Assembly: GCA_963813715.1 (NCBI GenBank)
Contig: CAWFAK010000005.1
Span: forward strand, 1,461,110-1,525,109
DNA length: 64,000 nt
DNA from: an uncultured Planctomycetaceae bacterium
GTDB taxonomy: Bacteria > Planctomycetota > Planctomycetia > Planctomycetales > Planctomycetaceae
Reading direction: 5' to 3'
Positions within the stretch are counted from its first letter, which is position 1; every line of letters begins with the position of its first letter. The translations under genes and the position numbers were made by a program. This document shows, piece by piece, positions 1 through 64,000 of the stretch. The notes under the pieces are model-generated. The model was not told the origin of the DNA. It searched no databases and saw nothing but the letters and a program-made list of their open reading frames with translations.

Positions 1-134
1 TAGATACCACCGGATTAGCGAAGCCTTCTTCGGTGCGTCTCCTCGCCGAAGCAATGGAAGTTCGGGTTCCGCCAGTGGGACTCAGGCGAAACACGCCGGC
101 AAGGATAACGCGCGATTAGGTTTGCCCCGGCGGC

Positions 135-1391
135 TCAGGAGTAGGACGCGGGCGGGAAAATCTCGCCACCTCGGCCTTGTTGGATCAGCGGGATGTAGGT
201 CTCGAGTTCCGCCGACGTCTTCGGGTCGGTCAGGTCGACCGTCGCGCGGCGCTCGGCCGACAGGTAAGCGGCCATCGTCAGCCGGGCGATCTCGACACCG
301 TAATGCCAGTCCAAGAGTGGCGGCCGGCCGGAGAGCAGGGCGTCGCGGGCATCGACGTTTTCGTCCGTGTAGCCGTAGAGGTCGGGCTCGTTCGGCTGGA
401 CGGCGAGCAGGCCGCGGCTGGCCGTCGATTTTTCCAGGGCCGATTCGGAGTCGGCCACGCCGCGGGCCGCGTCGTCGCCCACGAACAGTTCCAGCGTCGA
501 GCGGAGGGTATTCGCCTCGAACGCGTAGCCGGGACCGAGCCCGTCGAGAGACAGCCGCAGCCCTTGCTTGTCGTACATCCAAGACGACGTGAATTGAGCC
601 TGCGACAGGCGACCCGTCTCGGGATTCTTGTAAGTCACCATCCCGGTGGCGAAGTCCTCGGCCGGCGTCTTTGCGTAATCGACATTGAATCGCTCGACGA
701 GCTTTTTCCGCCACGCGGGCTGGCCCCACTTGAGGAGCGCGAGATTGGCCGAGACCGATTGCGGCTCGAGGAACGTGGGGGCCTTGCCGGGAGGCGTCAG
801 GGCGTACCAGCCGACGGCCAGGCAGTGACAGCCCATGTCGCTCAAGACTCCGCCACCCTGCCGGGTCGGATCCCAGAACCAGGCGTTATGCGGTCCGGAG
901 TGCTCTTCCCCCGAACGGACGAGGACCGGTGGCCCCATCGCCGCCATCACGGACGCCAGCTGCGTCCGGGTCGACTGCAGGGTCTTCATGTGCAGCTGGT
1001 TCTCAAAGTAGATATGCCGCAGCCCGGCGTCCTCGACGAGCTGGACCATCCGCCGCGCCTCGGCCAGGTTGCGGGCCAGCGGCTTCTCGCAGATCACCGC
1101 CTTCAGCGGACTGCCGGCTTTGACCGCCTCGACCACTTCTTGCACGTGCTCCAGCCGCGCGAAATTCGGCGCGAAGAGCGCAATCACATCGACATGCAGT
1201 GCCATCTCGCGGATCGACGAATAGATCCGACCGGCACCGAGTCCCTGCGATTGAACAAGTTCCGCGAGCGCCGTGGGCGGCCGACGCGACACCAGGCCGG
1301 CGACTTCAATCCCTCGCACCGCGGCCAGGGCCCGCAGCTGAAAGCCGGTAATGAAACCGCCGCCGACGATGCCGTAACGAATGGGGGACAT
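135..1391 (-). CDS. Gfo/Idh/MocA family oxidoreductase
   Basis: N-terminal Rossmann motif (YGIVGGGFI), CEKP motif and GGGVLSDMGCH motif; 418 aa. Confidence 0.9.
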   Translation of the reverse strand: MSPIRYGIVGGGFITGFQLRALAAVRGIEVAGLVSRRPPTALAELVQSQGLGAGRIYSSIREMALHVDVIALFAPNFARLEHVQEVVEAVKAGSPLKAVICEKPLARNLAEARRMVQLVEDAGLRHIYFENQLHMKTLQSTRTQLASVMAAMGPPVLVRSGEEHSGPHNAWFWDPTRQGGGVLSDMGCHCLAVGWYALTPPGKAPTFLEPQSVSANLALLKWGQPAWRKKLVERFNVDYAKTPAEDFATGMVTYKNPETGRLSQAQFTSSWMYDKQGLRLSLDGLGPGYAFEANTLRSTLELFVGDDAARGVADSESALEKSTASRGLLAVQPNEPDLYGYTDENVDARDALLSGRPPLLDWHYGVEIARLTMAAYLSAERRATVDLTDPKTSAELETYIPLIQQGRGGEIFPPASYS

Positions 1392-1519
1392 GGCGCTTCA
1401 ATGACAAAGAAGGGTCAAAACAGAGCGTTTGGCCCGTTCATGTCAGCGGCGCGCAGCACGCATGTCAATCGTGGCGTTGAGGGCGAGCGTCGAGGAGAGC
1501 TCGAGCGCACCGCGCCGAG

Positions 1520-2965
1520 CTACTCGCACGACTGGAAGCGGACGCTGCCGGCGATGAAGAAGACGACGGCGAAGGCGACCAGCATCATGCAGCACTCGAA
1601 GATCATCCGCGGGTCGGGCGAGGCCTTGCTCAACAGTTCTTCGTAGGCCATCAGCGACCAGGCGTGCGGCGTGGTCAGACTCAGCTCGCGCATGGCATCG
1701 GGCAGCCATTTGCGGGGAGTGAAGCAGCCGCTGATTCCACCCATGGTGATCACGAGGATGGTGGCGTAGGCCGACACCTGCGATTCGCTGGTGACGCAGG
1801 TGGCGACCAGCAAGCCCAACGCGGTCGCCGCCATCGACGTGCAGAAAATCACCGGCAACAGCATCAGTGGGTAAGCACCCCACGAGAAATCAAAAATGAT
1901 CCGGCCGCAAACGAAGAGCAGCAGCGTCTGGGCGACGGACAGGATCAGGAACGGCATCGTTTTGCCGGAGAGGATCGAAATCGGCCGCACCGGCGCAATT
2001 CGCAGGCGGCGAAGCGTCCCCTGCTCCCGCTCGTGGAGCACCGAGCGAGCCATGAAGCTCACGATGAAGAAGACAAAGAACACCGTGTACGACGGCACGA
2101 TGGCGTTGTAGACCTCTTCGCTGCGGACGATGGGACGGGGCGTCGACGCTTCGGGCTGCAGGTTCGGCTTGTCGTTCTCTTCGTCGAACTGCGCGCAGGT
2201 CGTCGACATGAACCGTCGGTGCAGCGAGTAGCGACACATGACCGGCGGAACGATCGTTTTAAAGACGACCGAGAACGCCAGTTGCTCGATCAGCGAGTGC
2301 GTGCTCGATTCGGGCTCGCGGCTGATGAGCGACACGTCGAGCGAGCCGAGTCCGTCTTTCAATTGGTTGTCGAGGATGTCGCCCGGCTTGAGATGGCTCA
2401 CTTGCCGGTAAAAGTTCGGGCCGATCACCAGGGCGGCGTTCACGGAGCCGTTGTCGACTTCGGTCTGCGCCCGGTCCGGAGTGAGGATTTCTTTAATCTC
2501 GAAACCGCCCCGCTGCTGCAGTTCGTTAATCACTTTGACAATGATGTTGCGGGCGATTTTCTTCTGCGTGATTTTTTCTTCGGCGTCGAGCGTTTCGGCC
2601 GAGCTCTTGGCGACGGCTGTTGCCGGTTCGTTCCCGTCAGCCGGTTTGGCCTCGGTCGGCTTGGTCTCGGTCAATTTAGTCTCGGGCGGCTTGTCGTCGG
2701 CGGACTTGGTGTCGCTCGACTTGCTCGCGCCCTTGCTGTCCGAGTCATCGTCGTCCCAGCCCGCCTGGCCGATCTGCTCATACGCGACGGCATCGACGAC
2801 CCCGACCTTGAGCACCTGGTTGGTGTTCTTCCAACCGAGCAGCTTGCCCATCGTCAGGCCGATGATCGTGATGAACACCAACGGCAGCACGAGCAGCACA
2901 AAGAGCGCTCGGGCGTCGCGAAGGAGGATCTTCAGATCCTTCCTGGTGATTTCCCACGCTTTCAT
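1520..2965 (-). CDS. ABC-2 type transporter permease
   Basis: KDLKILLRD start, N-terminal TM, large extracellular loop, EREQGTLRRL motif and C-terminal TMs; directly downstream of an ABC ATPase. Confidence 0.88.
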   Translation of the reverse strand: MKAWEITRKDLKILLRDARALFVLLVLPLVFITIIGLTMGKLLGWKNTNQVLKVGVVDAVAYEQIGQAGWDDDDSDSKGASKSSDTKSADDKPPETKLTETKPTEAKPADGNEPATAVAKSSAETLDAEEKITQKKIARNIIVKVINELQQRGGFEIKEILTPDRAQTEVDNGSVNAALVIGPNFYRQVSHLKPGDILDNQLKDGLGSLDVSLISREPESSTHSLIEQLAFSVVFKTIVPPVMCRYSLHRRFMSTTCAQFDEENDKPNLQPEASTPRPIVRSEEVYNAIVPSYTVFFVFFIVSFMARSVLHEREQGTLRRLRIAPVRPISILSGKTMPFLILSVAQTLLLFVCGRIIFDFSWGAYPLMLLPVIFCTSMAATALGLLVATCVTSESQVSAYATILVITMGGISGCFTPRKWLPDAMRELSLTTPHAWSLMAYEELLSKASPDPRMIFECCMMLVAFAVVFFIAGSVRFQSCE

Positions 2966-3034
2966 AGCGGTCTTTTGCTTGCAGTCTGTTGATTACGGTG
3001 GACGGTTTTAGCGGCGAGCCGGAGTCGGTGCTGG

Positions 3035-3985
3035 TTAGTCCCGCAAGCGGCTGCCGGTCATTTGCAGGAACAGTCGCTCGAGGTTGGCATCGTTGGTCTT
3101 CACGGCACGCAGGTCGACGTGCGACTGATCGAGCAGTTGCAAAATTCGCGTAAGCGTTTCGTTGAGCCGGTCTTTCTCCTCGACCGATCCCCGCGGCACG
3201 ACAATCGTCGCCGAGCCGTTGTGACCTTGTTCGATCCGACCCAAAGGTCCCAGCTTGGCGGCCAGGCCGTTGGTCGGACGCGAAACCCGCAGACACAGGT
3301 CGGCACTCAGGCGACTGAGCAGCGTCTGCAAATTGTCGCAGGCGAGCACGCGGCCTCGATCGACGATGGCCACACGCGTGCAGAGCGCCTCGACCTCTTC
3401 CATGTAATGGCTGGCGTAAACGGAGGCGACGCCTTCGGCACTCAGCGCCCGCACGCAGTCGAGCAGGTGGGCTCGCGACTGCGGATCGACGCCCACCGTG
3501 GGCTCGTCGAGGATCAGGAGTCGCGGCCGATGCAACAGGGCCACGCCGAAGTTGAGCCGGCGCTTCATACCGCCGGAAAAATTCTCCGCCCGGTCGTTCG
3601 CGCGGCCGGTGAGCCCGGTGCGCTCCAGAGATTCATTGATTCGTTGTTTGAGAGTCCGCCCCTTGATGCCGTAGAGGCGGCCGAAAAAGTCGAGGTTCTC
3701 CCGCGCCGACAAATCGGGGTAGATCGCCAGATCTTGCGGCACCACTCCGAGCGCCTGGCGGAGGTCGCGGTTTTCGGGCGACAGCTCGCGCCCCTCGAGG
3801 CGGATCGCGCCCGAGTCGGGTGCGAGCAGGCCGACGATCATGTTCATCGTCGTCGACTTGCCGGCGCCGTTGGGCCCGAGGAGGCCGAAGACCTCGCCGG
3901 GGGCAACCGAAAAGCTCACGTCTTCAACGGCGACCAGGTTGCCGAAGGTCTTCCGGAGATTGCAGACTTCAAGGAGGTTCATCAC
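3035..3985 (-). CDS. ABC transporter ATP-binding protein (drug-exporter type)
   Basis: Walker A GPNGAGKST, signature FSGGMKRR, Walker B LILDEPT. Confidence 0.93.
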   Translation of the reverse strand: MMNLLEVCNLRKTFGNLVAVEDVSFSVAPGEVFGLLGPNGAGKSTTMNMIVGLLAPDSGAIRLEGRELSPENRDLRQALGVVPQDLAIYPDLSARENLDFFGRLYGIKGRTLKQRINESLERTGLTGRANDRAENFSGGMKRRLNFGVALLHRPRLLILDEPTVGVDPQSRAHLLDCVRALSAEGVASVYASHYMEEVEALCTRVAIVDRGRVLACDNLQTLLSRLSADLCLRVSRPTNGLAAKLGPLGRIEQGHNGSATIVVPRGSVEEKDRLNETLTRILQLLDQSHVDLRAVKTNDANLERLFLQMTGSRLRD

Positions 3986-4428
3986 GTCAGATTTCTTCGC
4001 GTCGGCAAAGTCCGAACGTTGTCCGCGACCGTGTGACGGGTAATTTAAGTCATCGTCATTTCAATCGATCCGAATCTACGTGGACGGAAACCGCGGACGC
4101 TTAACGGCGGCAAAGCGAGCCGACGAAGCCGGTTCGAACGATCAACGTCGATGAACAGTGCCAGCGGGGTTTCGGCAAGCACGGCTGAGTCTGCGGATGA
4201 GCCAAATTATTGGGGCAGGCGGCCGGTTGACCCCCGAACAGTTGGCAGACGATTGGCCGGCCGCGGCGCGGCGGACAAGGCAAGAGAGGGCCGCGGACCG
4301 CTGCGCGTGACGTGTCGCCGCGCCCATAGAGAAGGGAGTGATAAGGAGGCCGGCTTCTCAACTCGTTGCAATTCCAACCTGCACGGCTAGGATACAACCA
4401 GCGCACGGCTTCCAAAGGATCCTCTCAC

Positions 4429-6258
<1,830 letters not shown>

Positions 6259-6326
6259 TCGCCCCACCACGACTCGACCTGGCACTCCTCGAATTGCGGG
6301 GCCGTCAACGGGCGTGGAGCATCCCA

Positions 6327-6536
6327 ATGGCAGACCTGGCAATTGCTTTGATCCCCCTAATCGTCCTATTCGCCCTCATGGTGATGCTGATCGGGACGAG
6401 CGCCCATTTTCAGCGCAAAAAATCCCTGAAATTGCAAGTTGAGACGAACGAGCTGCTGCGAGAGCTTATCGCAGAGTTTCGCGCAGGCGGTCAAGCCCCG
6501 GAACCGCAGCCAGCCTTGCAGAAACTTTCAAACTGA
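6327..6536 (+). CDS. Small single-TM hypothetical protein (69 aa)
   Basis: MADLAIALIPLIVLFALMVMLIG hydrophobic N-terminus followed by a helical charged tail; GGAG upstream. Confidence 0.6.
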   Translation: MADLAIALIPLIVLFALMVMLIGTSAHFQRKKSLKLQVETNELLRELIAEFRAGGQAPEPQPALQKLSN

Positions 6537-6611
6537 CCCACTGCCCCACCGCGCCCTCCCTCCGACTTGCCCGCCTGAATTCTGCGTCTGACCGCAAGAA
6601 CCCAGCCTTTG

Positions 6612-7853
6612 ATGTTCAGTACCCGCCGAGAATTCCTCGCAGGTTCCGCTTCATCTCTGGCGCTCGCCGCCTACGGTCGGCGTGCGCAATCCGCCGGTCG
6701 CGGAAAGACCGACGCTCCCGGACGGCTGTTGTTCACTTCGCAGGGCAAAACGGGCATCGTCAACACCGACGGTAGCGGACTGCGCTATTTCGACTTCAAG
6801 GTTCCCAAGCAGGCGACGTGGCAACCCTCGCTGACATTCAGCGACGGCCACCGAATCGTCTTTTTGAGCATGGAGCCGCGGCGCGACGGGCCGGGTCGGC
6901 CGTTCTCGCAGTACTACTCGCAGACGCCGACGCACATTTGGATCCACGACCTCAAGTCGGGTTCACTCGAGGAAATCTGCACCAAGAATCGGCTGGCCTC
7001 CTTCGAGACGCCCAGCTTGCTCGTGGGCGACGACCGAATTCTGGTGCAGGTCGTCCGCGATATGGTCGGTCAGGTCTACAGCATGCGTCTCGACGGCAGC
7101 GACGCGCGCGAGTTCACCCGCGTAAACGAAGGAATGCCGTACGGATTCAACTTGTCGCCTGACCGCATGCGCGTCGCCTTCCATCTGGGCGGGGGTGAGG
7201 GGTACCAGGTTTGGACGAGTGACCTGGAGGGCAAGCAGCGGATTCGCATTGCCGCAAAGCCGGGACATTTGTACTTCGGCCCGAGCTGGTCGCCCGACGG
7301 GCGATCGATCGCGTTCGTCGATTGCCAGCCCGGAGAGGAGCCGGGACACGATTGGGCCGACGTTTGTGTCGCACACGCGGACGGCAGCGGATACCAAACC
7401 GTCACGACAGGCAAGCAGATGTGGTTTTACGCGACCTTTGGCGATCTCAAGAGGCGGGGCGGTGGATCAAACCTGCTGGGCTGGACGACGAACGGCGAAA
7501 TTCTGTTCCCGCGACGTTCTGCCGGCTCGGAGGTCGCGTGGAGATACCAAGCCGCGCGGCCCGACGTCGACCATTTCAATCGCGACTATCATCCCGAGTT
7601 GGCACGCGGCGGCACCGAGATTTGCTTGCTCAATCCGGTAACGGGTCATGCGGTCGGAGTCTCGAAGACCTCCCGTCCGTTCTGGGATTTTCGACCGACC
7701 CAGTCGCGGGACGGACGATTTATCGCGTTCTGCCGCGCCGCAACGGGTCACGCCCCAGAGCTCTGGGTCATAAATTCCGACGGATCGAACCCGCGATTGA
7801 TCACACGCGGCGTCGATGATCGAGGAGTCGAATACCCGCGCTGGCTGACCTGA
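6612..7853 (+). CDS. Tat-exported TolB-like (PD40-repeat) beta-propeller protein
   Basis: STRREFL twin-arginine signal; repeated SPDR/WSPDG/SRDG propeller motifs. Confidence 0.8.
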   Translation: MFSTRREFLAGSASSLALAAYGRRAQSAGRGKTDAPGRLLFTSQGKTGIVNTDGSGLRYFDFKVPKQATWQPSLTFSDGHRIVFLSMEPRRDGPGRPFSQYYSQTPTHIWIHDLKSGSLEEICTKNRLASFETPSLLVGDDRILVQVVRDMVGQVYSMRLDGSDAREFTRVNEGMPYGFNLSPDRMRVAFHLGGGEGYQVWTSDLEGKQRIRIAAKPGHLYFGPSWSPDGRSIAFVDCQPGEEPGHDWADVCVAHADGSGYQTVTTGKQMWFYATFGDLKRRGGGSNLLGWTTNGEILFPRRSAGSEVAWRYQAARPDVDHFNRDYHPELARGGTEICLLNPVTGHAVGVSKTSRPFWDFRPTQSRDGRFIAFCRAATGHAPELWVINSDGSNPRLITRGVDDRGVEYPRWLT

Positions 7854-7941
7854 GACGCGAGCGCTTTACAAAAAAGCATCGGCAGGACCTTGCGATCCTG
7901 CCGATGCGTTCGATTCCTGGCTAGCGGAGCGTAGCGAAGTT

Positions 7942-9151
7942 TTACCAGGTGAATCCGGTCGCGACCGTAAAGCCGACCAAGTTGTTCTCCACGGTTCCGA
8001 TCGAGCCGTTGGATTGGGCGGCCCCGGTGCCAGAGACAGCAAACGAACTGCTGGAGGCCGAACCGTCGTTGCCCAAGTTCCAGTACTGGTACTCGACGGC
8101 AACGCGGAAGAAGGCGCACATCGGCAGGCACTTCAGCTCGTGGTCCCACTCGACGCCGGCCAAAGCCTCGACGATGAACGCGGTGTCCCAATTATCGGAA
8201 AACGCGCGTATTCGTCGATGTTGCGGCACCGTCGACTTCGGTGACGGTGGCCTGGGTCTGAACCGTGCGCTCGGCCTCGCCCCACAAGACTGAGCCGCGA
8301 ACCCCGTAGACGAGGTTGAGGCAGCCGTCGCAGGTCAGGGGCGTCCGACCCAGGAAGCCAACGGTGATACCAGCACCGTTGAACGTGAACTTGGTAAAGG
8401 CGCTGGTATTGAAGATTTCGGCGGGCGTGTTGTCGCGTGTGAGGTCGACAGCCTGGCCGGCCTCGAACGAAGCGTAGCGGGCGCCGAGAAAGCCGGTGAA
8501 CTTATTGCCGCAGTAGCACAACGAATAGGTGCCTTCCAGGTCGACGGTGTACGCCTTGATGCGATCCATCGTGTACTGGCCGGTCGCACCGACCGGGAGA
8601 CTCTCCCACGGGTCGAGCCGGTTCGTCGAATCGCTCATATACCAGAAGCGACCCTCGATGCCCCAGCAATCCTCCTGGACGCCGGCCCAAATTCGCGGCG
8701 AGAAGGTGAACTGGTCGAAGACCTGGCTGTTGCCTTGCTCGAACGTCGTGCCGGGGGGGGTCGTTTCTATCGACGAATCGACGACCATTCCCCGAGTTTG
8801 CACGTGGAAGATGGTCGCCTCGACGCCCGCGTTGAAAACGCACTTGGGCTCACAGAACGGTTCGCCAAATGTGTTGCAGCAGTTCGGCGGCGCCGGGCAA
8901 ACTGACGAGGCGCAAGGAGCCGGCGCCGGGGCCGGCTGATTGCCGACACAGGGGGCCGAGGTGTCCATCGTCGCGTTCGTGGTGATCACCTTGGAATCAC
9001 CGCTGTCCTGCGTCGCCGAGGTGAGAGAGTAATCCTCGAAGATCTTGGCAGGCGGGTCGTCGGACGCCGCAGCGTCCCCCGCCTGGGCGCACAGCGGCAG
9101 GCACACAACGAGTGGCGCCGCGAACGCCAATTTCTTGAACAGTCCTTTCAT
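7942..9151 (-). CDS. Outer-membrane beta-barrel protein (Lpg1974-like, planctomycete type), split by one frameshift near 8200
   Basis: Signal peptide and Cys/Pro-rich linker, then alternating beta-strands. The 7942-8229 frame supplies the C-terminus ending VATGFTW (terminal aromatic residue). Confidence 0.7.
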
Positions 9152-9947
9152 TGGTTTACTCCGTTGATTCCGTTCATACGGTTACTGGACAACTGGATGA
9201 CCGCAAGGTTTCTCGCTCCGCTTGCCTTGCGGGATACAGCGACCATCTGGCCCTGCAGACCCGTCATCGGCGGCGATTGACGTATCAAGCGGCTTGCTCC
9301 GGTTGCTGCGCGAAATCCAAACGCTCGGATTCCGCACAGAGTGACGTTCGTGACCATCGTCCTCGATCTGCCGACTGCAACACGAATATGGCGCGTGGCG
9401 GTAGATGCGGCAGATCCGTGAAGTTCGATACGACGTGGACAACCGGACCCTCGCGACGCTCGTTTCCCGCAAATTCGCGCCTTCGTGGCAATCGGGCTCA
9501 ACTTGGCGGCGGAGCGTGCGCGAAATTGGCGTCGCACGGATGGGGAATCGTCCAGACCGCTCGACCGTCGCTCTATCGCGGCACGAGCACGGAACCGGTG
9601 TTTACGTCGGTGCGAGACCAGGATTGCAGACTTGCCATTGCTTCGCGCGGAGTGACCGAGGGAGATGTCCGAACAGTGAGGCTTTGCCGGTTGCGTAATT
9701 CCGCTGGACCTTTTCGCCTGCGAGAACCCTGCCGACTGTACTGTTCCGGTTTTGACGAAAAGGCGCGGCGTATCGATTTTGCGAGTCATAACGACGCCCG
9801 TCCGGATCGATTCTAAGACGAACGATCGTGGTCGTCGGCGGCGCATCGCGCCAGGGAAGCCGAGGTCACCATCGGCGGAGGCTTGCCGGCAAAATCTGCC
9901 GGCCCGGCACCGCGAAACTAAAGTGCTTTGGGCACTGGGGGAACACC

Positions 9948-11444
9948 ATGGAGGGTGGCCGCTCGATTCTTGGATATCCGGCACGGCTGCTGGCCGGCCG
10001 GGGGCGAGTTCTCGCCTGCAGTCTGCTGGCGGCGACCGCCGCGGCGGGCTCGTCGCGCGTCTGGGCCGACGACTCGGCGGTGCTGCGAACGCTGGCTCAG
10101 CGATTCGATTCACCAGTGAGCGTCTTTACCGAAGACGAGATCGCGGTCCCCTTCAATCAAACGGTGGCGCCCGGCCGCGTTTACGTGCGGCCGGTCGAAG
10201 CGCCGCCGTCTCTTGAATTGGAGATGGTGGCGCCGCAAGTGACGCCGATCTTCGTCCAGGCGCCCCGCGTTGTGGTCGCGCCGCCTCCGCCGCTCGGCCT
10301 GGCCATGGAAGCGCCCGTCGTCGTCCCGCAACGGATTGCGATGCGGAATCTTGATCCGCCTGCGCTTTCGCTGAGCGTGGCAGAACCGCCGGTGGTCATT
10401 CCGCCGCCGATCATCCAGACTCCGGCCGGTTACGCGCACTTCAACTCGCCCCAGGCCGACACCGTCTCGTCCGACGCGCTGCAGGTCGCCGGCTTGACCA
10501 TGGCTTCCGCGGACCAACCGCCGCCGGCGCCGCCGGTTGACGGATCGACGCCTTCTCCCAACGCTGGCTCCCTCGGCCAGGTGGAGAAGCTGGGGGACGC
10601 GCCGCCGAGCAATTCGCTCGTCTTCTTGCGGACGCAGCAGGCCATCCTGCTCGAACCCGGCAAATGCCAGTTTGACTGGGGCCTCTCTTACAGCGTCTTC
10701 AACGAGGACTTTGCCGTGCCCGAGTTCAACCACTCGGGAGCCCTCGTCAACGTCGCCACCGAACGCGAGCGGCTGCGGCTGCTGACAATTCCCTTCGCCG
10801 TGCGCTACGGAGTCTGTGACGGGTTGCAAGCCTACCTGAACGTGCCGCTGGGCTGGGCCAACGCGGAAGAAACGAACACCGACGGCGGCAGCGTCAACAA
10901 CAACTTCGGCGGCACGGGCGACATCTCGGGCGGCTTCAGCGTCCAACTGATGAAGGGCTGCGGCGCCTGGGTGCCCGACGTGATCGGCTCGCTCGGCTTC
11001 GTCGCTCCCACCGGCCACGCCACGTTCGCGACGTCGCTGGTAGCCTCCAGCAGCTTCCTGGGTCAGGGGTTCTGGGACATCACCACGAATTTTATCGCCG
11101 TCCATACGCTCGATCCGGTGATCTTCTACTACGGCGGCGGTTACGTGCACCGCTTCGAGAACAACATCGACGGCGTGACCGTCAACCCGGGTGAGGAGTT
11201 CGACTACCTCTTCGGCGTCGGCTTTGCCGCCAACTCGTGGGTGACCATCAGCGGCACTCTCCTGGGCTCGACGATCACGCGCTACGGCGCTAACGGCGTC
11301 ACCATCCCGGGCAGCGATCAGGATCCGATGCGTTTCCGCATCGCGGTCACCGTGGTGAAAGACAGTCGCATCTGCGAACCGTTCGCCGAGATTGCCATGA
11401 CGCCCGACGCGCCGTCGCGTGTCGGCATCACGTTCACGTACTGA
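9948..11444 (+). CDS. Outer-membrane beta-barrel transporter (FapF/SphA-like) with a Pro-rich N-terminal extension
   Basis: Signal-like N-terminus, Pro-rich region, barrel motifs (GTGDISGG, PDVIGSLGFVAPTG), ends ITFTY; adjacent to a C39 peptidase. Confidence 0.7.
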   Translation: MEGGRSILGYPARLLAGRGRVLACSLLAATAAAGSSRVWADDSAVLRTLAQRFDSPVSVFTEDEIAVPFNQTVAPGRVYVRPVEAPPSLELEMVAPQVTPIFVQAPRVVVAPPPPLGLAMEAPVVVPQRIAMRNLDPPALSLSVAEPPVVIPPPIIQTPAGYAHFNSPQADTVSSDALQVAGLTMASADQPPPAPPVDGSTPSPNAGSLGQVEKLGDAPPSNSLVFLRTQQAILLEPGKCQFDWGLSYSVFNEDFAVPEFNHSGALVNVATERERLRLLTIPFAVRYGVCDGLQAYLNVPLGWANAEETNTDGGSVNNNFGGTGDISGGFSVQLMKGCGAWVPDVIGSLGFVAPTGHATFATSLVASSSFLGQGFWDITTNFIAVHTLDPVIFYYGGGYVHRFENNIDGVTVNPGEEFDYLFGVGFAANSWVTISGTLLGSTITRYGANGVTIPGSDQDPMRFRIAVTVVKDSRICEPFAEIAMTPDAPSRVGITFTY

Positions 11445-11522
11445 TCGGATCGACGATCGCGCCAAACAGCCAGGCATCGCCTCATTCGTCAGATAGCCGG
11501 GCGCCAGAGCGAAAGCTGCGAT

Positions 11523-12314
11523 ATGACCGCGGTTAAAAATCATCGCTGGAAGCGGATCGTCGCGGGGCCCATCGTCTTGAGCGTGGCCCTCGGCGTGGGG
11601 CACTCGGTCTGTCCGAGCGCGAGCCGGGCGGGCGTACAGTACAAACCAATCCCGCCCAGCGACGACCCAACCGAAATGCGGGCCCCGATTCGCGATCCGC
11701 AGCACGTCTTTTGGAAAGGCGTGTGGAGCTGGCGCGAGCTCAAAGACAAAAACGTCGTCAAGCAGAACCGCGACTATTCGTGCGGTGCGGCTTCGCTGTG
11801 CACGTTGCTCAAGTACTACTGGGGCGACAACGTCACCGAGCAGAAGATTCTCGACACAGTCGACAAGATGCTCACGCCGGAGGAACGCAAAGAACGGATT
11901 CAAAACGGCCTCTCGCTGACCGACCTTCGAAAAGTCGCCGTGAAGCTCGGCTACGTCGCCAGCATCGGCACACTCACGTTCGATCAGCTCTCGCAGTCGA
12001 AGATCCCCGTGCTGGTCGGCATGAAGATCGGCAAGTTCTATCACTTCGCCGTCTATCGCGGCACGGACGGGTACTGGGTCTATCTGGCCGATCCGGCCCG
12101 CGGCAACTTCCGCGGCCCTGTCAAAGAATTCGTCGACACCTGGCAGAAGAATGCCATCCTCGTCGTCGCCAAGAAGGATCAGGACATCAAGGAGGATTCT
12201 CCGTTGAGCCTCAAGGCCGAGGACATCTATCTCGGCACGCTCAACCGCCTGATGTTCGAGCGGCTGATTAGCCAACCCTTGGGTGCCACGCTGCCGTCGG
12301 CCAGCGCACGCTGA
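11523..12314 (+). CDS. Secreted C39 family peptidase (FapD-like)
   Basis: VVKQNRDYSCGAASL catalytic Cys motif, HFAV His, LADPARGN Asp; signal peptide and no ABC domain. Confidence 0.88.
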   Translation: MTAVKNHRWKRIVAGPIVLSVALGVGHSVCPSASRAGVQYKPIPPSDDPTEMRAPIRDPQHVFWKGVWSWRELKDKNVVKQNRDYSCGAASLCTLLKYYWGDNVTEQKILDTVDKMLTPEERKERIQNGLSLTDLRKVAVKLGYVASIGTLTFDQLSQSKIPVLVGMKIGKFYHFAVYRGTDGYWVYLADPARGNFRGPVKEFVDTWQKNAILVVAKKDQDIKEDSPLSLKAEDIYLGTLNRLMFERLISQPLGATLPSASAR

Positions 12315-12474
12315 TTGCCGCAGATTTCTGGCAACGCGGTCTCGGACCGAGCGGTATCACTTCGGGCTCCCTCACGAAAATTGCCCGACTCGCCAGATTG
12401 CACCATCGCCCGGGCTTCTTGTGTCGTAGCCTGGAGGACACACGCAACGCGGGGCGAAGTGGGCGAAGATCGGC

Positions 12475-13473
12475 ATGCCGGGTCAGGAAATCGACGAACG
12501 GGCGGCCAGCGCACGGGGCACGATTGAGGCGACTGCCCCAGCCGTCAGCGAACGCCCAGCCGCCAGCGAACGCTCGGTCGCCGGCCTGCTCTTCGGCCTG
12601 GCGACCTATGTCTACTGGGGATTTCAGCCCCTGTATTTCAAGCTCGTGCAGTCGGTGCCGCCGGCGCTCCTGGTCGCACATCGCACCGCCTGGTGCGCGA
12701 TCTTCATGGTCCTCCTGCTCACGGCCCTGCGGAGCTGGGGCGATTTTTTGCGCTGCGCCGCCTCGAAACGCCTGCTGCTCTTGCTGACGTGCAGCTCACT
12801 CCTCTTGGCGACCAACTGGTTGATTTACATCGCGAGCGTCGTGAACGGCCAAATGGTCGAGACGAGCCTCGGCTACTACATCAATCCCCTGTTCAGCGTG
12901 TTCCTGGGGATCGTCTTTTTGCACGAGCGGCCGGGAAGGTTGCAGACCGTCGCCATTCTGCTCGCGGCGCTCGGCATTGCGTACCTCGTCTGTCGGTTGG
13001 CCTACGTTCCGTGGCTCGCGCTCGGTGTCGCCGGAACATTCGGCCTGTATGGACTCGTCCGCAAAGTGGCGCGGGTCGAATCGCTGACGGGTCTCACGCT
13101 CGAAACGTTGCTCTTGTTCCCGCTGGCGGCTGGATATCTCACGTGGCAGTCGATCAGCGGGACCGACATCTTCGGCGGTTTCGGCGGCGGCGGTCGCGTC
13201 CTGGTGCTCGCCAGTGGAGCGATCACGGCGATACCGCTCTTGTTCTTCGGAGCGGCGGCGCGGCGGTTGCCGTTGTCTACGCTCGGATTTCTTCAATTCG
13301 TCTCGCCGAGCTTGCAGCTGGCCCTGGCTGTCTTGGCGTACGGCGAACCCTTCACCTTCCATCACGCCGTGAGTTTTGGCCTGATCTGGATCGCGCTGGC
13401 CCTGTTCACGGCCGAAACGGTGCTGTCTCGCCGCCGAATGCGCGAGGCAATTCCACAGCCGCCGGCTCGTTAA
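12475..13473 (+). CDS. rarD: EamA family transporter RarD
   Basis: About 10 TMs; SLGYYINPL, YGLVRK and LPLSTLGFLQF motifs. Confidence 0.9.
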   Translation: MPGQEIDERAASARGTIEATAPAVSERPAASERSVAGLLFGLATYVYWGFQPLYFKLVQSVPPALLVAHRTAWCAIFMVLLLTALRSWGDFLRCAASKRLLLLLTCSSLLLATNWLIYIASVVNGQMVETSLGYYINPLFSVFLGIVFLHERPGRLQTVAILLAALGIAYLVCRLAYVPWLALGVAGTFGLYGLVRKVARVESLTGLTLETLLLFPLAAGYLTWQSISGTDIFGGFGGGGRVLVLASGAITAIPLLFFGAAARRLPLSTLGFLQFVSPSLQLALAVLAYGEPFTFHHAVSFGLIWIALALFTAETVLSRRRMREAIPQPPAR

Positions 13474-13521
13474 GCCCAACGCCGTCGACACGCTGGCTCC
13501 TATCGCCAGCGAAAAGACGGC

Positions 13522-16170
13522 TCAGAGACCGTCCCGCAAGGCGTGCAGCTTTTCGAGTGCGGCGAGCGGCGTCATTCGGTCGAGATCCAAGCCGCGGATC
13601 GCATCGAGCACGGGGTGCTGTTCCACCTGGAACAGCGTGAGCTGTTGGCGAGCGGACGGCCGCGTCGAACGCGCGGGAACTTTGGGGCGACCCGCTTCGT
13701 CGACGTGATCGGCCTCGAGCGATTCCAGGATCACCGTCGCCCGCTCGACGACCTCCCGGGGAACGCCCGCCAGTCGAGCCACGTGAATGCCGTAACTTTT
13801 GTCGGCCGTCCCGGGCACGATCCGATGCAGGAAGATCACGTCGTCGGCATCCTCGCGGACGGCCACGTTCCAATTCGAAGCGGCTGAGAGCGTCTGCGTC
13901 AGTTCGGTCAGTTCATGGTAATGCGTGGCGAAGAGCGTGCGGCAGCCGACCACGTCGTGCAAATGTTCGGTGACCGCCCAGGCGAGCGAGATGCCGTCGT
14001 AGGTGCTCGTGCCGCGGCCGATCTCGTCGAGGATCACCAGGCTGCGAACAGTCGCGGCGTTCAAGATGCGGGCCGTCTCCGCCATCTCCACCATAAATGT
14101 GCTCTGCCCCTTGCCCAGCTCGTCGCTAGCGCCGACGCGGGCGAAAATCCGATCGGCGATGCCGATCCGCGCGCTCGCGCCGGCACGAATGATCCCATCT
14201 GCGCGAGGAGGGCGATCAGTGCCGCCTGACGAATGTAGGTGCTTTTGCCCGCCATGTTCGGGCCGGTGATGATCTGCACCCGCCCGAGCGAGGCCGTGGC
14301 GGCGCCGTCCGCTTGCGGCGACTCGGCGGGAACGCCCAGCCGAATGTCGTTGGGGACGAACTCACCCGAAGGCTTCAGGCGGTCGAGCACGGGATGTCGC
14401 GCATCGCGGACGTCGAGGATCGGCTCCGCGCAGAGTTCTGGCCGACAATAGTTGTGCCGCACGGCGACGGTCGCCAAGGCCGCCAGCACGTCGATCTCGG
14501 CGAGAGCGGCCGCTGTGCCGGTCAGCCGTCGCGATTGGCCGGCCACCCGTTCGCGCAGGGCTGCGAACAGCTCCTGCTCGAGCGCGATGGCCTGCTCTTC
14601 GGCGCGGAGCACTTTCTCCTCGTGCTCCTTGAGCGGCGGCGTGATGTATCGTTCCTGGTTCTTGAGCGTCTGCTTCCGCATGTAGTCGGCGGGCACCTTG
14701 TTCGCCTGCGAGGCGGTCACCTCCAGGTAGTAGCCAAAGACGCGGTTGAAGCCGACCTTGAGATTGGCGATGCCCGTGCGGGTGATTTCCTCGGCCTGAT
14801 AGCGGGCGATCCATTCCTTGCCGCCGCGCGCCAGCCCGCGCAGTTCGTCGAGCTGCGGGTGGTAGCCGGCGCGAAAGACGTTTCCCTCGGTCGTTCCTAG
14901 CGGCGGTTCGTCGGCCAGAGCCCGCTCGATCTCGGCCCGCACGTCTCCGCACAGATCGAGCTGCTCTTCCAGTTGCACGAGACGCGGCGAACGACGGGCC
15001 GACAGACGGGCCTTGAGCTTGGGCAACAGCGAAAGCGTCCGGGCGAGGCAGGCCAGAGTCGCGCGGACCGGCCCGGCCCGTCGCCACGCGGGCCGTCAGC
15101 CGTTCGAGATCGTAGGCCCGCTCCAGCTCTTCGCGCAGATCGCGGGCGAGCACGACGTCCTGCGTCAGTTCTTCGACCGCATCCAACCGCTCGTTGATCG
15201 CCGCCAGGTCCGTGAGAGGATTGGCCAGCCGATCGGCCAGCACGCGGGCCCCCATCGGCGTGACGGTTTCATCGATCACCGACAGCAGGCTCCCCTCGCG
15301 AGCTCCTGTTCGCAGCGTTTCCGTCAGCTCCAGGCTGCGGCGCGTCGCTTCGTCGATCAACAAACTCGACCCGCGGCGATAGGGCTCCAAGCGGACGATG
15401 TGGCCCAGCGCACTCTTTTGCGTTTCCTGCACGTACTGCAAGAGCGCGCCCGCCGCCGTTACGCCCGGAGAGTTTTCATCCAGGTCGAAGCCGTCGAAGG
15501 TCGCCGTGCCGAAATGTGTGAGCAGCAAGCGTCGACAGTCGGCTCGCGCGAAACTCCAGGCGGGCCGGCTGCTGGTCAGCATGCCCTCCCGCTCGGCTAG
15601 TGCCGCAACAATCGCGGGCGGCAACGCTTGATCGGGCACCAGGCACTCGGCCGGCTCGATCCGCGCCAGTTCGTCGGCCAGGCTTTGCGGCTCGATCTGG
15701 GCGGCGACGAAGCGGCCTGTCGACAGCTCCAGCCACGCCAGGCCCAGCCCTTGCTTGTCGGGCCAGACGCTCGCCAGGAAGTTGCACTTCCGCGGATCGA
15801 GCAGCCCTTCGTCAACCAGCGTGCCGGGCGTGACGATTCGCGTCACTTCGCGGCGGACGAGCCCCTTGGCGAATTTGGGATCTTCCACCTGGTCACAGAT
15901 GGCGACGCGGAGACCCGCCTCAATCAATTTCTGGAGATAGTTTTCCAGCGCGTGATACGGAAAGCCGGCCATCGGCACCGGGTTGGGCGAGCCCTTGTCG
16001 CGGCTGGTGAGCGTGAGACCGAGAACCTTGGCCGCCAGCTGTGCGTCCTCGAAAAACAGCTCGTAAAAGTCGCCCATGCGAAAGAGCAACAGCGAGCCCG
16101 GGTTCTGGCCTTTGACCTCCAGATACCGCTCCATCATGGGCGTCTGTTTTTTCAGCTCGTCGACCGACAC
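13522..16170 (-). CDS. mutS: DNA mismatch repair protein MutS, with two apparent frameshifts (about 15060 and 14175)
   Basis: TPMMERY...[11 protein letters not shown]-terminus; [15 protein letters not shown]alker [13 protein letters not shown] and SYGIHVA motifs spread over three frames. Confidence 0.93.
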
Positions 16171-16278
16171 GGGTGCGCCTCTTTAACTTGCGACAATCGG
16201 CGATCAGCTGCCCAGCCTTGCATGCGGAAGAGTAAGATGCAAGTGGAGCGTTTCGATGTTTGAGTGCGAGGCAGAGTC

Positions 16279-16626
16279 GTGAAAAAACCTTCCCGGTTGG
16301 AAGACCTCGACACTGAAGCGGGTCGCACCACCGATGAGTTGGTTCGACTCTTTGCGATCACAGTCATGGGCGTCGTGGGTGCTGTCGAAAGAGGTCTCTG
16401 GACCGCGGACGACGCGGTGCGCGAGTTCTTCAATGCGGAAAACTGTCTCTTCGTCGAGAATCGTCTCAACAGCAAAATCGCTTCGGAAATCATGAAGCGC
16501 GGCGTGCAGTTGCCCGATCTGTTCGATGCGCTCGATCCCAATAGCGCTCGTTGTGAGTTCGAGCGAGAGCTCAAGAAGATCCGTGTGCTGAGCGAATGCC
16601 TGCTACCGTCCGGGCCCGTCGCCTGA
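16279..16626 (+). CDS. Hypothetical protein (possibly DUF3969-like)
   Basis: Compact helical ORF of about 115 aa between mutS and prs with FFNAENCLFV...IMKRGVQL; family assignment from memory only. Confidence 0.55.
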   Translation: MKKPSRLEDLDTEAGRTTDELVRLFAITVMGVVGAVERGLWTADDAVREFFNAENCLFVENRLNSKIASEIMKRGVQLPDLFDALDPNSARCEFERELKKIRVLSECLLPSGPVA

Positions 16627-16634
16627 AGCTGCCG

Positions 16635-17657
16635 TCAGTCCGGCAGCCGCGTGTCCGGGAACAGGTTGCTGACGCTCGTACGATCGTGGATCGAGCGAAT
16701 CGACTTGGCGAAGAGCGCGGCAACCGAAATCACCGAGACGTTGGGGGGCAGCGGATCCTGCACGTTCTCGATCGTGTCGGTGATGAACAGCTCCTTGATC
16801 GGGCTGGCCGCCAACCGCGCGGCGGCCCCCTTGGAGAGCACGCCGTGCGTCACCGCCGCGTAGACGTCGAGCGCTCCGCGGCGTTTGAGCAGCTCGGCCA
16901 TGCTGATCAGCGAATTGCCGGTGATCGTGAAATCATCGACGATCAGAATGTTTTTCCCCTTCACTTCGCCGATGACTTCCAACACCTCGGCCCGCTCGGT
17001 GTGGTCGGCCCGGTGCTTGTTGCCGATGACGACCGGCACGCCCAACAGCTGGGCGTAAGCGGAGGCGTCTTTGGCAAAGCCCGTGTCCGGGCTGCAGACC
17101 ACCAGGTCGGAGATTTTCATTGTGCGGATGTGGGCCGAGATCACGTGCCGCCCGTAGAGATGATCGACGGGAATCGCGAAGAATCCCTGAATCTGCGGAC
17201 TGTGCAGGTCCATCGTCAGCACGCGGTCGGCGCCGGCGGCTTCGATCGCGTCGGCGCAGACCCGGGCGCGAATCGACACCCGCGGCTCGTCCTTCTTGTC
17301 CCCCTTCGCATAACTGAAAAAGGGAATCACGGCCGTCACTTGCTGGGCACTCGCGCGTTTGAGTGCATCGATCCAGAACAACAGCTCCACGAAGTTGTCG
17401 TTGACCGGGTAATGCACCCCCTGAATGATGAACGTGTCCCGCCCCCGCACGTTCTCCTTGATCTGCACGAAGACATTGCCTTCGCTGAACACGTGGGCCT
17501 TGCACGGGGAGAGCGGCACACCCAGTTCGTTGGCGATCGCCTGGGCCAGCAGCGGGTTGCCCGAGCCGGCCAGCACCGCCAGGTCGCCCTGCGGCGCCTG
17601 AAACACTTGCGGACGGGGACCGGGCGCTTGAATGGGAGAGTTCGAGACTCGGCTCAT
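16635..17657 (-). CDS. prs: Ribose-phosphate pyrophosphokinase
   Basis: [27 protein letters not shown] and IVDDFTITG (PRPP-binding) motifs; start ATG 17657 inferred. Confidence 0.92.
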
Positions 17658-17970
17658 AAGGCGGGAAGCCTGGGAGAATCGCCCGGGAGAGGCAGAATTC
17701 GCTGCAAAGTGCATCATAGCGGCGTGGGCAGAGCGACGCAAAAGTGTGTACGCGGACAGCCCTTGCGCCACGTCCCGACTGTCACTGTCCCGACCGTCAA
17801 AGTTGACGCCGGCCGGGAACAGCCGCTATAGCAGCGTTGGAACCGGGCGTCGGCCGAACCGCGGAGTCGTTGGCGTGTCTCGATGCTGCTGCGTCTTCGA
17901 GAGACGCCGCGCTGGACGCGAATCAGCCGACGTGCGGGACGGAAACCGGAACGAGCGAGGATTGCCGACA

Positions 17971-19055
17971 ATGACCAAGCGTATCGTCAATTTTTCCGCC
18001 GGGCCGGCCGCGCTGCCCGTGCCCGTGCTCGAGGAGGCCCGCGACGCCCTGTTGTCGCTGGGCAACACGGGGATCGGCATTCTGGAGCATTCGCATCGCG
18101 GCAAGGCCTTCCTGGCCGTCTACCACGAAACGGTCGCCCTGTTCCGCGAGGTCGGCGGCATTCCCGACGATTACGAAGTGCTGTTTCTCCAAGGCGGCGC
18201 GTCGACCCAGTTCTTCATGGTCCCGATGAATTTCCTCTCGCGCGAAGCAGACGGCCGACTACCTGGTGACCGGCGCCTGGTCGGAAAAGGCAGTGGCGGA
18301 GGCGGGCCGGTTCGGCAAGGCGCACGTCGCCTGCTCCAGCAAAGATCGCAACTACTGCTACATCCCCAATACGTGTCAGTATTCGCCCAGCCCGGCCTAC
18401 GTCCACTTCACGTCGAACAACACGATCTTCGGCACCGAGTTCGCGCACGAGCCCTCGATCCCCGCCGGCAGCCTGCTCTTTTGCGACGCCAGCAGCGACA
18501 TCTTCTCCCGGCCGATCGACGTCAAGCGCTACGCGCTGATCTATGCGGGCGCCCAAAAGAACCTGGGGCCCTCCGGAGTAACGCTCGTGATCCTGCGAAA
18601 GGATCTGATCGAGCGGGCGCCCGAGGACCTGCCGACGATGCTGCAGTACCGCACGCACGCCGACAACGAATCGATGTACAACACGTGCCCCACGTTCGGC
18701 ATCTACGTGATGGGGCTGGTGGTGAAGTGGATCAAGAATCAGGGAGGGCTCAAATCGCTCGAGGCGCACAACCGCGCCAAGGCGGACAAGCTGTACGCGA
18801 CCCTCGACGCCAGTCGCATCTTCAAAGCGACGGCCGACCGCGACAGCCGCTCGCTGATGAACGTGACCTTTGTCGGCGTCGAGCGAGGAGCTCAACAACC
18901 AGTTTCTCAAGTTCGCCGAAGCGCAGGGGCTCGACGGATTGAAGGGGCACCGCAGCGTGGGCGGAATGCGGGCCAGCTTGTACAACGCCTTCCCTCCCGA
19001 GGGAGTGGACGCTCTGGTTGACGCAATCAAACGCTTCGAGGCGCAACACGCATGA
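17971..19055 (+). CDS. serC: Phosphoserine aminotransferase, with two apparent frameshifts (about 18245 and 18875)
   Basis: [27 protein letters not shown] (PLP lysine), RSLMNV and [15 protein letters not shown] motifs. Confidence 0.93.
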
Positions 19056-19880
19056 GCGGCGGCCGTCCCCCCGCGGCCGATTCCCCGGGCGGCCCCGGCG
19101 AGCCGGGTGGCAAAGCAGGCGGGGGCGCGGGCGGGGACGACCCGTCGCATGCCGACATCGGCATCGTCTGTGCGCTGCCGATCGAAATGGCGACCTTTCT
19201 CGCCCGCTGCGAACGCGTGCGGAAGTACGTCGGCTCGAACTTCGTATTCCGCGGCGGGATCTATGACGGCATTCGCATCGTCGTCGTCGAGAGTGGAACG
19301 GGACAGGCGCGGGCCCGCCGCGCGACTCACGCGCTGTTGGACGCCCATTCGCCGCGCTGGGTTCTCTGCTGCGGCTTCGCCGGTGCCCTGGTCCCCAACA
19401 TTCGCATCGGCGACGTCGTGGTGGCCGACTCGATCGTCGACGGCCAGGGCCAAATCCTGATGATCGACGTCGGCTTTCCCGCCGATGCGAAGCAAGGCAT
19501 TCACAGCGGACGACTGCTCACGCACGACACGATCGTGCGGCTGGTGACGGAGAAACAACAACTGGCGGCGCGGCACTCCGTAATCGCCGTCGACATGGAA
19601 AGCCTGGCCGTGGCGCAGGTCTGCCGCGAGCGGGGAAAGCGTTTCCTGGCGATCCGCGTGATCAGCGACGACTTGTCGAGCGATCTGCCGGTCGAGGTGC
19701 TCTCGCTGATGGGGCCGACGGGGACCACGCCGCTTCGGCGCGGCGATGGCGGCCGTCCTCTCGCGTCCCTCGAGCGTCAGTGATATGTGGAGGCTTCGCA
19801 ACTCGGCCAAGCTCGCCGCACGACGCCTGGCGACGTTTCTCGACGGTGTGGTGGTCCAGCTTTACAATGCGGGGCATTGA
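19052..19880 (+). CDS. Nucleoside phosphorylase / MTA-SAH nucleosidase family protein, frameshift near 19740
   Basis: [29 protein letters not shown] and RVISD motifs; C-terminus continues in another frame to TGA 19880. Confidence 0.8.
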
Positions 19881-19902
19881 GGCTTGGACGGCTTTTGGAA
19901 TT

Positions 19903-19931
19903 GGGTGGCACTGGCGGCTCGTCCGCCAGTG
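19903..19931 (+). repeat. REP-like palindrome, family A (GGGTGG-CACTGGCGG...CCGCCAGTG), single copy
   Basis: Intergenic hairpin; near-identical copies at 24338-24426 and 48172-48263. Confidence 0.85.
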
Positions 19932-19975
19932 TCTTGAATTTGCATCCCAGCATCTGAATCTGCATCGAGGTTAGC

Positions 19976-20757
19976 GTGCGTCCCTGGGTGCTCGCGGAAC
20001 TGAATTACGGATACCTGCGCGAGCATCCGGTGCAAGTCGCCGTGTTGCCGCTGGGCGCCACCGAACCGCACAATCTGCATCTCCCCTACGGCACCGACAT
20101 CTTCGAAGCCGAGGTGATCGGCAGCCACGCGTGCGAGGCGGCCTTCCAGCGCGGGGCGGCCGTCACGCTCTTGCCGGCCATTCCCTACGGGACCGACACG
20201 AATCAGCTCGGCTTCCCGCTGGCCATCAACCTCAATCCGTCGACGCTCTTGACGGTCATCCGCGACATCGTCGATTCGCTCGCCGTCCACGGCGTTCACA
20301 AGCTGGTGCTGTTGAACAGTCACGGCGGCAACGACTTCAAGCCCGTGCTCCGCGAGCTTTACGGCCAAACGCCGGTCAGGCTGTTCCTCTGCGAGTGGTA
20401 CCGCATGGCGGCGGACGCCCAGAAGCAGATCTTCAGCGCATCGACGATCACGCCGGAGAAGTGGAAACGTCGCTCGCACTGGCCTATTTTCCCGAGCTCG
20501 TCGCCCGCGATCCCAAAACGGGAACGCTGGCGGCCGACGACGGCGACGTCCGGCCGACGCGGTTCGAAGCCGTCAATCGCGGCTGGGTCTCGATCACGCG
20601 GCCCTGGCACCTGTTGACGACGAACTCGGGTGCGGGCAACCCGCACGCGGCCACGGCGGAGAAGGGACGGGCCCTGATGGACGTGCTGGTCGAACGCATC
20701 TCGGGCTTCCTCGTCGAGCTGGCGGCAGCCGAGATCGATGAACAATTTCCGTTTTGA
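19976..20757 (+). CDS. Creatininase family protein, frameshift near 20440
   Basis: LPLGATEPHNLHLPYGTD, NSHGGN and DHAGEVETS motifs. Confidence 0.88.
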
Positions 20758-20780
20758 TTTCACTCAGTTGGGACTCTGAC

Positions 20781-21513
20781 ATGTCTCTCGCGAATAAGAC
20801 GGCACTCATCACCGGCGGCGGCACGGGAATCGGAGCGGGCTGCGCTTGGGGCTGGCCCGCGCGGGCTGCGCGGTGGCGATTGCCGGGCGACGCAGCGATA
20901 AACTCGCCGAAGCGGCCCGACTCTTCGACGGCAAGCCGGCGATCAAAACTGCACGAGGTGGACGTCGCCGATCGTAAAAGCGTCGCCAAGCTGTTCGAGT
21001 GGGCCAATCGCGAGTTGGGCCGCATCGATATTCTGGTCAACTGCGCGGGGACCAACGTGCAGAAACGGTCGATCCACGATCTGGATCCCGAGGATTGGGA
21101 TCGGCTTGATGGCGATCAATGCCACAGGTGCTTACAACTGCATCCGCGAGGTCCTGCCGCAGATGAAGGAACGCCGCGACGGGCTCATCGTGAATATCAA
21201 TTCGACCGCCGGCGTGCGGGCCGGGCTGATCGGCGGCGTCGCCTACAACGCGTCCAAGTTTGCGATGAAGGCCCTCGGCATCACGGTCGCCCAGGAAGTC
21301 CGCGAACTGGGCATCCGCGTCACGAACATCTACCCGGGCGAGGTCGACACGCCGATCCTCGAAAATCGGCCCGTCCCGGTGACGGCCGAGCATCGGGCCC
21401 GCATCCTCAAGCCCGAGGACGTGGCCGCCGTCCTGGTGACGATTGCCGCCCTGCCCCCCCGAGCCAACGTCTCGGAAGTGGTCATCAAGCCGACGATTCA
21501 ACAGTTTGCCTGA
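20781..21513 (+). CDS. SDR family oxidoreductase, frameshifted
   Basis: TGGGTGIG, DILVNCAG, YNASK catalytic motif, PGEVDTP; spread over several frames. Confidence 0.88.
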
Positions 21514-21596
21514 CAGGGGCAGTGCCCCTGTACCCGGTGCGGTTCGTGCGTTTTGAGGAATCGGCTGTTCGCCGCGGGTTATCGGAGGGAGAAGGG
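21514..21596 (+). repeat. About 85-bp dispersed repeat containing a CAGGGGCA-TGCCCCTG hairpin; inverted copy at 24161-24246
   Basis: Both copies translate to PPITRGEQ(Q)P.PQNA.TAPG.GALPL on opposite strands. Confidence 0.85.
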
Positions 21597-21640
21597 CTCG
21601 CGCAGGGCGTTGTCGCGAAGCGACCTGCCCCCAGAGCCCG

Positions 21641-21685
21641 GCGATCGGTGGCCGGGGCGTCCGCTTGCGGAAGCCCCGGATTTTC
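21641..21685 (+). repeat. REP-like repeat, family B (GGTGGCCGGGG...GCCCCGG), uninterrupted copy
   Basis: Matches the inverted copy at 24448-24485 joined to 25886-25893, which is interrupted by the IS110; related copy at 29159-29192. Confidence 0.75.
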
Positions 21686-21921
21686 GTAGGGCAGGCTGTG
21701 TGTATAGACACTGTGCCTGCCGTCGGCTCTCGTGCGTGACGCGGGTCTCGCACGCTGACGGCGCTTCGTGGTTGTGTCAGAGCGCTTCGTCGCGTTAGAC
21801 CGTGAGTTCGAAACCGACACAATTACGCTCGTCTGTCGGCCGCGATTTCATTGGCTCAGCGTGGCGGGCGGCAGGCAGAGCCTGCCCTACAAGACTCGGT
21901 TACGGCGGATGGCGCGGGAGT

Positions 21922-22317
21922 TCAGCGGAGGAGATGGCGGTAGACGATCGGCGCGATCAGCACGCAGAGCGGCAACAGTCCGACGACCACAACCAGCAGG
22001 TAATCGCGTCTCGTCCTCGTGCGTCCGCGGGGGACGAAAGCCGTCAGCAACCAGCCGAACGACCAGCCGAAGCAACCGCCAAAAAGCCTCCCAACGAGGA
22101 CGAACGGCCGCGGCAGGTCGCGGTCGTCAACTGTCCGCCCTTTTGCCCGCAGGATGTCGGCTGCCTGCGCCTGTACTTGCACCTGTTGCCGGAGGTGAAA
22201 GTGGGCTCCCCAATACTCGCCGAGCACGGTGCCCACGACTCCGCACGAAAAGCCCAACAGGCAGCCTAACGCCCATAACGCCGGCTTTCTCGGCTTGTCG
22301 GTCTTCGCGTCGCTCAT
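21922..22317 (-). CDS. Small membrane protein; solitary member of the cassette-like family
   Basis: Starts MSDAK inside GCCGCTAGAATGACGGAATG; its stop is the TGA of TGAACTCCCG; three hydrophobic segments. Confidence 0.7.
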   Translation of the reverse strand: MSDAKTDKPRKPALWALGCLLGFSCGVVGTVLGEYWGAHFHLRQQVQVQAQAADILRAKGRTVDDRDLPRPFVLVGRLFGGCFGWSFGWLLTAFVPRGRTRTRRDYLLVVVVGLLPLCVLIAPIVYRHLLR

Positions 22318-22599
22318 TCCGTCATTCTAGCGGCCTTGCGCCCTCCCCCGGTCGCGCGAATCTTCGGCTTGGGATTTTGCTTGCCTTCCCCAACCGACAA
22401 GTCGCCGGGTGTTCGCAGATCGGGCCGCGGGCTCCCTAGGGCCGGCCCATCGACTGCGGCTCCAACATATCCCCACCGCCCCACAATCTCCCAACTTGTT
22501 TACACGCTCATAGAAACACGACCTTGTTCCATTTCCAGAATCCGCAAAATGGAGATAGGAGTCTTTTTTTCCGTGCAGTTCACAAGTTGAGAGTGTTGT

Positions 22600-24303
22600 A
22601 TGTCCGAGCGAAATGGGAATGGGCACATGCCCGAAAGTGGGGCGGCGGTTGGGGATCGGGTTAATGGCGAGACGCCGGCGGTCAGGCCCGATTTGACCGA
22701 TGCCCAGCGGGCGGAAGCTGTTCTGGAATGGGATCGCCGCTTCGAGGAGGCGCTGGTCGAGGTGCGGGCCAATTACGATCCGCAGGCTGAGGCAGCCAAG
22801 CTGGAGGGCCAGCCGGAGCCTGTGCGCGCCGGCCTCAATCGGCTGCGGGAGCTGGTCGTGCCGCCGAAGAAAGAGTTTCGGCTCTTTTCGGCCGCCCAGC
22901 TCAACTCGGGGCAGTACGAAACTCGCTATCTGGTCCGCGGCATTCTGGCGGCCGGGCAACCGGGAGGCATTTTCGGCGCCTTTAAGACGCTCAAAACGTC
23001 GCTGGCCGCCGACTTATTGATCTCGATCGCCAGCGGCACTCCCTTCCTCGGCCGCTTTCCCGTGCCGCAGCCGGGCCGCGTCCTCTTTCTCTCCGGCGAA
23101 TCGGGGTTGCCCGCGCTGCAGTCGATCGCCCGGCGGATCTGTGCCGAGCGCGGCCTGTCGCTGGAAAAACTCGACAATTTTGTCCTTTCGCCGGACTTGC
23201 CGCGGCTGGACCTGAGGTCCGACGTCGCGGCGCTCAAAAAACTCATCGAAGCCGAGCGGCCCGTCTGCGTGGTCATCGATCCGGCTTATCTCACGCTCGG
23301 CGGTGACAACGGCCGCAACCTGTTCGCGATGGGCTCGCTGTTGCGGCCGCTGGCCGAACTCTGCGAATCGACGGGCTGCACCGTGCTCGTCGTGCATCAC
23401 TGCAAACGCTCGCAAAAAGCGGGCGACCCGGCCACGCTCGACGACATCGCCTGGAGCGGCTTCGCCGAGTTCTCGGCCCAGTGGCTCCTGGTGTCCCGTC
23501 GCCGCCCCTTCGATCCGGCCACCGGGCACCACGAGCTGTGGCTGGGCGCGGGCAGCCGCGTCGGCAACCACGGCCTGTGGGAACTCGACGTCGACGAAGG
23601 CCGGCCGCACGAATTCTCGCTCGACGTTCGGCCCCACGGCCCGGTCGATGGTCCGCTCGACGATTCTCTTGCGGGCGAACACCGCGTCTGGAAAACGACC
23701 CTTCGCCCGGTGGCCGCGCTGCAACGGCAACTCGACGCGCAGTTCGTCGCGGCCAGCGAAGACCGCCGCCTCCGCCGCCGGGCGGCCACGTTCGACCGCC
23801 AAAAGCAACGCGTGCTCGAATTCCTCTCCGCCCACCCCAACGGCTGCAACGCCACCCAAATCCGCGAAGTGCTCGGCTTCAACGGCAACCGAATGAAACG
23901 GCTCCTGGACATGCTCTGCGACGACCGGCTCGCGCGGACCGAGGAAATCTACCACGACCGGCGGAAGGAAATTCTGTACCACCGCGTGCAGGTCATGGAT
24001 CTATCCGCCACCGCCATCCAATCCAACCGCGTCAGCCCAGTCGATGAAATGAAGTACGAGGTCCGGTCCGGACACTTTGTCGATCGACCGGCAGCGGGAC
24101 CGGACGACCGACGCCCACCCACGCCGCTGAACGCCGTCTCGCCGGTCAACGCGAGTTCCCCCCTTCGCCCACCGATTACCCGCGGCGAACAGCAACCGGT
24201 TCCCCAAAACGCCCTAACCGCACCGGGTGCAGGGGCGTTGCCCCTGCCCCTGCCGGGTCCGGACACTTTTGTGGGAATGGGGACCGACGCGGACCGGACG
24301 TAG
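22600..24303 (+). CDS. AAA_25 / RepA-like P-loop ATPase (helicase-like) with probable C-terminal winged HTH
   Basis: GGIFGAFKTLKT Walker A variant, VLFLSGE, VVIDP Walker B, LVVHH; C-terminal NATQIREVLGFNGNRMKRLL. Confidence 0.8.
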   Translation: MSERNGNGHMPESGAAVGDRVNGETPAVRPDLTDAQRAEAVLEWDRRFEEALVEVRANYDPQAEAAKLEGQPEPVRAGLNRLRELVVPPKKEFRLFSAAQLNSGQYETRYLVRGILAAGQPGGIFGAFKTLKTSLAADLLISIASGTPFLGRFPVPQPGRVLFLSGESGLPALQSIARRICAERGLSLEKLDNFVLSPDLPRLDLRSDVAALKKLIEAERPVCVVIDPAYLTLGGDNGRNLFAMGSLLRPLAELCESTGCTVLVVHHCKRSQKAGDPATLDDIAWSGFAEFSAQWLLVSRRRPFDPATGHHELWLGAGSRVGNHGLWELDVDEGRPHEFSLDVRPHGPVDGPLDDSLAGEHRVWKTTLRPVAALQRQLDAQFVAASEDRRLRRRAATFDRQKQRVLEFLSAHPNGCNATQIREVLGFNGNRMKRLLDMLCDDRLARTEEIYHDRRKEILYHRVQVMDLSATAIQSNRVSPVDEMKYEVRSGHFVDRPAAGPDDRRPPTPLNAVSPVNASSPLRPPITRGEQQPVPQNALTAPGAGALPLPLPGPDTFVGMGTDADRT

Positions 24304-24337
24304 GTTTGCGGATCCGGAATCGTTGATGTCAGGCATT

Positions 24338-24426
24338 GGGTGGCACTGGCGGCTTGTCCGCCAGTGTCTTCTGATGGGCAGCGCGACGGACCCAAGACAC
24401 TGGCGGACAAGCCGCCAGTGCCACCC
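24338..24426. repeat. Inverted doublet of REP-like family A (BIME-like)
   Basis: GGGTGGCACTGGCGGCTTGTCCGCCAGTG followed by its reverse complement. Confidence 0.88.
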
Positions 24427-24486
24427 ACGACCACGTCTTGGCCAAAAGAAAATCCGGGGCTTCCGCAAAGCAGAGCGCCCGGCCAT

Positions 24487-24760
24487 CTATGAGAAGGGTA
24501 GCGTCAAGGGTTGGTTTTTGCGTTTGAAGTGGTGATCTGGGCGATGCGGTACGCTCAACCATCTATTCGGGATCACCAACGGTCTGGAACAGGTCCGTCG
24601 ATGTCGCCAGGAAGCCGACTTTCGAGAGACGCCCCATTCACCCTTCGAAGGTCGCTCTTGTCATGGAACGCCTTCATGGCCGGGGGCGGGGTCGTCTGTG
24701 GGTCGTCGCAGCGCTTTGGATCGATTCTTTGGTGGGTGCTCTCCTGCCCAAGCTCGGGAT
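24487..24760 (-). ncRNA. Candidate bridge/seek RNA region of the IS110 element
   Basis: About 275 nt non-coding region downstream of the transposase, holding short matches to both target halves and both donor-junction halves. Confidence 0.6.
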
Positions 24761-25780
24761 TCAAGTGGGTTGCTGGCTGACTGAGTAGGGTTGGCCCGTC
24801 TTCAAGATCGCTGTCATCAGGCACAACAACCGGCGGGCCACGGCGACGATCGCCTTCTTGGCACGCACGCGCAACTTCAATCGTTCATAAATCCGACGCC
24901 AACGTAACGAGTGCTGAACCAGCCGCCAGGCGGCTTCGACCAGCGTCGAGCGCAGCAGCGTCGAACCGTTCTTCTCCAGGTGCAGCTCCCGACTCTTGCC
25001 CGCACTCTCGCGTTGACCCGGTGAGAGCCCCGCGTAAGCGACGACCCGCTTTTGCGAACCGAAGCGATCAATGTCTGCCAGCTCGGCCAGCACAACTTCG
25101 GTGGTCACGAAGCCCACTCCGGGGATCGTCCGCAACAGCGTCCGCGCTTCCTGCTCGCGAAGCGGCGCTGCCTCGGCGAACTCCTTCAGCCGGGCGTTGA
25201 CGGCCAGCAGCTGACGCCTCCCGAAGTGCAACTCTTCGACCATTTGATCCACGGCGAACCGATCCGCTCCCGAGAGGGGCACTTGGGCGAGATACGCCAA
25301 CCCCTCCACGGTGAACAGACTGGGGCGATCCGCGTTGTAGTCGCAGAGAATGCGGCGCAGACGGTTCTTGACGGAGGTCAATCGCCGTTGAACGCCGCCC
25401 CGCTGACGCACCAGTCGTCGATGCTCATGCTGCCGCGGAGTCGCGCGGTAAGACGTCGGAATCATGTCCAGAGCCAGGAACTCCGCGAGGATTTGCGCGT
25501 CGAGCCGATCGCTTTTACGCGTGCTCTCGGCAATCACACGCAGCTTCTTCGGGTGGGCCAACAACACGCGATGGGCCACGGGCTCGATCAATCGCACGAA
25601 CCATTCGTAGCTGGCGGTCGCTTCCACGACAGCCTCGAACTCCCCGAGCCTCTCGAAAAATGCGAGGATGGTCCGCTCTTCGCCACAACGCACGGTCCGA
25701 CGCTCCAAAACCCGCCGCGATTGGTCGACGACGCAAATCGTGATAGTCTGCTTGTGTAGGTCGCAGCCGGCAAATTTCAT
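24761..25780 (-). CDS. IS110 family transposase (DEDD recombinase)
   Basis: GCDLHK, VEAT and KSDRLDA RuvC-like residues; TIPGVG; AYAGLSPGQRESAGK serine wedge; AIVAVARRL. Confidence 0.95.
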   Translation of the reverse strand: MKFAGCDLHKQTITICVVDQSRRVLERRTVRCGEERTILAFFERLGEFEAVVEATASYEWFVRLIEPVAHRVLLAHPKKLRVIAESTRKSDRLDAQILAEFLALDMIPTSYRATPRQHEHRRLVRQRGGVQRRLTSVKNRLRRILCDYNADRPSLFTVEGLAYLAQVPLSGADRFAVDQMVEELHFGRRQLLAVNARLKEFAEAAPLREQEARTLLRTIPGVGFVTTEVVLAELADIDRFGSQKRVVAYAGLSPGQRESAGKSRELHLEKNGSTLLRSTLVEAAWRLVQHSLRWRRIYERLKLRVRAKKAIVAVARRLLCLMTAILKTGQPYSVSQQPT

Positions 25781-25957
25781 GGCGGTGTCCTTTTGTGGAA
25801 ACGGTTTGCAACAAACTCCGTTTACCACGTTCAAGCACAACCACCAACCGGCTCGGCCTACCTCTTACCGCTCCTCATAGCTTCACCCGTCGCGTAGTCC
25901 TGTAGTTTCGTAGGACAAGCTGGCAGCTTGTCCTGCGTGCGGGCACGGGACCAGCGG

Positions 25958-27693
25958 ATGGTCCGGTCGCGGCCGCCGGGAAAGACGCCGCAAATGGCCG
26001 GGTTCCAGGCTCGTCTCCCCAAGAATCGGGTTTCCGGCTACCCTTCCGCCACGATGCGATCCGACCAGCGATATGTGGTTCGGGAGGCGATCCGTCGCCA
26101 GCAGGGGGAACCGGTGGGAGAACCTGTCCGGGAACCGCTGCGCCGCGACGCGCGCGAATACGGGCGATACGAGGACGAGCAGCCGCCCCGCCGCGAAGTC
26201 CGGGAGTACCAGCAGGGCGAATATCGCGAACCGGCTCCCCCGTATCGCGAGCCAGCTCCGGGCTACCCCGAACCGGCTCCAGCCTATCGCGAACCGCCGG
26301 CCGGTTATCGCGAGCCCCCAGTCACTTACCGCGAGGTGGGCGCCACTTATCGTGAGGCGGGGCCGGTTTATGCTCCCCGTCCGGCACCCCCCTATTCCGA
26401 GCGCCTGCCTGACGAGTCGTATCGCCGCCTCCGCCGCCTCCGCCGCCCCCTCCCCGTCCGGCGCGGCCCCTGTATTCGGTGCGCGAGGCGGACCCTTACG
26501 GTCGCCGCGAGATCCGCTCATCCTACCTGGCTCAGCCCCAGGAGGCGGGATCCGCATATGGACCCGGCGAGTCGGCGCGTCGTCCAGTTCGCGAGCGGAC
26601 GGCACGTCGCGAGGAGTGGCAAGCTGCCGAGCAGAACGAAAACGAAGAAGACTCGACCGATCAGCCCACCGCTCCGGCCTGGTTTGCCGTCTCGCGAGCG
26701 ACCGCCTTCTTTGTCGGTTGCGTGACCCTGTTGGCCCTGCTGGGCGAACTGCGGTTTCCCAACTTCTCAGCCGGCGACTGGTGGATCGATCTCGCGCCCT
26801 TGCCGAAGGCGGCGTCCCGCGGCGTGCTCGGCCTGTCGGCCGCATTTCTGATTGTGTTTGCGTTCTTCCCGCGGGCCAATGGATTCATTCGCCGTTGTGG
26901 CGGGCTTTGCACGATGGGCCTGCTGGGAGCGGCCGGTTGGAGCGTTTACCGGTATTACCACGTCGCTCACGCGGGTCAAAGCTTCCACGATTTGCCGGTC
27001 CCCTTCGCCCTGCATGTGGTCGCCCTGCTCTTCGTCGTGTTGCCCGGGCAGCTGACCGGCTGGTGGGAGCGAACGAACTTTTTCAAGGACGCTTTCGTTG
27101 GGATGGTGACGCTGGCCACCTGCGTGGTCAGTTTTCCGCTGGCGAACTTCGCCTGCGTCGGCCTGCTGGATGATCGAGCCGGCATTGATCCGGCTCAAGG
27201 TGCTGCCGCCGTGGTCGTCGCCGGGCGGGCAGACGCCGAGAAAATCGCCGGCGAGAAACCGGACCGGAACCCGTTGCAGGCGGCGTGCCAGCTCTATCGC
27301 GAGGGGCAGGTCAAACAGCTGTTGCTCGTTCCCCGGTCGGGCGAGACAGGCGGCGCCGAGGAAACGCTGCAGTCCCTGCGACGGGCCGTTTTAGACCAGG
27401 GAATTCCCGAGGCCGATATCCTGTCGCCTCCAGGTGCTCCGGCCGCTTCCGCAGATTCTCGTGCGATGCTGGGCGAGACGGCCAAATTTCTCGACGCACA
27501 GAAGTTGCCGCATGTGCTGATCGTCGCCCGGTTTTTCGAGGTGCCCCGGATTAAGCTCAGCCTCCAGCGGGCCGGGCTCGACGTGCATGCCGCACCGATT
27601 CGCGAGGACGTGCGGACCCCTCAGATGCGGCCCGTGCTGGCCCGCGAGGGGATGGCCTTCTGGCTGTGTTACCTTCAGCCGGTGTTAATGTAA
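25958..27693 (+). CDS. Membrane protein with N-terminal Pro/Tyr/Arg repeats and C-terminal YdcF/DUF218-like domain; frameshift around 26420-26480
   Basis: About 5 TMs, then QGIPEADIL...LIVARFFEVPRIKL...LARE motifs; start uncertain. Confidence 0.6.
26222..26368 (+). repeat. Seven degenerate 21-nt coding tandem repeats (YREPxxx)
   Basis: YREPAPP YREPAPG YPEPAPA YREPPAG YREPPVT YREVGAT YREAGPV. Confidence 0.85.
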
Positions 27694-27834
27694 CGCGTCT
27701 GGGATCTCCCCGGTCCGTCGCATCCGCCTGGCCCTGAACGAAAAACCTCTTGCACCGGCCGCCGGGACGCTAGAATGATTTTAGAAAGGCCGAAGTGGCG
27801 CGCCGTACGCGTGCGCTCCGGTGCCAGGAGCGTC

Positions 27835-28491
27835 ATGCCGCAGCGAGGCGAGCGAGATGTGAACCGTTCGGCAGAGCCGCCGGTCGCCCAGCTCGGCCGC
27901 TCGCTTCCCCAGAGCCAGTTCGCGCTGCGATTCTTCGGCCTGTCGGCCGGCCTCTTTCTCGCCGCGGGATTGATTGCGTGGGTGCTGTCGCGGCTGATCG
28001 GGCCGCCGCACGCCCCCGGTCAATTCATCATCCCGCTGGCCTTCGCCTTCAGCACTGTGTTCTTGGTCCTTTGCAGCGCGGTCCAGGTGCGGGCTCTGGC
28101 GGCCGTGCGTCGCGAACGGCAGCGAAAGTTCCGCAAGAACATGCTCTGGGCGCTGGCTTACGGGACGGCGTTCGTCGGCGTTCAGGTCTTCGGCATGTGG
28201 TGCGTCGTCCAGAACCTGCGCGCCATCCAGAACGCGGGCGAGGCCCAATTGGGGGCGACGGCTCTGGTCATTGCGGCCGCGGCGATGCACGCCTTGCACG
28301 TCGTGGTGGCCCTCTTGCTGCTGACCTTGGTCACGCTGCGAGGACTGAACGACCGCTACGACCACGAATACTCGTTCGGCGTGTTGGGCTGCAGCTGGGT
28401 CTGGCACGGCCTGGGAATCATGTGGATCTTTATCCTGGGCGCGTTCGTCGTCTGCGACGGATTCCTGGCGCTCCGCGTGCCGCCGCTTTAA
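27835..28491 (+). CDS. Heme-copper oxidase subunit III-like membrane protein
   Basis: 5 TMs with FVGVQ, MHALHVVV and WVWHGLGIMW motifs; AGGAG upstream of ATG 27835. Confidence 0.75.
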   Translation: MPQRGERDVNRSAEPPVAQLGRSLPQSQFALRFFGLSAGLFLAAGLIAWVLSRLIGPPHAPGQFIIPLAFAFSTVFLVLCSAVQVRALAAVRRERQRKFRKNMLWALAYGTAFVGVQVFGMWCVVQNLRAIQNAGEAQLGATALVIAAAAMHALHVVVALLLLTLVTLRGLNDRYDHEYSFGVLGCSWVWHGLGIMWIFILGAFVVCDGFLALRVPPL

Positions 28492-28515
28492 ATCCCGCGG
28501 ACGGGCCAAACCGTG

Positions 28516-29061
28516 TTACGCGGTGATCCCCAGGTCGCGAATGGTCAGCAGGCTGTGAAAGGGAACGTCGCGAGCGGCAAAGGCGTCGGCTCCGCCCTGC
28601 AGGCGATCGCAAACGCCGACCACGCAGGCCACGCGGCAGCCCAGCTCTTTGACCCGGTCGATCGCATCGAGCGCGCTGCCGCCGGTGGTGATCACGTCCT
28701 CGACAATCACGACGGTCGAGCCTGGCTCGACCGGACCCTCGACGGCCCGCTTGGTGCCGTGCTCTTTGGCCTGCTTTCGGACCAAGAAGCCAACCAATGG
28801 CCGGCGTCGTTCGGCGGCCACGGTGAGCACGCCCCCCACAATCGGATCAGCCCCGATCGACATTCCGCCGACTGCCGCAAACTCGATTCCTTCCAACCGC
28901 TCGAGTATCCCCTCGGCAATCAGCCGCAGCCCCTCGGAATGCAGCGTGATCAAACGGCCGTCGAGGTAATAGCTCGACTTCTGCCCGGAGGCCAACGTAA
29001 AGTCGCCGAACTTGAGCGCATGCTGGCGGAAGAGCTCGATCAAACGCGCGCGGTCGTACAT
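28516..29061 (-). CDS. pyrE: Orotate phosphoribosyltransferase
   Basis: FGDFTLASGQKSSYYLD, VRKQAKEHGT and VEDVITTGGS motifs. Confidence 0.95.
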   Translation of the reverse strand: MYDRARLIELFRQHALKFGDFTLASGQKSSYYLDGRLITLHSEGLRLIAEGILERLEGIEFAAVGGMSIGADPIVGGVLTVAAERRRPLVGFLVRKQAKEHGTKRAVEGPVEPGSTVVIVEDVITTGGSALDAIDRVKELGCRVACVVGVCDRLQGGADAFAARDVPFHSLLTIRDLGITA

Positions 29062-29158
29062 CGTCGTGTCCCCTCGGTGCCGGCCATCTTACGCGCCTGG
29101 AGCGATCGGGACAGCGACCCGCGTGGCGGATCGAGCGCATCGCTGCCACTAAAGATCC

Positions 29159-29192
29159 GGTGGCTGGGGTCGAGCCGGAGGCGAGCCCCCAG
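29159..29192 (+). repeat. REP-like palindrome related to family B
   Basis: GGTGGCTGGGGTCG...CGAGCCCCCAG intergenic hairpin. Confidence 0.55.
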
Positions 29193-29275
29193 TTCATTTC
29201 CTAAGCGCTGGGGGCGGCGCAGGACGCCGGCCCCAGCCACCCGAGAGTAGTGAGGTGCTGCGCCAGAAGAAACCG

Positions 29276-30610
29276 CTACGGTCGGATGGTGACTTCCGAG
29301 CCGACGTTCAGCATGTCGAAGACTTCGGTCACGTCTTCGTTGCGCATGCGGATGCAGCCGCGCGACTCGGCTTTGCCGATCGAGCCGGGATCGATTGTGC
29401 CATGGATCCCGTAACTGTTACCCAGATCGAGCCAGCGCGGGCCGAGCGGATTCTGCGGATCGTCGGGATCGATCACGCGGCCGTGCGGGTCGGTGTACTG
29501 CGGCTTCACCACCTTGTTGAGCACGGCGAGTTTGCCCAAAGGCGTGCTGCTGTCCTTGCCGATGCCGATCGGATAGGCCCGCACGAAATAGCCGTAGGCG
29601 TGAATGGTCATCAGGAAGCTGCCCGCTTCCACGATCGCCGAGAACGGCCCCTGGATCACCTTGAGCTTGCGGCCGGGACGCAGTTTCTTCGGGTCGTCGA
29701 TGCGGTTGAGCTTTGCCAGATACTGCCAGGGAATGTTGTACCGCTTGGCCAGCTGCGCGATCTGGTCGTTCGGGCTGACGATGTAAGGCTCGACAAAGTG
29801 CAGCCGCGGGTCAAAGTAGATCGCGTTGGCCGTCTTCTCGATCCGCTGCTGAATGGCGCTGCGCCAGCCGGGCTTGCTCCAATAGATCGTCGAGAGTTCG
29901 CGGTGGGCGCGCAAAATGTCGTCGGCTTCGAGAAAGCCGTCGATCGTCTTGAGACGGGTGGCCAGCTCGGGATCGACGGCCGGAGCCGTCGCGGCGGGGG
30001 TGGTCGAGTTGGGGGCGGCCGGCTGCGCCGACTCTTCGACCGTGTGCGAGGCCGGGGCCACGTCCGACGGCATGGAGGGCGCGGCCGCCTGCCGCACCGG
30101 GGGCTCTGCCGCCGACTCGGGCGTGGGCTCCGATTGAGCCTGCATCGTCGGCTTCTGCGGGAGCGGCGCAGACGAGGGGTCGGACGGCGCGTTGAATTTC
30201 GGGCGACTCATGTCGACGTCGTCGATGCTGGCCGGCTCGACCGACGACGGCGTCGTCGGATTGGACCGGAGCTTCGGGGCCGTGTCCTCGGCACGTTGCA
30301 CCATGAGCCGCGCTTTGGCCGACTTCATCGATTCATGCTTCGTGGGCGGCGGGGCATCCTCCACTTCCGGAGGCGGCTCCGATTGTGGCCCGACGGAATT
30401 CGTGACTTCGATCTGGCCGTTCGGCGGCAGCGGATGCGCGGCGGGATCCGTGGGCGTCGTCGCTTGAGCGACCCCCGGGGCCGACGTCAGGCGAGGCCAG
30501 GCGATGTCGAACCAATCGAAGTGCGAGGCGCCGTACAGCGTTCCTCCGACCAGCAGCGTCAGCCAGAAGGCCCAAGTCGCGAACGACTGACGTTTATACT
30601 GTTGTCGCAT
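29276..30610 (-). CDS. L,D-transpeptidase (YkuD) with LysM domain
   Basis: N-terminal TM, Pro-rich linker, LysM (IAQLAKRYNIPWQYLAKLN), YGIHGT...SRGCIRM catalytic motif. Confidence 0.92.
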   Translation of the reverse strand: MRQQYKRQSFATWAFWLTLLVGGTLYGASHFDWFDIAWPRLTSAPGVAQATTPTDPAAHPLPPNGQIEVTNSVGPQSEPPPEVEDAPPPTKHESMKSAKARLMVQRAEDTAPKLRSNPTTPSSVEPASIDDVDMSRPKFNAPSDPSSAPLPQKPTMQAQSEPTPESAAEPPVRQAAAPSMPSDVAPASHTVEESAQPAAPNSTTPAATAPAVDPELATRLKTIDGFLEADDILRAHRELSTIYWSKPGWRSAIQQRIEKTANAIYFDPRLHFVEPYIVSPNDQIAQLAKRYNIPWQYLAKLNRIDDPKKLRPGRKLKVIQGPFSAIVEAGSFLMTIHAYGYFVRAYPIGIGKDSSTPLGKLAVLNKVVKPQYTDPHGRVIDPDDPQNPLGPRWLDLGNSYGIHGTIDPGSIGKAESRGCIRMRNEDVTEVFDMLNVGSEVTIRP

Positions 30611-30908
30611 GGACGTTCTTCCTTGAACGGCTCGCGGCAGGTGCGGGAAAGCAAGAAACAGCAGCGGAACAGCGAGAAAATAGCCGCGGAACTATAACAG
30701 GCGTTTTTGAGATCGACTACGGGAAGATTGCTTCGCCGTAACAGTCCGTGCGACTGGAAGTTCCGTCGACTCGGTTTCTCACAACGCGAGCCGGCGCGAT
30801 CCGCGGGATGGGCGTTCTCAAGTGGACGCATGAACTGAAACGCCCGACCCTGCGTTAGCGGGAACGAAAACAGTCGCGATTCGAGAAACCTCTTGGCAAG
30901 CGTGTTGA

Positions 30909-31683
30909 ATGTTCATCTTCTCCACCATCTGTGCGGTCATTCTGGCGATCTATGTCGGCTACGAGTCGGCTCGCGGACGCAGCAAATATCAGCGGTTGAA
31001 GACCGCCGTCGCACAGGGCGACCGGACCGCCCGCTCGCGCTTCTACGTCGAAATTTTGATCTTCGAGTGCGTGAGCGCGGCACTCGCGTTTGCGGCTCTC
31101 GGATTCGATCCCGCGCTTCGACCCAGCGCATCTGCAACTCGACGAGACGGCCTTTGGCCAATGGTGCGTCTCGGCCTGGCAGCACGTCGATGTCGAAGCG
31201 GTCCGAGGACTGGTCGTCGGGGCACTGGCGGGCACCGCGGTCGTCCTGGCGCTCTTGTGGCGGGCTCGTCGCAAGGGACCGTCGGCACCCGTCTCGCAGT
31301 CGCCCTTGGCGCGTTTGCTGCCGGACTTCGGAGCCCTCATTCCGACGACGCTGCGTGAGCGACTGATCTTCGTGCTCGTCGCCCTGAGTGCGGGCCTGTG
31401 CGAGGAAGTGGTCTTTCGCGCATGGCTGCTCGACGTGCTGCATCAGATCGGTTTGGCCGGCCTGACTCTGGTGGTCGTCGCGTCCGTCGTCTTCGGTCTG
31501 GCCCACATCTATCAGGGTGTGCTGGGGATCGTCGTCACGGGCGGGTTGGGACTCGTCTTTTGCGGCCTCTATTTCGCCAGCGGCACGCTTTGGCTGCCGA
31601 TCGTGATTCACGCGATCATCGACCTGCGGATCGCCGTCATGCCGTCATTGACGGCTCCTGTCCGCGACGCGTCGGCCGCCTAG
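30909..31683 (+). CDS. CPBP (CAAX/Abi) family intramembrane metalloprotease, frameshift near 31120
   Basis: CEEVVFR, FGLAHIYQG and IHAIID motifs. Confidence 0.87.
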
Positions 31684-31840
31684 CGGATTCGGGCCGATGC
31701 CGGCGACCCTTTCGCCTGCCTGGGTTCCCCCTTGCTGAGCGTTTCACCCGCGCCGCCACTGCTCATATACTGCTGGAGTCGGCAAAGCGCCACCAGTCCC
31801 TCCCCTGATCCCCTCCTTGCAGCAGTAGAGCAGCCACCTC

Positions 31841-33202
31841 ATGAGCAAGAAAACAACCCAGGGCGGAAACACAACGCGACGCGATTTCTTGACCCACAGC
31901 ACGGCGCTCGGCGCGGCGCTCTGGGTGTCCGGCCGTCCCGCCCTGGCGAGCAAGTCGCCCAACGAAAAGCTCAACATCGCGGCCATTGGTTGCGGCGGCA
32001 AGGGACGCGTCGACATTCGCGGCTGCTCTCACGAGAACATCGTCGCCTTGTGCGACTGCGACGACGGACGCGCGGCCGAAACCTACAAGCGCTTTCCGAC
32101 CGTGCAGAAATACAAGGACTACCGCAAGATGCTCGAGGAGCGCAAGGACATCGACGCCGTCCTTGTCTCCACGCCCGACCATCATCACGCGCCGGCCAGC
32201 GTGATGGCGATGAAGCTGGGCAAGCACGTCTATTGCCAGAAGCCGCTGACCCACTCGATTTACGAGGCCCGCCGCATGCGCGAGGTGGCCCACGAGATGA
32301 AGGTCGTCACCCAGATGGGAAACCAGGGGCACGCCTTCGAGGGAGCGCGGCGAATCGTCGAGGTCTTTCGCTCCGGAGCGATCGGCGAGGTCCGCGAGGT
32401 GCACTGCTGGACCGATCGGCCCAACGGCCATTGGTGGAAACAGCCCGTCGCCGTTCCGAGCGATCGGCCCCCCGTCCCCGTCGGCCTCGATTGGGATTTG
32501 TGGCTCGGCCCGGCCCCCAAACGCGCGTATCACCGCATCTACTGCCCGCACGATTGGCGGGCCTGGTGGGACTTTGGCTCCGGCGCCTTGGGCGACATGG
32601 CCTGCCACATCGTCGATTCGGCCTATTGGGCGCTCGAGCTGGGATCCCCGGTCACAGTCGAGGCGCAGTCGCACGGCGCCACGACCGAATCGGCGCCGGC
32701 CTGGCAGATCATCAAGTTCCAATTCCCGGAGCGGACGTCGCCCGCGCGCGGCGTCACGCTGCCGCCGGTATCGCTCACCTGGTACGACGGCGGCAAAAAA
32801 CCGCCCGCGGAACTGGCCCAAGGCAACGTGCTGCCCCCCGGCGGAACGCTCTGGATTGGCAGCGAAGGGACGATCTTCACCGTCGACGACTACAGCATCG
32901 TTTTCCGGCTGCTTCCCGAAAAGAAATTCGAGGGCTACCAAGGACCCAAACCCTACCTGCCGCGCAATCCGCGCAGCGAATACGCTCCTTACATGGAGTG
33001 GATCGCCGCGTGCAAAGGCATGGGAACGACGTTCTCGAACTTCGACTACGCCTCCCGACTCACCGAGTCGATGCTCGTCGGCGTGCTGGCCGTGCGGCTC
33101 GGCAAGAAGATCGAGTGGGACGCCGAGAATCAGGTCGCCAAAAACGCCCCGGAAGCCGCGCCGATGATCCATCGCGAGTATCGGGCTGGCTGGACGGTTT
33201 AG
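31841..33202 (+). CDS. Tat-exported Gfo/Idh/MocA oxidoreductase
   Basis: TRRDFL signal, IGCGGKG, TPDHHH, YCQKPL, GALGDMACH. Confidence 0.92.
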   Translation: MSKKTTQGGNTTRRDFLTHSTALGAALWVSGRPALASKSPNEKLNIAAIGCGGKGRVDIRGCSHENIVALCDCDDGRAAETYKRFPTVQKYKDYRKMLEERKDIDAVLVSTPDHHHAPASVMAMKLGKHVYCQKPLTHSIYEARRMREVAHEMKVVTQMGNQGHAFEGARRIVEVFRSGAIGEVREVHCWTDRPNGHWWKQPVAVPSDRPPVPVGLDWDLWLGPAPKRAYHRIYCPHDWRAWWDFGSGALGDMACHIVDSAYWALELGSPVTVEAQSHGATTESAPAWQIIKFQFPERTSPARGVTLPPVSLTWYDGGKKPPAELAQGNVLPPGGTLWIGSEGTIFTVDDYSIVFRLLPEKKFEGYQGPKPYLPRNPRSEYAPYMEWIAACKGMGTTFSNFDYASRLTESMLVGVLAVRLGKKIEWDAENQVAKNAPEAAPMIHREYRAGWTV

Positions 33203-33391
33203 TCTCCCGCCCTGGCGTCGGTCCGGTCTGGCAACCTGAAGAAAGCCGGCTTTCGATGGACATCCGTGGCTGTTTGGGCCGGCGGCCCGTTGTGGCGGGC
33301 TTGGCCTTTTGCGAAAATCGCCAGACACCGGCTGGCCCCAAACGGTGACTGGCCCCCGGGTAGCGGTGGCCGGAGATCGCGCGGAGCGGCA

Positions 33392-36300
33392 ATGGCACGA
33401 TGCAATCGATGTTGGTTGTCGCGTGGCACACCGCTTTGGTCGTTTTCTCACGTCGCTCGCACCGCGGCGATGGTCGGCCTGTTGCTCGCTTCCTGTCGAG
33501 CTTGGGGCGCACCGCCGTCATCTCCCGTCGCAATCGATCGCGATCTTCAGCAGCCCTTCGCGGAGGCTCAATCGCTCATCGGCCGCGGGCTCTTCACCGA
33601 CGCGATGCGCCTGTTGCAACCGATCCTGGGCGACTCGCAGAACAGGCTGGCGTTTCTCGACGGACGCTATGTCGACGCGAAAATTGCCGCCAATCGGCTG
33701 ATCGGCACCTTTCCTCGCACGGCGCTCGCCGCTTACGAAAAAGAGTTCGGCAAGGAGGCGAGCGACGACCTGCAACGGGCGCAAACCGCGGGCAAGGTCG
33801 AAGACGTCCTGCGGGTTTTCACGACGTATCGACACACGGCGGCCGGACTGCGTGCGCTGGCGGTCGCCGCCGGCATCTTTTTCGATCGCGGCCAGTTCAT
33901 GGAGGCGGCAGCTGCGAGCCGACAACTACTCGACCTGCCCGACGCAGCCGAGCAGCCTTCGGCAGCCGCGCGGCTCGTCTTGTCGTGGATGCGGCTGGGA
34001 GCAAGTGACCAGGCCCGCCGCTGGATCGACGGCCGGCGGACGGTCCTCGCCAACTCCCAGATCGAAGTCGAGGGCCATCGTTATCCGCTCGACCGCTGGC
34101 TGGACGAACTCTTGCGCCCGCGGCTGCGAGCGCGTCCGCTGTGACAAAATCGGCGCCCAGCGCCGGAGGCCACGCGCAGACGCTCGCCCCTTGGAACGCG
34201 CACACTCCCACCACGCTTTCGCTCTGGACCAAGCGGCTGAGCGGGACCGGCACCTCGGCGCGCTGATCGACGAACTGATCGCCCGGCGGGCCGCCTCCGG
34301 CATCGCCCCCGTTTTTCATGGAGTGCCGCTGGTCGTCGGTGAAACCTTGGTGGTGCGGACGGGCGACGAGCTGGCCGCCTACGAACTGGCGACCGGGCGC
34401 TCGCTCTGGTCGCACGATGTGTCGCCTCCCGGCGGCGGGTTCGAGGGGGGCGGCTTCCGCGACGTCACCATGCCCCTGGTGACAGAGACGCTGGCCGACC
34501 GGTTTTTCGCCGGCGCGCCGCACACGGCGATCTCCAGCGATGGCGAGCGGATTTTTACGGTCGTCGAGGATGTGGCGCCGTCGGTTCCCATGTTCTCGCG
34601 CCGCCGACGCTTCGCCGTCGAAACGCCGCCGAAGAACAGCCTGGTCGCGTTCGATTGGCTCACCGGCAAGCAGGTCTGGCGATTGTCGGACATCGAGGTC
34701 CCGGGGGCCGAATCGGCCGGCGACACGAGAGACGTCGATTTTCTCGGTCCGCCGTTGGCGCACTGTGGCATCTTGTATGTGCTCGCGCGTACCGAGGAGG
34801 CCGCTTACCTTCTGGCAGTTGGGCCGGCCGACGGAAAAGTGCGTTGGTCGCAAAACCTGGCCGGCTTCTCGGGCTTCGAGGCCGATTCGGTTTCCTGGTC
34901 GGGGCCCTCTTGCATGCCGCTCGAAAGCGAAGGGCTGCTTTTGTGCCCGACGCCCGACGGCTTGGTGATTGCCGTCGACCTGATCACGCACAGCGTGCGC
35001 TGGGCCTATCGCGTCGAGCCGGTGGAAGAACCGGCCCGTCGGCCTCCGCGCTGGGGGCGTGGCTTTGCCGGCGCCGAAGCACGTTGGCTTTCGACCTGGC
35101 GGGAAACGCTGATCCGTAGCGACGGCGCGCGCTGCTATTTCATTTCCCCGCGCTCGCCGCAGGTGCACGTGCTCGACAGCAGAGACGGGCAAAATCATCT
35201 GGACGCGACCAATTCCCGGCGGCCTGTTTCTGGGACCGGTCGAGCCGGGCGGACCGGGAGCGCCGGCCTCGCTGATTACTGTCGCCAAATACCGGGTGAA
35301 CGCTTGGGACGCGGCCACCGGCAAGCCCTTGTGGAGCGCTGCGGTCGGACTGCCCAGCGGCCGGGGCCTCGAGATCGATCGGCATTACTATCTTCCGTGC
35401 ACGAACGGAGCCGCGGTCGACGTCGATCTGCACAATGGCCGCGCCACGTCGGTCGTCACCGCGGGGAGCGACACGCTGGGCAATCTGGTTGCCGCACCGG
35501 ACGGGGCCGGAGTGGCGGTCGTCGCGCAGTCGCACGAGCAGCTCATCGTGCTGCCGACGCTCGAAGCACAGCGTCGCACGCTCGTGGCGAAAGTCGCCGA
35601 GCAGCCCGAGAATGTCGAATCTGCGGAATCGGCTGGCCCTCGTCGAACGCGAAGCCGGAGATTTCGAGAGTGCCGAGCGCCGTTTGGAAGCGTTAATCGC
35701 GGGGCCTCCGAAAAAGCCGGCAGGAGCGGGCAAGAAAACGGAGACGCCCGAGGCACCGCCCGCCCGCTTTCGCCACGAACTCTTGGAGACGATGCTGGCC
35801 GACCTGGAAGCGGTCGCCGGCTCGCGTGCGCGGCCCTGGCAGAGCGAGTACAGCGCAATACCGACTCGCAGCAATGGGCCCGGTCGCTGCGGACGCTGGC
35901 CCTGGCCCGCCAGTCCGCGGGCCAAACGGGCGGCGCCTTCGAGTTGCTGTTGGGTCTCGCCAAGTCGGACCTGCCGCCGACGCTCGAGGTCGATCGCGGT
36001 CCCGCTCGGGTCGGTCGCGTTCGATCGGCAGCTCCGCGCGGACCTGATGGATTTGCTCGCGGGGTCTTCCCTGCCCGCGTTTCGCGAGGCCCGCGCACAG
36101 CTCTTGAGGACTCTGCAAGCCGCCTTGGCCAGCGGCGATATCGAGACGCTGCGACGCGTCTCCGACCGGCTCGGTTTCGCCGAATGGGATCCGCGGCTGC
36201 GACAAAAGATCGAGGAAGCGCTGCGTCCCGATCCCGGCTACCAGAGGGAGCAGCTCACGCTCTGGGAAGAAGCGTTGCACCAGGACCGCACGCGCGGCGG

Positions 36301-37876
36301 CGAAGCCCTCCGCAAGTTGGCCGAACTTTACTTTTCGCGAGGCGAACGCAACCTGGCCGCCGGCTGCTACCGCCGCCTGCGCGATGATTTTGGCGACGTG
36401 CGATTTGCCGACGGGCTGAGCGCGCTCGACCTGGTTCGCCGCGTGCGAAAAGATCGCCGCCTGGCGGCCGAGATCGATCGGTCGCTGCCCGATCCGTGGC
36501 CGGCCGAACGGCCCCAGACTCAGGTCGAAAACAACACCGGCGCCGGCCCCAATTTCTTTCCGCTGCCGATGGAGAGCACGGCCGGCAGCGTCTTCGAGCG
36601 GATGGACGTGGCCCTCGATCGCGAAGGGAAGACGCTGCGATTCCAGGGAGAGCCGCGGCCCACGTCGTGGGACCTGACACTGCCCGTCGACACGCCGCCC
36701 TTTCGCGGGTTTCAGACGATTCATCGCGGCTGGGGAATCGGGCAGCTCCTGATCGTGCAGGACGGCGGCGATCTCTACGGCGTCACCCCGCTCGACGACG
36801 GCGGCGAGGCCAACCCGCGGCTGTTGTGGCACATCGACCTCTTGCCGGCCGAAGAAGTGGCGGCGAGCGAGATTGCGCTGCCGATGGGCCGCGGAATCGC
36901 CGGGCTGTTTACCGACCGCAGCTCGATGATCGATCATCTCGGGCGTCCGGCGGCGAAGATCGTGGCCGTGCAGCCCGGCGCCATCTGCTGTCTCGATCGC
37001 GGACGCCTGACCGCCTACGACCCGCTCACCGGGCGTCTGTTGTGGCGGAGAACCGATGCGTCACCGGTCGACTCGGGTTCGGGGGACGAATCACTTGTCG
37101 TCCTCTTGGACCGTCGGGCCAAGCGGGTCGAGTTTCTCCGCACGCTCGACGGCAAGCGGATCGCCGAGCGCCAGCTGGCCGCCAAGAGCTCGGAGGTGCA
37201 CTGGCTCGAAGGCCGCGACGCCCTGATTCAGTCGGTCGACCCGCGCGGGATGCGGGTCACGCGGATGGATCTGCTGGCCAACGAGATCAAATGGACTCAG
37301 GTCTTCGCCGCCGCCAGCCATCTCGTGCAGCTCGACGGGCGTCGTTACGCGGTGGCGGAGCCCGATGGCGCGTGCCACCTGATCAGCGCGACGACGGGTG
37401 ACCGGGTCACCACCGAAAACATTCCGGGCGTCGAGCACTGCCTGCAGGTTTACACGACGAGCGACGAACGGCGATTCTACGTCGCCTTCTCCAAGCCGTT
37501 CGCCGATTCGGAGAACTTTCGAGCAAACGGCCAGCGCGACAACGCGCGGAACCCGCTGGTCAACGGCATCATCTGCGCCTTCGACCGGCAGTCCGACAAG
37601 CTGCTCTGGAGCCGCCGCCTGGACGACGGTGTCTTCGAGCTCGACCAATCGCGCGTGGCCCCGGCCCTCGTCTTCTCCTATCGTCACATCGACAAGGGAG
37701 ACGACGACGTCCCCTGGCCCTACCTGCACGCCATCGACAAGCGCACGGGCCGCGATCTGATCCTGGCAAAGCTGAACAGCTCAGCGACCCACCCGTGGTC
37801 CGAAGTCGACACAACCCGCCGCGAAGTCCAGGTCCGCGTGCCGGAAGCGACGGTCCACATCCAGTACGCGAAGTGA
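33392..37876 (+). CDS. Large PQQ-like beta-propeller/TPR protein, several frameshifts
   Basis: Repeated D/L-xxTG-xxxW propeller motifs across frames 33266-34144, 33852-35696, 35296-36387 and 35435-37876; start uncertain. Confidence 0.75.
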
Positions 37877-37915
37877 GGCGCGAGCGTTCATTCCGTCCCG
37901 GTCGTGGGGGCGCAT

Positions 37916-37952
37916 CCTGGACGAGAGTTGCGGATTGGGACGGTAGTCCAGG
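37916..37952. repeat. 37-bp cassette-end element (CCTGGAC-N23-GTCCAGG)
   Basis: Perfect 7-bp inverted arms; spacer aligns with the copies at 41702 and 42508. Confidence 0.75.
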
Positions 37953-37958
37953 GCCATG

Positions 37959-38213
37959 TTAGGGACTTAGGCGCCGGATGATGTTACTGATCGTGTCGTA
38001 GACTTGCGGATTTCTTCCGGCCAGCCATTCGACCGGCGCATAAAAGTACGCCACAGCCCGGCATACGGATCCCCCGTCGGCGACGGCTCCATAGTGGAGA
38101 AGCCATCTGAGCGCGACCGCTGATGGGACGACGCTGAAAGTGTAAATGAATGCCACAGCCGGAGCCGCCCAGCCGATCCACGCCCACGACCGTTTCCTCG
38201 GTTCGTCGCTCAT
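37959..38213 (-). CDS. Small membrane protein MSDEPRKR... (cassette family)
   Basis: Starts in the full CCGCTAGAATGACGGCATG motif; TM segment; similar to 41753-41983. Confidence 0.8.
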   Translation of the reverse strand: MSDEPRKRSWAWIGWAAPAVAFIYTFSVVPSAVALRWLLHYGAVADGGSVCRAVAYFYAPVEWLAGRNPQVYDTISNIIRRLSP

Positions 38214-38835
38214 GCCGTCATTCTAGCGGCGGATTGGTGCCATTCTCGTATCCCAGGTCCATGTGCAGCGACCTGGTCCGGTACTGACGTGCCTAGGCAT
38301 GGTGAGGGTCGCCGGGAAGTGCGAATCGATCGGGTCTTAAGACGCCGCCAACGAAGGATCGTCAACGAAAATCTCGCGCGACCGGGCGGGTCCGCCGAAA
38401 TTCGGTCAACAGGCATCCCCTATACCAGGAGAGGTTGTACGGACCGCATTTTCAAAAGGAGCGTCCGGACCAGCCCCTCTCTCCGATTGCAGCCCGTCGG
38501 GCCTGTTTTCGACCTTGGCCTTTCCGACCTGGGACTTCCCCGTGTCGCGTCCCAATCTGTCCCGTCCCGACCTGCGATCGGAGGTTCGGTCACGAATTTC
38601 GTGGGTCACCTTACCGTGAAAAAATTCGTGACCCAACCCACCGTGTTTTCCCCTATGCCATTTCGCTCTACCCCATTCCGCTCAACCCCCGCGCGCAAAG
38701 AGTCCGCTCTCTCCATTCAGCCACAAAAACGAGATCCGTCCAAGATCAGTTTTCTTGGAATCCGCGATTGTGGATCCGCATCGTCGAGTGGGACTGCGGC
38801 ATCGATTCCTGGACTCAAGCCCCGCCACTGAATTT

Positions 38836-38932
38836 GAGCCCCGCCAAGGGGCGTCAGAAAATAGCCCAGCGTTTCAACCCTAGCTAAGCCGGCCCACAAA
38901 AAAGTCTCCGAAGCCCCGCCAGGGGCGACAGA
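38836..38932 (+). repeat. REP-like doublet GCCCCGCCA(A)GGGGC
   Basis: Two direct copies of the hairpin flank TAGCCCAG...CAACCCT. Confidence 0.6.
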
Positions 38933-38986
38933 ACGCTCGTTTCCCACGAGTTCCGAGCGTCGCGAGATGGCTGTGTTTCGCCGGTT

Positions 38987-40435
38987 TTAGGGCGAACGAA
39001 GCGATTCAAAGAGCGGCGCCCGTTTTGTTGCCCCGCGTTTTGTGGCATCCGGGTCCGTGACTGATCCGAGCATTTGCCGCACGATGTCGCCGACGTCCTG
39101 CCGTAGCGTCGGCGAGTAACCGACTCGCAAATCATGGACATTTCCCCGCTGGTCGATGATCACCAGAGTTGGAAAGCCCGGCACGCCGTACTTGTTTGGC
39201 AGATCCTGTCTGACTTTGAGAGTCGCATAATTGAGCCCTGCCTTCTCGACGACGAACTGGGCGTCGGCTACATCCGTGTCGGTGTTCATACCGAGCACGA
39301 CCACAGGTTGTCCCTGAAAGTCTGCCACCAACCCTTTGATTTGAGGCATCGCCCGGATGCACCAGCCGCAGCCCCGATACCAGAAGTCGAGGATCACGAT
39401 CTGGCCCCGATACGCCTTGAGAGAATGCAGCTTGCCCTCGAGGTTCCGAGCTTCCCAGTCGGCCGCTGGGTGTCCGACGATCTCTGCCCGGCGATTCGCG
39501 TCGTGGATTGAGCGCGCTGCCAGGTCGTCGTGGCTCTTGAGCTGCTGATCCAATTGCCGCTTCACGATCGGAACGCTTGCCGCTTGACGGGCCTCCACGA
39601 GCAGCGCCTTCGCCTCATCCAGCAGCCTCTTGCTGGAATTCTTATCTCTTGATGCTTGTCGGATCCTTTCCTTGTAGGCACGGTCGGCCTGGAAGTAGTG
39701 CTCGGCCTGTTCCGACAGCTGCTTGATCCACTGCGCGTCGCGGTCTTCGACTGATACCAGTTCCGCAGTCCCGTTTCCTTTGCCTTTGAAACCCCAGCCC
39801 TCGGTGTCCTCGTGTCGTTCCTTCGTGACGAGGCCGCGCTTCCAATCGAATGTCACCGTGCGTGTATGTGTCCTGAGACGGACCTCGTCGGTCAAGCTTT
39901 TGCGCCGCTCCTCGAAAATCCAGGCGCCGGCCTTGGTCTCGGAATTCGAGACGACCCTGAAAGACGAACGCCCGCCCTCGTTCTCGTCGATTCTCTCCCA
40001 GACACTCGCGACCTCCATGCGATTGGCGGGCAGTCGTGGAAACAGGTACGTCGGATCGATGCCGGCGCTTAAAGACGGATTCGGGACGAACCGCCCGTCG
40101 CTGAAGATGTCGCAGTAGACCAAAGGGGATTCAGCGGAGGGGCGATCCTTGCCATCGCGACGGAACGACTCCGCAGTTCGGATCACGACGCGGTGACTGC
40201 CGTCGTCGTTCTTTCGGAGAACCCAAATTTTCCACTCTTTGTGGACCTCGAAACGGCCGCCTTCGAATTTGAAGTCGTTGCTGCTCGCGTACGTGATCTC
40301 CCGGCCGACCTCGAGACGGTAGCGGGGCAAGGCAGCGTCGGGATCCGTAACAACGGCAACTGGCATTTGGCTTGCCGACGCGAGCCCCGCAAGCAACCCG
40401 ACGAAAACGTGCCAAGAGGGAATCGACCGAGCCAT
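38987..40435 (-). CDS. Secreted TlpA-like thioredoxin (redoxin) protein with a long N-terminal domain
   Basis: Signal peptide; C-terminal LDFWYRGCGWC, GFPTLVIIDQRG; GAGGAG RBS before ATG 40435. Confidence 0.85.
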   Translation of the reverse strand: MARSIPSWHVFVGLLAGLASASQMPVAVVTDPDAALPRYRLEVGREITYASSNDFKFEGGRFEVHKEWKIWVLRKNDDGSHRVVIRTAESFRRDGKDRPSAESPLVYCDIFSDGRFVPNPSLSAGIDPTYLFPRLPANRMEVASVWERIDENEGGRSSFRVVSNSETKAGAWIFEERRKSLTDEVRLRTHTRTVTFDWKRGLVTKERHEDTEGWGFKGKGNGTAELVSVEDRDAQWIKQLSEQAEHYFQADRAYKERIRQASRDKNSSKRLLDEAKALLVEARQAASVPIVKRQLDQQLKSHDDLAARSIHDANRRAEIVGHPAADWEARNLEGKLHSLKAYRGQIVILDFWYRGCGWCIRAMPQIKGLVADFQGQPVVVLGMNTDTDVADAQFVVEKAGLNYATLKVRQDLPNKYGVPGFPTLVIIDQRGNVHDLRVGYSPTLRQDVGDIVRQMLGSVTDPDATKRGATKRAPLFESLRSP

Positions 40436-40528
40436 CGGGCGCTCCTCAGCTTCATGCTGCCATTCTAGCCTCGGCAGTGAGGCCGCATCCTGAGCGAAAG
40501 TTGCGTTGGACACGGGAGTTTGGAAAAG

Positions 40529-40822
40529 TCAGCCGCAATTAATTCTGGCCGGCCGTCGCAGCCAATCTCTGATTCCAATGAGTAGACCGAAGATCCCGCC
40601 GATCGATGCCTGCCACAAAACGGTCGTCCAGCGCCGCGGCGGAATCAGGAAAGAAGTCCGGCCGACGATTGCGCCGATGATTACGATGTTGCTAGCGATG
40701 TCCCAAGCGGCATTTTTCAGAGGGCGCGCCGGCTTACGTTTGGGCTCTACTTCCAGGCTGACAACCGCAACGGGCTGCCAGCACGATTCGACTGAGTCGA
40801 GTCTCTTCGGTTCGTCGTTCAT
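40529..40822 (-). CDS. Small membrane protein MNDEPKR... (cassette family, 97 aa)
   Basis: Starts in GAATGACGGCATG; two hydrophobic segments; followed by a degenerate 37-bp element. Confidence 0.7.
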   Translation of the reverse strand: MNDEPKRLDSVESCWQPVAVVSLEVEPKRKPARPLKNAAWDIASNIVIIGAIVGRTSFLIPPRRWTTVLWQASIGGIFGLLIGIRDWLRRPARINCG

Positions 40823-40826
40823 GCCG

Positions 40827-41369
40827 TCATTCCGGGGGCGAGTTTTGTGTCGGTCCACGGACTTCTGATTTTGGCTCTCGTGCGGTGAGGAGCCAGGCGC
40901 CCGCTTGCTTTCGGAATCCAAATAGTTGAACCACTTTATCTTTGCTCCTCGGAGAGCGAGGCGTCCAGATCGTGTGGATCGCCGCTTGCAAGTGGCGGGC
41001 GGTCCTCGCCGGGACCGCGACGCGGAAGATGAGACATCGCCGTCCCGTTCGGCCCGGCTCCCAGTCCTCTCCCGTCCACGCTAAGCGCTCGGACCAGGTG
41101 AATTCAGGTGAAGCCCGATACGCAGAGCCGGTCACGGTTTTGTTGTATCCGAACGGCCATGCGAAGCCGCCGTCAGCCGTCCAACGGATCGGACGATGCG
41201 GGCTGATCCAATGATGGCAGCAGCCGACCTCGGCATACACCTCGGTGCGCGCCTCCGCCGCCGCGTCTGCCGCCTCTGCCAAGAGTGTGCGGATCGCGAC
41301 CTCCCAGAGTTGGGGATCGTCGTCAGCCGAGAGGTGTTCGGCAATGATTGCGAGGGCGGCGTTGCTCAT
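40827..41369 (-). CDS. Hypothetical protein (180 aa)
   Basis: Trp-rich globular-looking ORF; its TGA stop is part of the next TGACGGCATG motif. Confidence 0.65.
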   Translation of the reverse strand: MSNAALAIIAEHLSADDDPQLWEVAIRTLLAEAADAAAEARTEVYAEVGCCHHWISPHRPIRWTADGGFAWPFGYNKTVTGSAYRASPEFTWSERLAWTGEDWEPGRTGRRCLIFRVAVPARTARHLQAAIHTIWTPRSPRSKDKVVQLFGFRKQAGAWLLTAREPKSEVRGPTQNSPPE

Positions 41370-41413
41370 GCCTGCACAAACCCATTCAGTAGCCCCACCA
41401 GCCGCTCATGCGG

Positions 41414-41644
41414 TCATTCCCGGTGGTTGGCACGGAAGTTTATCGCGGCGCATTGGAACCAGCGGATAGCGGTTGAGACACTCAGCCAAATGAGAACGAG
41501 GAACAAGGCGTCGAACGGCAACCAAAATAAGATTTCGCCGCCCACATGAAGGGTGTTAATCTTGAAGAACCGTCCGGCGCAGTCGCAGCATGCGCCCAGA
41601 GCGCTTGCATAGAGTAATAACCTGCTCGGCTGCGGGATCCTCAT
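41414..41644 (-). CDS. Small membrane protein (cassette family, 76 aa)
   Basis: Starts in the full motif and ends in GAATGACCGCATG. Confidence 0.65.
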   Translation of the reverse strand: MRIPQPSRLLLYASALGACCDCAGRFFKINTLHVGGEILFWLPFDALFLVLIWLSVSTAIRWFQCAAINFRANHRE

Positions 41645-41738
41645 GCCGTCATTCTAGCGGCGGATTTCCGCGCACGGAAAACCCCGGGTAATCGGCCGCA
41701 CCCTGAACGAAAGTGGGCGATTGACACGGGAGTTCATG
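41641..41738 (-). repeat. About 95-bp inter-cassette repeat, copy 1
   Basis: Aligns along its length with 42446-42544; contains the 37-bp IR element and the TAGAAT-GACGGC-ATG motif. Confidence 0.9.
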
Positions 41739-41752
41739 GATCAGTGACTGAC

Positions 41753-41983
41753 TTAGTCCACCAATAAAGGTATCGGTTCCTCGCGGTTTGCAGTGGCCTT
41801 TAAGAGACGCGTCACCCATTTAATGGGCCAGTAGATGATCTGATAGGGTTTGAGAACCAGACCGGTGTCGTCGACACAATTGAGCAAAGTCGCTGGCCCG
41901 TACGTAGCCGGGTACAGCGCAAACAGCAAAAGCACGACCCACCAGATCCACGGCCGCGCTCGTTTCTTCGGTTCGTCGCTCAT
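41753..41983 (-). CDS. Small membrane protein MSDEPKKR...LYPATYGP (cassette family)
   Basis: Starts in TGACGGCATG; TM segment; paralogous to 37959-38213. Confidence 0.8.
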   Translation of the reverse strand: MSDEPKKRARPWIWWVVLLLFALYPATYGPATLLNCVDDTGLVLKPYQIIYWPIKWVTRLLKATANREEPIPLLVD

Positions 41984-41987
41984 GCCG

Positions 41988-42230
41988 TCACTTCCGGAGC
42001 GACCTCAGGTCGGCGACGAGTCCGAGGGTTCCAAGTAGCGAGGCAGCGGCAGCAGCCAGGATCAATCCGGAATCGCGTTGAGCGATACCAACGCATAATA
42101 AGATCATGGCACCGCCGAATCCCGAGATCCAATACTTGATCCACCTCATCGCGCCCCACGGCTTCGGGTCTAGTGCGTTGTTGGATTGCCAGCGGGCTTC
42201 CGTGGCTTCGTGGTCGGGAGGGTCATTTAT
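41988..42230 (-). CDS. Small 2-TM protein with motif start ATA instead of ATG (internal ATG at 42149)
   Basis: TGACGGC-ATA-AAT-GAC-CCT opens an 80-codon frame that ends at the TGA of the next TGACGGCATG; absent from the ORF track. Confidence 0.6.
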   Translation of the reverse strand: MNDPPDHEATEARWQSNNALDPKPWGAMRWIKYWISGFGGAMILLCVGIAQRDSGLILAAAAASLLGTLGLVADLRSLRK

Positions 42231-42260
42231 GCCGTCACGCTTGCGGTTGGCACGGGGACT

Positions 42261-42449
42261 TCAGCGGCTGCGTCGGGCCACTCGGAAGGCGAAAGCGAGA
42301 TTGAAACCGAAGAAGACCGTTGCTCCGACCAGCGCCGCTGGAGTAGGAGAGCCCGTTGGGCCGTGCGAGAACTTCCACATTGCCCAAGAGGCGATGCCCG
42401 TGGCCACGGACAGCCAGTGCCACACCGGATGGCGGTTCTCGTCGCTCAT
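42261..42449 (-). CDS. Small 2-TM protein MSDENR... (cassette family)
   Basis: Starts in the full motif; its stop begins TGAAGTCCCCGTGCCAA, a variant of the cassette-end element. Confidence 0.75.
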   Translation of the reverse strand: MSDENRHPVWHWLSVATGIASWAMWKFSHGPTGSPTPAALVGATVFFGFNLAFAFRVARRSR

Positions 42450-42544
42450 GCCGTCATTCTAGCGGCAGATTTCCGCGCATGGAAAACCCCCGGGTCATGG
42501 GCCGCACGCTGAACGAAAGTTGGCGATTGCCATGGGAGTTCAGC
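42446..42544 (-). repeat. About 95-bp inter-cassette repeat, copy 2
   Basis: GCTGAAC-N23-GTTCAGC at 42508-42544 plus the start motif. Confidence 0.9.
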
Positions 42545-42746
42545 GGCGCAGATTGACCGCTTCAAGATAGTGGATCAACTGATCGACGTGCAGGGCCTCT
42601 TTGAGTCGGTGCGTTCCGATGAAGACGTGTTCCAGATAAGCCAAGCTGAGGAGCAGAACCGGTACGAGCAGGATGCAACAAGCGACCATCAACGGCGATC
42701 CGATCAATCGGACGAATGAAGGAGATTTTGCGTCGTCTGTGCTCAT
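42540..42746 (-). CDS. Small single-TM protein MSTDD... (cassette family)
   Basis: Starts CGGCATGAGC; its stop is the TGA of TGAACTCCC. Confidence 0.72.
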   Translation of the reverse strand: MSTDDAKSPSFVRLIGSPLMVACCILLVPVLLLSLAYLEHVFIGTHRLKEALHVDQLIHYLEAVNLRR

Positions 42747-42782
42747 GCCGCCGTCCTCAGTATGGCGCGGGAGTTCGACCGC

Positions 42783-42929
42783 TCACTCGCGAGCGCCAGA
42801 AGGGAGCCACCCGAGCCAGCCCTCGCGTTCGAGCCACACATAGAGCGCGGTCATTGCGACCAGAACGAGCAAGGGAATGACAAGCTGCATTACCAAGGGC
42901 CTCCAAAGACGATCGCGTGCTCCGCTCAT
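42783..42929 (-). CDS. 48-aa single-TM peptide MSGARDRLWRPLVMQLVIPLLVLVAMTALYVWLEREGWLGWLPSGARE
   Basis: Translated by hand; starts in the full motif; followed by GAACTCCCGCGCCAT. Confidence 0.65.
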   Translation of the reverse strand: MSGARDRLWRPLVMQLVIPLLVLVAMTALYVWLEREGWLGWLPSGARE

Positions 42930-43032
42930 GCCGTCATTCTAGCGGCGGATTGCCCCTCCGTGATCTTGCGGAAAACTCGGCCGAAAGTCGTCACCCGCCG
43001 TCCACAGGTTAACGAGCGTCGCGCCGGGCGGC

Positions 43033-43066
43033 AAAAAGAAAACCGGCCAGCAGTCGCTGGCCGGTT
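43033..43066 (-). terminator. Rho-independent terminator between the DUF1598-like gene and the array
   Basis: AACCGGCCAGC-loop-GCTGGCCGGTT stem followed by a U-rich tract on the minus strand. Confidence 0.75.
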
Positions 43067-43101
43067 CGTCTAGCTTGGTGTGGCGTTTGTCGTCTCGCCG
43101 C

Positions 43102-45162
43102 TTAGTTGCTCTTCGCGTCCCACCACCAGCGGCCTTCCGGCAGCTGCGGGGCGACGCCCTTGGACTTCTCGGCAGTCAGCGTGGGCGACTCGCGGAAGAC
43201 CTTGTGGTCTTCCAGGACGGTCCGCATGCGGCCGTCGACTCCGCCGGCCACCTGCACCACGATGTCTTTGCCGTTGTAGACCCGGTGGTTGACGACCGAT
43301 TGGATCGTCTTGGGCGGCTGGAAGGTGGCGGGCTGGTAAGCGCCGTTGGCGGCGAAGACGCCCAGGTTCCAACCGATGCGGTCCGGAACGCGGTTGTCCG
43401 AGAGCAGGGCCGCGACGAGCGACAGGTCGAAAATGTTCTGCAGATCGGCGAACACCGGATCGTCGGCGGCCAGCTCGGCATAGTGATCGGTGAATTCGGT
43501 GGCGAACAGCCGGTTGGCCACTTCCGACGTGCCGGTGTGAATCCGCTGGCCCTTGGCCGAAATGCGTTCGTTCTCGGACTGGCAGAGGACGGCCGAGCCT
43601 TCGATCTGGAACACGTTCCGATCGGGGCTATGGGTCACCGCGTCGTACTTCATCGAGAGCCACCACCGCAGGGCGTCCATTTTCGCGCTCTTCACTTCAC
43701 CCGTCTTCGGGATGATGTCGAAGTAGCTGGGGATGCCGTGTCCGGCGTGCAACTTGCCGATGCCGATCATCTTCAGCCGATAGTCGGCCTCGAAGATCAC
43801 CTGGGCGATGCGGGACTCGACCGGCACGCCGTTGATTTCGACGTCCTGCAGTCCCAGCTCGCGCTGCAGTTGCTTGGTCCAGTTGCTCACCTGACCGGCG
43901 TCGAGCGGGCCGCGGGCGTTCGATTCCTGCACGAACTGCTGGATGCGACGCAGGCCTTCTTCACGGGGCAGAATCTGGCAGTTGAAGTAGCCGGAGCCGC
44001 GCGGCGAGAAGGTCCGCAGCACGGTCACCAGGTCGTCCAGGAACAGGCTCGGACGAGCGCTTTCGCGGGCGACGGCGCGACCGCTGGCGTCGTACTTCCA
44101 ACCCTCGGCCGGACCGCCGATGACGACTTCATTCTGATCGGGATAAACGAAGACGTACTTGATCTGGGTGAGACCCGCCAGGTGCTGCATCGTTTCGGGA
44201 ACGCTGTGCCCCTCGGCCAGCTTCTTCGCCAGTTCTTTCTCGAGGCGCGTCAGCGAGACCAGACGCAACGAGCTCTTGGCCCGCATGTCGGTGTTGATGT
44301 CGGCTTCGCGAGCGCGATGGCCGAGGCCCGACAGCGTCTGCCCTTTTTCCTCGTGCGTCAGACCGCGGAGCAGGCCGTTCGGATCGACTTCGATACCGGG
44401 GGGCCAGTAGATGGGCGTCTTCTTGGCTTCGTCGGTGTCTTCCCAGTCGGTCTCCGTTCCGGTGACCGTCTTGATCAGGCTGACCAGCTGAGCGGCGCTC
44501 GCGGCGCCACCGGCGGCCGATTGGCGAGCGGCCGTGTTCGCGGCCCCGGCTCGCTCACGCGATTCGGGAATCGGAATGCGGCTGATCGAGCGGTCGGCGG
44601 CAACATAGTCGCCGCTCTTCGCTTGGGCGGCAGCGATCGACTTCAACAGCGACGTGCGTTCGGCCGCATCGTTCGCGGATTTCGCAGTTTCCAGTGCGGG
44701 TCCAAACTCGCCCGCCGCCAGTTGCGCTTCGACGCGCGAACGGCGCTGGGCTGCAGTCAGCGAGGTTCCTTGAGGAGCGACCGGGGCGGGCTTGGCCGCC
44801 GTCACCACCTGGCTGTCATTCGCGGGATGCGACGAGTGAGACGCCACGGCGGCGGAGTGCGTCGTCTTCGACGGAGCGGTCTGAGCGGCAGGCAGGCTCG
44901 CCGGTTCAGCCGTCGCGGCCAGTTGCGACGATGATGCGGACGTTGCCGACGGGGCCGATTGCATCGGCCGCAGCGCCAAGAAGCCGATCAAGCCCAAAAC
45001 GGCTACGCCTGCGAGCACGGAGACGACGATCGGACCTCCGCTGGAACGACGACGAGAGCTGCGCCGGGCGCGGAATTCCTGGGCGAACGACGTGACATCC
45101 CCATCTCCAATGTGTCTCGGACAGATTTGTCTGGAACGTTGGCGGGCCCAGCCAAACGTCAT
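43102..45162 (-). CDS. DUF1598-like planctomycete protein
   Basis: LRLVSLTRLE, LAGLTQIKYVFVYP, EADYRLKMIG and LQNIFD motifs; N-terminal TM; start uncertain. Confidence 0.78.
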   Translation of the reverse strand: MTFGWARQRSRQICPRHIGDGDVTSFAQEFRARRSSRRRSSGGPIVVSVLAGVAVLGLIGFLALRPMQSAPSATSASSSQLAATAEPASLPAAQTAPSKTTHSAAVASHSSHPANDSQVVTAAKPAPVAPQGTSLTAAQRRSRVEAQLAAGEFGPALETAKSANDAAERTSLLKSIAAAQAKSGDYVAADRSISRIPIPESRERAGAANTAARQSAAGGAASAAQLVSLIKTVTGTETDWEDTDEAKKTPIYWPPGIEVDPNGLLRGLTHEEKGQTLSGLGHRAREADINTDMRAKSSLRLVSLTRLEKELAKKLAEGHSVPETMQHLAGLTQIKYVFVYPDQNEVVIGGPAEGWKYDASGRAVARESARPSLFLDDLVTVLRTFSPRGSGYFNCQILPREEGLRRIQQFVQESNARGPLDAGQVSNWTKQLQRELGLQDVEINGVPVESRIAQVIFEADYRLKMIGIGKLHAGHGIPSYFDIIPKTGEVKSAKMDALRWWLSMKYDAVTHSPDRNVFQIEGSAVLCQSENERISAKGQRIHTGTSEVANRLFATEFTDHYAELAADDPVFADLQNIFDLSLVAALLSDNRVPDRIGWNLGVFAANGAYQPATFQPPKTIQSVVNHRVYNGKDIVVQVAGGVDGRMRTVLEDHKVFRESPTLTAEKSKGVAPQLPEGRWWWDAKSN

Positions 45163-45427
45163 CGCGCACTGCGCCCTCGGGGCGGAACGATCTACTTACT
45201 AGCATCCTCTGCGGCTGGTGCCCCGTCAAGCACATTTCCCGCTTTATCTGGATTGCCCGGCCTCACAGACTTCGCCTTTGTCGGGGCGGCAGACCGGGCG
45301 GACCTAGCCGGGGTCCCCGCCGCTCCCAATGACGGTCCAAAACAGCTCTCTCGTCTAGTCGAAATGCCGATCTTTGCCGCGTGCGCAAGGTTTCCAAATC
45401 GATCGCAAAGAACCACAATGACCGAAG

Positions 45428-46268
45428 ATGCCAGAGCTTCCCGAAGTCGAAACCATGGTCCGCGGCATCCGCCCGTTCGTCGAGGGGCGGACGGTCAAGT
45501 CACTCGTGCGTTGTCGCTGCTCCTGCAAGCCCATATCGATCCGGCCGCGATTCGAACTTCTCGCCAAACGCCTCAAGGGGCGGCGCATTGACGCAGTTCG
45601 CCGCCTGGGGAAGCGGATTGTGCTTTGCGTCTCGGACGACTCGGCCGTGGTAATCGAGCCGAGGATGACCGGTTTGATGCTGCTGTCGGATCCGCCGGAC
45701 CGGGTCCATCTGCGGATTGAATGGAAGTTTGCCGGTGAGGCGAAATACAACTCCATCTGGTTTTGGGATCAGCGCGGGCTGGGCACCGTCCGGCTGTTTG
45801 GCCCCGGCGAGCTGGAACGCGCGTTTTCGTCCGAAGCCTTGGGGCCGGACGCGCTGGAGATGCCGCTTGAGACCTGGCGGGAACGCTGCGCCAAGCGCGC
45901 GGGCGATCAAGGTGCTGCTGCTCGATCAGAAGATCGTGGCGGGTATCGGCAACCTCTACGCCAGCGAGATTCTCCACATCGCAAAGATTCATCCGGCAAC
46001 GCCGGCCAATCGGCTCAAAGCGGACCAGATTCGTCGGCTGAGGGACGCGACGCTGAGCGTGCTGGAGGAAGCCATCCGCGACGAGGGGTCGACTCTCGGC
46101 GACGCCACCTACCGCACGGCCCTCAACCAGAACGGTCGCTATCAGAATAAACACCTCGTGTACGGCCGCGCGGAAGAAACGTGCCCGACTTGCGGCGAGG
46201 TGCCCATCCGGCGGATCGTCCAAGCCCAGCGATCGACGTTTTATTGCCCCGTTTGCCAGCGTCGGTAA
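45428..46268 (+). CDS. mutM: Formamidopyrimidine-DNA glycosylase, frameshift near 45900
   Basis: [31 protein letters not shown] and C-terminal CPTC...CPVCQ zinc finger. Confidence 0.93.
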
Positions 46269-46346
46269 CGCCGACGCGCTCCCCGCGCTCGTGCGATTTG
46301 GCCTTACGCAAACGGGCCGGAAATGGTGTAGTAACACGTAATTGCC

Positions 46347-48125
46347 ATGTCCTACCGAACCGTCAAACGCCTGTTGGGAGAAACCAGCCTCGAGCGGAAG
46401 AGTCGCTATTTGTTCGGCGGCAGTCTGCTCCTGTTGATCACCGCCAGCTTCTACGTTTACGCCACGCTCACGTCGGACCTGGTCTACGAGCAAAACCCCA
46501 AACAGGCCCAAAATCTCGTCTTTGCGAGCATCCTGGAAAAGCATTTCGAGAAGCTCGAGCCGGCCGACACGCTGGCCGCCATGAAGCTGATGATCAGCGA
46601 CATGCGGAAGCCCTCGAATCTCGACTACAACTATCGCTTCTTCCGGATCGACGCGAAACGAGGCAACGCCCTCAGCTCCGATCCCGAATTCCGCCCGAGC
46701 GACTCCGAGGACTACGACGCGATCGACGCCATCGTGCGGGGCGCCAGCGAACATCATCGGATCGACAAGGAACGGGGCGAGTACCAGTACTTCGCCGGCA
46801 TCACGGCCGAAAAGACCTGCGCGACCTGTCATCGCGACTCGGTGCTCGGCGACAGCAACATCAAGGTCGGCGACTTGATGCGCGTCGTCAAAATCACGCT
46901 TCCCCTCAAGGGGACTCGCGAAGCCGTCGCCCGCAATAACGCGATTCTGCTGGCGACCGCCATCGGCACGGCGTTCCTCGCCATGCTGGCCGCCTACGCC
47001 ATCGTTCGCTATGTGATCGTCAAGCCCGTGCTGCACCTCAAAGACGTCAGCGATCAGGTCGCGCGCGGCAATCTCGAGCAACGGGCCGACATCCGCACCG
47101 GCGACGAGTTCGAAGAGCTGAGCCACGCCTTCAACCGCATGCTGCGGCACCTGGTGGCCGTTCAGGACGAGCTCCGCGCGGTGAACACCGATCTCGACGC
47201 GAAGGTCGATCAGCTGGCCCAGGTCAACCTGCGGCTCTACGAAATGAACAAGCTCAAGGACGATTTTCTCGCGACGATGAGCCATGAGCTGCGCACGCCG
47301 CTCAACAGCATCCTGGGCTTCAGCGATATCCTGGCCCGCTCGGACAATATCAGCGAAAAGCAGCAGCGGTTTGTCCGCAACATCCAAACGTCGGGCAAGA
47401 ACCTGATGGCGATGATCAACGACCTCTTGGATCTGGCCAAGATCGAGAGCGGCCGGATGGAGATCCAGATCGTCGAGTGTTCGCTCAGCGACCTGATCGA
47501 GCGGCAGGTCAATTCGCTCAATCCGCTGGCCGAGAAAAAGAATATCGACCTGTCATTCGAGGTCGATCCGCAGATTCCGCTGTTGGTGCAGGACTCGGTC
47601 AAGATCCAGCAGATTCTCGACAACCTGCTCTCCAACGCCATCAAGTTCACGCCCGAAGGCGGCCGGGTGAAGCTGCGGGCCAACCGCGCTGACGACGTCT
47701 ACTTCGAGATCGTCGTCGAAGACACGGGGATCGGCATTCCGCTCAACGAACAGGGGATGATCTTCGAGAAATTCCGACAAGGCCACACCGTGCCCGGCCA
47801 AAGCGACGCCATCACCCGCGAGTACGGTGGCACGGGACTGGGGCTTTCGATCGTCAAAGAACTCTCGAAGCTGTTGGGGGGCGAAGTCAGTCTGGTCAGC
47901 GAGTTCGGCAAGGGCAGCACCTTCACGGTCCGCCTGCCGATGCGCCTCGACGAGCGCCCGCAAGCCAGCAGTGATCCGCTCACGTCGCCTCACGTCGGCC
48001 TCAACCGACTGACGAGCAGGCTGCTCGACTCGCCCAATCCGGCTGCAAGCAACTCAGTCTCCCCGACGCCAGACGCCCCGCGCGAGAGCGAGCCGACCGT
48101 GCAACCCGCGCACGCAGACGCTTAA
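46347..48125 (+). CDS. HAMP sensor histidine kinase with periplasmic CxxCH domain
   Basis: Two TMs flank CATCH; HAMP; SHELRTPL H-box, NAIKFT, DTGIG, GGTGLGL. Confidence 0.92.
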   Translation: MSYRTVKRLLGETSLERKSRYLFGGSLLLLITASFYVYATLTSDLVYEQNPKQAQNLVFASILEKHFEKLEPADTLAAMKLMISDMRKPSNLDYNYRFFRIDAKRGNALSSDPEFRPSDSEDYDAIDAIVRGASEHHRIDKERGEYQYFAGITAEKTCATCHRDSVLGDSNIKVGDLMRVVKITLPLKGTREAVARNNAILLATAIGTAFLAMLAAYAIVRYVIVKPVLHLKDVSDQVARGNLEQRADIRTGDEFEELSHAFNRMLRHLVAVQDELRAVNTDLDAKVDQLAQVNLRLYEMNKLKDDFLATMSHELRTPLNSILGFSDILARSDNISEKQQRFVRNIQTSGKNLMAMINDLLDLAKIESGRMEIQIVECSLSDLIERQVNSLNPLAEKKNIDLSFEVDPQIPLLVQDSVKIQQILDNLLSNAIKFTPEGGRVKLRANRADDVYFEIVVEDTGIGIPLNEQGMIFEKFRQGHTVPGQSDAITREYGGTGLGLSIVKELSKLLGGEVSLVSEFGKGSTFTVRLPMRLDERPQASSDPLTSPHVGLNRLTSRLLDSPNPAASNSVSPTPDAPRESEPTVQPAHADA

Positions 48126-48171
48126 CCGCACCGCAGCGTAGGGGGCGGGTCTACCGCCAATGTCGCGCGTC

Positions 48172-48263
48172 GGGTGGCACTGGCGGCTTGCCCGCCAGTG
48201 TTTTAAGTAGGTAGCTGGCACTGTGCACGACGGACACTGGCGGACGAGCCGCCAGTGCCACCC
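48172..48263. repeat. Inverted doublet of REP-like family A
   Basis: Same unit as 19903 and 24338; lies between convergent genes. Confidence 0.88.
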
Positions 48264-48294
48264 ACTAGCCGAACCAGCGTGCGCGAGACGTCGG

Positions 48295-50478
48295 TTAGGT
48301 CGCGGTGACAGCCGCCTTGGAAAGTTGGCGGGCCTGAGCGGCCGACGTGTCGAGCGTCAGCAAAAGCTCGACGCGGAAACGCCCCTCGGGTCCGACCAGG
48401 AAGTCCCAGTGCGGCACCACGGTGCTCGATTGATGCACCAGCTCGAAGCCGCCTTCGGATTGGCTGACCGTCTGGATGGGAAACGTCCAGATGTCGGTCG
48501 CCAGTGACGGCTCAATCCCCACGTCGATCCCCAGCCACTCGTCGACGAGGCCGATCCGCTCGGCTTGTTTCAGATTGAGGATCGACTCGAGCGGGCCCAA
48601 CTGGCGTCCGCTGCCGTCGTAGAAGTAGCGGTCCGATGCTCCGGAGGCCAGGCCGGCGAAATTGAATTCGACGGCAAAGTGGAACCGCTCGCCCGGCGGC
48701 AGGTTCGACAATTCGTAGCGGATGTCGAGTCGATTTCCGGTCGCGGCTTCCAGCCCGATCGACTTTTCGAGATGCACGCGATGCCCGCCGACCATCCCGT
48801 CGCGTGAGAGCACGGCCTCGACGCGTCCGGGCGAGCGGCGGAGCCTCGTTTCATAAACGCCGAGCACGAAGTCGCCCAATTCTCCTTCGCCGTTGCGAAA
48901 CGTGGCCGGATCGATGTTCGGCGGCAGGAAGTGGTCGACCAGGCTCTTCCGCGGCCAGTTGTCGTAAACCAGTTTGCGATCCAGATCGGGCTGCTTGAAG
49001 CGAACGGCGTCGTGGATGCTGGCGACCGAGTGGCCGTCGTGCTGCGAGTGGGCGGCCGAGCGGACGACTTCGTGATACGCCTCCGGCCGGCGGTTGAGCG
49101 TGCCCAGCAAATTGAGTCGCACGCTCCGCACGTCGAGCTCGTACAGGTGGCCTCCGCGGCTCGGCGCGAGAAACGCCACCAGCCGATCGCCGGCGATGCG
49201 AATTTCCTTGCGGGCGTCGAGATTGTAATCGTCCGCGTCGATCTGCACCCAACGCGCCGGACGGGCGATGGCCGACTCCAAGAGCGAGTCGGCGGCAATC
49301 AGGTGGTTGTAGACGGCGTGTCGCAGATGAGGCAGATACAGACCGCCGAACGCCCCGTGCCAGTACGAGCAATTGCACTGGCCGCGATAGAGCTCGGTCC
49401 GCGCCTCATTGATGAAGTGGGGCCGCTCGACGTCCTCCTCTTCGGACGTGATTTGCTGCAGCCGCTGGCTGACCTGCAGCATCCGCGTGTACATCTCATT
49501 GGCTTCGGGATATTTCGTGCGGAAGTTGCGCCAGGTGCCGCCGCGGATATAAGGACGCAGGGCGTGCCACTCGGGATCGTGCTGTTTGCGTTTGGCGAGC
49601 GACTCGAATTCGGCCAGTCGCTCGGCGGGCAGCGCCCATTCGGTCATTTCGCGGTAGCTGCAGTCCGGCAGATAGATCATGCCGACGGGAGGCACGTTGT
49701 CGATCGCCTCGCCCAGGGTGGTGAGCTTGAGCCAGTCGGCATTCTCGATCAGCGCGTTCAAAAACCGCGTCAGCCAGCCGTCCTCGTAGACGTGCTTCTT
49801 GGTTCCCGGCCAGGTGCCGAACTTCTCCCCGTCGTCCCCGAAGCAGACGACCGGATTGGGGTGCTTGTCGGCAATCTCCCGCAGGTAGCGGATCGATTCC
49901 GCCGGCTCCTGGAAGGGGATGGTGTAGCGCAGCTTTTCGCTGCCCGGAAAGATCTTGAGCAGGCGGCCTTCATCCTCGGACAGGTAGTAGCCGTACAGCT
50001 GCTCGTCGCGGAGGCCCGCGCTCTTGAAGTGGTGATCGTCGAGGACCGTGAATTCGATGCCGGCCCGCGTCATGTCGCCGGTGAAGTTCTGCTCCCAGAC
50101 ACGTTCTGGCATCCACATGCCGCGGACTTTGACGCCGAACAGCTGCTCCAGGTAGCGCGAGTAGGCAGAAATCTGTCCGATGCGGTCGTGCGAGGGGATG
50201 CCGGCAAGGATGGCTTCGTAGAACGGGCCGCCGATCACCTCGATCTGGCCGCGCTCGGCCAGCTCGCGAACGCCGTCGATGTATTCCGGGTGCGCCTCGA
50301 CCAGCCACTCCAGCAGGCTGCCGGAGACGTGCAGGCTGACCGGGATTTTTGGATTCTCGCGCAACACCTCGAGAAACGGCGCGTAGCTATCGCGGTAGGC
50401 GTCCTCGAAGACGCCGTCAAAATTGCCGATCGGCTGATGAATATGAATGGCCAGCGCCAGTCGCAGACATCCCGTCAT
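48295..50478 (-). CDS. GH57 4-alpha-glucanotransferase/alpha-amylase
   Basis: HIHQP, WMPERVW (nucleophile Glu), GDDGEKFG (acid/base Asp), WRNF, YWHGAFGGLYLPHLR, SQSEGGFE. Confidence 0.92.
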   Translation of the reverse strand: MTGCLRLALAIHIHQPIGNFDGVFEDAYRDSYAPFLEVLRENPKIPVSLHVSGSLLEWLVEAHPEYIDGVRELAERGQIEVIGGPFYEAILAGIPSHDRIGQISAYSRYLEQLFGVKVRGMWMPERVWEQNFTGDMTRAGIEFTVLDDHHFKSAGLRDEQLYGYYLSEDEGRLLKIFPGSEKLRYTIPFQEPAESIRYLREIADKHPNPVVCFGDDGEKFGTWPGTKKHVYEDGWLTRFLNALIENADWLKLTTLGEAIDNVPPVGMIYLPDCSYREMTEWALPAERLAEFESLAKRKQHDPEWHALRPYIRGGTWRNFRTKYPEANEMYTRMLQVSQRLQQITSEEEDVERPHFINEARTELYRGQCNCSYWHGAFGGLYLPHLRHAVYNHLIAADSLLESAIARPARWVQIDADDYNLDARKEIRIAGDRLVAFLAPSRGGHLYELDVRSVRLNLLGTLNRRPEAYHEVVRSAAHSQHDGHSVASIHDAVRFKQPDLDRKLVYDNWPRKSLVDHFLPPNIDPATFRNGEGELGDFVLGVYETRLRRSPGRVEAVLSRDGMVGGHRVHLEKSIGLEAATGNRLDIRYELSNLPPGERFHFAVEFNFAGLASGASDRYFYDGSGRQLGPLESILNLKQAERIGLVDEWLGIDVGIEPSLATDIWTFPIQTVSQSEGGFELVHQSSTVVPHWDFLVGPEGRFRVELLLTLDTSAAQARQLSKAAVTAT

Positions 50479-50656
50479 TCCGACAACCCTTCCTGGTTCG
50501 GACCTGCCCCTGTGGTGGGGCGACGTTCGCGGCCCCTTCGTTCCATCAAATCGCGCTGACTGTCGACTGAAAAGGCTCCCGCCCGTTGCCTGATGCGAAA
50601 ACCGCACCCCACGCTCCCCGTATGCCGGTCAGGCAGACGTTGCCGCCTGGTGCCGG

Positions 50657-51697
50657 TCAGGCAGACGTTGCCGCCGGGACCGGTTTGCGGATCGCCACGT
50701 CCTCCTCGGCGTCCCGCAAAAAGGAGGCCGCCTCCTCGGGCATGACGGGGTTGATGTAAAAGCCGCTCCCCCACTCGAACCCGGCCACGCGCGTCAGCCG
50801 AGGGAAAATCTCGATGTGCCAATGGTAGTGCGGCAGCTCTTTTGCGTCGAAGGGGGCCGTATGGAACACGTAGTTATAGGGGGGGTCGTCGAGGGCCAAC
50901 TCGAGTTTTCGCAGGACCGACCGCAGTACCACGCCCAGGTCTTCGATTCCCTGCCGGGGAATGTTCTCGTACTGGCTCGAGTGCTGCTTGGGGATGATCC
51001 AGGTCTCGAACGGGAAGCGGCTGGCAAAGGGGGCCAGGACCAGGAAGCTCCGGGTGTCGAGCACGACGCGGCTCGCCGCCGCCAGCTCCTGCTGCACCAT
51101 GTCGCAGTAGATGCAGCGGCCGCGGTAGTTGAAGAACTCGAGCGAGCCGGTCATTTCTTCCCACACCGAGATCGGCACGACGGGCGTGACGATCAACTGC
51201 GAATGGGAGTGTTCCAGCGAGGCGCCGGCGGGCGCTCCCTGGTTCTTGAAAATGAGCCCGTGCACGAGCCGCGGATCACGCTTCAGGTCGACGAGCCGGT
51301 CGCGATACACCCAGAGGACTTCGCGAATGTTGTCGACCGACAGGCGGGACATGTTCGTTTCGTGGTTCGGGCACTCGATGATGACCTCGTGCGCGCCGAC
51401 GCCGTTCATCAGGTCGTAGATGCCGTCGCCCCGCTTGTCGAGATTGCCTTCGACCTGCAGGGCCGGAAACTTGTTGGGCACGACGCGGGTCCGCCAGCCG
51501 CGATTGTTGCGCTCGGTCCCCGGATGCCGGTACGCCAGGATTTCGGGCGGCGTGGTGTCTTCGTGACCTTCGCAGAAAGGGCAGAAGCCGGCGCGGCCCA
51601 TGCGATACTCGGAGGAGAAATCCTCCGGGCGCTTGGCGCGATCGGGCGCCAGAATCACCCAGCGTCCGACGATCGGGTCTTTTCTTAACTCAGGCAT
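50657..51697 (-). CDS. galT: GalT-family nucleotidyltransferase
   Basis: [49 protein letters not shown]. Confidence 0.9.
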
Positions 51698-51739
51698 CGT
51701 GCATCACTCTCAATTAGAGCGCGAAATCAAGCGTGCTCG

Positions 51740-53931
51740 TCACGCCTGCCACATGATCCGTTCAAAGTCGGGCGAGGGGACCACCATCTCGAGCACCCCT
51801 TCCTGCGGGGCGCGATCGACGCTCTGCTTTTTCGCGGTCAACTCGATGTACATTTGAATTGTCGATTCCGGAGCCAGCCCCAGGTCGGCAAACGGCACGG
51901 CCAGCTCGAGAATCTGGTCGATCGCCAGCTCGATGTTGACTTTGGAAACCAGCTTGTCGTCCCGGTAGAGCTTGGCCTTGGCATCGTGCTGCTTGAGTCC
52001 GGCGATGCGAATCTCCATGCCCGAGGGTTCGATGAAGCGGATGCGAATTTCGTCCAGCGGATCGAGATCCTCGAGCGCGTAAGCGGGCCGTATCGATGCG
52101 GATGGCCAGCCGATTGGCGTCGAAACCGAAATAGACGTCCCGCAACACGCCCATCGTCACCTTGGTCATCGTGCCGCGTTCGCTGCCGCAGACGTAATGG
52201 CCGGCGCAGATCCACTCGAAGTAGGTCCGCCGCCCGTCGACCTTCACCGGGCAGAAACCGGTCGGCTTGGTGTGCAGTGCCCGCCGCTGCAGCCGCTTGA
52301 TCGGGTGCTTGAGCACGTTGGGCGGCTGCGTGTCGAGCCGCGTGTAGACGTTTTGCAGATGCTTGCGGAACAGCTCGTCGAAGAGCGCGTCCTGCGACGA
52401 AGAATGATCGTCGCCGAACCACCAGAACCAGTCGCTCCCTTCGGCGATGAACAGTTCTTCCCAAGCCTTGGCCAGCGCTTCCTTGGGCGCCTTGCCCTCC
52501 GCCTCGGTCTGCTTGAGGAATTCGCGCGTCTGGTGCAACAGGTCCCACGCCGTATTGTCTTCGTGGTGCCCGATCCAGATGGCGAAGTTGTGCGAGATCC
52601 AGCTGCCGGCGAAGAGCGTGCCGATGCGGTCAGTGGCCGGCTGGTCCTTGAGATAGTCGCGGACGCGCTGCGGGCGAATTTGCGGATTCTGGATGCAATT
52701 GCGATAGAGCGCGCGGAGAAAACGGACGCCCCCGTCCGGGTAGTACTCCCAGCAATTCTCGCCGTCCAGAATCACAGGGACGAGCGCGCCGCGGCCCGCG
52801 TTGTTGGACTCGACCGCCCGGCCGATCGCCAGGAACTTGCTGATCATGTCCCAGGCGGCATGCTCGGGATCGCTGCGTTGATAGTGGAAGCCGATCAGGT
52901 CGGAAAGCGCGTGATCGCGGAAGATCACGTGCAGCGATTTGTCGCCGCTTTCGACGCGCCAGGGCCGATAGAGCATCTCGGGATGCCGCATGTGCCCCTG
53001 GCCGTCGCGGGAAATCCAGCCGTTGGTCGATTCGGAGAGGATCTCTTCGTCCGTCGCGATCCATTCGATACCCGTCTCGGCAATTGCCGCGACGATGTCC
53101 TGCGAGACCGACCCCTCGGACGGCCACATGCCGACCGGCGCCTGCCCGAAGAGTTGCTTATGCAGCGTGACGGCCCGCCGCAGGTGGATCTGGGCGTCCT
53201 CGCGATAAGCAGTCCAAGTACTTGGGCAGCGCGCAGCCGGGCATGGCCTGCCGCGCGCAGCGTTTGTCCCACAGGAGCGGCAGGATCGGATGGTAGAAAG
53301 GCGTGGTGGTCAGCTCGATCTGGCCGCTGGCCGCCAGCTCTTTATGCAGCGGAATGACCGCGCCCAAGATGGCTTTTTGTTTCTCGAGCAGCCACGCCTT
53401 TTCCCCTTCGGTGTAGCCGCGGCCCTTGGCGCGGAATTCGCGCAGCTCCGCGTCCTGATCGAAGACCAGCTCGTGGATCCAGGTCAGGTTACTCCAGACC
53501 TGCAGGTCGCGGAGATCGCGGGGCGAAAATCGCGACACGGCGTTTTCGACCGGATCGGTGCCGAACCCGCGCCGCAGGTAAAGCTCGTGATACCGCTCGT
53601 AGGGGCGGATCATGCTCTCGACGTTCGCCAGGAAGAAATTGTCGAGCAAATAGCGGACGTCGGCTTCGTTCATGCCGTCGGTCGGCAGGCGCGACACGTC
53701 CAGGTGCCGATCGCTACGGCCCTCGGTGTAAGCCTGTAGCTGAATCAGCAGGCTGGGAACCAGGTTGATCGTGCAGCGGAACTCGGGCACCTCCTTCAGA
53801 TGCAGGGCCATCCCGTAGTAATCCTTGGTGGCGTGCAGCCGCACCCACGGCATCAGCGTTTCGTTGCTGACGTCGTCGGGATAGTACGGTTGGTGTTGAT
53901 GCCAGAAGAAGGCTACGGTGACTGGTTGCAT
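51740..53931 (-). CDS. GH57 glycoside hydrolase (amylopullulanase-type), frameshifts near 53205 and 52085
   Basis: [36 protein letters not shown] and AEGSDWFWW motifs. Confidence 0.9.
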
Positions 53932-53996
53932 TCGTGTGTCGTGGGGTCAGGTGGCGACCGGTGGAAAGATCGGGCGCGGCCGCCGCGGCCCGCCGC

Positions 53997-55473
53997 TTAG
54001 CCAAAGCTCGCTCGTAAACGCGGACGTACTGCAAGGCACTGTTGCGCCAGCTCCAATCCTGGTTCATGCCGGCGCGGACGAGTCGCATCCATTCCAATTT
54101 GTCGGAGAACAGGGCCAGGGCCCGTTCGATTGCCTGCATCATGGCCTCGGCCGAGTAGTCGGTGAAGGCGAAGCCAGTCGCCGTGCCGTGCGCCAGGTTC
54201 TGCGGGATTGGCGTCGACCACCGAATCGGCCAGTCCGCCCGTCGCGCGGACGATGGGCACGGTGCCGTAGATCAGGCTGTACATCTGGTTGAGGCCGCAC
54301 GGCTCGAACCGGCTGGGCATCAGAAACAGATCAGCCCCCGCCTCGATGCGGTGGGCCATCGCGTCGTCGAAGCCGATGCGGACGGCGACCTTCTCGGGCA
54401 GGTTTTTCGCGAGTTCCGTCAGCCAGCCTTCGTACTTGGCATCGCCGCTGCCCAGCACGCACAGCTGGACGTCCTTGGAAGAAAGTCGATCGGCCGCCTG
54501 CGCGACCAGGTCGAGTCCTTTTTGATCCGTGAGACGGGTCACCATCGCAAACAGCGGCACGTCGTCCGCCGTCGGCAGGCCGAATTCACTTTGCAGGGCC
54601 CGCTTGCAGGCCCTCTTGCCTTCGTCGACGTCGGCAATCGAGAAGTTGGCCGGCAGCGCCGGATCGGTTTGCGAGTTCCAAATCTTGGTGTCGACGCCGT
54701 TGAGAATGCCCACCAGGTCGTTGCGCCGCGAGCGGAGGACGCTGTCCAGTCCGTAGCCGAACTCGGGCGTTTGAATCTCGCGGGCATAAGTTGGGCTGAC
54801 GGTGGTCACCATGTCGGCGAAGACAAGCCCCGTCTTCAGCAGATTGAGCTGGTTGTAAAACTCCATCTGATGCAAATTGAAGTATTTCCAGTCGAGCCCC
54901 GTCAGCAGCATGTCCCAGTGCCAGAACAGTCCCTGAAAGGCCATGTTGTGGATCGTGAAGACCGACGCGGTCGTGTCCGTGACGTTCGGCCCGCGGCCTT
55001 CGATCGCCAACAGCGCGGGGATCAACGCGGTCTGCCAGTCGTTGGCATGAATGATGTCGGGACGCAGCCGCAGTTGTTGCGCGAGCGTCGTCACGGCCCG
55101 GCTGAGGAACACGAACCGTTCACAGTTGTCGCGATAGTCGGAGCCGCCCGTCGTGTACAGAGAGGGCCGATCGTAGTAGCGTCGGCTGATCGATCAGGAG
55201 CACGGTTACGGCGGAACCGGGCAAGCGCGCCCGCAGCACGCCGGCCGACACGTGCCGCGCGCCGATCGGCACCTCGATGTGAACGCCTGTCGGCTCGACG
55301 CCGATGCCGTTGGACTTGGCCCCGTGGCTCATCGCCTGCGGATAGTGGGGCAGCACCAGCCAAACGCTGTGCCCCAGCTCGGTGAGCGCGGTCGCCAGGG
55401 CGGTGGCAACGTCGGCCAGCCCGCCCGTCTTGGCGAACGGGACCGCCTCCGAACTGGCGATGACGATTCGCAT
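53997..55473 (-). CDS. glgA: Glycogen synthase, frameshifts near 55175 and 54205; 3' end uncertain
   Basis: PFAKTGGLADV, HANDWQT, TIHN, RLTDQKG, PSRFEPCGL, TGGLADSV. Confidence 0.92.
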
Positions 55474-55874
55474 TGGACTCTGTCTTCCCGAGAGACAGGC
55501 TCAGTTTTCTGCGAGGCGGCCTCCGCCCAACGGCGAACGCCGGCCCTCGCGCCCCCCATGTGCCGAACCGTGCTCGGGCAGAAACCGACGAGCGATTCTC
55601 GTGCCCAGGCGACAAAGTCTGCCGCGGCTGCGTAATCCCTTTTATCGGCAAGCGCGCAAAGGTCTCTTTACTCTGTTCCGTCGAAGCGGGCTGCCGACCG
55701 CGTACGTATCGTAGGGAGAGGCAAATTGTTATGTCAAAGGCACGCCGCGACCGACTCCCCAACTCCGGTGCGGCGGCCCTATAATCGATGCCGGCTCTAC
55801 AGCCGGCTCTATAATCGAGGCCGTCTACAATTGAGGCAGATCGCTCCTTTCTCCTCCCCTCTCCGAAGCCTCCC

Positions 55875-57246
55875 GTGAACCGTCCCGAAGCCGAACGCGA
55901 CAAAAGCCAGTGGGATCTCGCCGCCGAGACGGTGACGGTCCGCATTCGCTGGTTCGGACTGTGCGTCGGCTACGTGCTGGTGAACTTCATCGATCGGGAC
56001 GCGGGCAACCGCACGATCCTGAACGCGATCCTCACGCTGGGCGCGCTCTACGCGATCATCGACACCGTCTGGAGCCTGCGGGGCAAGGTCTTCCTGGCCC
56101 AGTTTCCGCTGGCGATTTCGCTGATGGAGGCCGTGTTCATCGGCCTCTTGTGCTACTTCGATCGTCACGGGGTCGAGAGCCCGTTCCGCTTCTACTACTT
56201 CCTGTCGCTCTTGGTCTGCGCAATCCGCCACTCGTCGGCCATCACGTACGCCACATTCGCGTTGCACGCCATCAGCTTCAGCTTTCTGACGCTGAGCCCG
56301 GAATTCGGCAGCCGTCAGGACGTGACCACTTTCGCGCTCACGCTGATCTTGCTGGGCTGGGGCACTTGGGGAAGCATGGCACTCTCGAACCTGTTGAAGT
56401 CGACCAGCCGCCGCCTGGGCGAGCTCAACACCGAGCTGCAGAGACAATCAGCGGCTCCTCGAAGAGCGCATCCGCGAGCGAACGCAGGAGCTGCAAGAGT
56501 CGCAGGCGCAGCTCGTCCAGCAGGAAAAGCAGGCGGCCTTCGGCCTGTTGGCCGCCGGCATCGCCCACGAAGTCGGCAACCCGCTGGCGGCGATCAGCTC
56601 GCTCGTGCAGATGCTCAAGCGACGACAGAACGATTCGTACACCGGCGAGCGGCTCTCGATGGTCGACGACCAACTCCGCCGCATCCAACGCACGCTCCGC
56701 GAGCTGGTCGACTTCAGCCGGCCCGCCACCAAGGATCGGCGGCTGTGCGACATCCACGAAGTGCTCGACGCGGCCCTCAACATCGCCAAGTACTACAAGC
56801 GCAAAAAAGGCAAACGCATCGTCACCCGCTACGCCGACGGGCTCCCCAAGCTCCGCGTGGTTCGCGACCAGCTGGTGCAGGTCTTCTTGAACCTCGTGCT
56901 CAACTCGCTCGACGCGACGGAGGAAGGGGGCACGATCGAGCTGACCACCGAGCTGAAGGACGGCTGGATTCGCGTGGTCGTCCGCGACGACGGCGGCGGC
57001 ATCCCCGCCGAACATCAGGCGGCCATCTTTCAGCCCTATTTCACGACCAAAGAAACCGGCACCGGGCTGGGGCTGTTCGTCTGCCGCAACATCCTCGAAG
57101 AATCGGGCGAGGGGCGGATCGAGCTGACCCAGACTTCGAGCGAAGGAACGACGTTTACCGTATTCGTCACTTGCGACAACGTCCGCAGCTGGCCCGACGT
57201 GCCGCCGGCGCTAGCCGCGTCGACTGAGGAAGTTTCCGCAACCTGA
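55875..57246 (+). CDS. Membrane sensor histidine kinase (NtrB-like), frameshift near 56445
   Basis: Multi-TM N-terminus; AHEVGNPL, QVFLNLVLN, DDGGGI, FTTK.TGTGLGL. Confidence 0.9.
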
Positions 57247-57265
57247 CTGTTTCGTTTGGATAACC

Positions 57266-58657
57266 GTGTCCACTTCGCCCCCCGTCTCCGACCACCTTCG
57301 GCAGCCGCAGAGGCCTGTGAAAACCAGCCGCTCGATCCTGATTGTCGAAGACGAGGAAATCATCCGCACCACGCTGCGGGAGTTCCTCACGGGCGAGGGC
57401 TATACGGTCGCCGACGCCGGCACCGTCGCCGACGCCCTCAAGCTCGCCCGGCAGCGCGACTTCGACGTCGCCATCTGCGACGTGCAGCTGCCCGACGGCG
57501 ACGGCCTCGCGCTGTTGCGCCGCCTGCAGCAGGTGAATCTCGAAACGTCGGTGCTGGTGATCACCGCGTACGCGACGGTTGAAAACGCGGTCGAGGCGTT
57601 CAAGGCGGGGGCGTTCGACTACCTCGTCAAGCCGGTGATCTTCGAGGATCTCGCCAACAAGCTCGACCGCCTCTACCGCTATCGGCAGCTCTATATCGAG
57701 AACCAGGTGCTGCGGCGCGAGCTGGCCCGCCGGGGCGATTTCGATCAGATCGTCGGCTCGAGCAAGGTGTTGGCCGACCTGCAGGAGACGATTCGCAAAG
57801 TCGCCGTCACCAACTCGAACGTGCTGCTGGTCGGCGAAACGGGAACCGGCAAAGAACTCTTCGCTCGCGCGATTCATGCCGCCGGCCCCAAAGGGGACGA
57901 AAAATTCCTCGCGGTCAATTGCGGCACGCGGCCCGTCGAACTGCTCGAGACTCAGCTCTTCGGCTCGAGCACGGGCCCCGGCACCGATCGGCAGGGCATC
58001 TTCCGCCACGCCGGCGAGGGCACCGTCTTTCTCGACGAAGTCTCGCAGCTGCCCCTCGGCACGCAGTCGGAGCTGCTGCGGGCGATCGAATACGGCGAAA
58101 TCATGCCGGTCGGCGGCTCTGAAACGGTCCGCGTTCAGGCCCGCATCATCGCCTCCACCACCCGCGACCTGATGCGCGAAGTCGCCGAAAGCCGCTTCCA
58201 GGAAGACCTCTTCTACCGGCTCGACGGCGTGAAGATTCACATTCCCGCCCTTCGCGAGCGGCTCGACGACGTTCCCGAGCTGGTCGACTTCTTCATCGGC
58301 AAGCACTCGCGGGCGATGGGCAAGCGCGTCACCGGCGCCACGAGCGAAACCATTCGCCTGTTGATGGCCGCCCAATGGAAAGGGAACGTCCGGCAGCTCG
58401 ACAATGCTGTCGAGCGGGCCGTGATGATGTGCGACGACACGCTGATCGAACCCAAAGATCTGCCGCCCGACCTCCTGGGCATCGGCCAGCCCCTGCCCGA
58501 CACGGACGACCTGCGGACGGCCCTGCGGCACTACGAGCGGCTGCACATCTCCCGCGTGCTCCGGCAATGGCCCGACAAGCGCGAAGCGGCCAAGCGGCTC
58601 AAGCTGGGGCTGTCGAGCCTGTATCGCAAGATCGAAGAGCTGGGCATCGATCTGTGA
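57266..58657 (+). CDS. NtrC-family response regulator (REC-AAA-HTH) lacking GAFTGA
   Basis: ILIVEDE receiver, GETGTGKE, FLDE, DLFYRL, WKGNVRQL, SLYRKI HTH. Confidence 0.92.
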   Translation: MSTSPPVSDHLRQPQRPVKTSRSILIVEDEEIIRTTLREFLTGEGYTVADAGTVADALKLARQRDFDVAICDVQLPDGDGLALLRRLQQVNLETSVLVITAYATVENAVEAFKAGAFDYLVKPVIFEDLANKLDRLYRYRQLYIENQVLRRELARRGDFDQIVGSSKVLADLQETIRKVAVTNSNVLLVGETGTGKELFARAIHAAGPKGDEKFLAVNCGTRPVELLETQLFGSSTGPGTDRQGIFRHAGEGTVFLDEVSQLPLGTQSELLRAIEYGEIMPVGGSETVRVQARIIASTTRDLMREVAESRFQEDLFYRLDGVKIHIPALRERLDDVPELVDFFIGKHSRAMGKRVTGATSETIRLLMAAQWKGNVRQLDNAVERAVMMCDDTLIEPKDLPPDLLGIGQPLPDTDDLRTALRHYERLHISRVLRQWPDKREAAKRLKLGLSSLYRKIEELGIDL

Positions 58658-58681
58658 GCGTCTGACCGGATCGACTGCCGC

Positions 58682-61087
58682 CTAGCGCACGCTCGTCGCG
58701 ACGTCGTCGGCCCGCGCGGTCGTGCCTGCCTCCAACGCCTGGTTGAGCGCCTCGAGCAACTCGCCCTGCGTGTAGACGCCGGTCAGCACGATCGGCTTGT
58801 TCTGTCGCTCGGCCGGGAAGATCACGGTCAGCGGCACGCCGTCCTGCAGGAACTTGTGCAGCCAGCGCTTGAGCTCCGGCGGCTGCTCGGTGAAGTCGGC
58901 CAGCAGAGGCACGATATCGTGCTGCTCGACAAACGCCTGAGTGGCTTTCGTATTGAGCGCGATGCCTTCGTTGGTGTGGCACGTGGCACACCATTCGGCC
59001 GTGAAGTCGATCAGCACCGTCTTCTTGCTCTTCAAGAGCGCGGTCAGTCGCGATTCCGAAAACGGCTCCCAGTGCAGGCGGTGCTTGTTCTCGGCCGCGA
59101 GCCCGTAACCGATCCAGCAGATGAGCAAGGCCAGGAAGAGCGCGATCACGCGGACGGTCATCTTGTGCCGGATGTGAGAATTGATGTCGTACAAATTCCC
59201 GATCATCCACAAGCCGAGCGCCACGCCCAGCAACATCACGAGGGCCGGAATGGTGTAGCGTTTGTCGGTGTAGTAGATGATGAAAATCACCGAGCCCAAC
59301 AGGACGAAGCCGGCGAATTCTTTCAGACGGATCATCCACGTGCCGGGCTTGGGAAGCCAGCCGATGAGCTTGGGAAAGAGTCCCAGCACCAGGTAGGGGA
59401 AGGCCATGCCCAGACCCATCACGCCCCAAACCAGGTAGACGACGTGCGTCGGTTGGCGAATCGACCAGCCGACCGCGGTCGCCATGAACGGGCCCGTGCA
59501 GGGAGTGGCCAAAAGCGTGGCGAAGATGCCCGTCATCACGGCCCCGGGCAAGCCCTCGCGATGGCTGCCGCCGGCCGCCGATCCGACCATTCCCGGCACC
59601 GGAATCTCGAACACTCCCAACAGGCTCAGCCCCATCGCAAAGACGAGACACGCCATCACCAGGTTAAAGCGGGTGTCGGCAAACAGTCCGCCCCACGAAA
59701 GGTCGGCGGACGAAAATCCCAGGCGCGTGCCGACAGAAAGTGTGGCGAGCACGAAGAACACCGCCAGCACGCCGGCCGAATAGGCCAGATTCAAGAGGAA
59801 GATCCGCGAGCGGCTCTCTCCCGCCTGCTGCACGAAGCTCAACACTTTGATGGCGAGCACCGGCAACACGCAGGGCATCACGTTGAGCAGCATCCCCCCA
59901 AAGAATGCGCCTAGCAGGTAGAACCACAGCGATCCCGCCTCACTCACGTAGGTGCCGTCCGGGATCAATTCGGTGTCGTCGGCGAGCGGCGCGGCAGGTT
60001 TGCCGGCCCCCTTGAGATCGCCCAGGCTGAAGTTCACCGTCTTAGGCGGCAGACACGTCGCTTCGTTGCAGACGCCGTAATGAATGCTGCCCGAAACGCC
60101 GAAATGCGTCTCCTTCCCCGTGGGCTGGTACTTGAACCGCCGCGTCCAGGTGATTTCTCCGTGGTAAACCTCTTTCGGGTCGAGACCGGCGACCGCCCCT
60201 TTGGTGCTGACTTCCGGCTCGCGCGACGGCCGAAAACGCTCGCCGATCGGCACGAGGTTCTTGGTCAACTTCAGGTCGATCTGTGTGGTCGTCGAACCGA
60301 CCGCTTCTTTCTGCGTCGTCGAATAAGTGTGCCAATCCGGATCGAGCGCCATCGTCACGGCCAGCGTCACGTCGTCGCCCGGCTTGGGATCCTCGGGGCT
60401 CAGCGTGAAATGCAGCTTTACATGTCCCGACTGCCCTCCGAACCCTTTCGGCTCGACCGTCTGACTGAGATTCGAGGTCGGCGTGGCCGCGGGCTCATCC
60501 GCATCGACGGCCAAGGCCACCAGCCGAGTCTTGAACGGCTTGCTGAAGACGCGGCAGCCCTTCGCATTGCAATACTTGAGATCGACCAGGCCCGACACGT
60601 GCACGTCGGCGGCCTGCTCGGCCGTCATCTTGTATTGCCGTAGCCAGGTGACGCCGCGCTCGAACTTCTCGACCGGTTTGCCGGTGCTGTCCTCGGTGAC
60701 GATCTTGGGCGCGTGGTCCGCCTCGAACTCGCCCAGCGGTGTCAGGCCGCTCGCGTCGTTGACGTCGATCTTCGTCGCGCCGAGTCCGCCCGGATTCGTG
60801 GAATAGGTGTACGAATCGCCCGGCACGCCAACCGTCACGGCCAGCGTGACAACGTCGCCCATCTTGGCCGTCGTCGGCACCAGTCCCGCGCGGACGGTGG
60901 GCAACTGGTCCTCCGCCGCGTGCCCATCGGGCACCTCGCCCAGCAGGGCGGTCGGCTTGGCCGGTCCCAGCACATTTTCCAGCCGCAGCTTTTCACCCGG
61001 CGGCGGCGCGGACCGGGCCACGCGGCAGGCAAAGGCGATGGCGATGATCAAAACCGCCGACGGGGCGAACGAGACGACTCTGCGCAT
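58682..61087 (-). CDS. DsbD-like thiol:disulfide interchange protein
   Basis: Two N-terminal domains with Cys pairs; NVMPCVLPV and ATPCTGP membrane Cys; C-terminal DFTAEWCATC thioredoxin. Confidence 0.9.
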   Translation of the reverse strand: MRRVVSFAPSAVLIIAIAFACRVARSAPPPGEKLRLENVLGPAKPTALLGEVPDGHAAEDQLPTVRAGLVPTTAKMGDVVTLAVTVGVPGDSYTYSTNPGGLGATKIDVNDASGLTPLGEFEADHAPKIVTEDSTGKPVEKFERGVTWLRQYKMTAEQAADVHVSGLVDLKYCNAKGCRVFSKPFKTRLVALAVDADEPAATPTSNLSQTVEPKGFGGQSGHVKLHFTLSPEDPKPGDDVTLAVTMALDPDWHTYSTTQKEAVGSTTTQIDLKLTKNLVPIGERFRPSREPEVSTKGAVAGLDPKEVYHGEITWTRRFKYQPTGKETHFGVSGSIHYGVCNEATCLPPKTVNFSLGDLKGAGKPAAPLADDTELIPDGTYVSEAGSLWFYLLGAFFGGMLLNVMPCVLPVLAIKVLSFVQQAGESRSRIFLLNLAYSAGVLAVFFVLATLSVGTRLGFSSADLSWGGLFADTRFNLVMACLVFAMGLSLLGVFEIPVPGMVGSAAGGSHREGLPGAVMTGIFATLLATPCTGPFMATAVGWSIRQPTHVVYLVWGVMGLGMAFPYLVLGLFPKLIGWLPKPGTWMIRLKEFAGFVLLGSVIFIIYYTDKRYTIPALVMLLGVALGLWMIGNLYDINSHIRHKMTVRVIALFLALLICWIGYGLAAENKHRLHWEPFSESRLTALLKSKKTVLIDFTAEWCATCHTNEGIALNTKATQAFVEQHDIVPLLADFTEQPPELKRWLHKFLQDGVPLTVIFPAERQNKPIVLTGVYTQGELLEALNQALEAGTTARADDVATSVR

Positions 61088-61548
61088 GAGTGACGCCCTA
61101 TTGGGATTTTCTCAGCACCCAGGCAGACATTACGTCGCTGGAGCGAAAAATGGGGGGTTCAAATTGCCTCGACCGCCGCAGGGTCGACCGGGTCAGTGTC
61201 GACCGGCTTCAGCTCGCGCGTCCGAACGCGGGCCAAACGGCCTGAATCCCGCCTCGGTTTCCGATGATATTCGATTTGCGATAAAACGGTAAATGCGGAC
61301 AGGCTTTGGGATTCCGCATTGCCCCAAATCTGGAAAAATGGCTAAGATTCCGCGCCTCCGCGAGTTACCGGCCTTGCCCGAAGTCTGTCCTTCCTGAAGT
61401 CTTTACCCTGTGACCGGTTTGTCAACTATTTAAATGCCGGCTCAGTTGTGCGTCCGCAGAGGGAACTTCGCGCACAACCTCGCTCCTCTTGTTCGCTCAT
61501 TTCCCGGCTGCACTTTGGTTTCGGCGCCGGCCCTCGGAGAAACACACG

Positions 61549-64000
61549 ATGTGTAACAGGCGATCGGTCACGCGACTGCTCTTGGGAACGATGCTCCTGG
61601 CAGCCGGATGGAGCGACCGGGCGATCTGCGATGACGCGGTCAACCTGCAGGCGCCTCCCGGATTTGCGGTCACTCAATACGCCGACGACCAGTTGGCGCA
61701 CGACGTCTTCTCGCTGACGTTCGACGCCTTCGGTCGTGTCGTCGTCTCCGGCCCGGGCTACGTGCGGATCCTGGTCGACTCGAACCACGACGGCGTCGCC
61801 GACACTTACAAACAATTCGCCGACGGCCCGGCCACCGGCGCGCAAGGCATGTGTTTTCGCGGCCGCGACCTGATCTGCACGGGCGATGCCGGCCTGATCC
61901 GCTATCGTGACGCCAATGCCGACGATCGCGCCGACGGGCCTCCCGACGTCTTTCTGAAGTTGAAGACCGGCGGCGAACACCACGCGCACTCCGTCCAGCG
62001 CGGCCCCGACGGCTGGTGGTACGTCATGATCGGCAACGATGCGGGCATCACGTCGGACTACGTGAAGCTCAAGAGTTCGCCGATCAAGGAGCCGCGGGCC
62101 GGCTGCATTCTGCGACTGCGCCCCGATCTGTCGGGCGGCGAAATCATCGCCGACGGCCTCCGCAATTCGTACGACTTTGCCATCAATGGGGCGGGCGACT
62201 TCTTCGTCTTCGACAGCGACAGCGAACGGGAAGTCTCGCTTCCCTGGTATCGGCCGATCCGCGTGATGCACGCGCTCCCCGGCAGCGGCGCCGGCTGGGT
62301 CAGCCAGAATTGGATCCAGCCCGATCATTATCTCGATATGCCGGGCGTCGTCGCCTCGTTTGGCCGCGGCTCGCCGACGGGCGTCGTTTGCTACCAGCAC
62401 ACGCAGTTCCCCCACCACTACCGCGGTGCCTTGTTCGTCCTGGATTGGACCTTCGGCCGAGTGCTCGCCGTGCCGCTGCGGAAATTCGGCGGCAGCTGGA
62501 CCAGCACGCCTTACGCCTTTATCGCGCCGAAGGGCGACTTCGGCTTCGCCCCCACCGATGCCGAAGTCGGACCCGATGGCAGCCTTTACATCTCCGTCGG
62601 CGGGCGCGGCACGCGCGGCGGCGTTTATAAGGTGACCTACGTCGGCGATCACCCGCAGACGACCTCGGTCGTGCTGACGTCCGGCGAGCATCAGACTCCA
62701 GACAGCGAAACCGCGGGCAATCGCACTTCGAACGCCAAGCCAACCGCCCCGACGAAACCAGCCGCGCCGAATCAAAAGCCGTCGGGCGACCAAAAAGTGT
62801 CGACCGATCTCAAAAACGTTCCGGCACCCTCGCATCGACGTCAATTGAATGTCACGCCGGCCCACGCGCAGGATTCCCTCACCATCTGTCTAACCGCTCT
62901 GCAGCCGCAGAGTGCCTGGTCGCGCAATCGTTCGGCGCCCATCGCCAAGAACCTCGGCCGCGACGCCCTGCTGGCGGCCTGCGTCGATACAGTGCGACCA
63001 GTCGCGCAGCGGGTGCGGGCCATCGAAATCGTCACCGAATTTTTCGGCGGCCTGGACACGGCTTCGCTCGACGCGCTGGCGAACGATCCTTCGTCGCCCG
63101 TACGGGCGCGGGCCATCTGGTCCGCGGGCCGTTCTGCGAAGCCGTACGCGGCTCTCTCGTTCAAGCCCTACGTGGAAGACCGCGACGCATCGGTGTCTCG
63201 CGCGGCTCTCGAAGCGCTGTGGACGGCTCAAGTGGCCGGCTCGTTCGACTTGTTGCTGCCGGCCGTCGTCGGTCGCCTGGGCGATGACGATCGGACGGTC
63301 CGCTTTGCCGCCGCGCGCTTGCTCAGCCGTCTCGACGATGCCGAGGCGACCGGCATCTCGCTCACGCTGGACCCGTCGAATCCGTCGAGCGAGATTTGGT
63401 TCGCCTTCAGCCGCTGCCAGCGGGGCACGCAGCTCAACCTGTCGGCGCTCGACCGGGCGATCAAAGTCTTCGCCCGCACCGAGTCGCCGTCGCTGCGACT
63501 CGAGGCCGTCCGCGTGATGCAGATCGCTCTGGGTGACTGCGGCCCCGGACGCTCCGTCGCCCCGATGTTCGACGGCTACACCAGCCGCGTCGACCTCAAG
63601 CCGCACGAGCGAGAACTGGACCCGCTGCGGATTCGCGTGGCACAACTCTTCCCGACGAAGAATGCGGAAGTCGACTACGAGCTGGCCCGCGTGATTGCCA
63701 TGTTGCAGCCGCTTAACTCCGGTCTGCTCGATCGCGTGCTGGCGCAAATCTCCGAGAAGTCGAACCCGGTCGGCGATATCCATTACCTCTGCGTGGCCGC
63801 CAGCATTCCGGTCGACCGCACGTCGTCGCAATCGAAGCAGATCGCCCAGGCGTTGGTCGAGCTCGAACCGAAGATCGCCGCCCACAAGCTCAACCAGGAC
63901 CGCAACTGGGACGATCGCGTCGGCGAGATGTACAAGCGGCTGGTCGCGCTCGACGAAGACTTGCCGCGCGACATTGTCAACGACAAGCAATTCGGCCGGC
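61549..64000 (+). CDS. PVC-type membrane-bound dehydrogenase / beta-propeller + HEAT protein (putative heme-binding), truncated by the window end
   Basis: Translated by hand from ATG 61549: MCNRR...LQAPPGFAVTQYADD, DSNHDGVAD, GPDGWWY, GLRNSYD, VGPDGSLY. Absent from the ORF track because it runs off the window. Confidence 0.82.
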   Translation, partial: MCNRRSVTRLLLGTMLLAAGWSDRAICDDAVNLQAPPGFAVTQYADDQLAHDVFSLTFDAFGRVVVSGPGYVRILVDSNHDGVADTYKQFADGPATGAQGMCFRGRDLICTGDAGLIRYRDANADDRADGPPDVFLKLKTGGEHHAHSVQRGPDGWWYVMIGNDAGITSDYVKLKSSPIKEPRAGCILRLRPDLSGGEIIADGLRNSYDFAINGAGDFFVFDSDSEREVSLPWYRPIRVMHALPGSGAGWVSQNWIQPDHYLDMPGVVASFGRGSPTGVVCYQHTQFPHHYRGALFVLDWTFGRVLAVPLRKFGGSWTSTPYAFIAPKGDFGFAPTDAEVGPDGSLYISVGGRGTRGGVYKVTYVGDHPQTTSVVLTSGEHQTPDSETAGNRTSNAKPTAPTKPAAPNQKPSGDQKVSTDLKNVPAPSHRRQLNVTPAHAQDSLTICLTALQPQSAWSRNRSAPIAKNLGRDALLAACVDTVRPVAQRVRAIEIVTEFFGGLDTASLDALANDPSSPVRARAIWSAGRSAKPYAALSFKPYVEDRDASVSRAALEALWTAQVAGSFDLLLPAVVGRLGDDDRTVRFAAARLLSRLDDAEATGISLTLDPSNPSSEIWFAFSRCQRGTQLNLSALDRAIKVFARTESPSLRLEAVRVMQIALGDCGPGRSVAPMFDGYTSRVDLKPHERELDPLRIRVAQLFPTKNAEVDYELARVIAMLQPLNSGLLDRVLAQISEKSNPVGDIHYLCVAASIPVDRTSSQSKQIAQALVELEPKIAAHKLNQDRNWDDRVGEMYKRLVALDEDLPRDIVNDKQFGR

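Follow-up and report, generated by a model that had tools for sequence, protein, structure and literature searches.

An IS1111-type element and its insertion site

The window, a 64,000-nucleotide stretch of a contig from an uncultured Planctomycetaceae bacterium, contains an insertion sequence whose transposase is encoded on the minus strand. Its principal features are listed below.

24484..25883, minus strand: the whole insertion sequence, 1,400 bp, delimited by eight genomic copies of 96-100% identity whose similarity stops at these bases
24761..25780, minus strand: gene of the transposase/recombinase (339 aa), in which Pfam matches show DEDD RuvC-like and Tnp domains
25874..25880, minus strand: left subterminal inverted repeat CTATGAG, 3 nt inside the left end and kept in relatives
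24487..24493, minus strand: right subterminal inverted repeat CTCATAG, 1 nt inside the right end, read from the sequence
25884..25888, minus strand: left half of the target plus core, GGG-TG, present in 8/8 copies
24477..24483, minus strand: right half of the target, GCCGGGC (GCCGGGG in four other copies), the start of a repeat-like hairpin

The gene product matches PF01548 (DEDD_Tnp_IS110, 3.4e-15) and PF02371 (Transposase_20, 5.7e-23), and its 339 aa fall within the 330-350 aa given for the IS1111 group. Among proteins of solved structure, the ISCro4 and IS621 recombinases come closest; similarity to them is weak (E about 1e-13) but the catalytic residues are conserved. D7, E53, D91, D94 and S259 align with ISCro4 and are also invariant in 18 relatives; the catalytic serine motif reads GLSPGQRESA, with S-A instead of S-G.

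A DNA search of the organism's own genome returned eight copies of the element (96-100% identity). When these were aligned with their flanks, similarity started at AAGCTATGAG (25883) and stopped at CTCATAGATG (24484), which fixes the element ends. The left junction reads ...GGG-TG|AAGCTATGAG, with its TG at 25885-25884, and the right junction reads ...CTCATAGA-TG|GCCGGG(G)C, with its TG at 24485-24484. The count of 1,400 bp runs from the first base of the left end (AAGCTATGAG...) to the TG after the right end; the second TG (25885-25884) lies before the left end. In each of the eight copies the left junction reads GGG-TG and the right junction TG-GC..., and since TG alone is common to both junctions there is no target duplication beyond this core. 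On the minus strand, the alignment gives CATAGA-TG-AAGCTAT as the circle junction and GGG-TG-GCCGGGG as the target, which bears out the target and junction reconstructed in the first-pass annotation of this locus.

Insertion is orientation-specific and occurs at one sequence (8/8 copies), and uninterrupted sites are also present. A flanking repeat is common to six of the eight copies. The uninterrupted sequence GGGTGGCCGGGG is found at four sites in the organism's own genome, which does not exceed the 8.5 expected from composition, and all four lie in that flanking repeat-like hairpin. In a related genus, each of four genomes holds 12-30 instances of the predicted joined site GGGTRRGCCCGAAT, compared with 0 occurrences of a reversed control pattern.

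The subterminal inverted repeats are perfect over 7 bp, the lower limit of the 7-17 bp range for IS1111, and the non-coding DNA is distributed unevenly, with 274 nt downstream of the gene (24760-24487) versus 103 nt upstream (25883-25781). Judged by its sequence, the element is an IS110-family insertion sequence of the IS1111 type. We place it in this group because its ends, subterminal repeats and downstream non-coding region are the features that define the group in the available portions of PMC11187229 and PMC11208160. The open reading frame is intact in four of the eight copies, and the four RNA blocks described below are kept in all eight.

Target guides in the 3' non-coding region

Among guides for programmable recombination, bridge/seek RNAs form a new class. 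The first-pass annotation had proposed such an RNA in the 274 nt downstream of the gene on the basis of four short strings: CCCCGGCCA and GGGTG as target guides, and ATAGATG and CTTCA as donor guides. All four are found on the transposase (minus) strand at exactly the coordinates given there. In 5000 dinucleotide shuffles of the 274 nt, CCCCGGCCA appeared in 0.66%, ATAGATG in 0.64%, GGGTG in 11.7%, CTTCA in 24%, and GCTTC, a further candidate discussed below, in 22%; none of the 5000 contained all four of the original strings jointly. Thus CCCCGGCCA and ATAGATG are beyond chance and the two 5-mers, taken alone, are not, just as the annotation itself had cautioned. Guide matches of 5 nt therefore require comparative support. 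A fold of the whole 274 nt was not more stable than its shuffles (z = -0.27, 81/200 shuffles as good), so a single-sequence fold cannot decide which segments belong to loops. A permissive Rfam 15 search of positions 24000-26400 returned no bridge-RNA family and hits at chance level only: mir-935 matched a neighbouring palindrome at E 0.067, and the rest had E above 4.

Relatives for comparison came from several searches. A phylum-wide transposase search of 401 sampled genomes at E <= 1e-60 matched 4 genomes, namely the organism's own and 3 of 20 other family members; a search of 398 genomes of its own family matched 21, and a single-protein search of genome contigs gave 7 loci. Set 1 consists of 21 elements with 48-100% protein identity, for which the right flank was available in 19 and the left flank in 20. 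A hold-out set was drawn from metagenome contigs scanned with an alignment of 18 transposases. From 463 relatives, 80 were fetched and 65 were usable: 12 lacked an anchor (9 without the ATAGA block in the contig, 3 without the left-guide anchor), and L085, L107 and L144 were removed because the anchor had chosen the wrong place. Up to 55 hold-out elements with a right flank and 52 with a left flank entered the tests. The anchors were defined after inspection of set 1, and the two sets are partly non-independent because set 1 elements have near duplicates among the hold-out loci. Each comparison of guides with their own and other elements' sequences was evaluated with 20000 permutations, which ignore relatedness.

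The comparison delineates a first module with the following parts.

24688..24697, minus strand: 5' strand of P1 (AGACGACCCC), outer helix of the target-binding loop, from RNAalifold
24677..24685, minus strand: right target guide CCCCGGCCA, in the P1/P2 internal loop, complementary to the top strand of TG+GCCGGGG
24647..24675, minus strand: P2 hairpin (GAAGGCG ... CGACCTTC), inner helix of the target-binding loop, from compensatory changes
24639..24643, minus strand: left target guide GGGTG, sense of the left flank plus core, which pairs with the bottom strand
24627..24635, minus strand: 3' strand of P1 (GGGGCGTCT), from RNAalifold and compensatory changes

Run on 19 sequences, RNAalifold predicted P1 and the start of P2 only; the remaining helices were named by hand. 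P1 is paired in 98.8% of cases, with both-side changes in six of its nine pairs, and P2 is paired in 79.5% of cells, with both-side changes in five of seven. For the hand-named structure as a whole, 86.2% of cells are paired, compared with at most 50.7% when the partners are slid; 13 of the 25 pairs have changed on both sides, and none of 500 shuffles reached this covariation. CCCCGGCCA and GGGTG form the two sides of the P1/P2 internal loop, where they overlap at the core and address opposite target strands. The proposal that the guides sit in internal loops thus holds for the target pair, which is set between helices with compensatory changes; the donor loop was absent from the RNAalifold prediction on the same 19 sequences.

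If these segments are guides, each should match the flank of its own element better than the flanks of other elements. For the right target guide, the mean longest run of pairs with the right flank was 6.58 for self versus 3.35 for non-self in set 1 (n=19), and 7.87 versus 2.77 in the hold-out (n=55), with 0/20000 permutations as high in either set. At least 8 contiguous pairs with the element's own right flank were found in 9/19 (set 1) and 39/55 (hold-out). The other 10/19 and 16/55 had fewer than 8, two of them as low as 2-3; some of these short runs reflect a single mismatch, and a few elements (G137, G444 and G519) have almost no pairing. The agreement can be seen directly in individual relatives: the 5' side of the loop reads CCCCAGCCA in G560, whose own core and right flank are TGGCTGGGG; GGCGTGCCA in G118, with TGGCACGCC; TCGGGCTTA in G496, with TAAGCCCGA; and CCGGGGCCA in G734, with TGGCCCCGG. 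In the hold-out, a single fixed place in the loop matches right flanks of more than 40 different sequences.

The left target guide behaves in the same way. Its matches with the left flank averaged 5.7 for self versus 4.17 for non-self (n=20) and 5.48 versus 3.24 (n=52), again with 0/20000 permutations as high in each set, and it reads GGCCG where the flank is GGC-CG, in two elements with a CG core. Both strings that had been put forward as target guides, CCCCGGCCA (24685-24677) and GGGTG (24643-24639), therefore covary with the right and left flank, respectively, in two data sets. Because so many different guide-flank pairs are involved, a purely phylogenetic explanation of the matches appears unlikely, even though the permutations ignore relatedness.

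The likely donor-binding side and the strand favored for transcription

The second module lies 3' of the first on the minus strand.

24622..24626, minus strand: 5' strand of P5 (CTCGA), proposed outer helix of the donor-binding loop, which can pair with TTGAG
24611..24615, minus strand: proposed right donor guide GCTTC, located just 5' of a conserved xTGGCGAC; it is the complement of the core G followed by AAGC of the left end
24604..24608, minus strand: 5' strand of P4 (GGCGA, C bulged), inner helix of the donor-binding loop, from helix covariation
24574..24603, minus strand: P3, a variable hairpin capping P4, seen as a hairpin in single-sequence folds
24569..24572, minus strand: 3' strand of P4 (TCCC), from helix covariation
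24560..24566, minus strand: left donor guide ATAGATG, sense of the right end plus core
24554..24558, minus strand: 3' strand of P5 (TTGAG), proposed partner of CTCGA
24525..24529, minus strand: CTTCA, unsupported as a guide, in an A/C-rich spacer that is unalignable between relatives

ATAGATG lies within GATCCCGAATAGATGGTTGAGCG, the best conserved block of the non-coding region. It is invariant where the element end is CATAGA-TG and becomes ATAGACG in the two elements whose end is CATAGA-CG; otherwise it varies little because the element ends are themselves conserved. Its assignment as a donor guide (24566-24560) stands, as it follows the right end through the TG-to-CG change in the core. Together with the flank covariation described above, this agrees with the earlier view that the 3' non-coding region of this IS1111-type element holds guides for both target strands and for the right end.

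The reading of the left end is a different matter. In the first-pass annotation, the guide for the left end is CTTCA (24529-24525), and the order of the donor guides is the reverse of that of the target guides. CTTCA is indeed complementary to TG+AAG and falls 30 nt after ATAGATG, and in one sequence it is indistinguishable by chance from GCTTC (24% versus 22% of shuffles). The stretch that holds CTTCA ranges from 48 to 243 nt across relatives and cannot be aligned, and the longest complement of the element's own left end within it shows no covariation: in set 1 the mean was 3.74 for self versus 3.66 for non-self, with 6850/20000 permutations as high, and in the hold-out it was 3.88 for both, with 11576/20000 as high. 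By eye, CTTCAA in this copy could simply pair with TTGAG. We regard this four-guide version as very improbable.

The GCTTC position, by comparison, matches its own element's left end at 4.15 versus 3.40 of 6 positions (self versus non-self, n=20) and at 3.83 versus 3.44 (n=52), with 0/20000 permutations as high in each case. Across both sets, the base opposite a G at position 3 of the left end is C in 15 elements and U in 2, and the base opposite an A there is U in 41, C in 2 and A in 1; opposite a C at position 2 it is G in 4/4. Eight elements with AACC left ends (G711 in set 1 and seven in the hold-out) have U instead of G opposite C, which is a mismatch. The GCTTC position thus tracks changes of the left end at three positions in two data sets, with a pairing that is short (4-5 nt) and imperfect. 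We propose GCTTC as a better right donor guide than CTTCA. Comparison with relatives, which the first-pass annotation had named as a check, consequently supports CCCCGGCCA, GGGTG and, through its core, ATAGATG, but not CTTCA. Inspection of a single sequence, as practised in that annotation, can thus pick out genuine guides.

GCTTC and ATAGATG flank P4, with 44 nt between them, so that the spacing of about 30-35 nt once given for both guide pairs applies to the target pair but not to the donor pair. P4 is formed in 21/21 elements in seven sequence versions, and its duplex energy is -4.22 for self versus -2.63 for non-self strands, with 0/20000 permutations as low. P3, which caps it, has its own length and sequence in every relative, and one relative lacks it. 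P5 is a plausible outer helix for the donor loop: its pairs 1-4 are standard in 70-84 of 85 sequences, with one compensatory change only. Since P5 has almost no compensatory change, we grade the donor-binding loop (P5/P4) as likely from sequence comparison.

Two other stems were considered and set aside. For a stem between TTGAG and CTTCAA, CTCAA or CTCAG is found downstream in some relatives but the partner is inconsistent; an outer helix P0 (CGAC/GTCG in this copy) is, by eye, unconserved in relatives.

A reading with fewer RNA functions must also be weighed, in which the P1/P2 guides select the target, the protein reads the element ends via the subterminal repeats, and ATAGATG and GCTTC are kept for RNA processing or protein binding. 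It has a precedent in ISEc11, for which an 82-nt RNA with target matches only sufficed and the binding of the ends was left open, according to the available text of PMC11187229. It would also accommodate the facts that ATAGATG hardly varies and so offers little covariation, that GCTTC pairs imperfectly over 4-5 nt, and that P5 lacks compensatory support. It fits less well with GATCCCGAATAGATGGTTGAGCG being the best conserved non-coding block, with ATAGATG tracking the core change to CG, with the GCTTC position following the left end at three positions in two sets, and with the covariation of P4. Moreover, predicted IS1111 bridge RNAs include donor-binding nucleotides in the accessible part of Durrant et al. 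(PMC11208160). We consider this reading improbable, and favor an RNA with a donor-binding loop.

We also asked which strand would be transcribed. P1 and P5 contain G-U pairs, which would fail to pair on the other strand, and this favors the sense strand. The element is contained in 18 metatranscriptome runs, and contigs of 4 runs from four studies span it, from about 24452-24478 to 25888-25889. As evidence of expression these contigs are weak because strand, ends and level are invisible in them and DNA is a possible source; gaps in their coverage carry no meaning, and the circle joint was not found in the RNA-library contigs. A scan of the linear element gave 0 sigma-70-type promoter sites and 1 terminator-like site, inside the gene. 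One further feature may bear on transcription.

24502..24507, minus strand: TTGACG, a -35-like hexamer 16 nt before the terminal TG

TTGAC is present at the same position in 78/79 elements, and the hexamer is TTGACA in 66. By analogy with ISEc11 and IS621, TTGAC would fit a promoter that is completed at the circle junction.

Alternatively, there might be no RNA at all, and the copies of end and flank sequences could be DNA-level sites, such as repeats bound by a protein or remnants that earlier recombination with the target repeat left behind. The internal ATAGATG does repeat the terminal CATAGATG, and the RNA-library contigs fail to demonstrate a transcript. Compensatory changes in P1, P2 and P4 and the strand-specific G-U pairs nevertheless point to a folded sense-strand RNA, remnants would fail to explain how more than 40 right-flank sequences are matched at one fixed place in the loop, and the family has been shown experimentally to be RNA-guided (PMC11187229 and PMC11208160, in their available portions). 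We give this possibility next to no weight. Instead, the comparative evidence makes it highly probable that the 3' non-coding region encodes the bridge (seek) RNA of an IS1111-type element, with a target loop formed by P1/P2 and a donor loop formed by P5/P4/P3.

Guide order, a proposed mechanism and known systems

With GCTTC as the right donor guide, both loops have the same order, the right-half guide being 5' and the left-half guide 3'. In the naming used for IS621, the RNA would read 5'-RTG...LTG-RDG...LDG-3'. The previous claim that target and donor guides run in opposite orders falls because it was built on the wrong assignment of CTTCA. In the parts available of two IS621 papers (PMC11208158, PMC11208160), the left guides are those that pair with the bottom strand, the right guides those that pair with the top strand. 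As far as can be judged from sequence, the arrangement here is that of IS621 read on the opposite strand; in the target loop the long guide comes 5' and the short one 3'.

The core offers a further view of this geometry. In five elements (L051, L052, L053, L077 and L080), the left junction has TG and the right one TA; in these, the right target guide ends in UA, the left donor guide is AUAGAUG, and empty TA sites exist. Because the right target guide and the empty sites both carry TA, the TA at the right junction appears to come from the target. This suggests that the base at the right junction is retained from the target and the one at the left junction from the donor, in 5/5 informative elements, which are related to one another. 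The IS621 structures show cuts 3' of the core (PMC11208158, in the part available), and the pattern of junction bases seen here is the reverse of what this implies, as a mirrored geometry would predict.

Taken together, these observations suggest a mechanism. A bridge RNA of about 145 nt, 24697-24554 on the minus strand, would be made and bound by the recombinase. Its first module would act as the target-binding internal loop (P1/P2) and its second as the donor-binding loop (P5 and P4/P3). The RNA-loaded recombinase would then join the excised circle (CATAGA-TG-AAGCTAT) to GGGTG|GCCGGGG sites in the repeat-like hairpin, presumably with the recombination chemistry of IS621. A broader version, in which the IS1111-type machine of this clade is an IS621-type machine on the opposite strand, has in our estimation an even chance of being correct. 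In it, the target and donor loops would both be mirrored, each with a long right-half guide 5' and a short left-half guide 3', the crossover would lie on the other side of the core, and the RNA would read a minimal 4-5 nt of the left end, the subterminal repeats probably supplying the rest. If it is correct, what sets the IS1111 and IS110 groups apart would be that the gene-plus-RNA module is inverted with respect to the polarity of the ends, and the mechanism would be shared.

The clade offers a compact candidate recombinase, a 339-aa protein with a predicted RNA of about 145 nt, from soil and aquatic Planctomycetota. Its members constitute a natural reprogramming series: more than 70 related elements carry dozens of right target guide sequences, and 48/74 match their own flanks over 8-10 nt. 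Such a series shows which positions of the loop tolerate change and how far mismatches and G-U pairs are tolerated in nature, and for IS1111-type elements it makes a testable claim about the position of the strand crossover with respect to the core.

To our knowledge, the bridge/seek RNAs that have been studied experimentally all come from Proteobacteria, and in the literature searched we found no paper that joins Planctomycet*, IS110 and bridge RNA. The closest known systems are the IS1111-type seekRNAs of ISEc11, ISPa11, ISKpn4 and ISPst6 (Siddiquee et al. 2024, PMC11187229); Durrant et al. (2024, PMC11208160) predict a bridge RNA in 93% of IS1111 elements. The system described here resembles them in several respects. 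It has subterminal inverted repeats and a long non-coding region 3' of the gene, and its 339-aa DEDD transposase has the same length as TnpEc11. The available sections of PMC11187229 describe IS1111-type seekRNAs in which the top-strand match lies 5' of the bottom-strand match, the same order as CCCCGGCCA and GGGTG here, and give the long form as 145-170 nt, which the predicted size fits; as in those systems, the matches overlap at the insertion point and the target lies in a repeated palindrome. It differs from the studied IS1111 systems in its host phylum, Planctomycetota, and in its TG core. Many IS1111 orthologues have a multi-loop donor part, whereas the donor part here resembles a simple internal loop (P5/P4).

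ISPpu9 and ISPpu10 of Pseudomonas putida are IS110-family elements that target REP sequences, according to the available portions of PMC12288879 and a 2026 preprint. Like them, the present element has several copies at one position of a repeated extragenic palindrome, although the host and the repeat differ.

The comparison with IS621 is one of both likeness and inversion. The two share protein domains and catalytic residues and have one long (9 nt) and one short (4-5 nt) guide per target loop, but protein similarity is weak (E about 1e-13, over the C-terminal half only). The RNA of IS621 is found in the left end, 5' of its gene, whereas here it lies 3' of the gene and has its right guides 5'; IS621 reportedly has its own left guides 5' in its published figure. 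The CT core of IS621 stays with the left arms, and the varying core base here stays with the right arms in 5/5 informative elements. For ISEc21, an IS110-type element, the part of Siddiquee et al. (PMC11187229) available to us places the bottom-strand (left) match 5' of the top-strand match.

The order of donor guides proposed here, right 5' and left 3', may already have been drawn in the two founding papers. The system belongs to the published kind of bridge/seek RNA and is not a new kind; what is new is the phylum of the host, the set of guides retargeted in nature and the correction of the donor guide.

Target repeat and guide pairing

As its target, the element uses the first arm of an approximately 35-nt hairpin repeat, GCCGGGGCGCTCCGC nnn GCGGAAGCCCCGG, which lies at window positions 24453-24483 and in the right flanks of copies L002-L006 of the window's own genome (G000). 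Three of the G000 copies have an inverted second repeat unit within about 60 nt after the first. Unoccupied sites with the exact 12-mer are few, with only four found in the G000 genome.

Several elements (L047, L056 and L070) carry the guide CCCCAGCCA and are inserted in TGGCCGGGG, which places an A opposite a C, whereas L048 is inserted in TGGCTGGGG, a perfect match to the same guide. Comparison of these loci suggests that a mismatch is tolerated at the loop position where A stands opposite C.

A separate observation concerns the dinucleotide core. At five different insertion sites (L051, L052, L053, L077 and L080), the left junction reads TG and the right junction TA, and the right-half guide of these elements reads UA. 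Because of this combination, the second "core" base differs between donor and target at these loci.

Defective copies

The transposase gene is interrupted by a premature stop in four of the eight G000 copies, cp4-cp7 (L004-L007), at codon 238 in three of them and at codon 198 in the fourth. Despite these stops, all of the RNA guide blocks are unchanged, and cp4-cp7 could be movable in trans by the intact copies. We also noted a copy, listed under L055 (genome G519) and L093, that is without the first 35 transposase codons and without the left end. Its own target guide does not match its right flank (4 pairs), and the copy has probably been truncated or rearranged.

The 3' end of the element

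Two features lie between the RNA and the terminal core:

24508-24553: spacer between the RNA and TTGAC, A/C-rich and G-poor
24502-24507: TTGAC(A), invariant, separated from the terminal core by exactly 16 nt

Of 79 relatives, 78 have the motif at this position, and it is probably a -35 element of a promoter that would be completed by the left end when the circle forms. The spacer varies in length and, in several relatives (L041, L056, L057, L059, L061 and L062), expands from about 50 nt to roughly 200-240 nt.

Surroundings of the insertion

Two further features are located just outside the element:

22600-24303 (+): 567-aa ORF with an AAA_25 (RepA-like ATPase) domain
24339-24425: near-perfect 87-nt palindrome, GGTGGCACTGGCGGCTTGTCCGCCAGTG...

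The ORF, which ends 180 nt from the element and also has a weak match to a MarR-like winged-helix, may be part of another mobile element. As to the palindrome, its match to mir-935 in Rfam (E 0.067) is at chance level and far below gathering. Its arms, of 27-33 nt, match about 50 further places in the genome, and the palindrome resembles a second, REP-type repeat family.

Follow-up and report, generated by a model that had tools for sequence, protein, structure and literature searches.

Repeats forming a proposed composite junction between small cassette genes in an uncultured soil planctomycete genus

In the window, i.e. the whole stretch of 64,000 nucleotides analysed here, the site between a PQQ_2 gene and a DUF1598 gene is occupied by an array of small cassette ORFs with repeated elements at their ends (see table). 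This intergene site measures 5232 bp in the present genome (G000); in six congeners it is 761, 604, 152, 76, 2126 and 2827 bp long. Cassettes were found there only in G000 and its sister genome G002. As the initial annotation had claimed, the 3' ends of these same-direction cassette-like ORFs carry an element. The cassettes turn over between genomes. The inverted repeats from which that annotation started are also real. On the plus strand they read GCTGAAC-N23-GTTCAGC (42508-42544), CCTGAAC-N23-GTTCATG (41702-41738) and CCTGGAC-N23-GTCCAGG (37916-37952), and the decayed copy (core 40503-40520) as well as the half-copies behind the ORFs ending at 42783, 42261 and 21922 are all present. For the motif TGAAC-N23-GTTCA the window has two occurrences where 0.02 would be expected, and none of 100 shuffles reached two. 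The best palindrome of the initial annotation (42508-42544) showed a folding z of -4.87.

Table. Coordinates of junction elements, cassette ORFs and the variable block in the window
Feature	Position	Strand	Details
3' box, variant c	42508..42544	-	18-nt core 42523-42540; TGA of ORF 42540-42746 overlaps its first bases
3' box, variant c	41702..41738	-	core 41717-41734; begins 14 nt past stop codon of ORF 41753-41983; z -0.25
3' box, divergent variant c	37916..37952	-	last cassette of array; begins 6 nt past TAA of ORF 37959-38213; abuts convergent PQQ_2 gene
3' box, decayed	40489..40525	-	core 40503-40520 with 3 mismatches and one-base shift; behind ORF 40529-40822
Core copy, 3 mismatches	41423..41440	-	read through in frame by ORF 41414-41644; followed by degenerate 5' module
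Core variant	42243..42260	-	overlapped by TGA of ORF 42261-42449; joined directly to degenerate start module (short junction)
Core variant	42760..42775	-	short Shine-Dalgarno-type junction, ORF 42783-42929 / ORF 42540-42746
Isolated core copy	21905..21922	-	overlaps TGA of ORF 21922-22317, which carries a 5' module at 22304-22334
5' module, promoter type (GCCGCTAGAATGACGGC + ATGAGCGACGAACC)	38200..38230	-	cassette 37959-38213; left crossover zone of 4.2-kb difference to G002
5' module, promoter type	42436..42466	-	cassette 42261-42449; right crossover zone of 4.2-kb difference to G002; only sigma-70-like site found by scan (TTTCCA-18-TAGAAT)
5' module, promoter type	42916..42946	-	cassette 42783-42929, absent from G002
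5' module, GACGGC + ATGAGCGACGAACC, without TAGAAT	41970..41989	-	cassette 41753-41983
5' module, 1-3 mismatches	40809..40839	-	cassette 40529-40822
Cassette ORF, 84 aa	37959..38213	-	MSDEPKKR...YPLSxGP...YxP small membrane-protein family, shared with ORF 41753-41983
Block missing in G002, 4.2 kb	38236..42438	-	non-coding DNA, thioredoxin-like gene 38987-40513, cassettes between 40529 and 42449
Cassette ORF, 68 aa	42540..42746	-	in both G000 and G002; preceded by promoter-type module in G002 and by SD-type junction in G000

The 37-bp unit described initially is best explained as the first part of a longer, orientation-specific repeat of about 49 nt, which we call the 3' box. On the gene strand it appears to consist of an 18-nt core, AACTCCCGTGCCAATCGC, and a 31-nt tail with several variants; in many copies the first bases of the core belong to the stop codon. 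Among 157 copies conservation was highest over core positions 0-17, next to the ORF, and lowest (32-46% majority base) exactly at the columns of the distal arm, which exists in 20 of 112 copies and is absent from the other 92. Allowing up to two mismatches, the core was found 29 times in this genome, while a reversed control pattern gave no match. All 11 congeners contain it, in 1-36 copies each; genomes outside the genus showed only 0-3 two-mismatch matches each. Zero-mismatch 18-mers were present in several species whose flanking proteins are about 41-83% identical to those of G000. No Rfam family matched the core, and neither the phage nor the plasmid collection contained a match to the junction. 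The core itself is not a dyad and shows no conserved structure, although many long variants of the 3' box continue into a putative stem (CACTACC...GGTAGTG or TTTCAAA...TTTGAAA). This stem is absent from the window copies; its T-G oppositions, read off the sequences, could pair only in sense-strand RNA.

The second component, the 5' module, starts with either a -10-like box (TAGAAT) or a Shine-Dalgarno motif (GAGGTG), followed by GACGGC and then ATGAGCGACGAACC(GAAG), which encodes MSDEP(K); ATGAGCGACGAACC alone encodes MSDEP. There are 38 copies in this genome and 2-60 copies in each of the 11 congeners, and outside the genus four of 29 genomes showed a single two-mismatch match each. The best explanation of 3' box and 5' module taken together is that they form a putative junction between neighbouring genes, and the searches show this system to be restricted, as judged by sequence matches, to one uncultured soil planctomycete genus. 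The compact junction spans about 50 nt; judging from its sequence, it offers TGA in each of the three frames, then the SD, then the ATG. A consensus scan of positions 37800-43150 returned one promoter-like site where 1.3 were expected, and none of the elements coincided with a terminator-like site. RNA contigs, which are assembled sequences only, gave a weak hint of expression. There was no inverted-repeat relation between the core and the 5' module (alignment score 6, reached by 1506 of 2000 shuffles).

The congener loci were picked for their richness in core matches, and the counts of association given here therefore come from arrays. The 3' box is strictly single-orientation: it follows stop codons immediately, on the sense strand. 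Across genomes the stop codon starts 1-3 nt ahead of the core in 93 of 109 copies. A 5'-module ATG was found no more than 600 nt upstream of the core in 92 of 108 copies and downstream of it in 65 of 108, and in 28 of 112 copies the core is placed 4-12 nt ahead of the SD and ATG of the next gene. The claim that the stop codon often overlaps the left arm held for three of the eight window ORFs with a core at or near the 3' end, but one of the eight reads through the core. Among 144 ORFs with a 5' module, 50 terminate exactly at the core and two beyond its start, and about one third of cassettes finish with a 3' box. In total, 86 of 144 do not end at a core (a few of them have one 10-15 nt further), which indicates that the 3' box is dispensable. 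These 144 ORFs from the sampled loci clustered in 89 BLASTP clusters, the biggest with 31 members and 72 of them singletons, and at the sequence level the ORFs flanked by the 3' box are shown to be unrelated. A Pfam domain above the cut-off was encoded by one of 142 cassette ORFs, GC3 exceeded GC2 in 136 of 144, and 105 of 144 contained a TM-like segment.

Comparison of genomes shows that whole cassettes are gained, lost and replaced, with endpoints in these modules. The window and G002 differ by the 4.2-kb block and by one cassette; the endpoints of both differences map to 5' modules, and those of the former overlap by 33 nt. At a second locus we found a 1.3-kb indel between two GACGGCATGAGC copies as well as the replacement of one cassette, limited on the left by a 5' module and on the right by the tail of a 3' box. 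Both endpoints fall in 5' modules in three of four events between G000 and G002 and the 3' box serves as an endpoint in one event only, which lends little weight to a recombination role of the 3' box itself. A further cassette of 362 bp is 99.4% identical between G006 and G007 from one 5' module to the following one, with unrelated flanks. Six inter-species segments reach at least 93% identity over a length of at least 150 bp; three of them are delimited by 5' modules at both ends, and the other three were judged to be IS copies or shared synteny. The C15 island of G000 had no syntenic copy in G002, where only its junction repeats and IS copies were found. The arrays sit in islands rich in mobile elements. 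Pfam analysis of 130 island ORFs detected IS1-like, IS4/5 and IS630 elements and one serine recombinase, and no recombinase family recurred beside the arrays. None of the 12 genus genomes encodes an IntI that passes the cut-off (best score 116.5 versus 265 bits). The genome further holds eight matches to Y1-transposase-like genes, for which no linkage to the 3' box was established.

The main reading of the initial annotation was a palindromic operator for a dimeric protein, with its symmetry maintained by a compensatory change from AAC/GTT to GAC/GTC. Arms with 6-7 complementary positions at a fixed 23-nt spacing do occur in three window copies and in one G003 copy, five of six positions can pair between the consensus arms CTGAAC and GTCCAG, and 70.2% of cells pair in the true register compared with 3-36% when the partner is slid by 1-3 columns. 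However, 68.8% of cells still pair with shuffled partners (29 of 500 shuffles reached the true value), meaning that the consensus sequences explain the pairing and that no arm covariation, and hence no conserved symmetry, was found in the larger set. Nor could the compensatory change be upheld: among the 23 copies with a distal arm the key column pair 5-33 is A-U in six, unpaired in 16, and G-C only in the 37916 copy of the window. The spacer of 23 bp is constant in the palindromic copies, but 1 nt is inserted in the G002 orthologue of the 37916 copy, and a one-base shift affects the 40489 copy; the constant spacer length is due solely to conservation of the spacer sequence (88% mean column identity). 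Three of 12 copies fold better than shuffles. Among the G002 orthologues there is a change in one arm that lacks compensation as well as an indel in an arm, and one direct orthologue with such an uncompensated change folds no better than shuffles (z = +0.98). As symmetry is not conserved, a dimeric-protein site is therefore very improbable, and the operator reading is largely refuted here, the distal-arm columns also being the least conserved of the element and missing from most copies. If the best reading holds, the three window copies owe their palindromic arms to chance, as a by-product of one tail variant.

On balance we lean towards a composite junction that would both punctuate expression and provide homology for cassette shuffling, by analogy a system like the promoter-early stem-loops (PeSLs) but chromosomal. 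Each cassette would open with a 5' module and about one third would close with a 3' box. The junction may be a portable punctuation mark, closing translation of one gene and reopening expression at the next, and may also serve as a short homology tract where general recombination could add, delete and swap cassettes, in parallel to how PeSL promoter/stem-loop cassettes are said to act in T4-type phages. Alternatively, the 3' box, either by itself or combined with the 5' module, might be the cassette-borne att-like site of a putative recombinase at which excised circles are re-inserted, as in a functional attC analogue. The core is nearly invariant over 11 species whose flanking proteins are just 41-98% identical, its conservation boundary falls exactly at the stop codon, the cassette shared by G006 and G007 is bounded by module copies as a circle with one junction predicts, and the islands are rich in mobile elements; attC clusters without integrase are also common according to the IntegronFinder survey (PMC4889954). 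We nevertheless regard this as unlikely, considering the missing IntI, the lack of a recurring recombinase family, a core without dyad or inverted-repeat relation to the 5' module, and exchange endpoints that map mostly to the 5' module. The proposed miniature attC analogue also fails on an element that is not paired throughout, is conserved in sequence rather than structure, and is combined with a separate promoter-like or Shine-Dalgarno start module for each cassette.

An RNA-level cis signal, recognised in the mRNA as a sequence-specific element of the 3' UTR or between cistrons, would suit the strict sense orientation behind stop codons, the copies just ahead of the next SD and ATG, and the RNA-specific pairing of the long stems. 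But the core has neither conserved structure nor an Rfam match and the long stem is missing in the window, so that this explanation seems improbable; the same holds jointly for its possible forms, a target bound or cleaved by an RNA-binding protein or RNase, or a signal that governs how transcripts end, how stable they are or how translation is coupled to the following ORF. Still more doubtful is that the 3' box has no function of its own and is a hitch-hiking remnant of the 3' flank of an ancestral cassette, copied along with the neighbouring 5' module. Single copies do decay (37916, with seven mismatches in 34 positions, and 40489), the 42508 copy and its G002 orthologue disagree at four of 37 positions (89% identity, read from the alignment), the copy being no better conserved than the surrounding segment (91.3%), and both the majority of ORFs not ending at a core and the mapped endpoints agree with this idea. 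Neutral decay, however, would hardly leave zero-mismatch 18-mers beside such divergent proteins unless the copies keep being renewed, and the relation to stop codons (50 ORFs ending at the core start versus two beyond) is not random.

Integron attC sites follow the consensus RYYYAAC/GTTRRRY. Sedentary chromosomal integrons and CALINs resemble the present arrays, as described in PMC4889954, in their same-direction small, mostly unknown ORFs, in a repeat at or over each stop codon and in repeats that are similar within a lineage; toxin-antitoxin genes and IS copies within the arrays and a cassette content that varies between close relatives are further shared features. In contrast to attC, the 3' box is conserved in sequence and not in structure, has no paired R/L-box stem, and carries its distal arm in a minority of copies with a consensus (GTCCAGG) that does not fit GTTRRRY. 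Unlike integrons, the genus has no IntI above the cut-off in its 12 genomes, each cassette is equipped with a start module of its own, containing either a promoter-like box or an SD, and mapped exchanges end mostly at that module. In the upstream-homology-box (UHB) family of Borrelia cp32 plasmids, which Marconi and colleagues reportedly described in 1996, divergent genes are said to share an upstream region and the coding start of a leader peptide, and recombination within the box reportedly generates variants. UHB genes are lipoprotein genes of a pathogen's plasmids or prophages, few per replicon and not known to have a common 3' box, whereas in the present system each genome has dozens of chromosomal ORFs without a known family, which share a tail as well. 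Like REP/BIME-type elements, the 3' box is a short repeat downstream of genes with tens of copies per genome, its long variants hold an imperfect hairpin and the genome has Y1-transposase-like genes, but its conserved core is non-palindromic, is tied to one gene class and its stop codons, and shows no established linkage to the Y1 genes. The PeSLs of T4-type phages (Arbiol et al. 2010, PMC2839356; Comeau et al. 2014, PMC4122927) are described as short composite regulatory repeats between small, mostly unknown and non-essential genes of hypervariable regions, where close relatives differ by insertion, deletion and replacement with endpoints in the repeats and inter-repeat recombination is the proposed mechanism. 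The system described here differs in occupying dispersed islands on the bacterial chromosome of an uncultured planctomycete genus, with promoter and terminator roles that are predicted. Its repeat reaches into the coding sequence, giving cassettes their first 5-8 codons (MSDEPKKR) in common, and a separate sequence-conserved box at the stop codon takes the place of the obligatory stem-loop.

The 37-nt palindromes of the initial annotation, seven-base arms around a 23-nt spacer, were all three present on the plus strand of the window (Table). A decayed copy and the half-copies behind the ORFs ending at 42783, 42261 and 21922 were present as well. The pattern TGAAC-N23-GTTCA occurred twice in the window against 0.02 expected, a count reached by none of 100 shuffles. 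All small ORFs of the array are encoded on the minus strand, so that on the gene strand the element stands behind one ORF and ahead of the next. The stop codon had also been described as often overlapping the element, which was true for three of the eight window ORFs with a core (the 18-nt conserved part of the repeat) at or near their 3' end and not for the other five; in four of the eight the stop lies 6-20 nt ahead of the element, and the frame of ORF 41414-41644 runs through a core copy. On the whole, the earlier observation was right about the copies in the window and their position at gene ends and wrong about their conserved symmetry.

The window forms the end of contig C5 in an assembly of 7.49 Mb (63% G+C, 82.6% complete), in which 10 copies matched a 34-nt pattern in a fuzzy search. 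In these 10, similarity continues beyond the 37-mer into ...GATGCGCCCCCACTACC, and an nhmmer profile recovered the same copies plus about 10 partial ones. The most conserved part of the repeat is the 18-mer AACTCCCGTGCCAATCGC, for which we counted 29 genomic copies with at most two mismatches versus none for a reversed control. It was found in 11 of 11 congeners with 1-36 copies per genome; 29 genomes from outside the genus showed 0-3 matches each, every one with two mismatches and near the control level. A conservation profile was built from 157 copies anchored on the central 12-mer only, taken from the genome itself and from 21 loci of seven congeners (all relatives being MAGs, their loci picked for richness in core matches). 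Majority-base frequency was 92-99% at core positions 2-13, 75% for the two leading As and 55-79% at positions 14-17, and dropped to 32-46% at positions 26-32, the site of the claimed distal arm. The core and its tail of about 31 nt form a 3' box that occurs in several variants (Table); this census comprised every copy with at most two mismatches and two more diverged window copies added by hand.

Table. Features of the array in the window and tail variants of the 3' box
Feature	Position or sequence	Strand	Copies
Gene with PQQ_2 domain bounding the array	35435-37876	plus	
Gene with DUF1598 domain bounding the array	43102-45162	minus	
Palindrome CCTGGAC-N23-GTCCAGG	37916-37952	plus	
Palindrome CCTGAAC-N23-GTTCATG	41702-41738	plus	
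Palindrome GCTGAAC-N23-GTTCAGC	42508-42544	plus	
Core of decayed copy	40503-40520		
ORF with stop overlapping the element	21922-22317	minus	
ORF with stop overlapping the element	42261-42449	minus	
ORF with stop overlapping the element	42540-42746	minus	
Variant a, short junction	core, then directly the start of the next gene, TGAGGTGACGGC-ATG		28/112
Variant b	core, then GAAAAACCGTGATTCAAACACGGACACTACC		31/112
Variant c, spacer and distal arm of the palindrome	core, then CAACTTTCGTCCAGGATGCGCCCCCACTACC		20/112
Variant d	core, then ...CGCTTTTCAAACGCGCCCACTACC		11/112
Variant e	tail beginning CGGAATTC		3/112
Other, none of a-e			19/112

The arms of the palindrome had been interpreted as compensatory in their changes and thus as a symmetric site. 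Of seven possible Watson-Crick pairs, variant c formed 4.5 on average and the remaining variants 1.5-2.6, and all seven were formed in two copies only, both within the window. An alignment of 23 variant-c copies, which takes in three with three core mismatches and omits the frame-shifted copy at 40489, had 70.2% of its arm cells paired, compared with 68.8% after the 3' partners had been shuffled among sequences; 29 of 500 shuffles did no worse than the true value. The pair claimed as compensatory (columns 5-33) was A-U in six copies, G-C in one and unpaired in 16 of the 23. The true register was better than slid registers (3-36% paired) because the consensus arms CTGAAC and GTCCAG are complementary at five of six positions, and the spacer is constant in length because it is itself a conserved sequence (88% mean column identity). 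RNA folding was better than that of shuffled sequences for three of 12 copies (z of -4.87, -2.87 and -2.44), with the remaining nine at z between -0.25 and +1.38. The orthologue of the best window copy in the sister genome G002 reads GCTGACC...GTTCAGG, an uncompensated change with z = +0.98, and the orthologue of the copy at 37916 has an altered base in one arm and an additional base in the other. Arm covariation, whose absence the initial annotation itself had named as contrary evidence, was therefore absent from the larger set of copies, and the palindrome is a by-product and no new kind of binding site.

The reading of the element as a cassette end was borne out. A stop codon begins 1-3 nt ahead of the core in 93 of 109 copies, as TGA at -2 in 56 of the 93, and the core is linked to its upstream gene: the ATG of a 5' module, the second repeat of the system, lies at most 600 nt upstream of 92 of 108 cores, mostly 151-450 nt away, and downstream of 65. 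For 34 of 107 copies, the reading frame closed by the stop at the core begins with a 5' module. Among 144 module-started ORFs of at least 30 aa, 50 stop exactly at a core, two beyond the core start, six in the next start module and 86 elsewhere; a few of these 86 have a core 10-15 nt further on. The compact junction TGAACTCCCGTGCCAATCGCTGAGGTGACGGCATGA, as read off its sequence, provides TGA in each of the three frames, then a Shine-Dalgarno (SD) sequence and ATG.

The 5' module precedes each small ORF. Its promoter-type form GCCGCTAGAATGACGGC-ATGAGCGACGAACC was counted six times in the window, where 0.01 copies were expected, and 41 times in the whole genome when up to three mismatches were allowed; within arrays the SD sequence GAGGTG stands in for TAGAAT. 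The 20-mer GACGGCATGAGCGACGAACC was found 38 times in the genome and in 11 of 11 congeners (2-60 copies), and outside the genus in four of 29 genomes with one two-mismatch match apiece. The distance from the end of TAGAAT to the ATG is 6 nt, a geometry that might be expected of a leaderless message. Most cassettes carry either a predicted TAGAAT 6 nt before the ATG or a predicted SD, and a promoter consensus scan accepted one site, TTTCCA-18-TAGAAT ahead of ORF 42261-42449. RNA contigs (contigs, not reads) cover 37832-38168 and 37925-38216 and give no more than a hint of expression of the cassette there. None of 20 public runs covered half of the window, and contig joints seen at 5' modules in four runs with short contigs were indistinguishable from other copies of the repeat.

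Other roles for the core in expression were considered and rejected. To be generally the -35 box of the next promoter it would have to be fused to TAGAAT at a fitting distance, which by eye was the case in about five copies only. For an ECF sigma factor promoter with TGAAC as -35 and CGTC as -10 the spacing of 22 nt is too long, the ECF consensus having a shorter one, and ECF genes were present in about five of 33 loci, maybe by chance. Pairing between 5' module and core in the mRNA would by eye comprise about 4 bp only.

The cargo between the modules was highly diverse. After removal of the first eight residues, the 144 ORFs fell into 89 BLASTP clusters (E up to 1e-4), 72 of them singletons. 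One of 142 ORFs had a Pfam match above cut-off (DUF3553). GC3 exceeded GC2 in 136 of 144 ORFs, so their composition looks coding, and 105 of 144 contain an uncharged hydrophobic 19-mer. Cassettes in the window had a GC3 of 0.66-0.74 versus about 0.80-0.86 in most neighboring genes. The largest family (31 members) starts with MSDEPKKR, continues with a membrane helix containing YPLSxGP and then has YxP. For the main family, Atlas listed only "hypothetical protein" clusters from Planctomycetota. A search for the peptide M[SN][DE]EPK[KRN]RS through 185,579 species, one genome per species, gave 40 matching stretches, and the 20 confirmed relatives were all MAG records titled "Planctomycetaceae bacterium"; this search used seven closer family members, as an alignment of 24 members had no sufficiently conserved stretch. 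Mean column identity of the 24-member alignment was 32%, while residues 1-5 (MSDEP) reached at least 90% with the same codons. Identical codons at the gene start of divergent paralogues point to DNA-level homogenization or selection there. As a lead of its own, the common MSDEPKKR head may represent, for example, a targeting or topology tag.

Comparison between genomes showed that cassettes turn over. The array is bounded by convergent conserved genes, one of which encodes a protein of 686 aa with the planctomycete domain DUF1598. The gap between these genes measures 5232 bp in the genome, G000, and 761 bp in its closest relative G002, and in the congeners 604 bp (G007), 152 bp (G003), 76 bp (G010), 2126 bp (G006) and 2827 bp (G009); cores or modules were present in the first two only. 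The flanking proteins are 88% and 98% identical in G002, whose DNA aligns to window positions 37473-38235 (93.8%) and then to 42439-42750 (91.3%). These alignments share 33 nt, which are the 5' module; the window therefore holds 4.2 kb absent from G002, with the exchange lying inside two module copies. Within this block a 508-aa protein (38987-40513, minus strand; GC3 0.72, below that of backbone genes) has a C-terminal AhpC/TSA-thioredoxin domain. A further difference of this type is cassette 42783-42929. At a second syntenic island (C5:556-561 kb) the genome carries additional cassettes, 1.3 kb in length, flanked by two copies of GACGGCATGAGC, and one cassette was replaced, homology extending through the 5' module on the left and resuming in the 3'-box tail on the right. 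All four events at these two loci had endpoints in repeats, and both endpoints were in 5' modules in three of them.

Near-identical segments were also shared across species. A 362-bp cassette encoding 104 aa was 99.4% identical in G006 and G007 (L045:5405-5766 and L050:2939-3300). It starts precisely at one 5' module, stops where the following module ends and lies between unrelated flanks, which suggests a recent transfer of a single cassette. Outside G000/G002 pairs, the sampled loci held six interspecies shared segments of at least 93% identity and at least 150 bp, of which three had 5' modules at both ends; the other three were judged to be IS copies or shared synteny. A 10.5-kb island on contig C15 had no syntenic counterpart in G002; all that recurs there are its junction repeats and IS copies and one or two of its cassettes.

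The islands also carry IS1-like, IS4/5, IS630 and IS110 transposases, a group II intron reverse transcriptase, one serine recombinase, a PIN/HTH pair, ECF sigma factors and defence-like genes. In the window an IS110-family transposase (24761-25840, minus strand; DEDD_Tnp_IS110 and Transposase_20) is some 2.4 kb away from the isolated cassette 21922-22317, and both are adjoined by a gene (22600-24303, plus strand) whose 567-aa product matches AAA_25 and, weakly, MarR_2; the three could form a small mobile island. A repeated hairpin, (G)AAGCCCCGCCAGGGGCGACA, is present at 38837-38884 (minus strand) and at about 38911-38935, and also upstream of modules at C3:74.8 kb and C16:111 kb. One copy gave a sub-threshold Rfam match to Acido-Lenti-1 (27.1 bits, gathering score 37, E = 0.018). 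Similar copies lie close to Y1-transposase-like genes, so that hairpin and genes may be a REP/RAYT-type pair. A dispersed repeat, CCGGTCCGGACACTTTCGTTTGCAC...GAGACCGGCGG, follows several 3' boxes (C5:559.6 kb, C5:657.3 kb, C7:437.1 kb and C8:493.6 kb) and, relative to G002, makes up some 730 bp of tandem sequence in the second island (L068:799-1531). Another abundant repeat of the genus is L065:37-257 (C15:100.0-100.3 kb), with 40-50 matches in G002 at 75-98% identity.

Unrelated cargo is enclosed by a two-module junction repeat that is confined to one genus, has a fixed orientation and sits at stop and start codons, and cassettes are gained, lost and replaced with endpoints in the modules. 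We infer that the element is a junction repeat that mediates the modular shuffling of chromosomal genes in a bacterium, with coding head and tail held in common. The junction would serve as portable expression punctuation, with stop codons in every frame, a hairpin in part of the variants, a promoter-like box or SD and a fixed start, and would double as a homology tract of 20-50 nt for general recombination; the 3' box would move along with its cassette and extend the shared tract. General recombination at repeats is the mechanism described for the promoter/stem-loop cassettes (promoter-early stem-loop, PeSL) of T4-type phages (PMC2839356, PMC4122927). A bolder version, which is possible and to us rather doubtful, is an integrase-free gene-cassette system in a free-living bacterium, in which dozens of unrelated small membrane-protein genes per genome, none of a known family, with a common promoter or SD, the MSDEPKKR tag and the 3' box, would travel inside a species and from one species to another as units with 5' modules at their borders, possibly as one-junction circles. 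In that case the 3' box would supply the half of the exchange site that the cassette itself carries.

Several rival readings, all less probable, concern the 3' box. As a palindromic operator it would be recognized through its arms, which are perfectly matched in two window copies and do not covary in the family. An RNA-level signal might be seen in many of the long variants (for example L065 C15:108.7 kb, L055:5067, L052:6543 and L058:15214), where a long stem, TTTCAAAC..CCCACTACC - loop - GGTAGTGGG..GTTTGAAA, has T-G oppositions that pair only in the sense-strand RNA, with a TTTT run behind it in some copies; this stem is a candidate terminator or structured 3' UTR. An intrinsic terminator has a G+C-rich stem and a following T run. 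A scan of 37800-43150 placed none of its eight terminator-like sites at an element, and an Rfam scan of 20000-46000 (E up to 1) gave no match at the elements.

A site-specific, att-like site would give the box a recombination role of its own. Against such a role stand the location of both endpoints in 5' modules in three of the four G000/G002 events, the 86 of 144 cassette ORFs that stop away from a core, and an orthologous box pair that differs at 4 of 37 nt in a segment of 91.3% identity; a recombinase recurring from island to island was not found either. The last rival reading is that of a functionless hitch-hiker. Zero-mismatch 18-mers in species with flanking proteins only about 41-83% identical to those of G000 argue for function or continual renewal.

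The system behind the palindrome is unusual. Within one uncultured soil genus, two short DNA modules are near-invariant though flanking proteins are as low as about 41-67% identical, and between them lie fast-changing tiny proteins, mostly of the membrane and without known family, in 89 clusters in the sampled DNA. If the modules drive cassette exchange without a dedicated integrase, modular shuffling of the phage style would extend to bacterial chromosomes, and the arrays would be a concrete locus for how bacteria acquire, express and test new small genes. An integrase-free cassette system, if real, would be the chromosomal counterpart of integrons and phage PeSLs and a trial ground for new small proteins.

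The suggestion of a miniature attC site failed on paired structure, on the rule of structure over sequence and on the integrase IntI. The outer core sites of attC, R'' and R', are inverted with the consensus RYYYAAC ... GTTRRRY. Here the proximal nCTGAAC fits at most six of seven positions, and the distal arm, present in 20 of 112 copies, has the consensus GTCCAGG, which does not fit GTTRRRY. According to PMC4889954, attC folds into an imperfect hairpin that has R and L boxes, central spacers that stay unpaired, extrahelical bases and a terminal structure that varies, whereas the element has seven arm pairs only around 23 unpaired nt, folds better than shuffles in three of 12 copies and shows no covariation. 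Structure is kept and sequence varies in attC; here the core sequence is kept without a common structure. With TIGR02249 none of 12 genomes of the genus (assemblies 65-98% complete) exceeded 265 bits, the best reaching 116.5 and G000 78.2. Integron cassettes rarely contain promoters, as stated in PMC4889954; most cassettes here have a predicted TAGAAT or SD, with one site passing the promoter scan.

A MITE was rejected since terminal inverted repeats were lacking: the best local alignment of the 5' module to the reverse complement of the 3' box scored 6, a value reached by 1506 of 2000 shuffles. Neither inverted nor direct similarity of the two modules rose above chance. REP/BIME elements have an imperfect palindrome as their conserved unit and are linked to a RAYT-type Y1 transposase; the core here is non-palindromic, and the G000 genome had eight Y1_Tnp matches. 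The three motif strings were not found in the literature searched, and for intergenic or leaderless repeats of Planctomycetes nothing relevant was among the matches listed. A further parallel is the upstream-homology-box family of Borrelia, in which divergent genes reportedly share a promoter and leader.

The closest working analogue is the PeSL. PeSLs are repeated composite promoter/terminator motifs between the small genes of variable regions; the repeat here is a junction with a -10-like box or SD, and a hairpin is confined to its long variants. In both systems the endpoints of indels and replacements between close relatives fall in repeats, here in the G000/G002 events, the G006/G007 cassette and half of the interspecies segments. 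For PeSLs, mini-circles arising by recombination between neighboring repeats are described (PMC2839356, PMC4122927). Searches of a phage and a plasmid collection with the junction gave no match in either. PeSLs are found in hyperplastic regions of T4-type phages, whereas the flanking genes here are chromosomal, and unlike the PeSL the junction extends into the coding start and is accompanied by a separate box at the stop codon.
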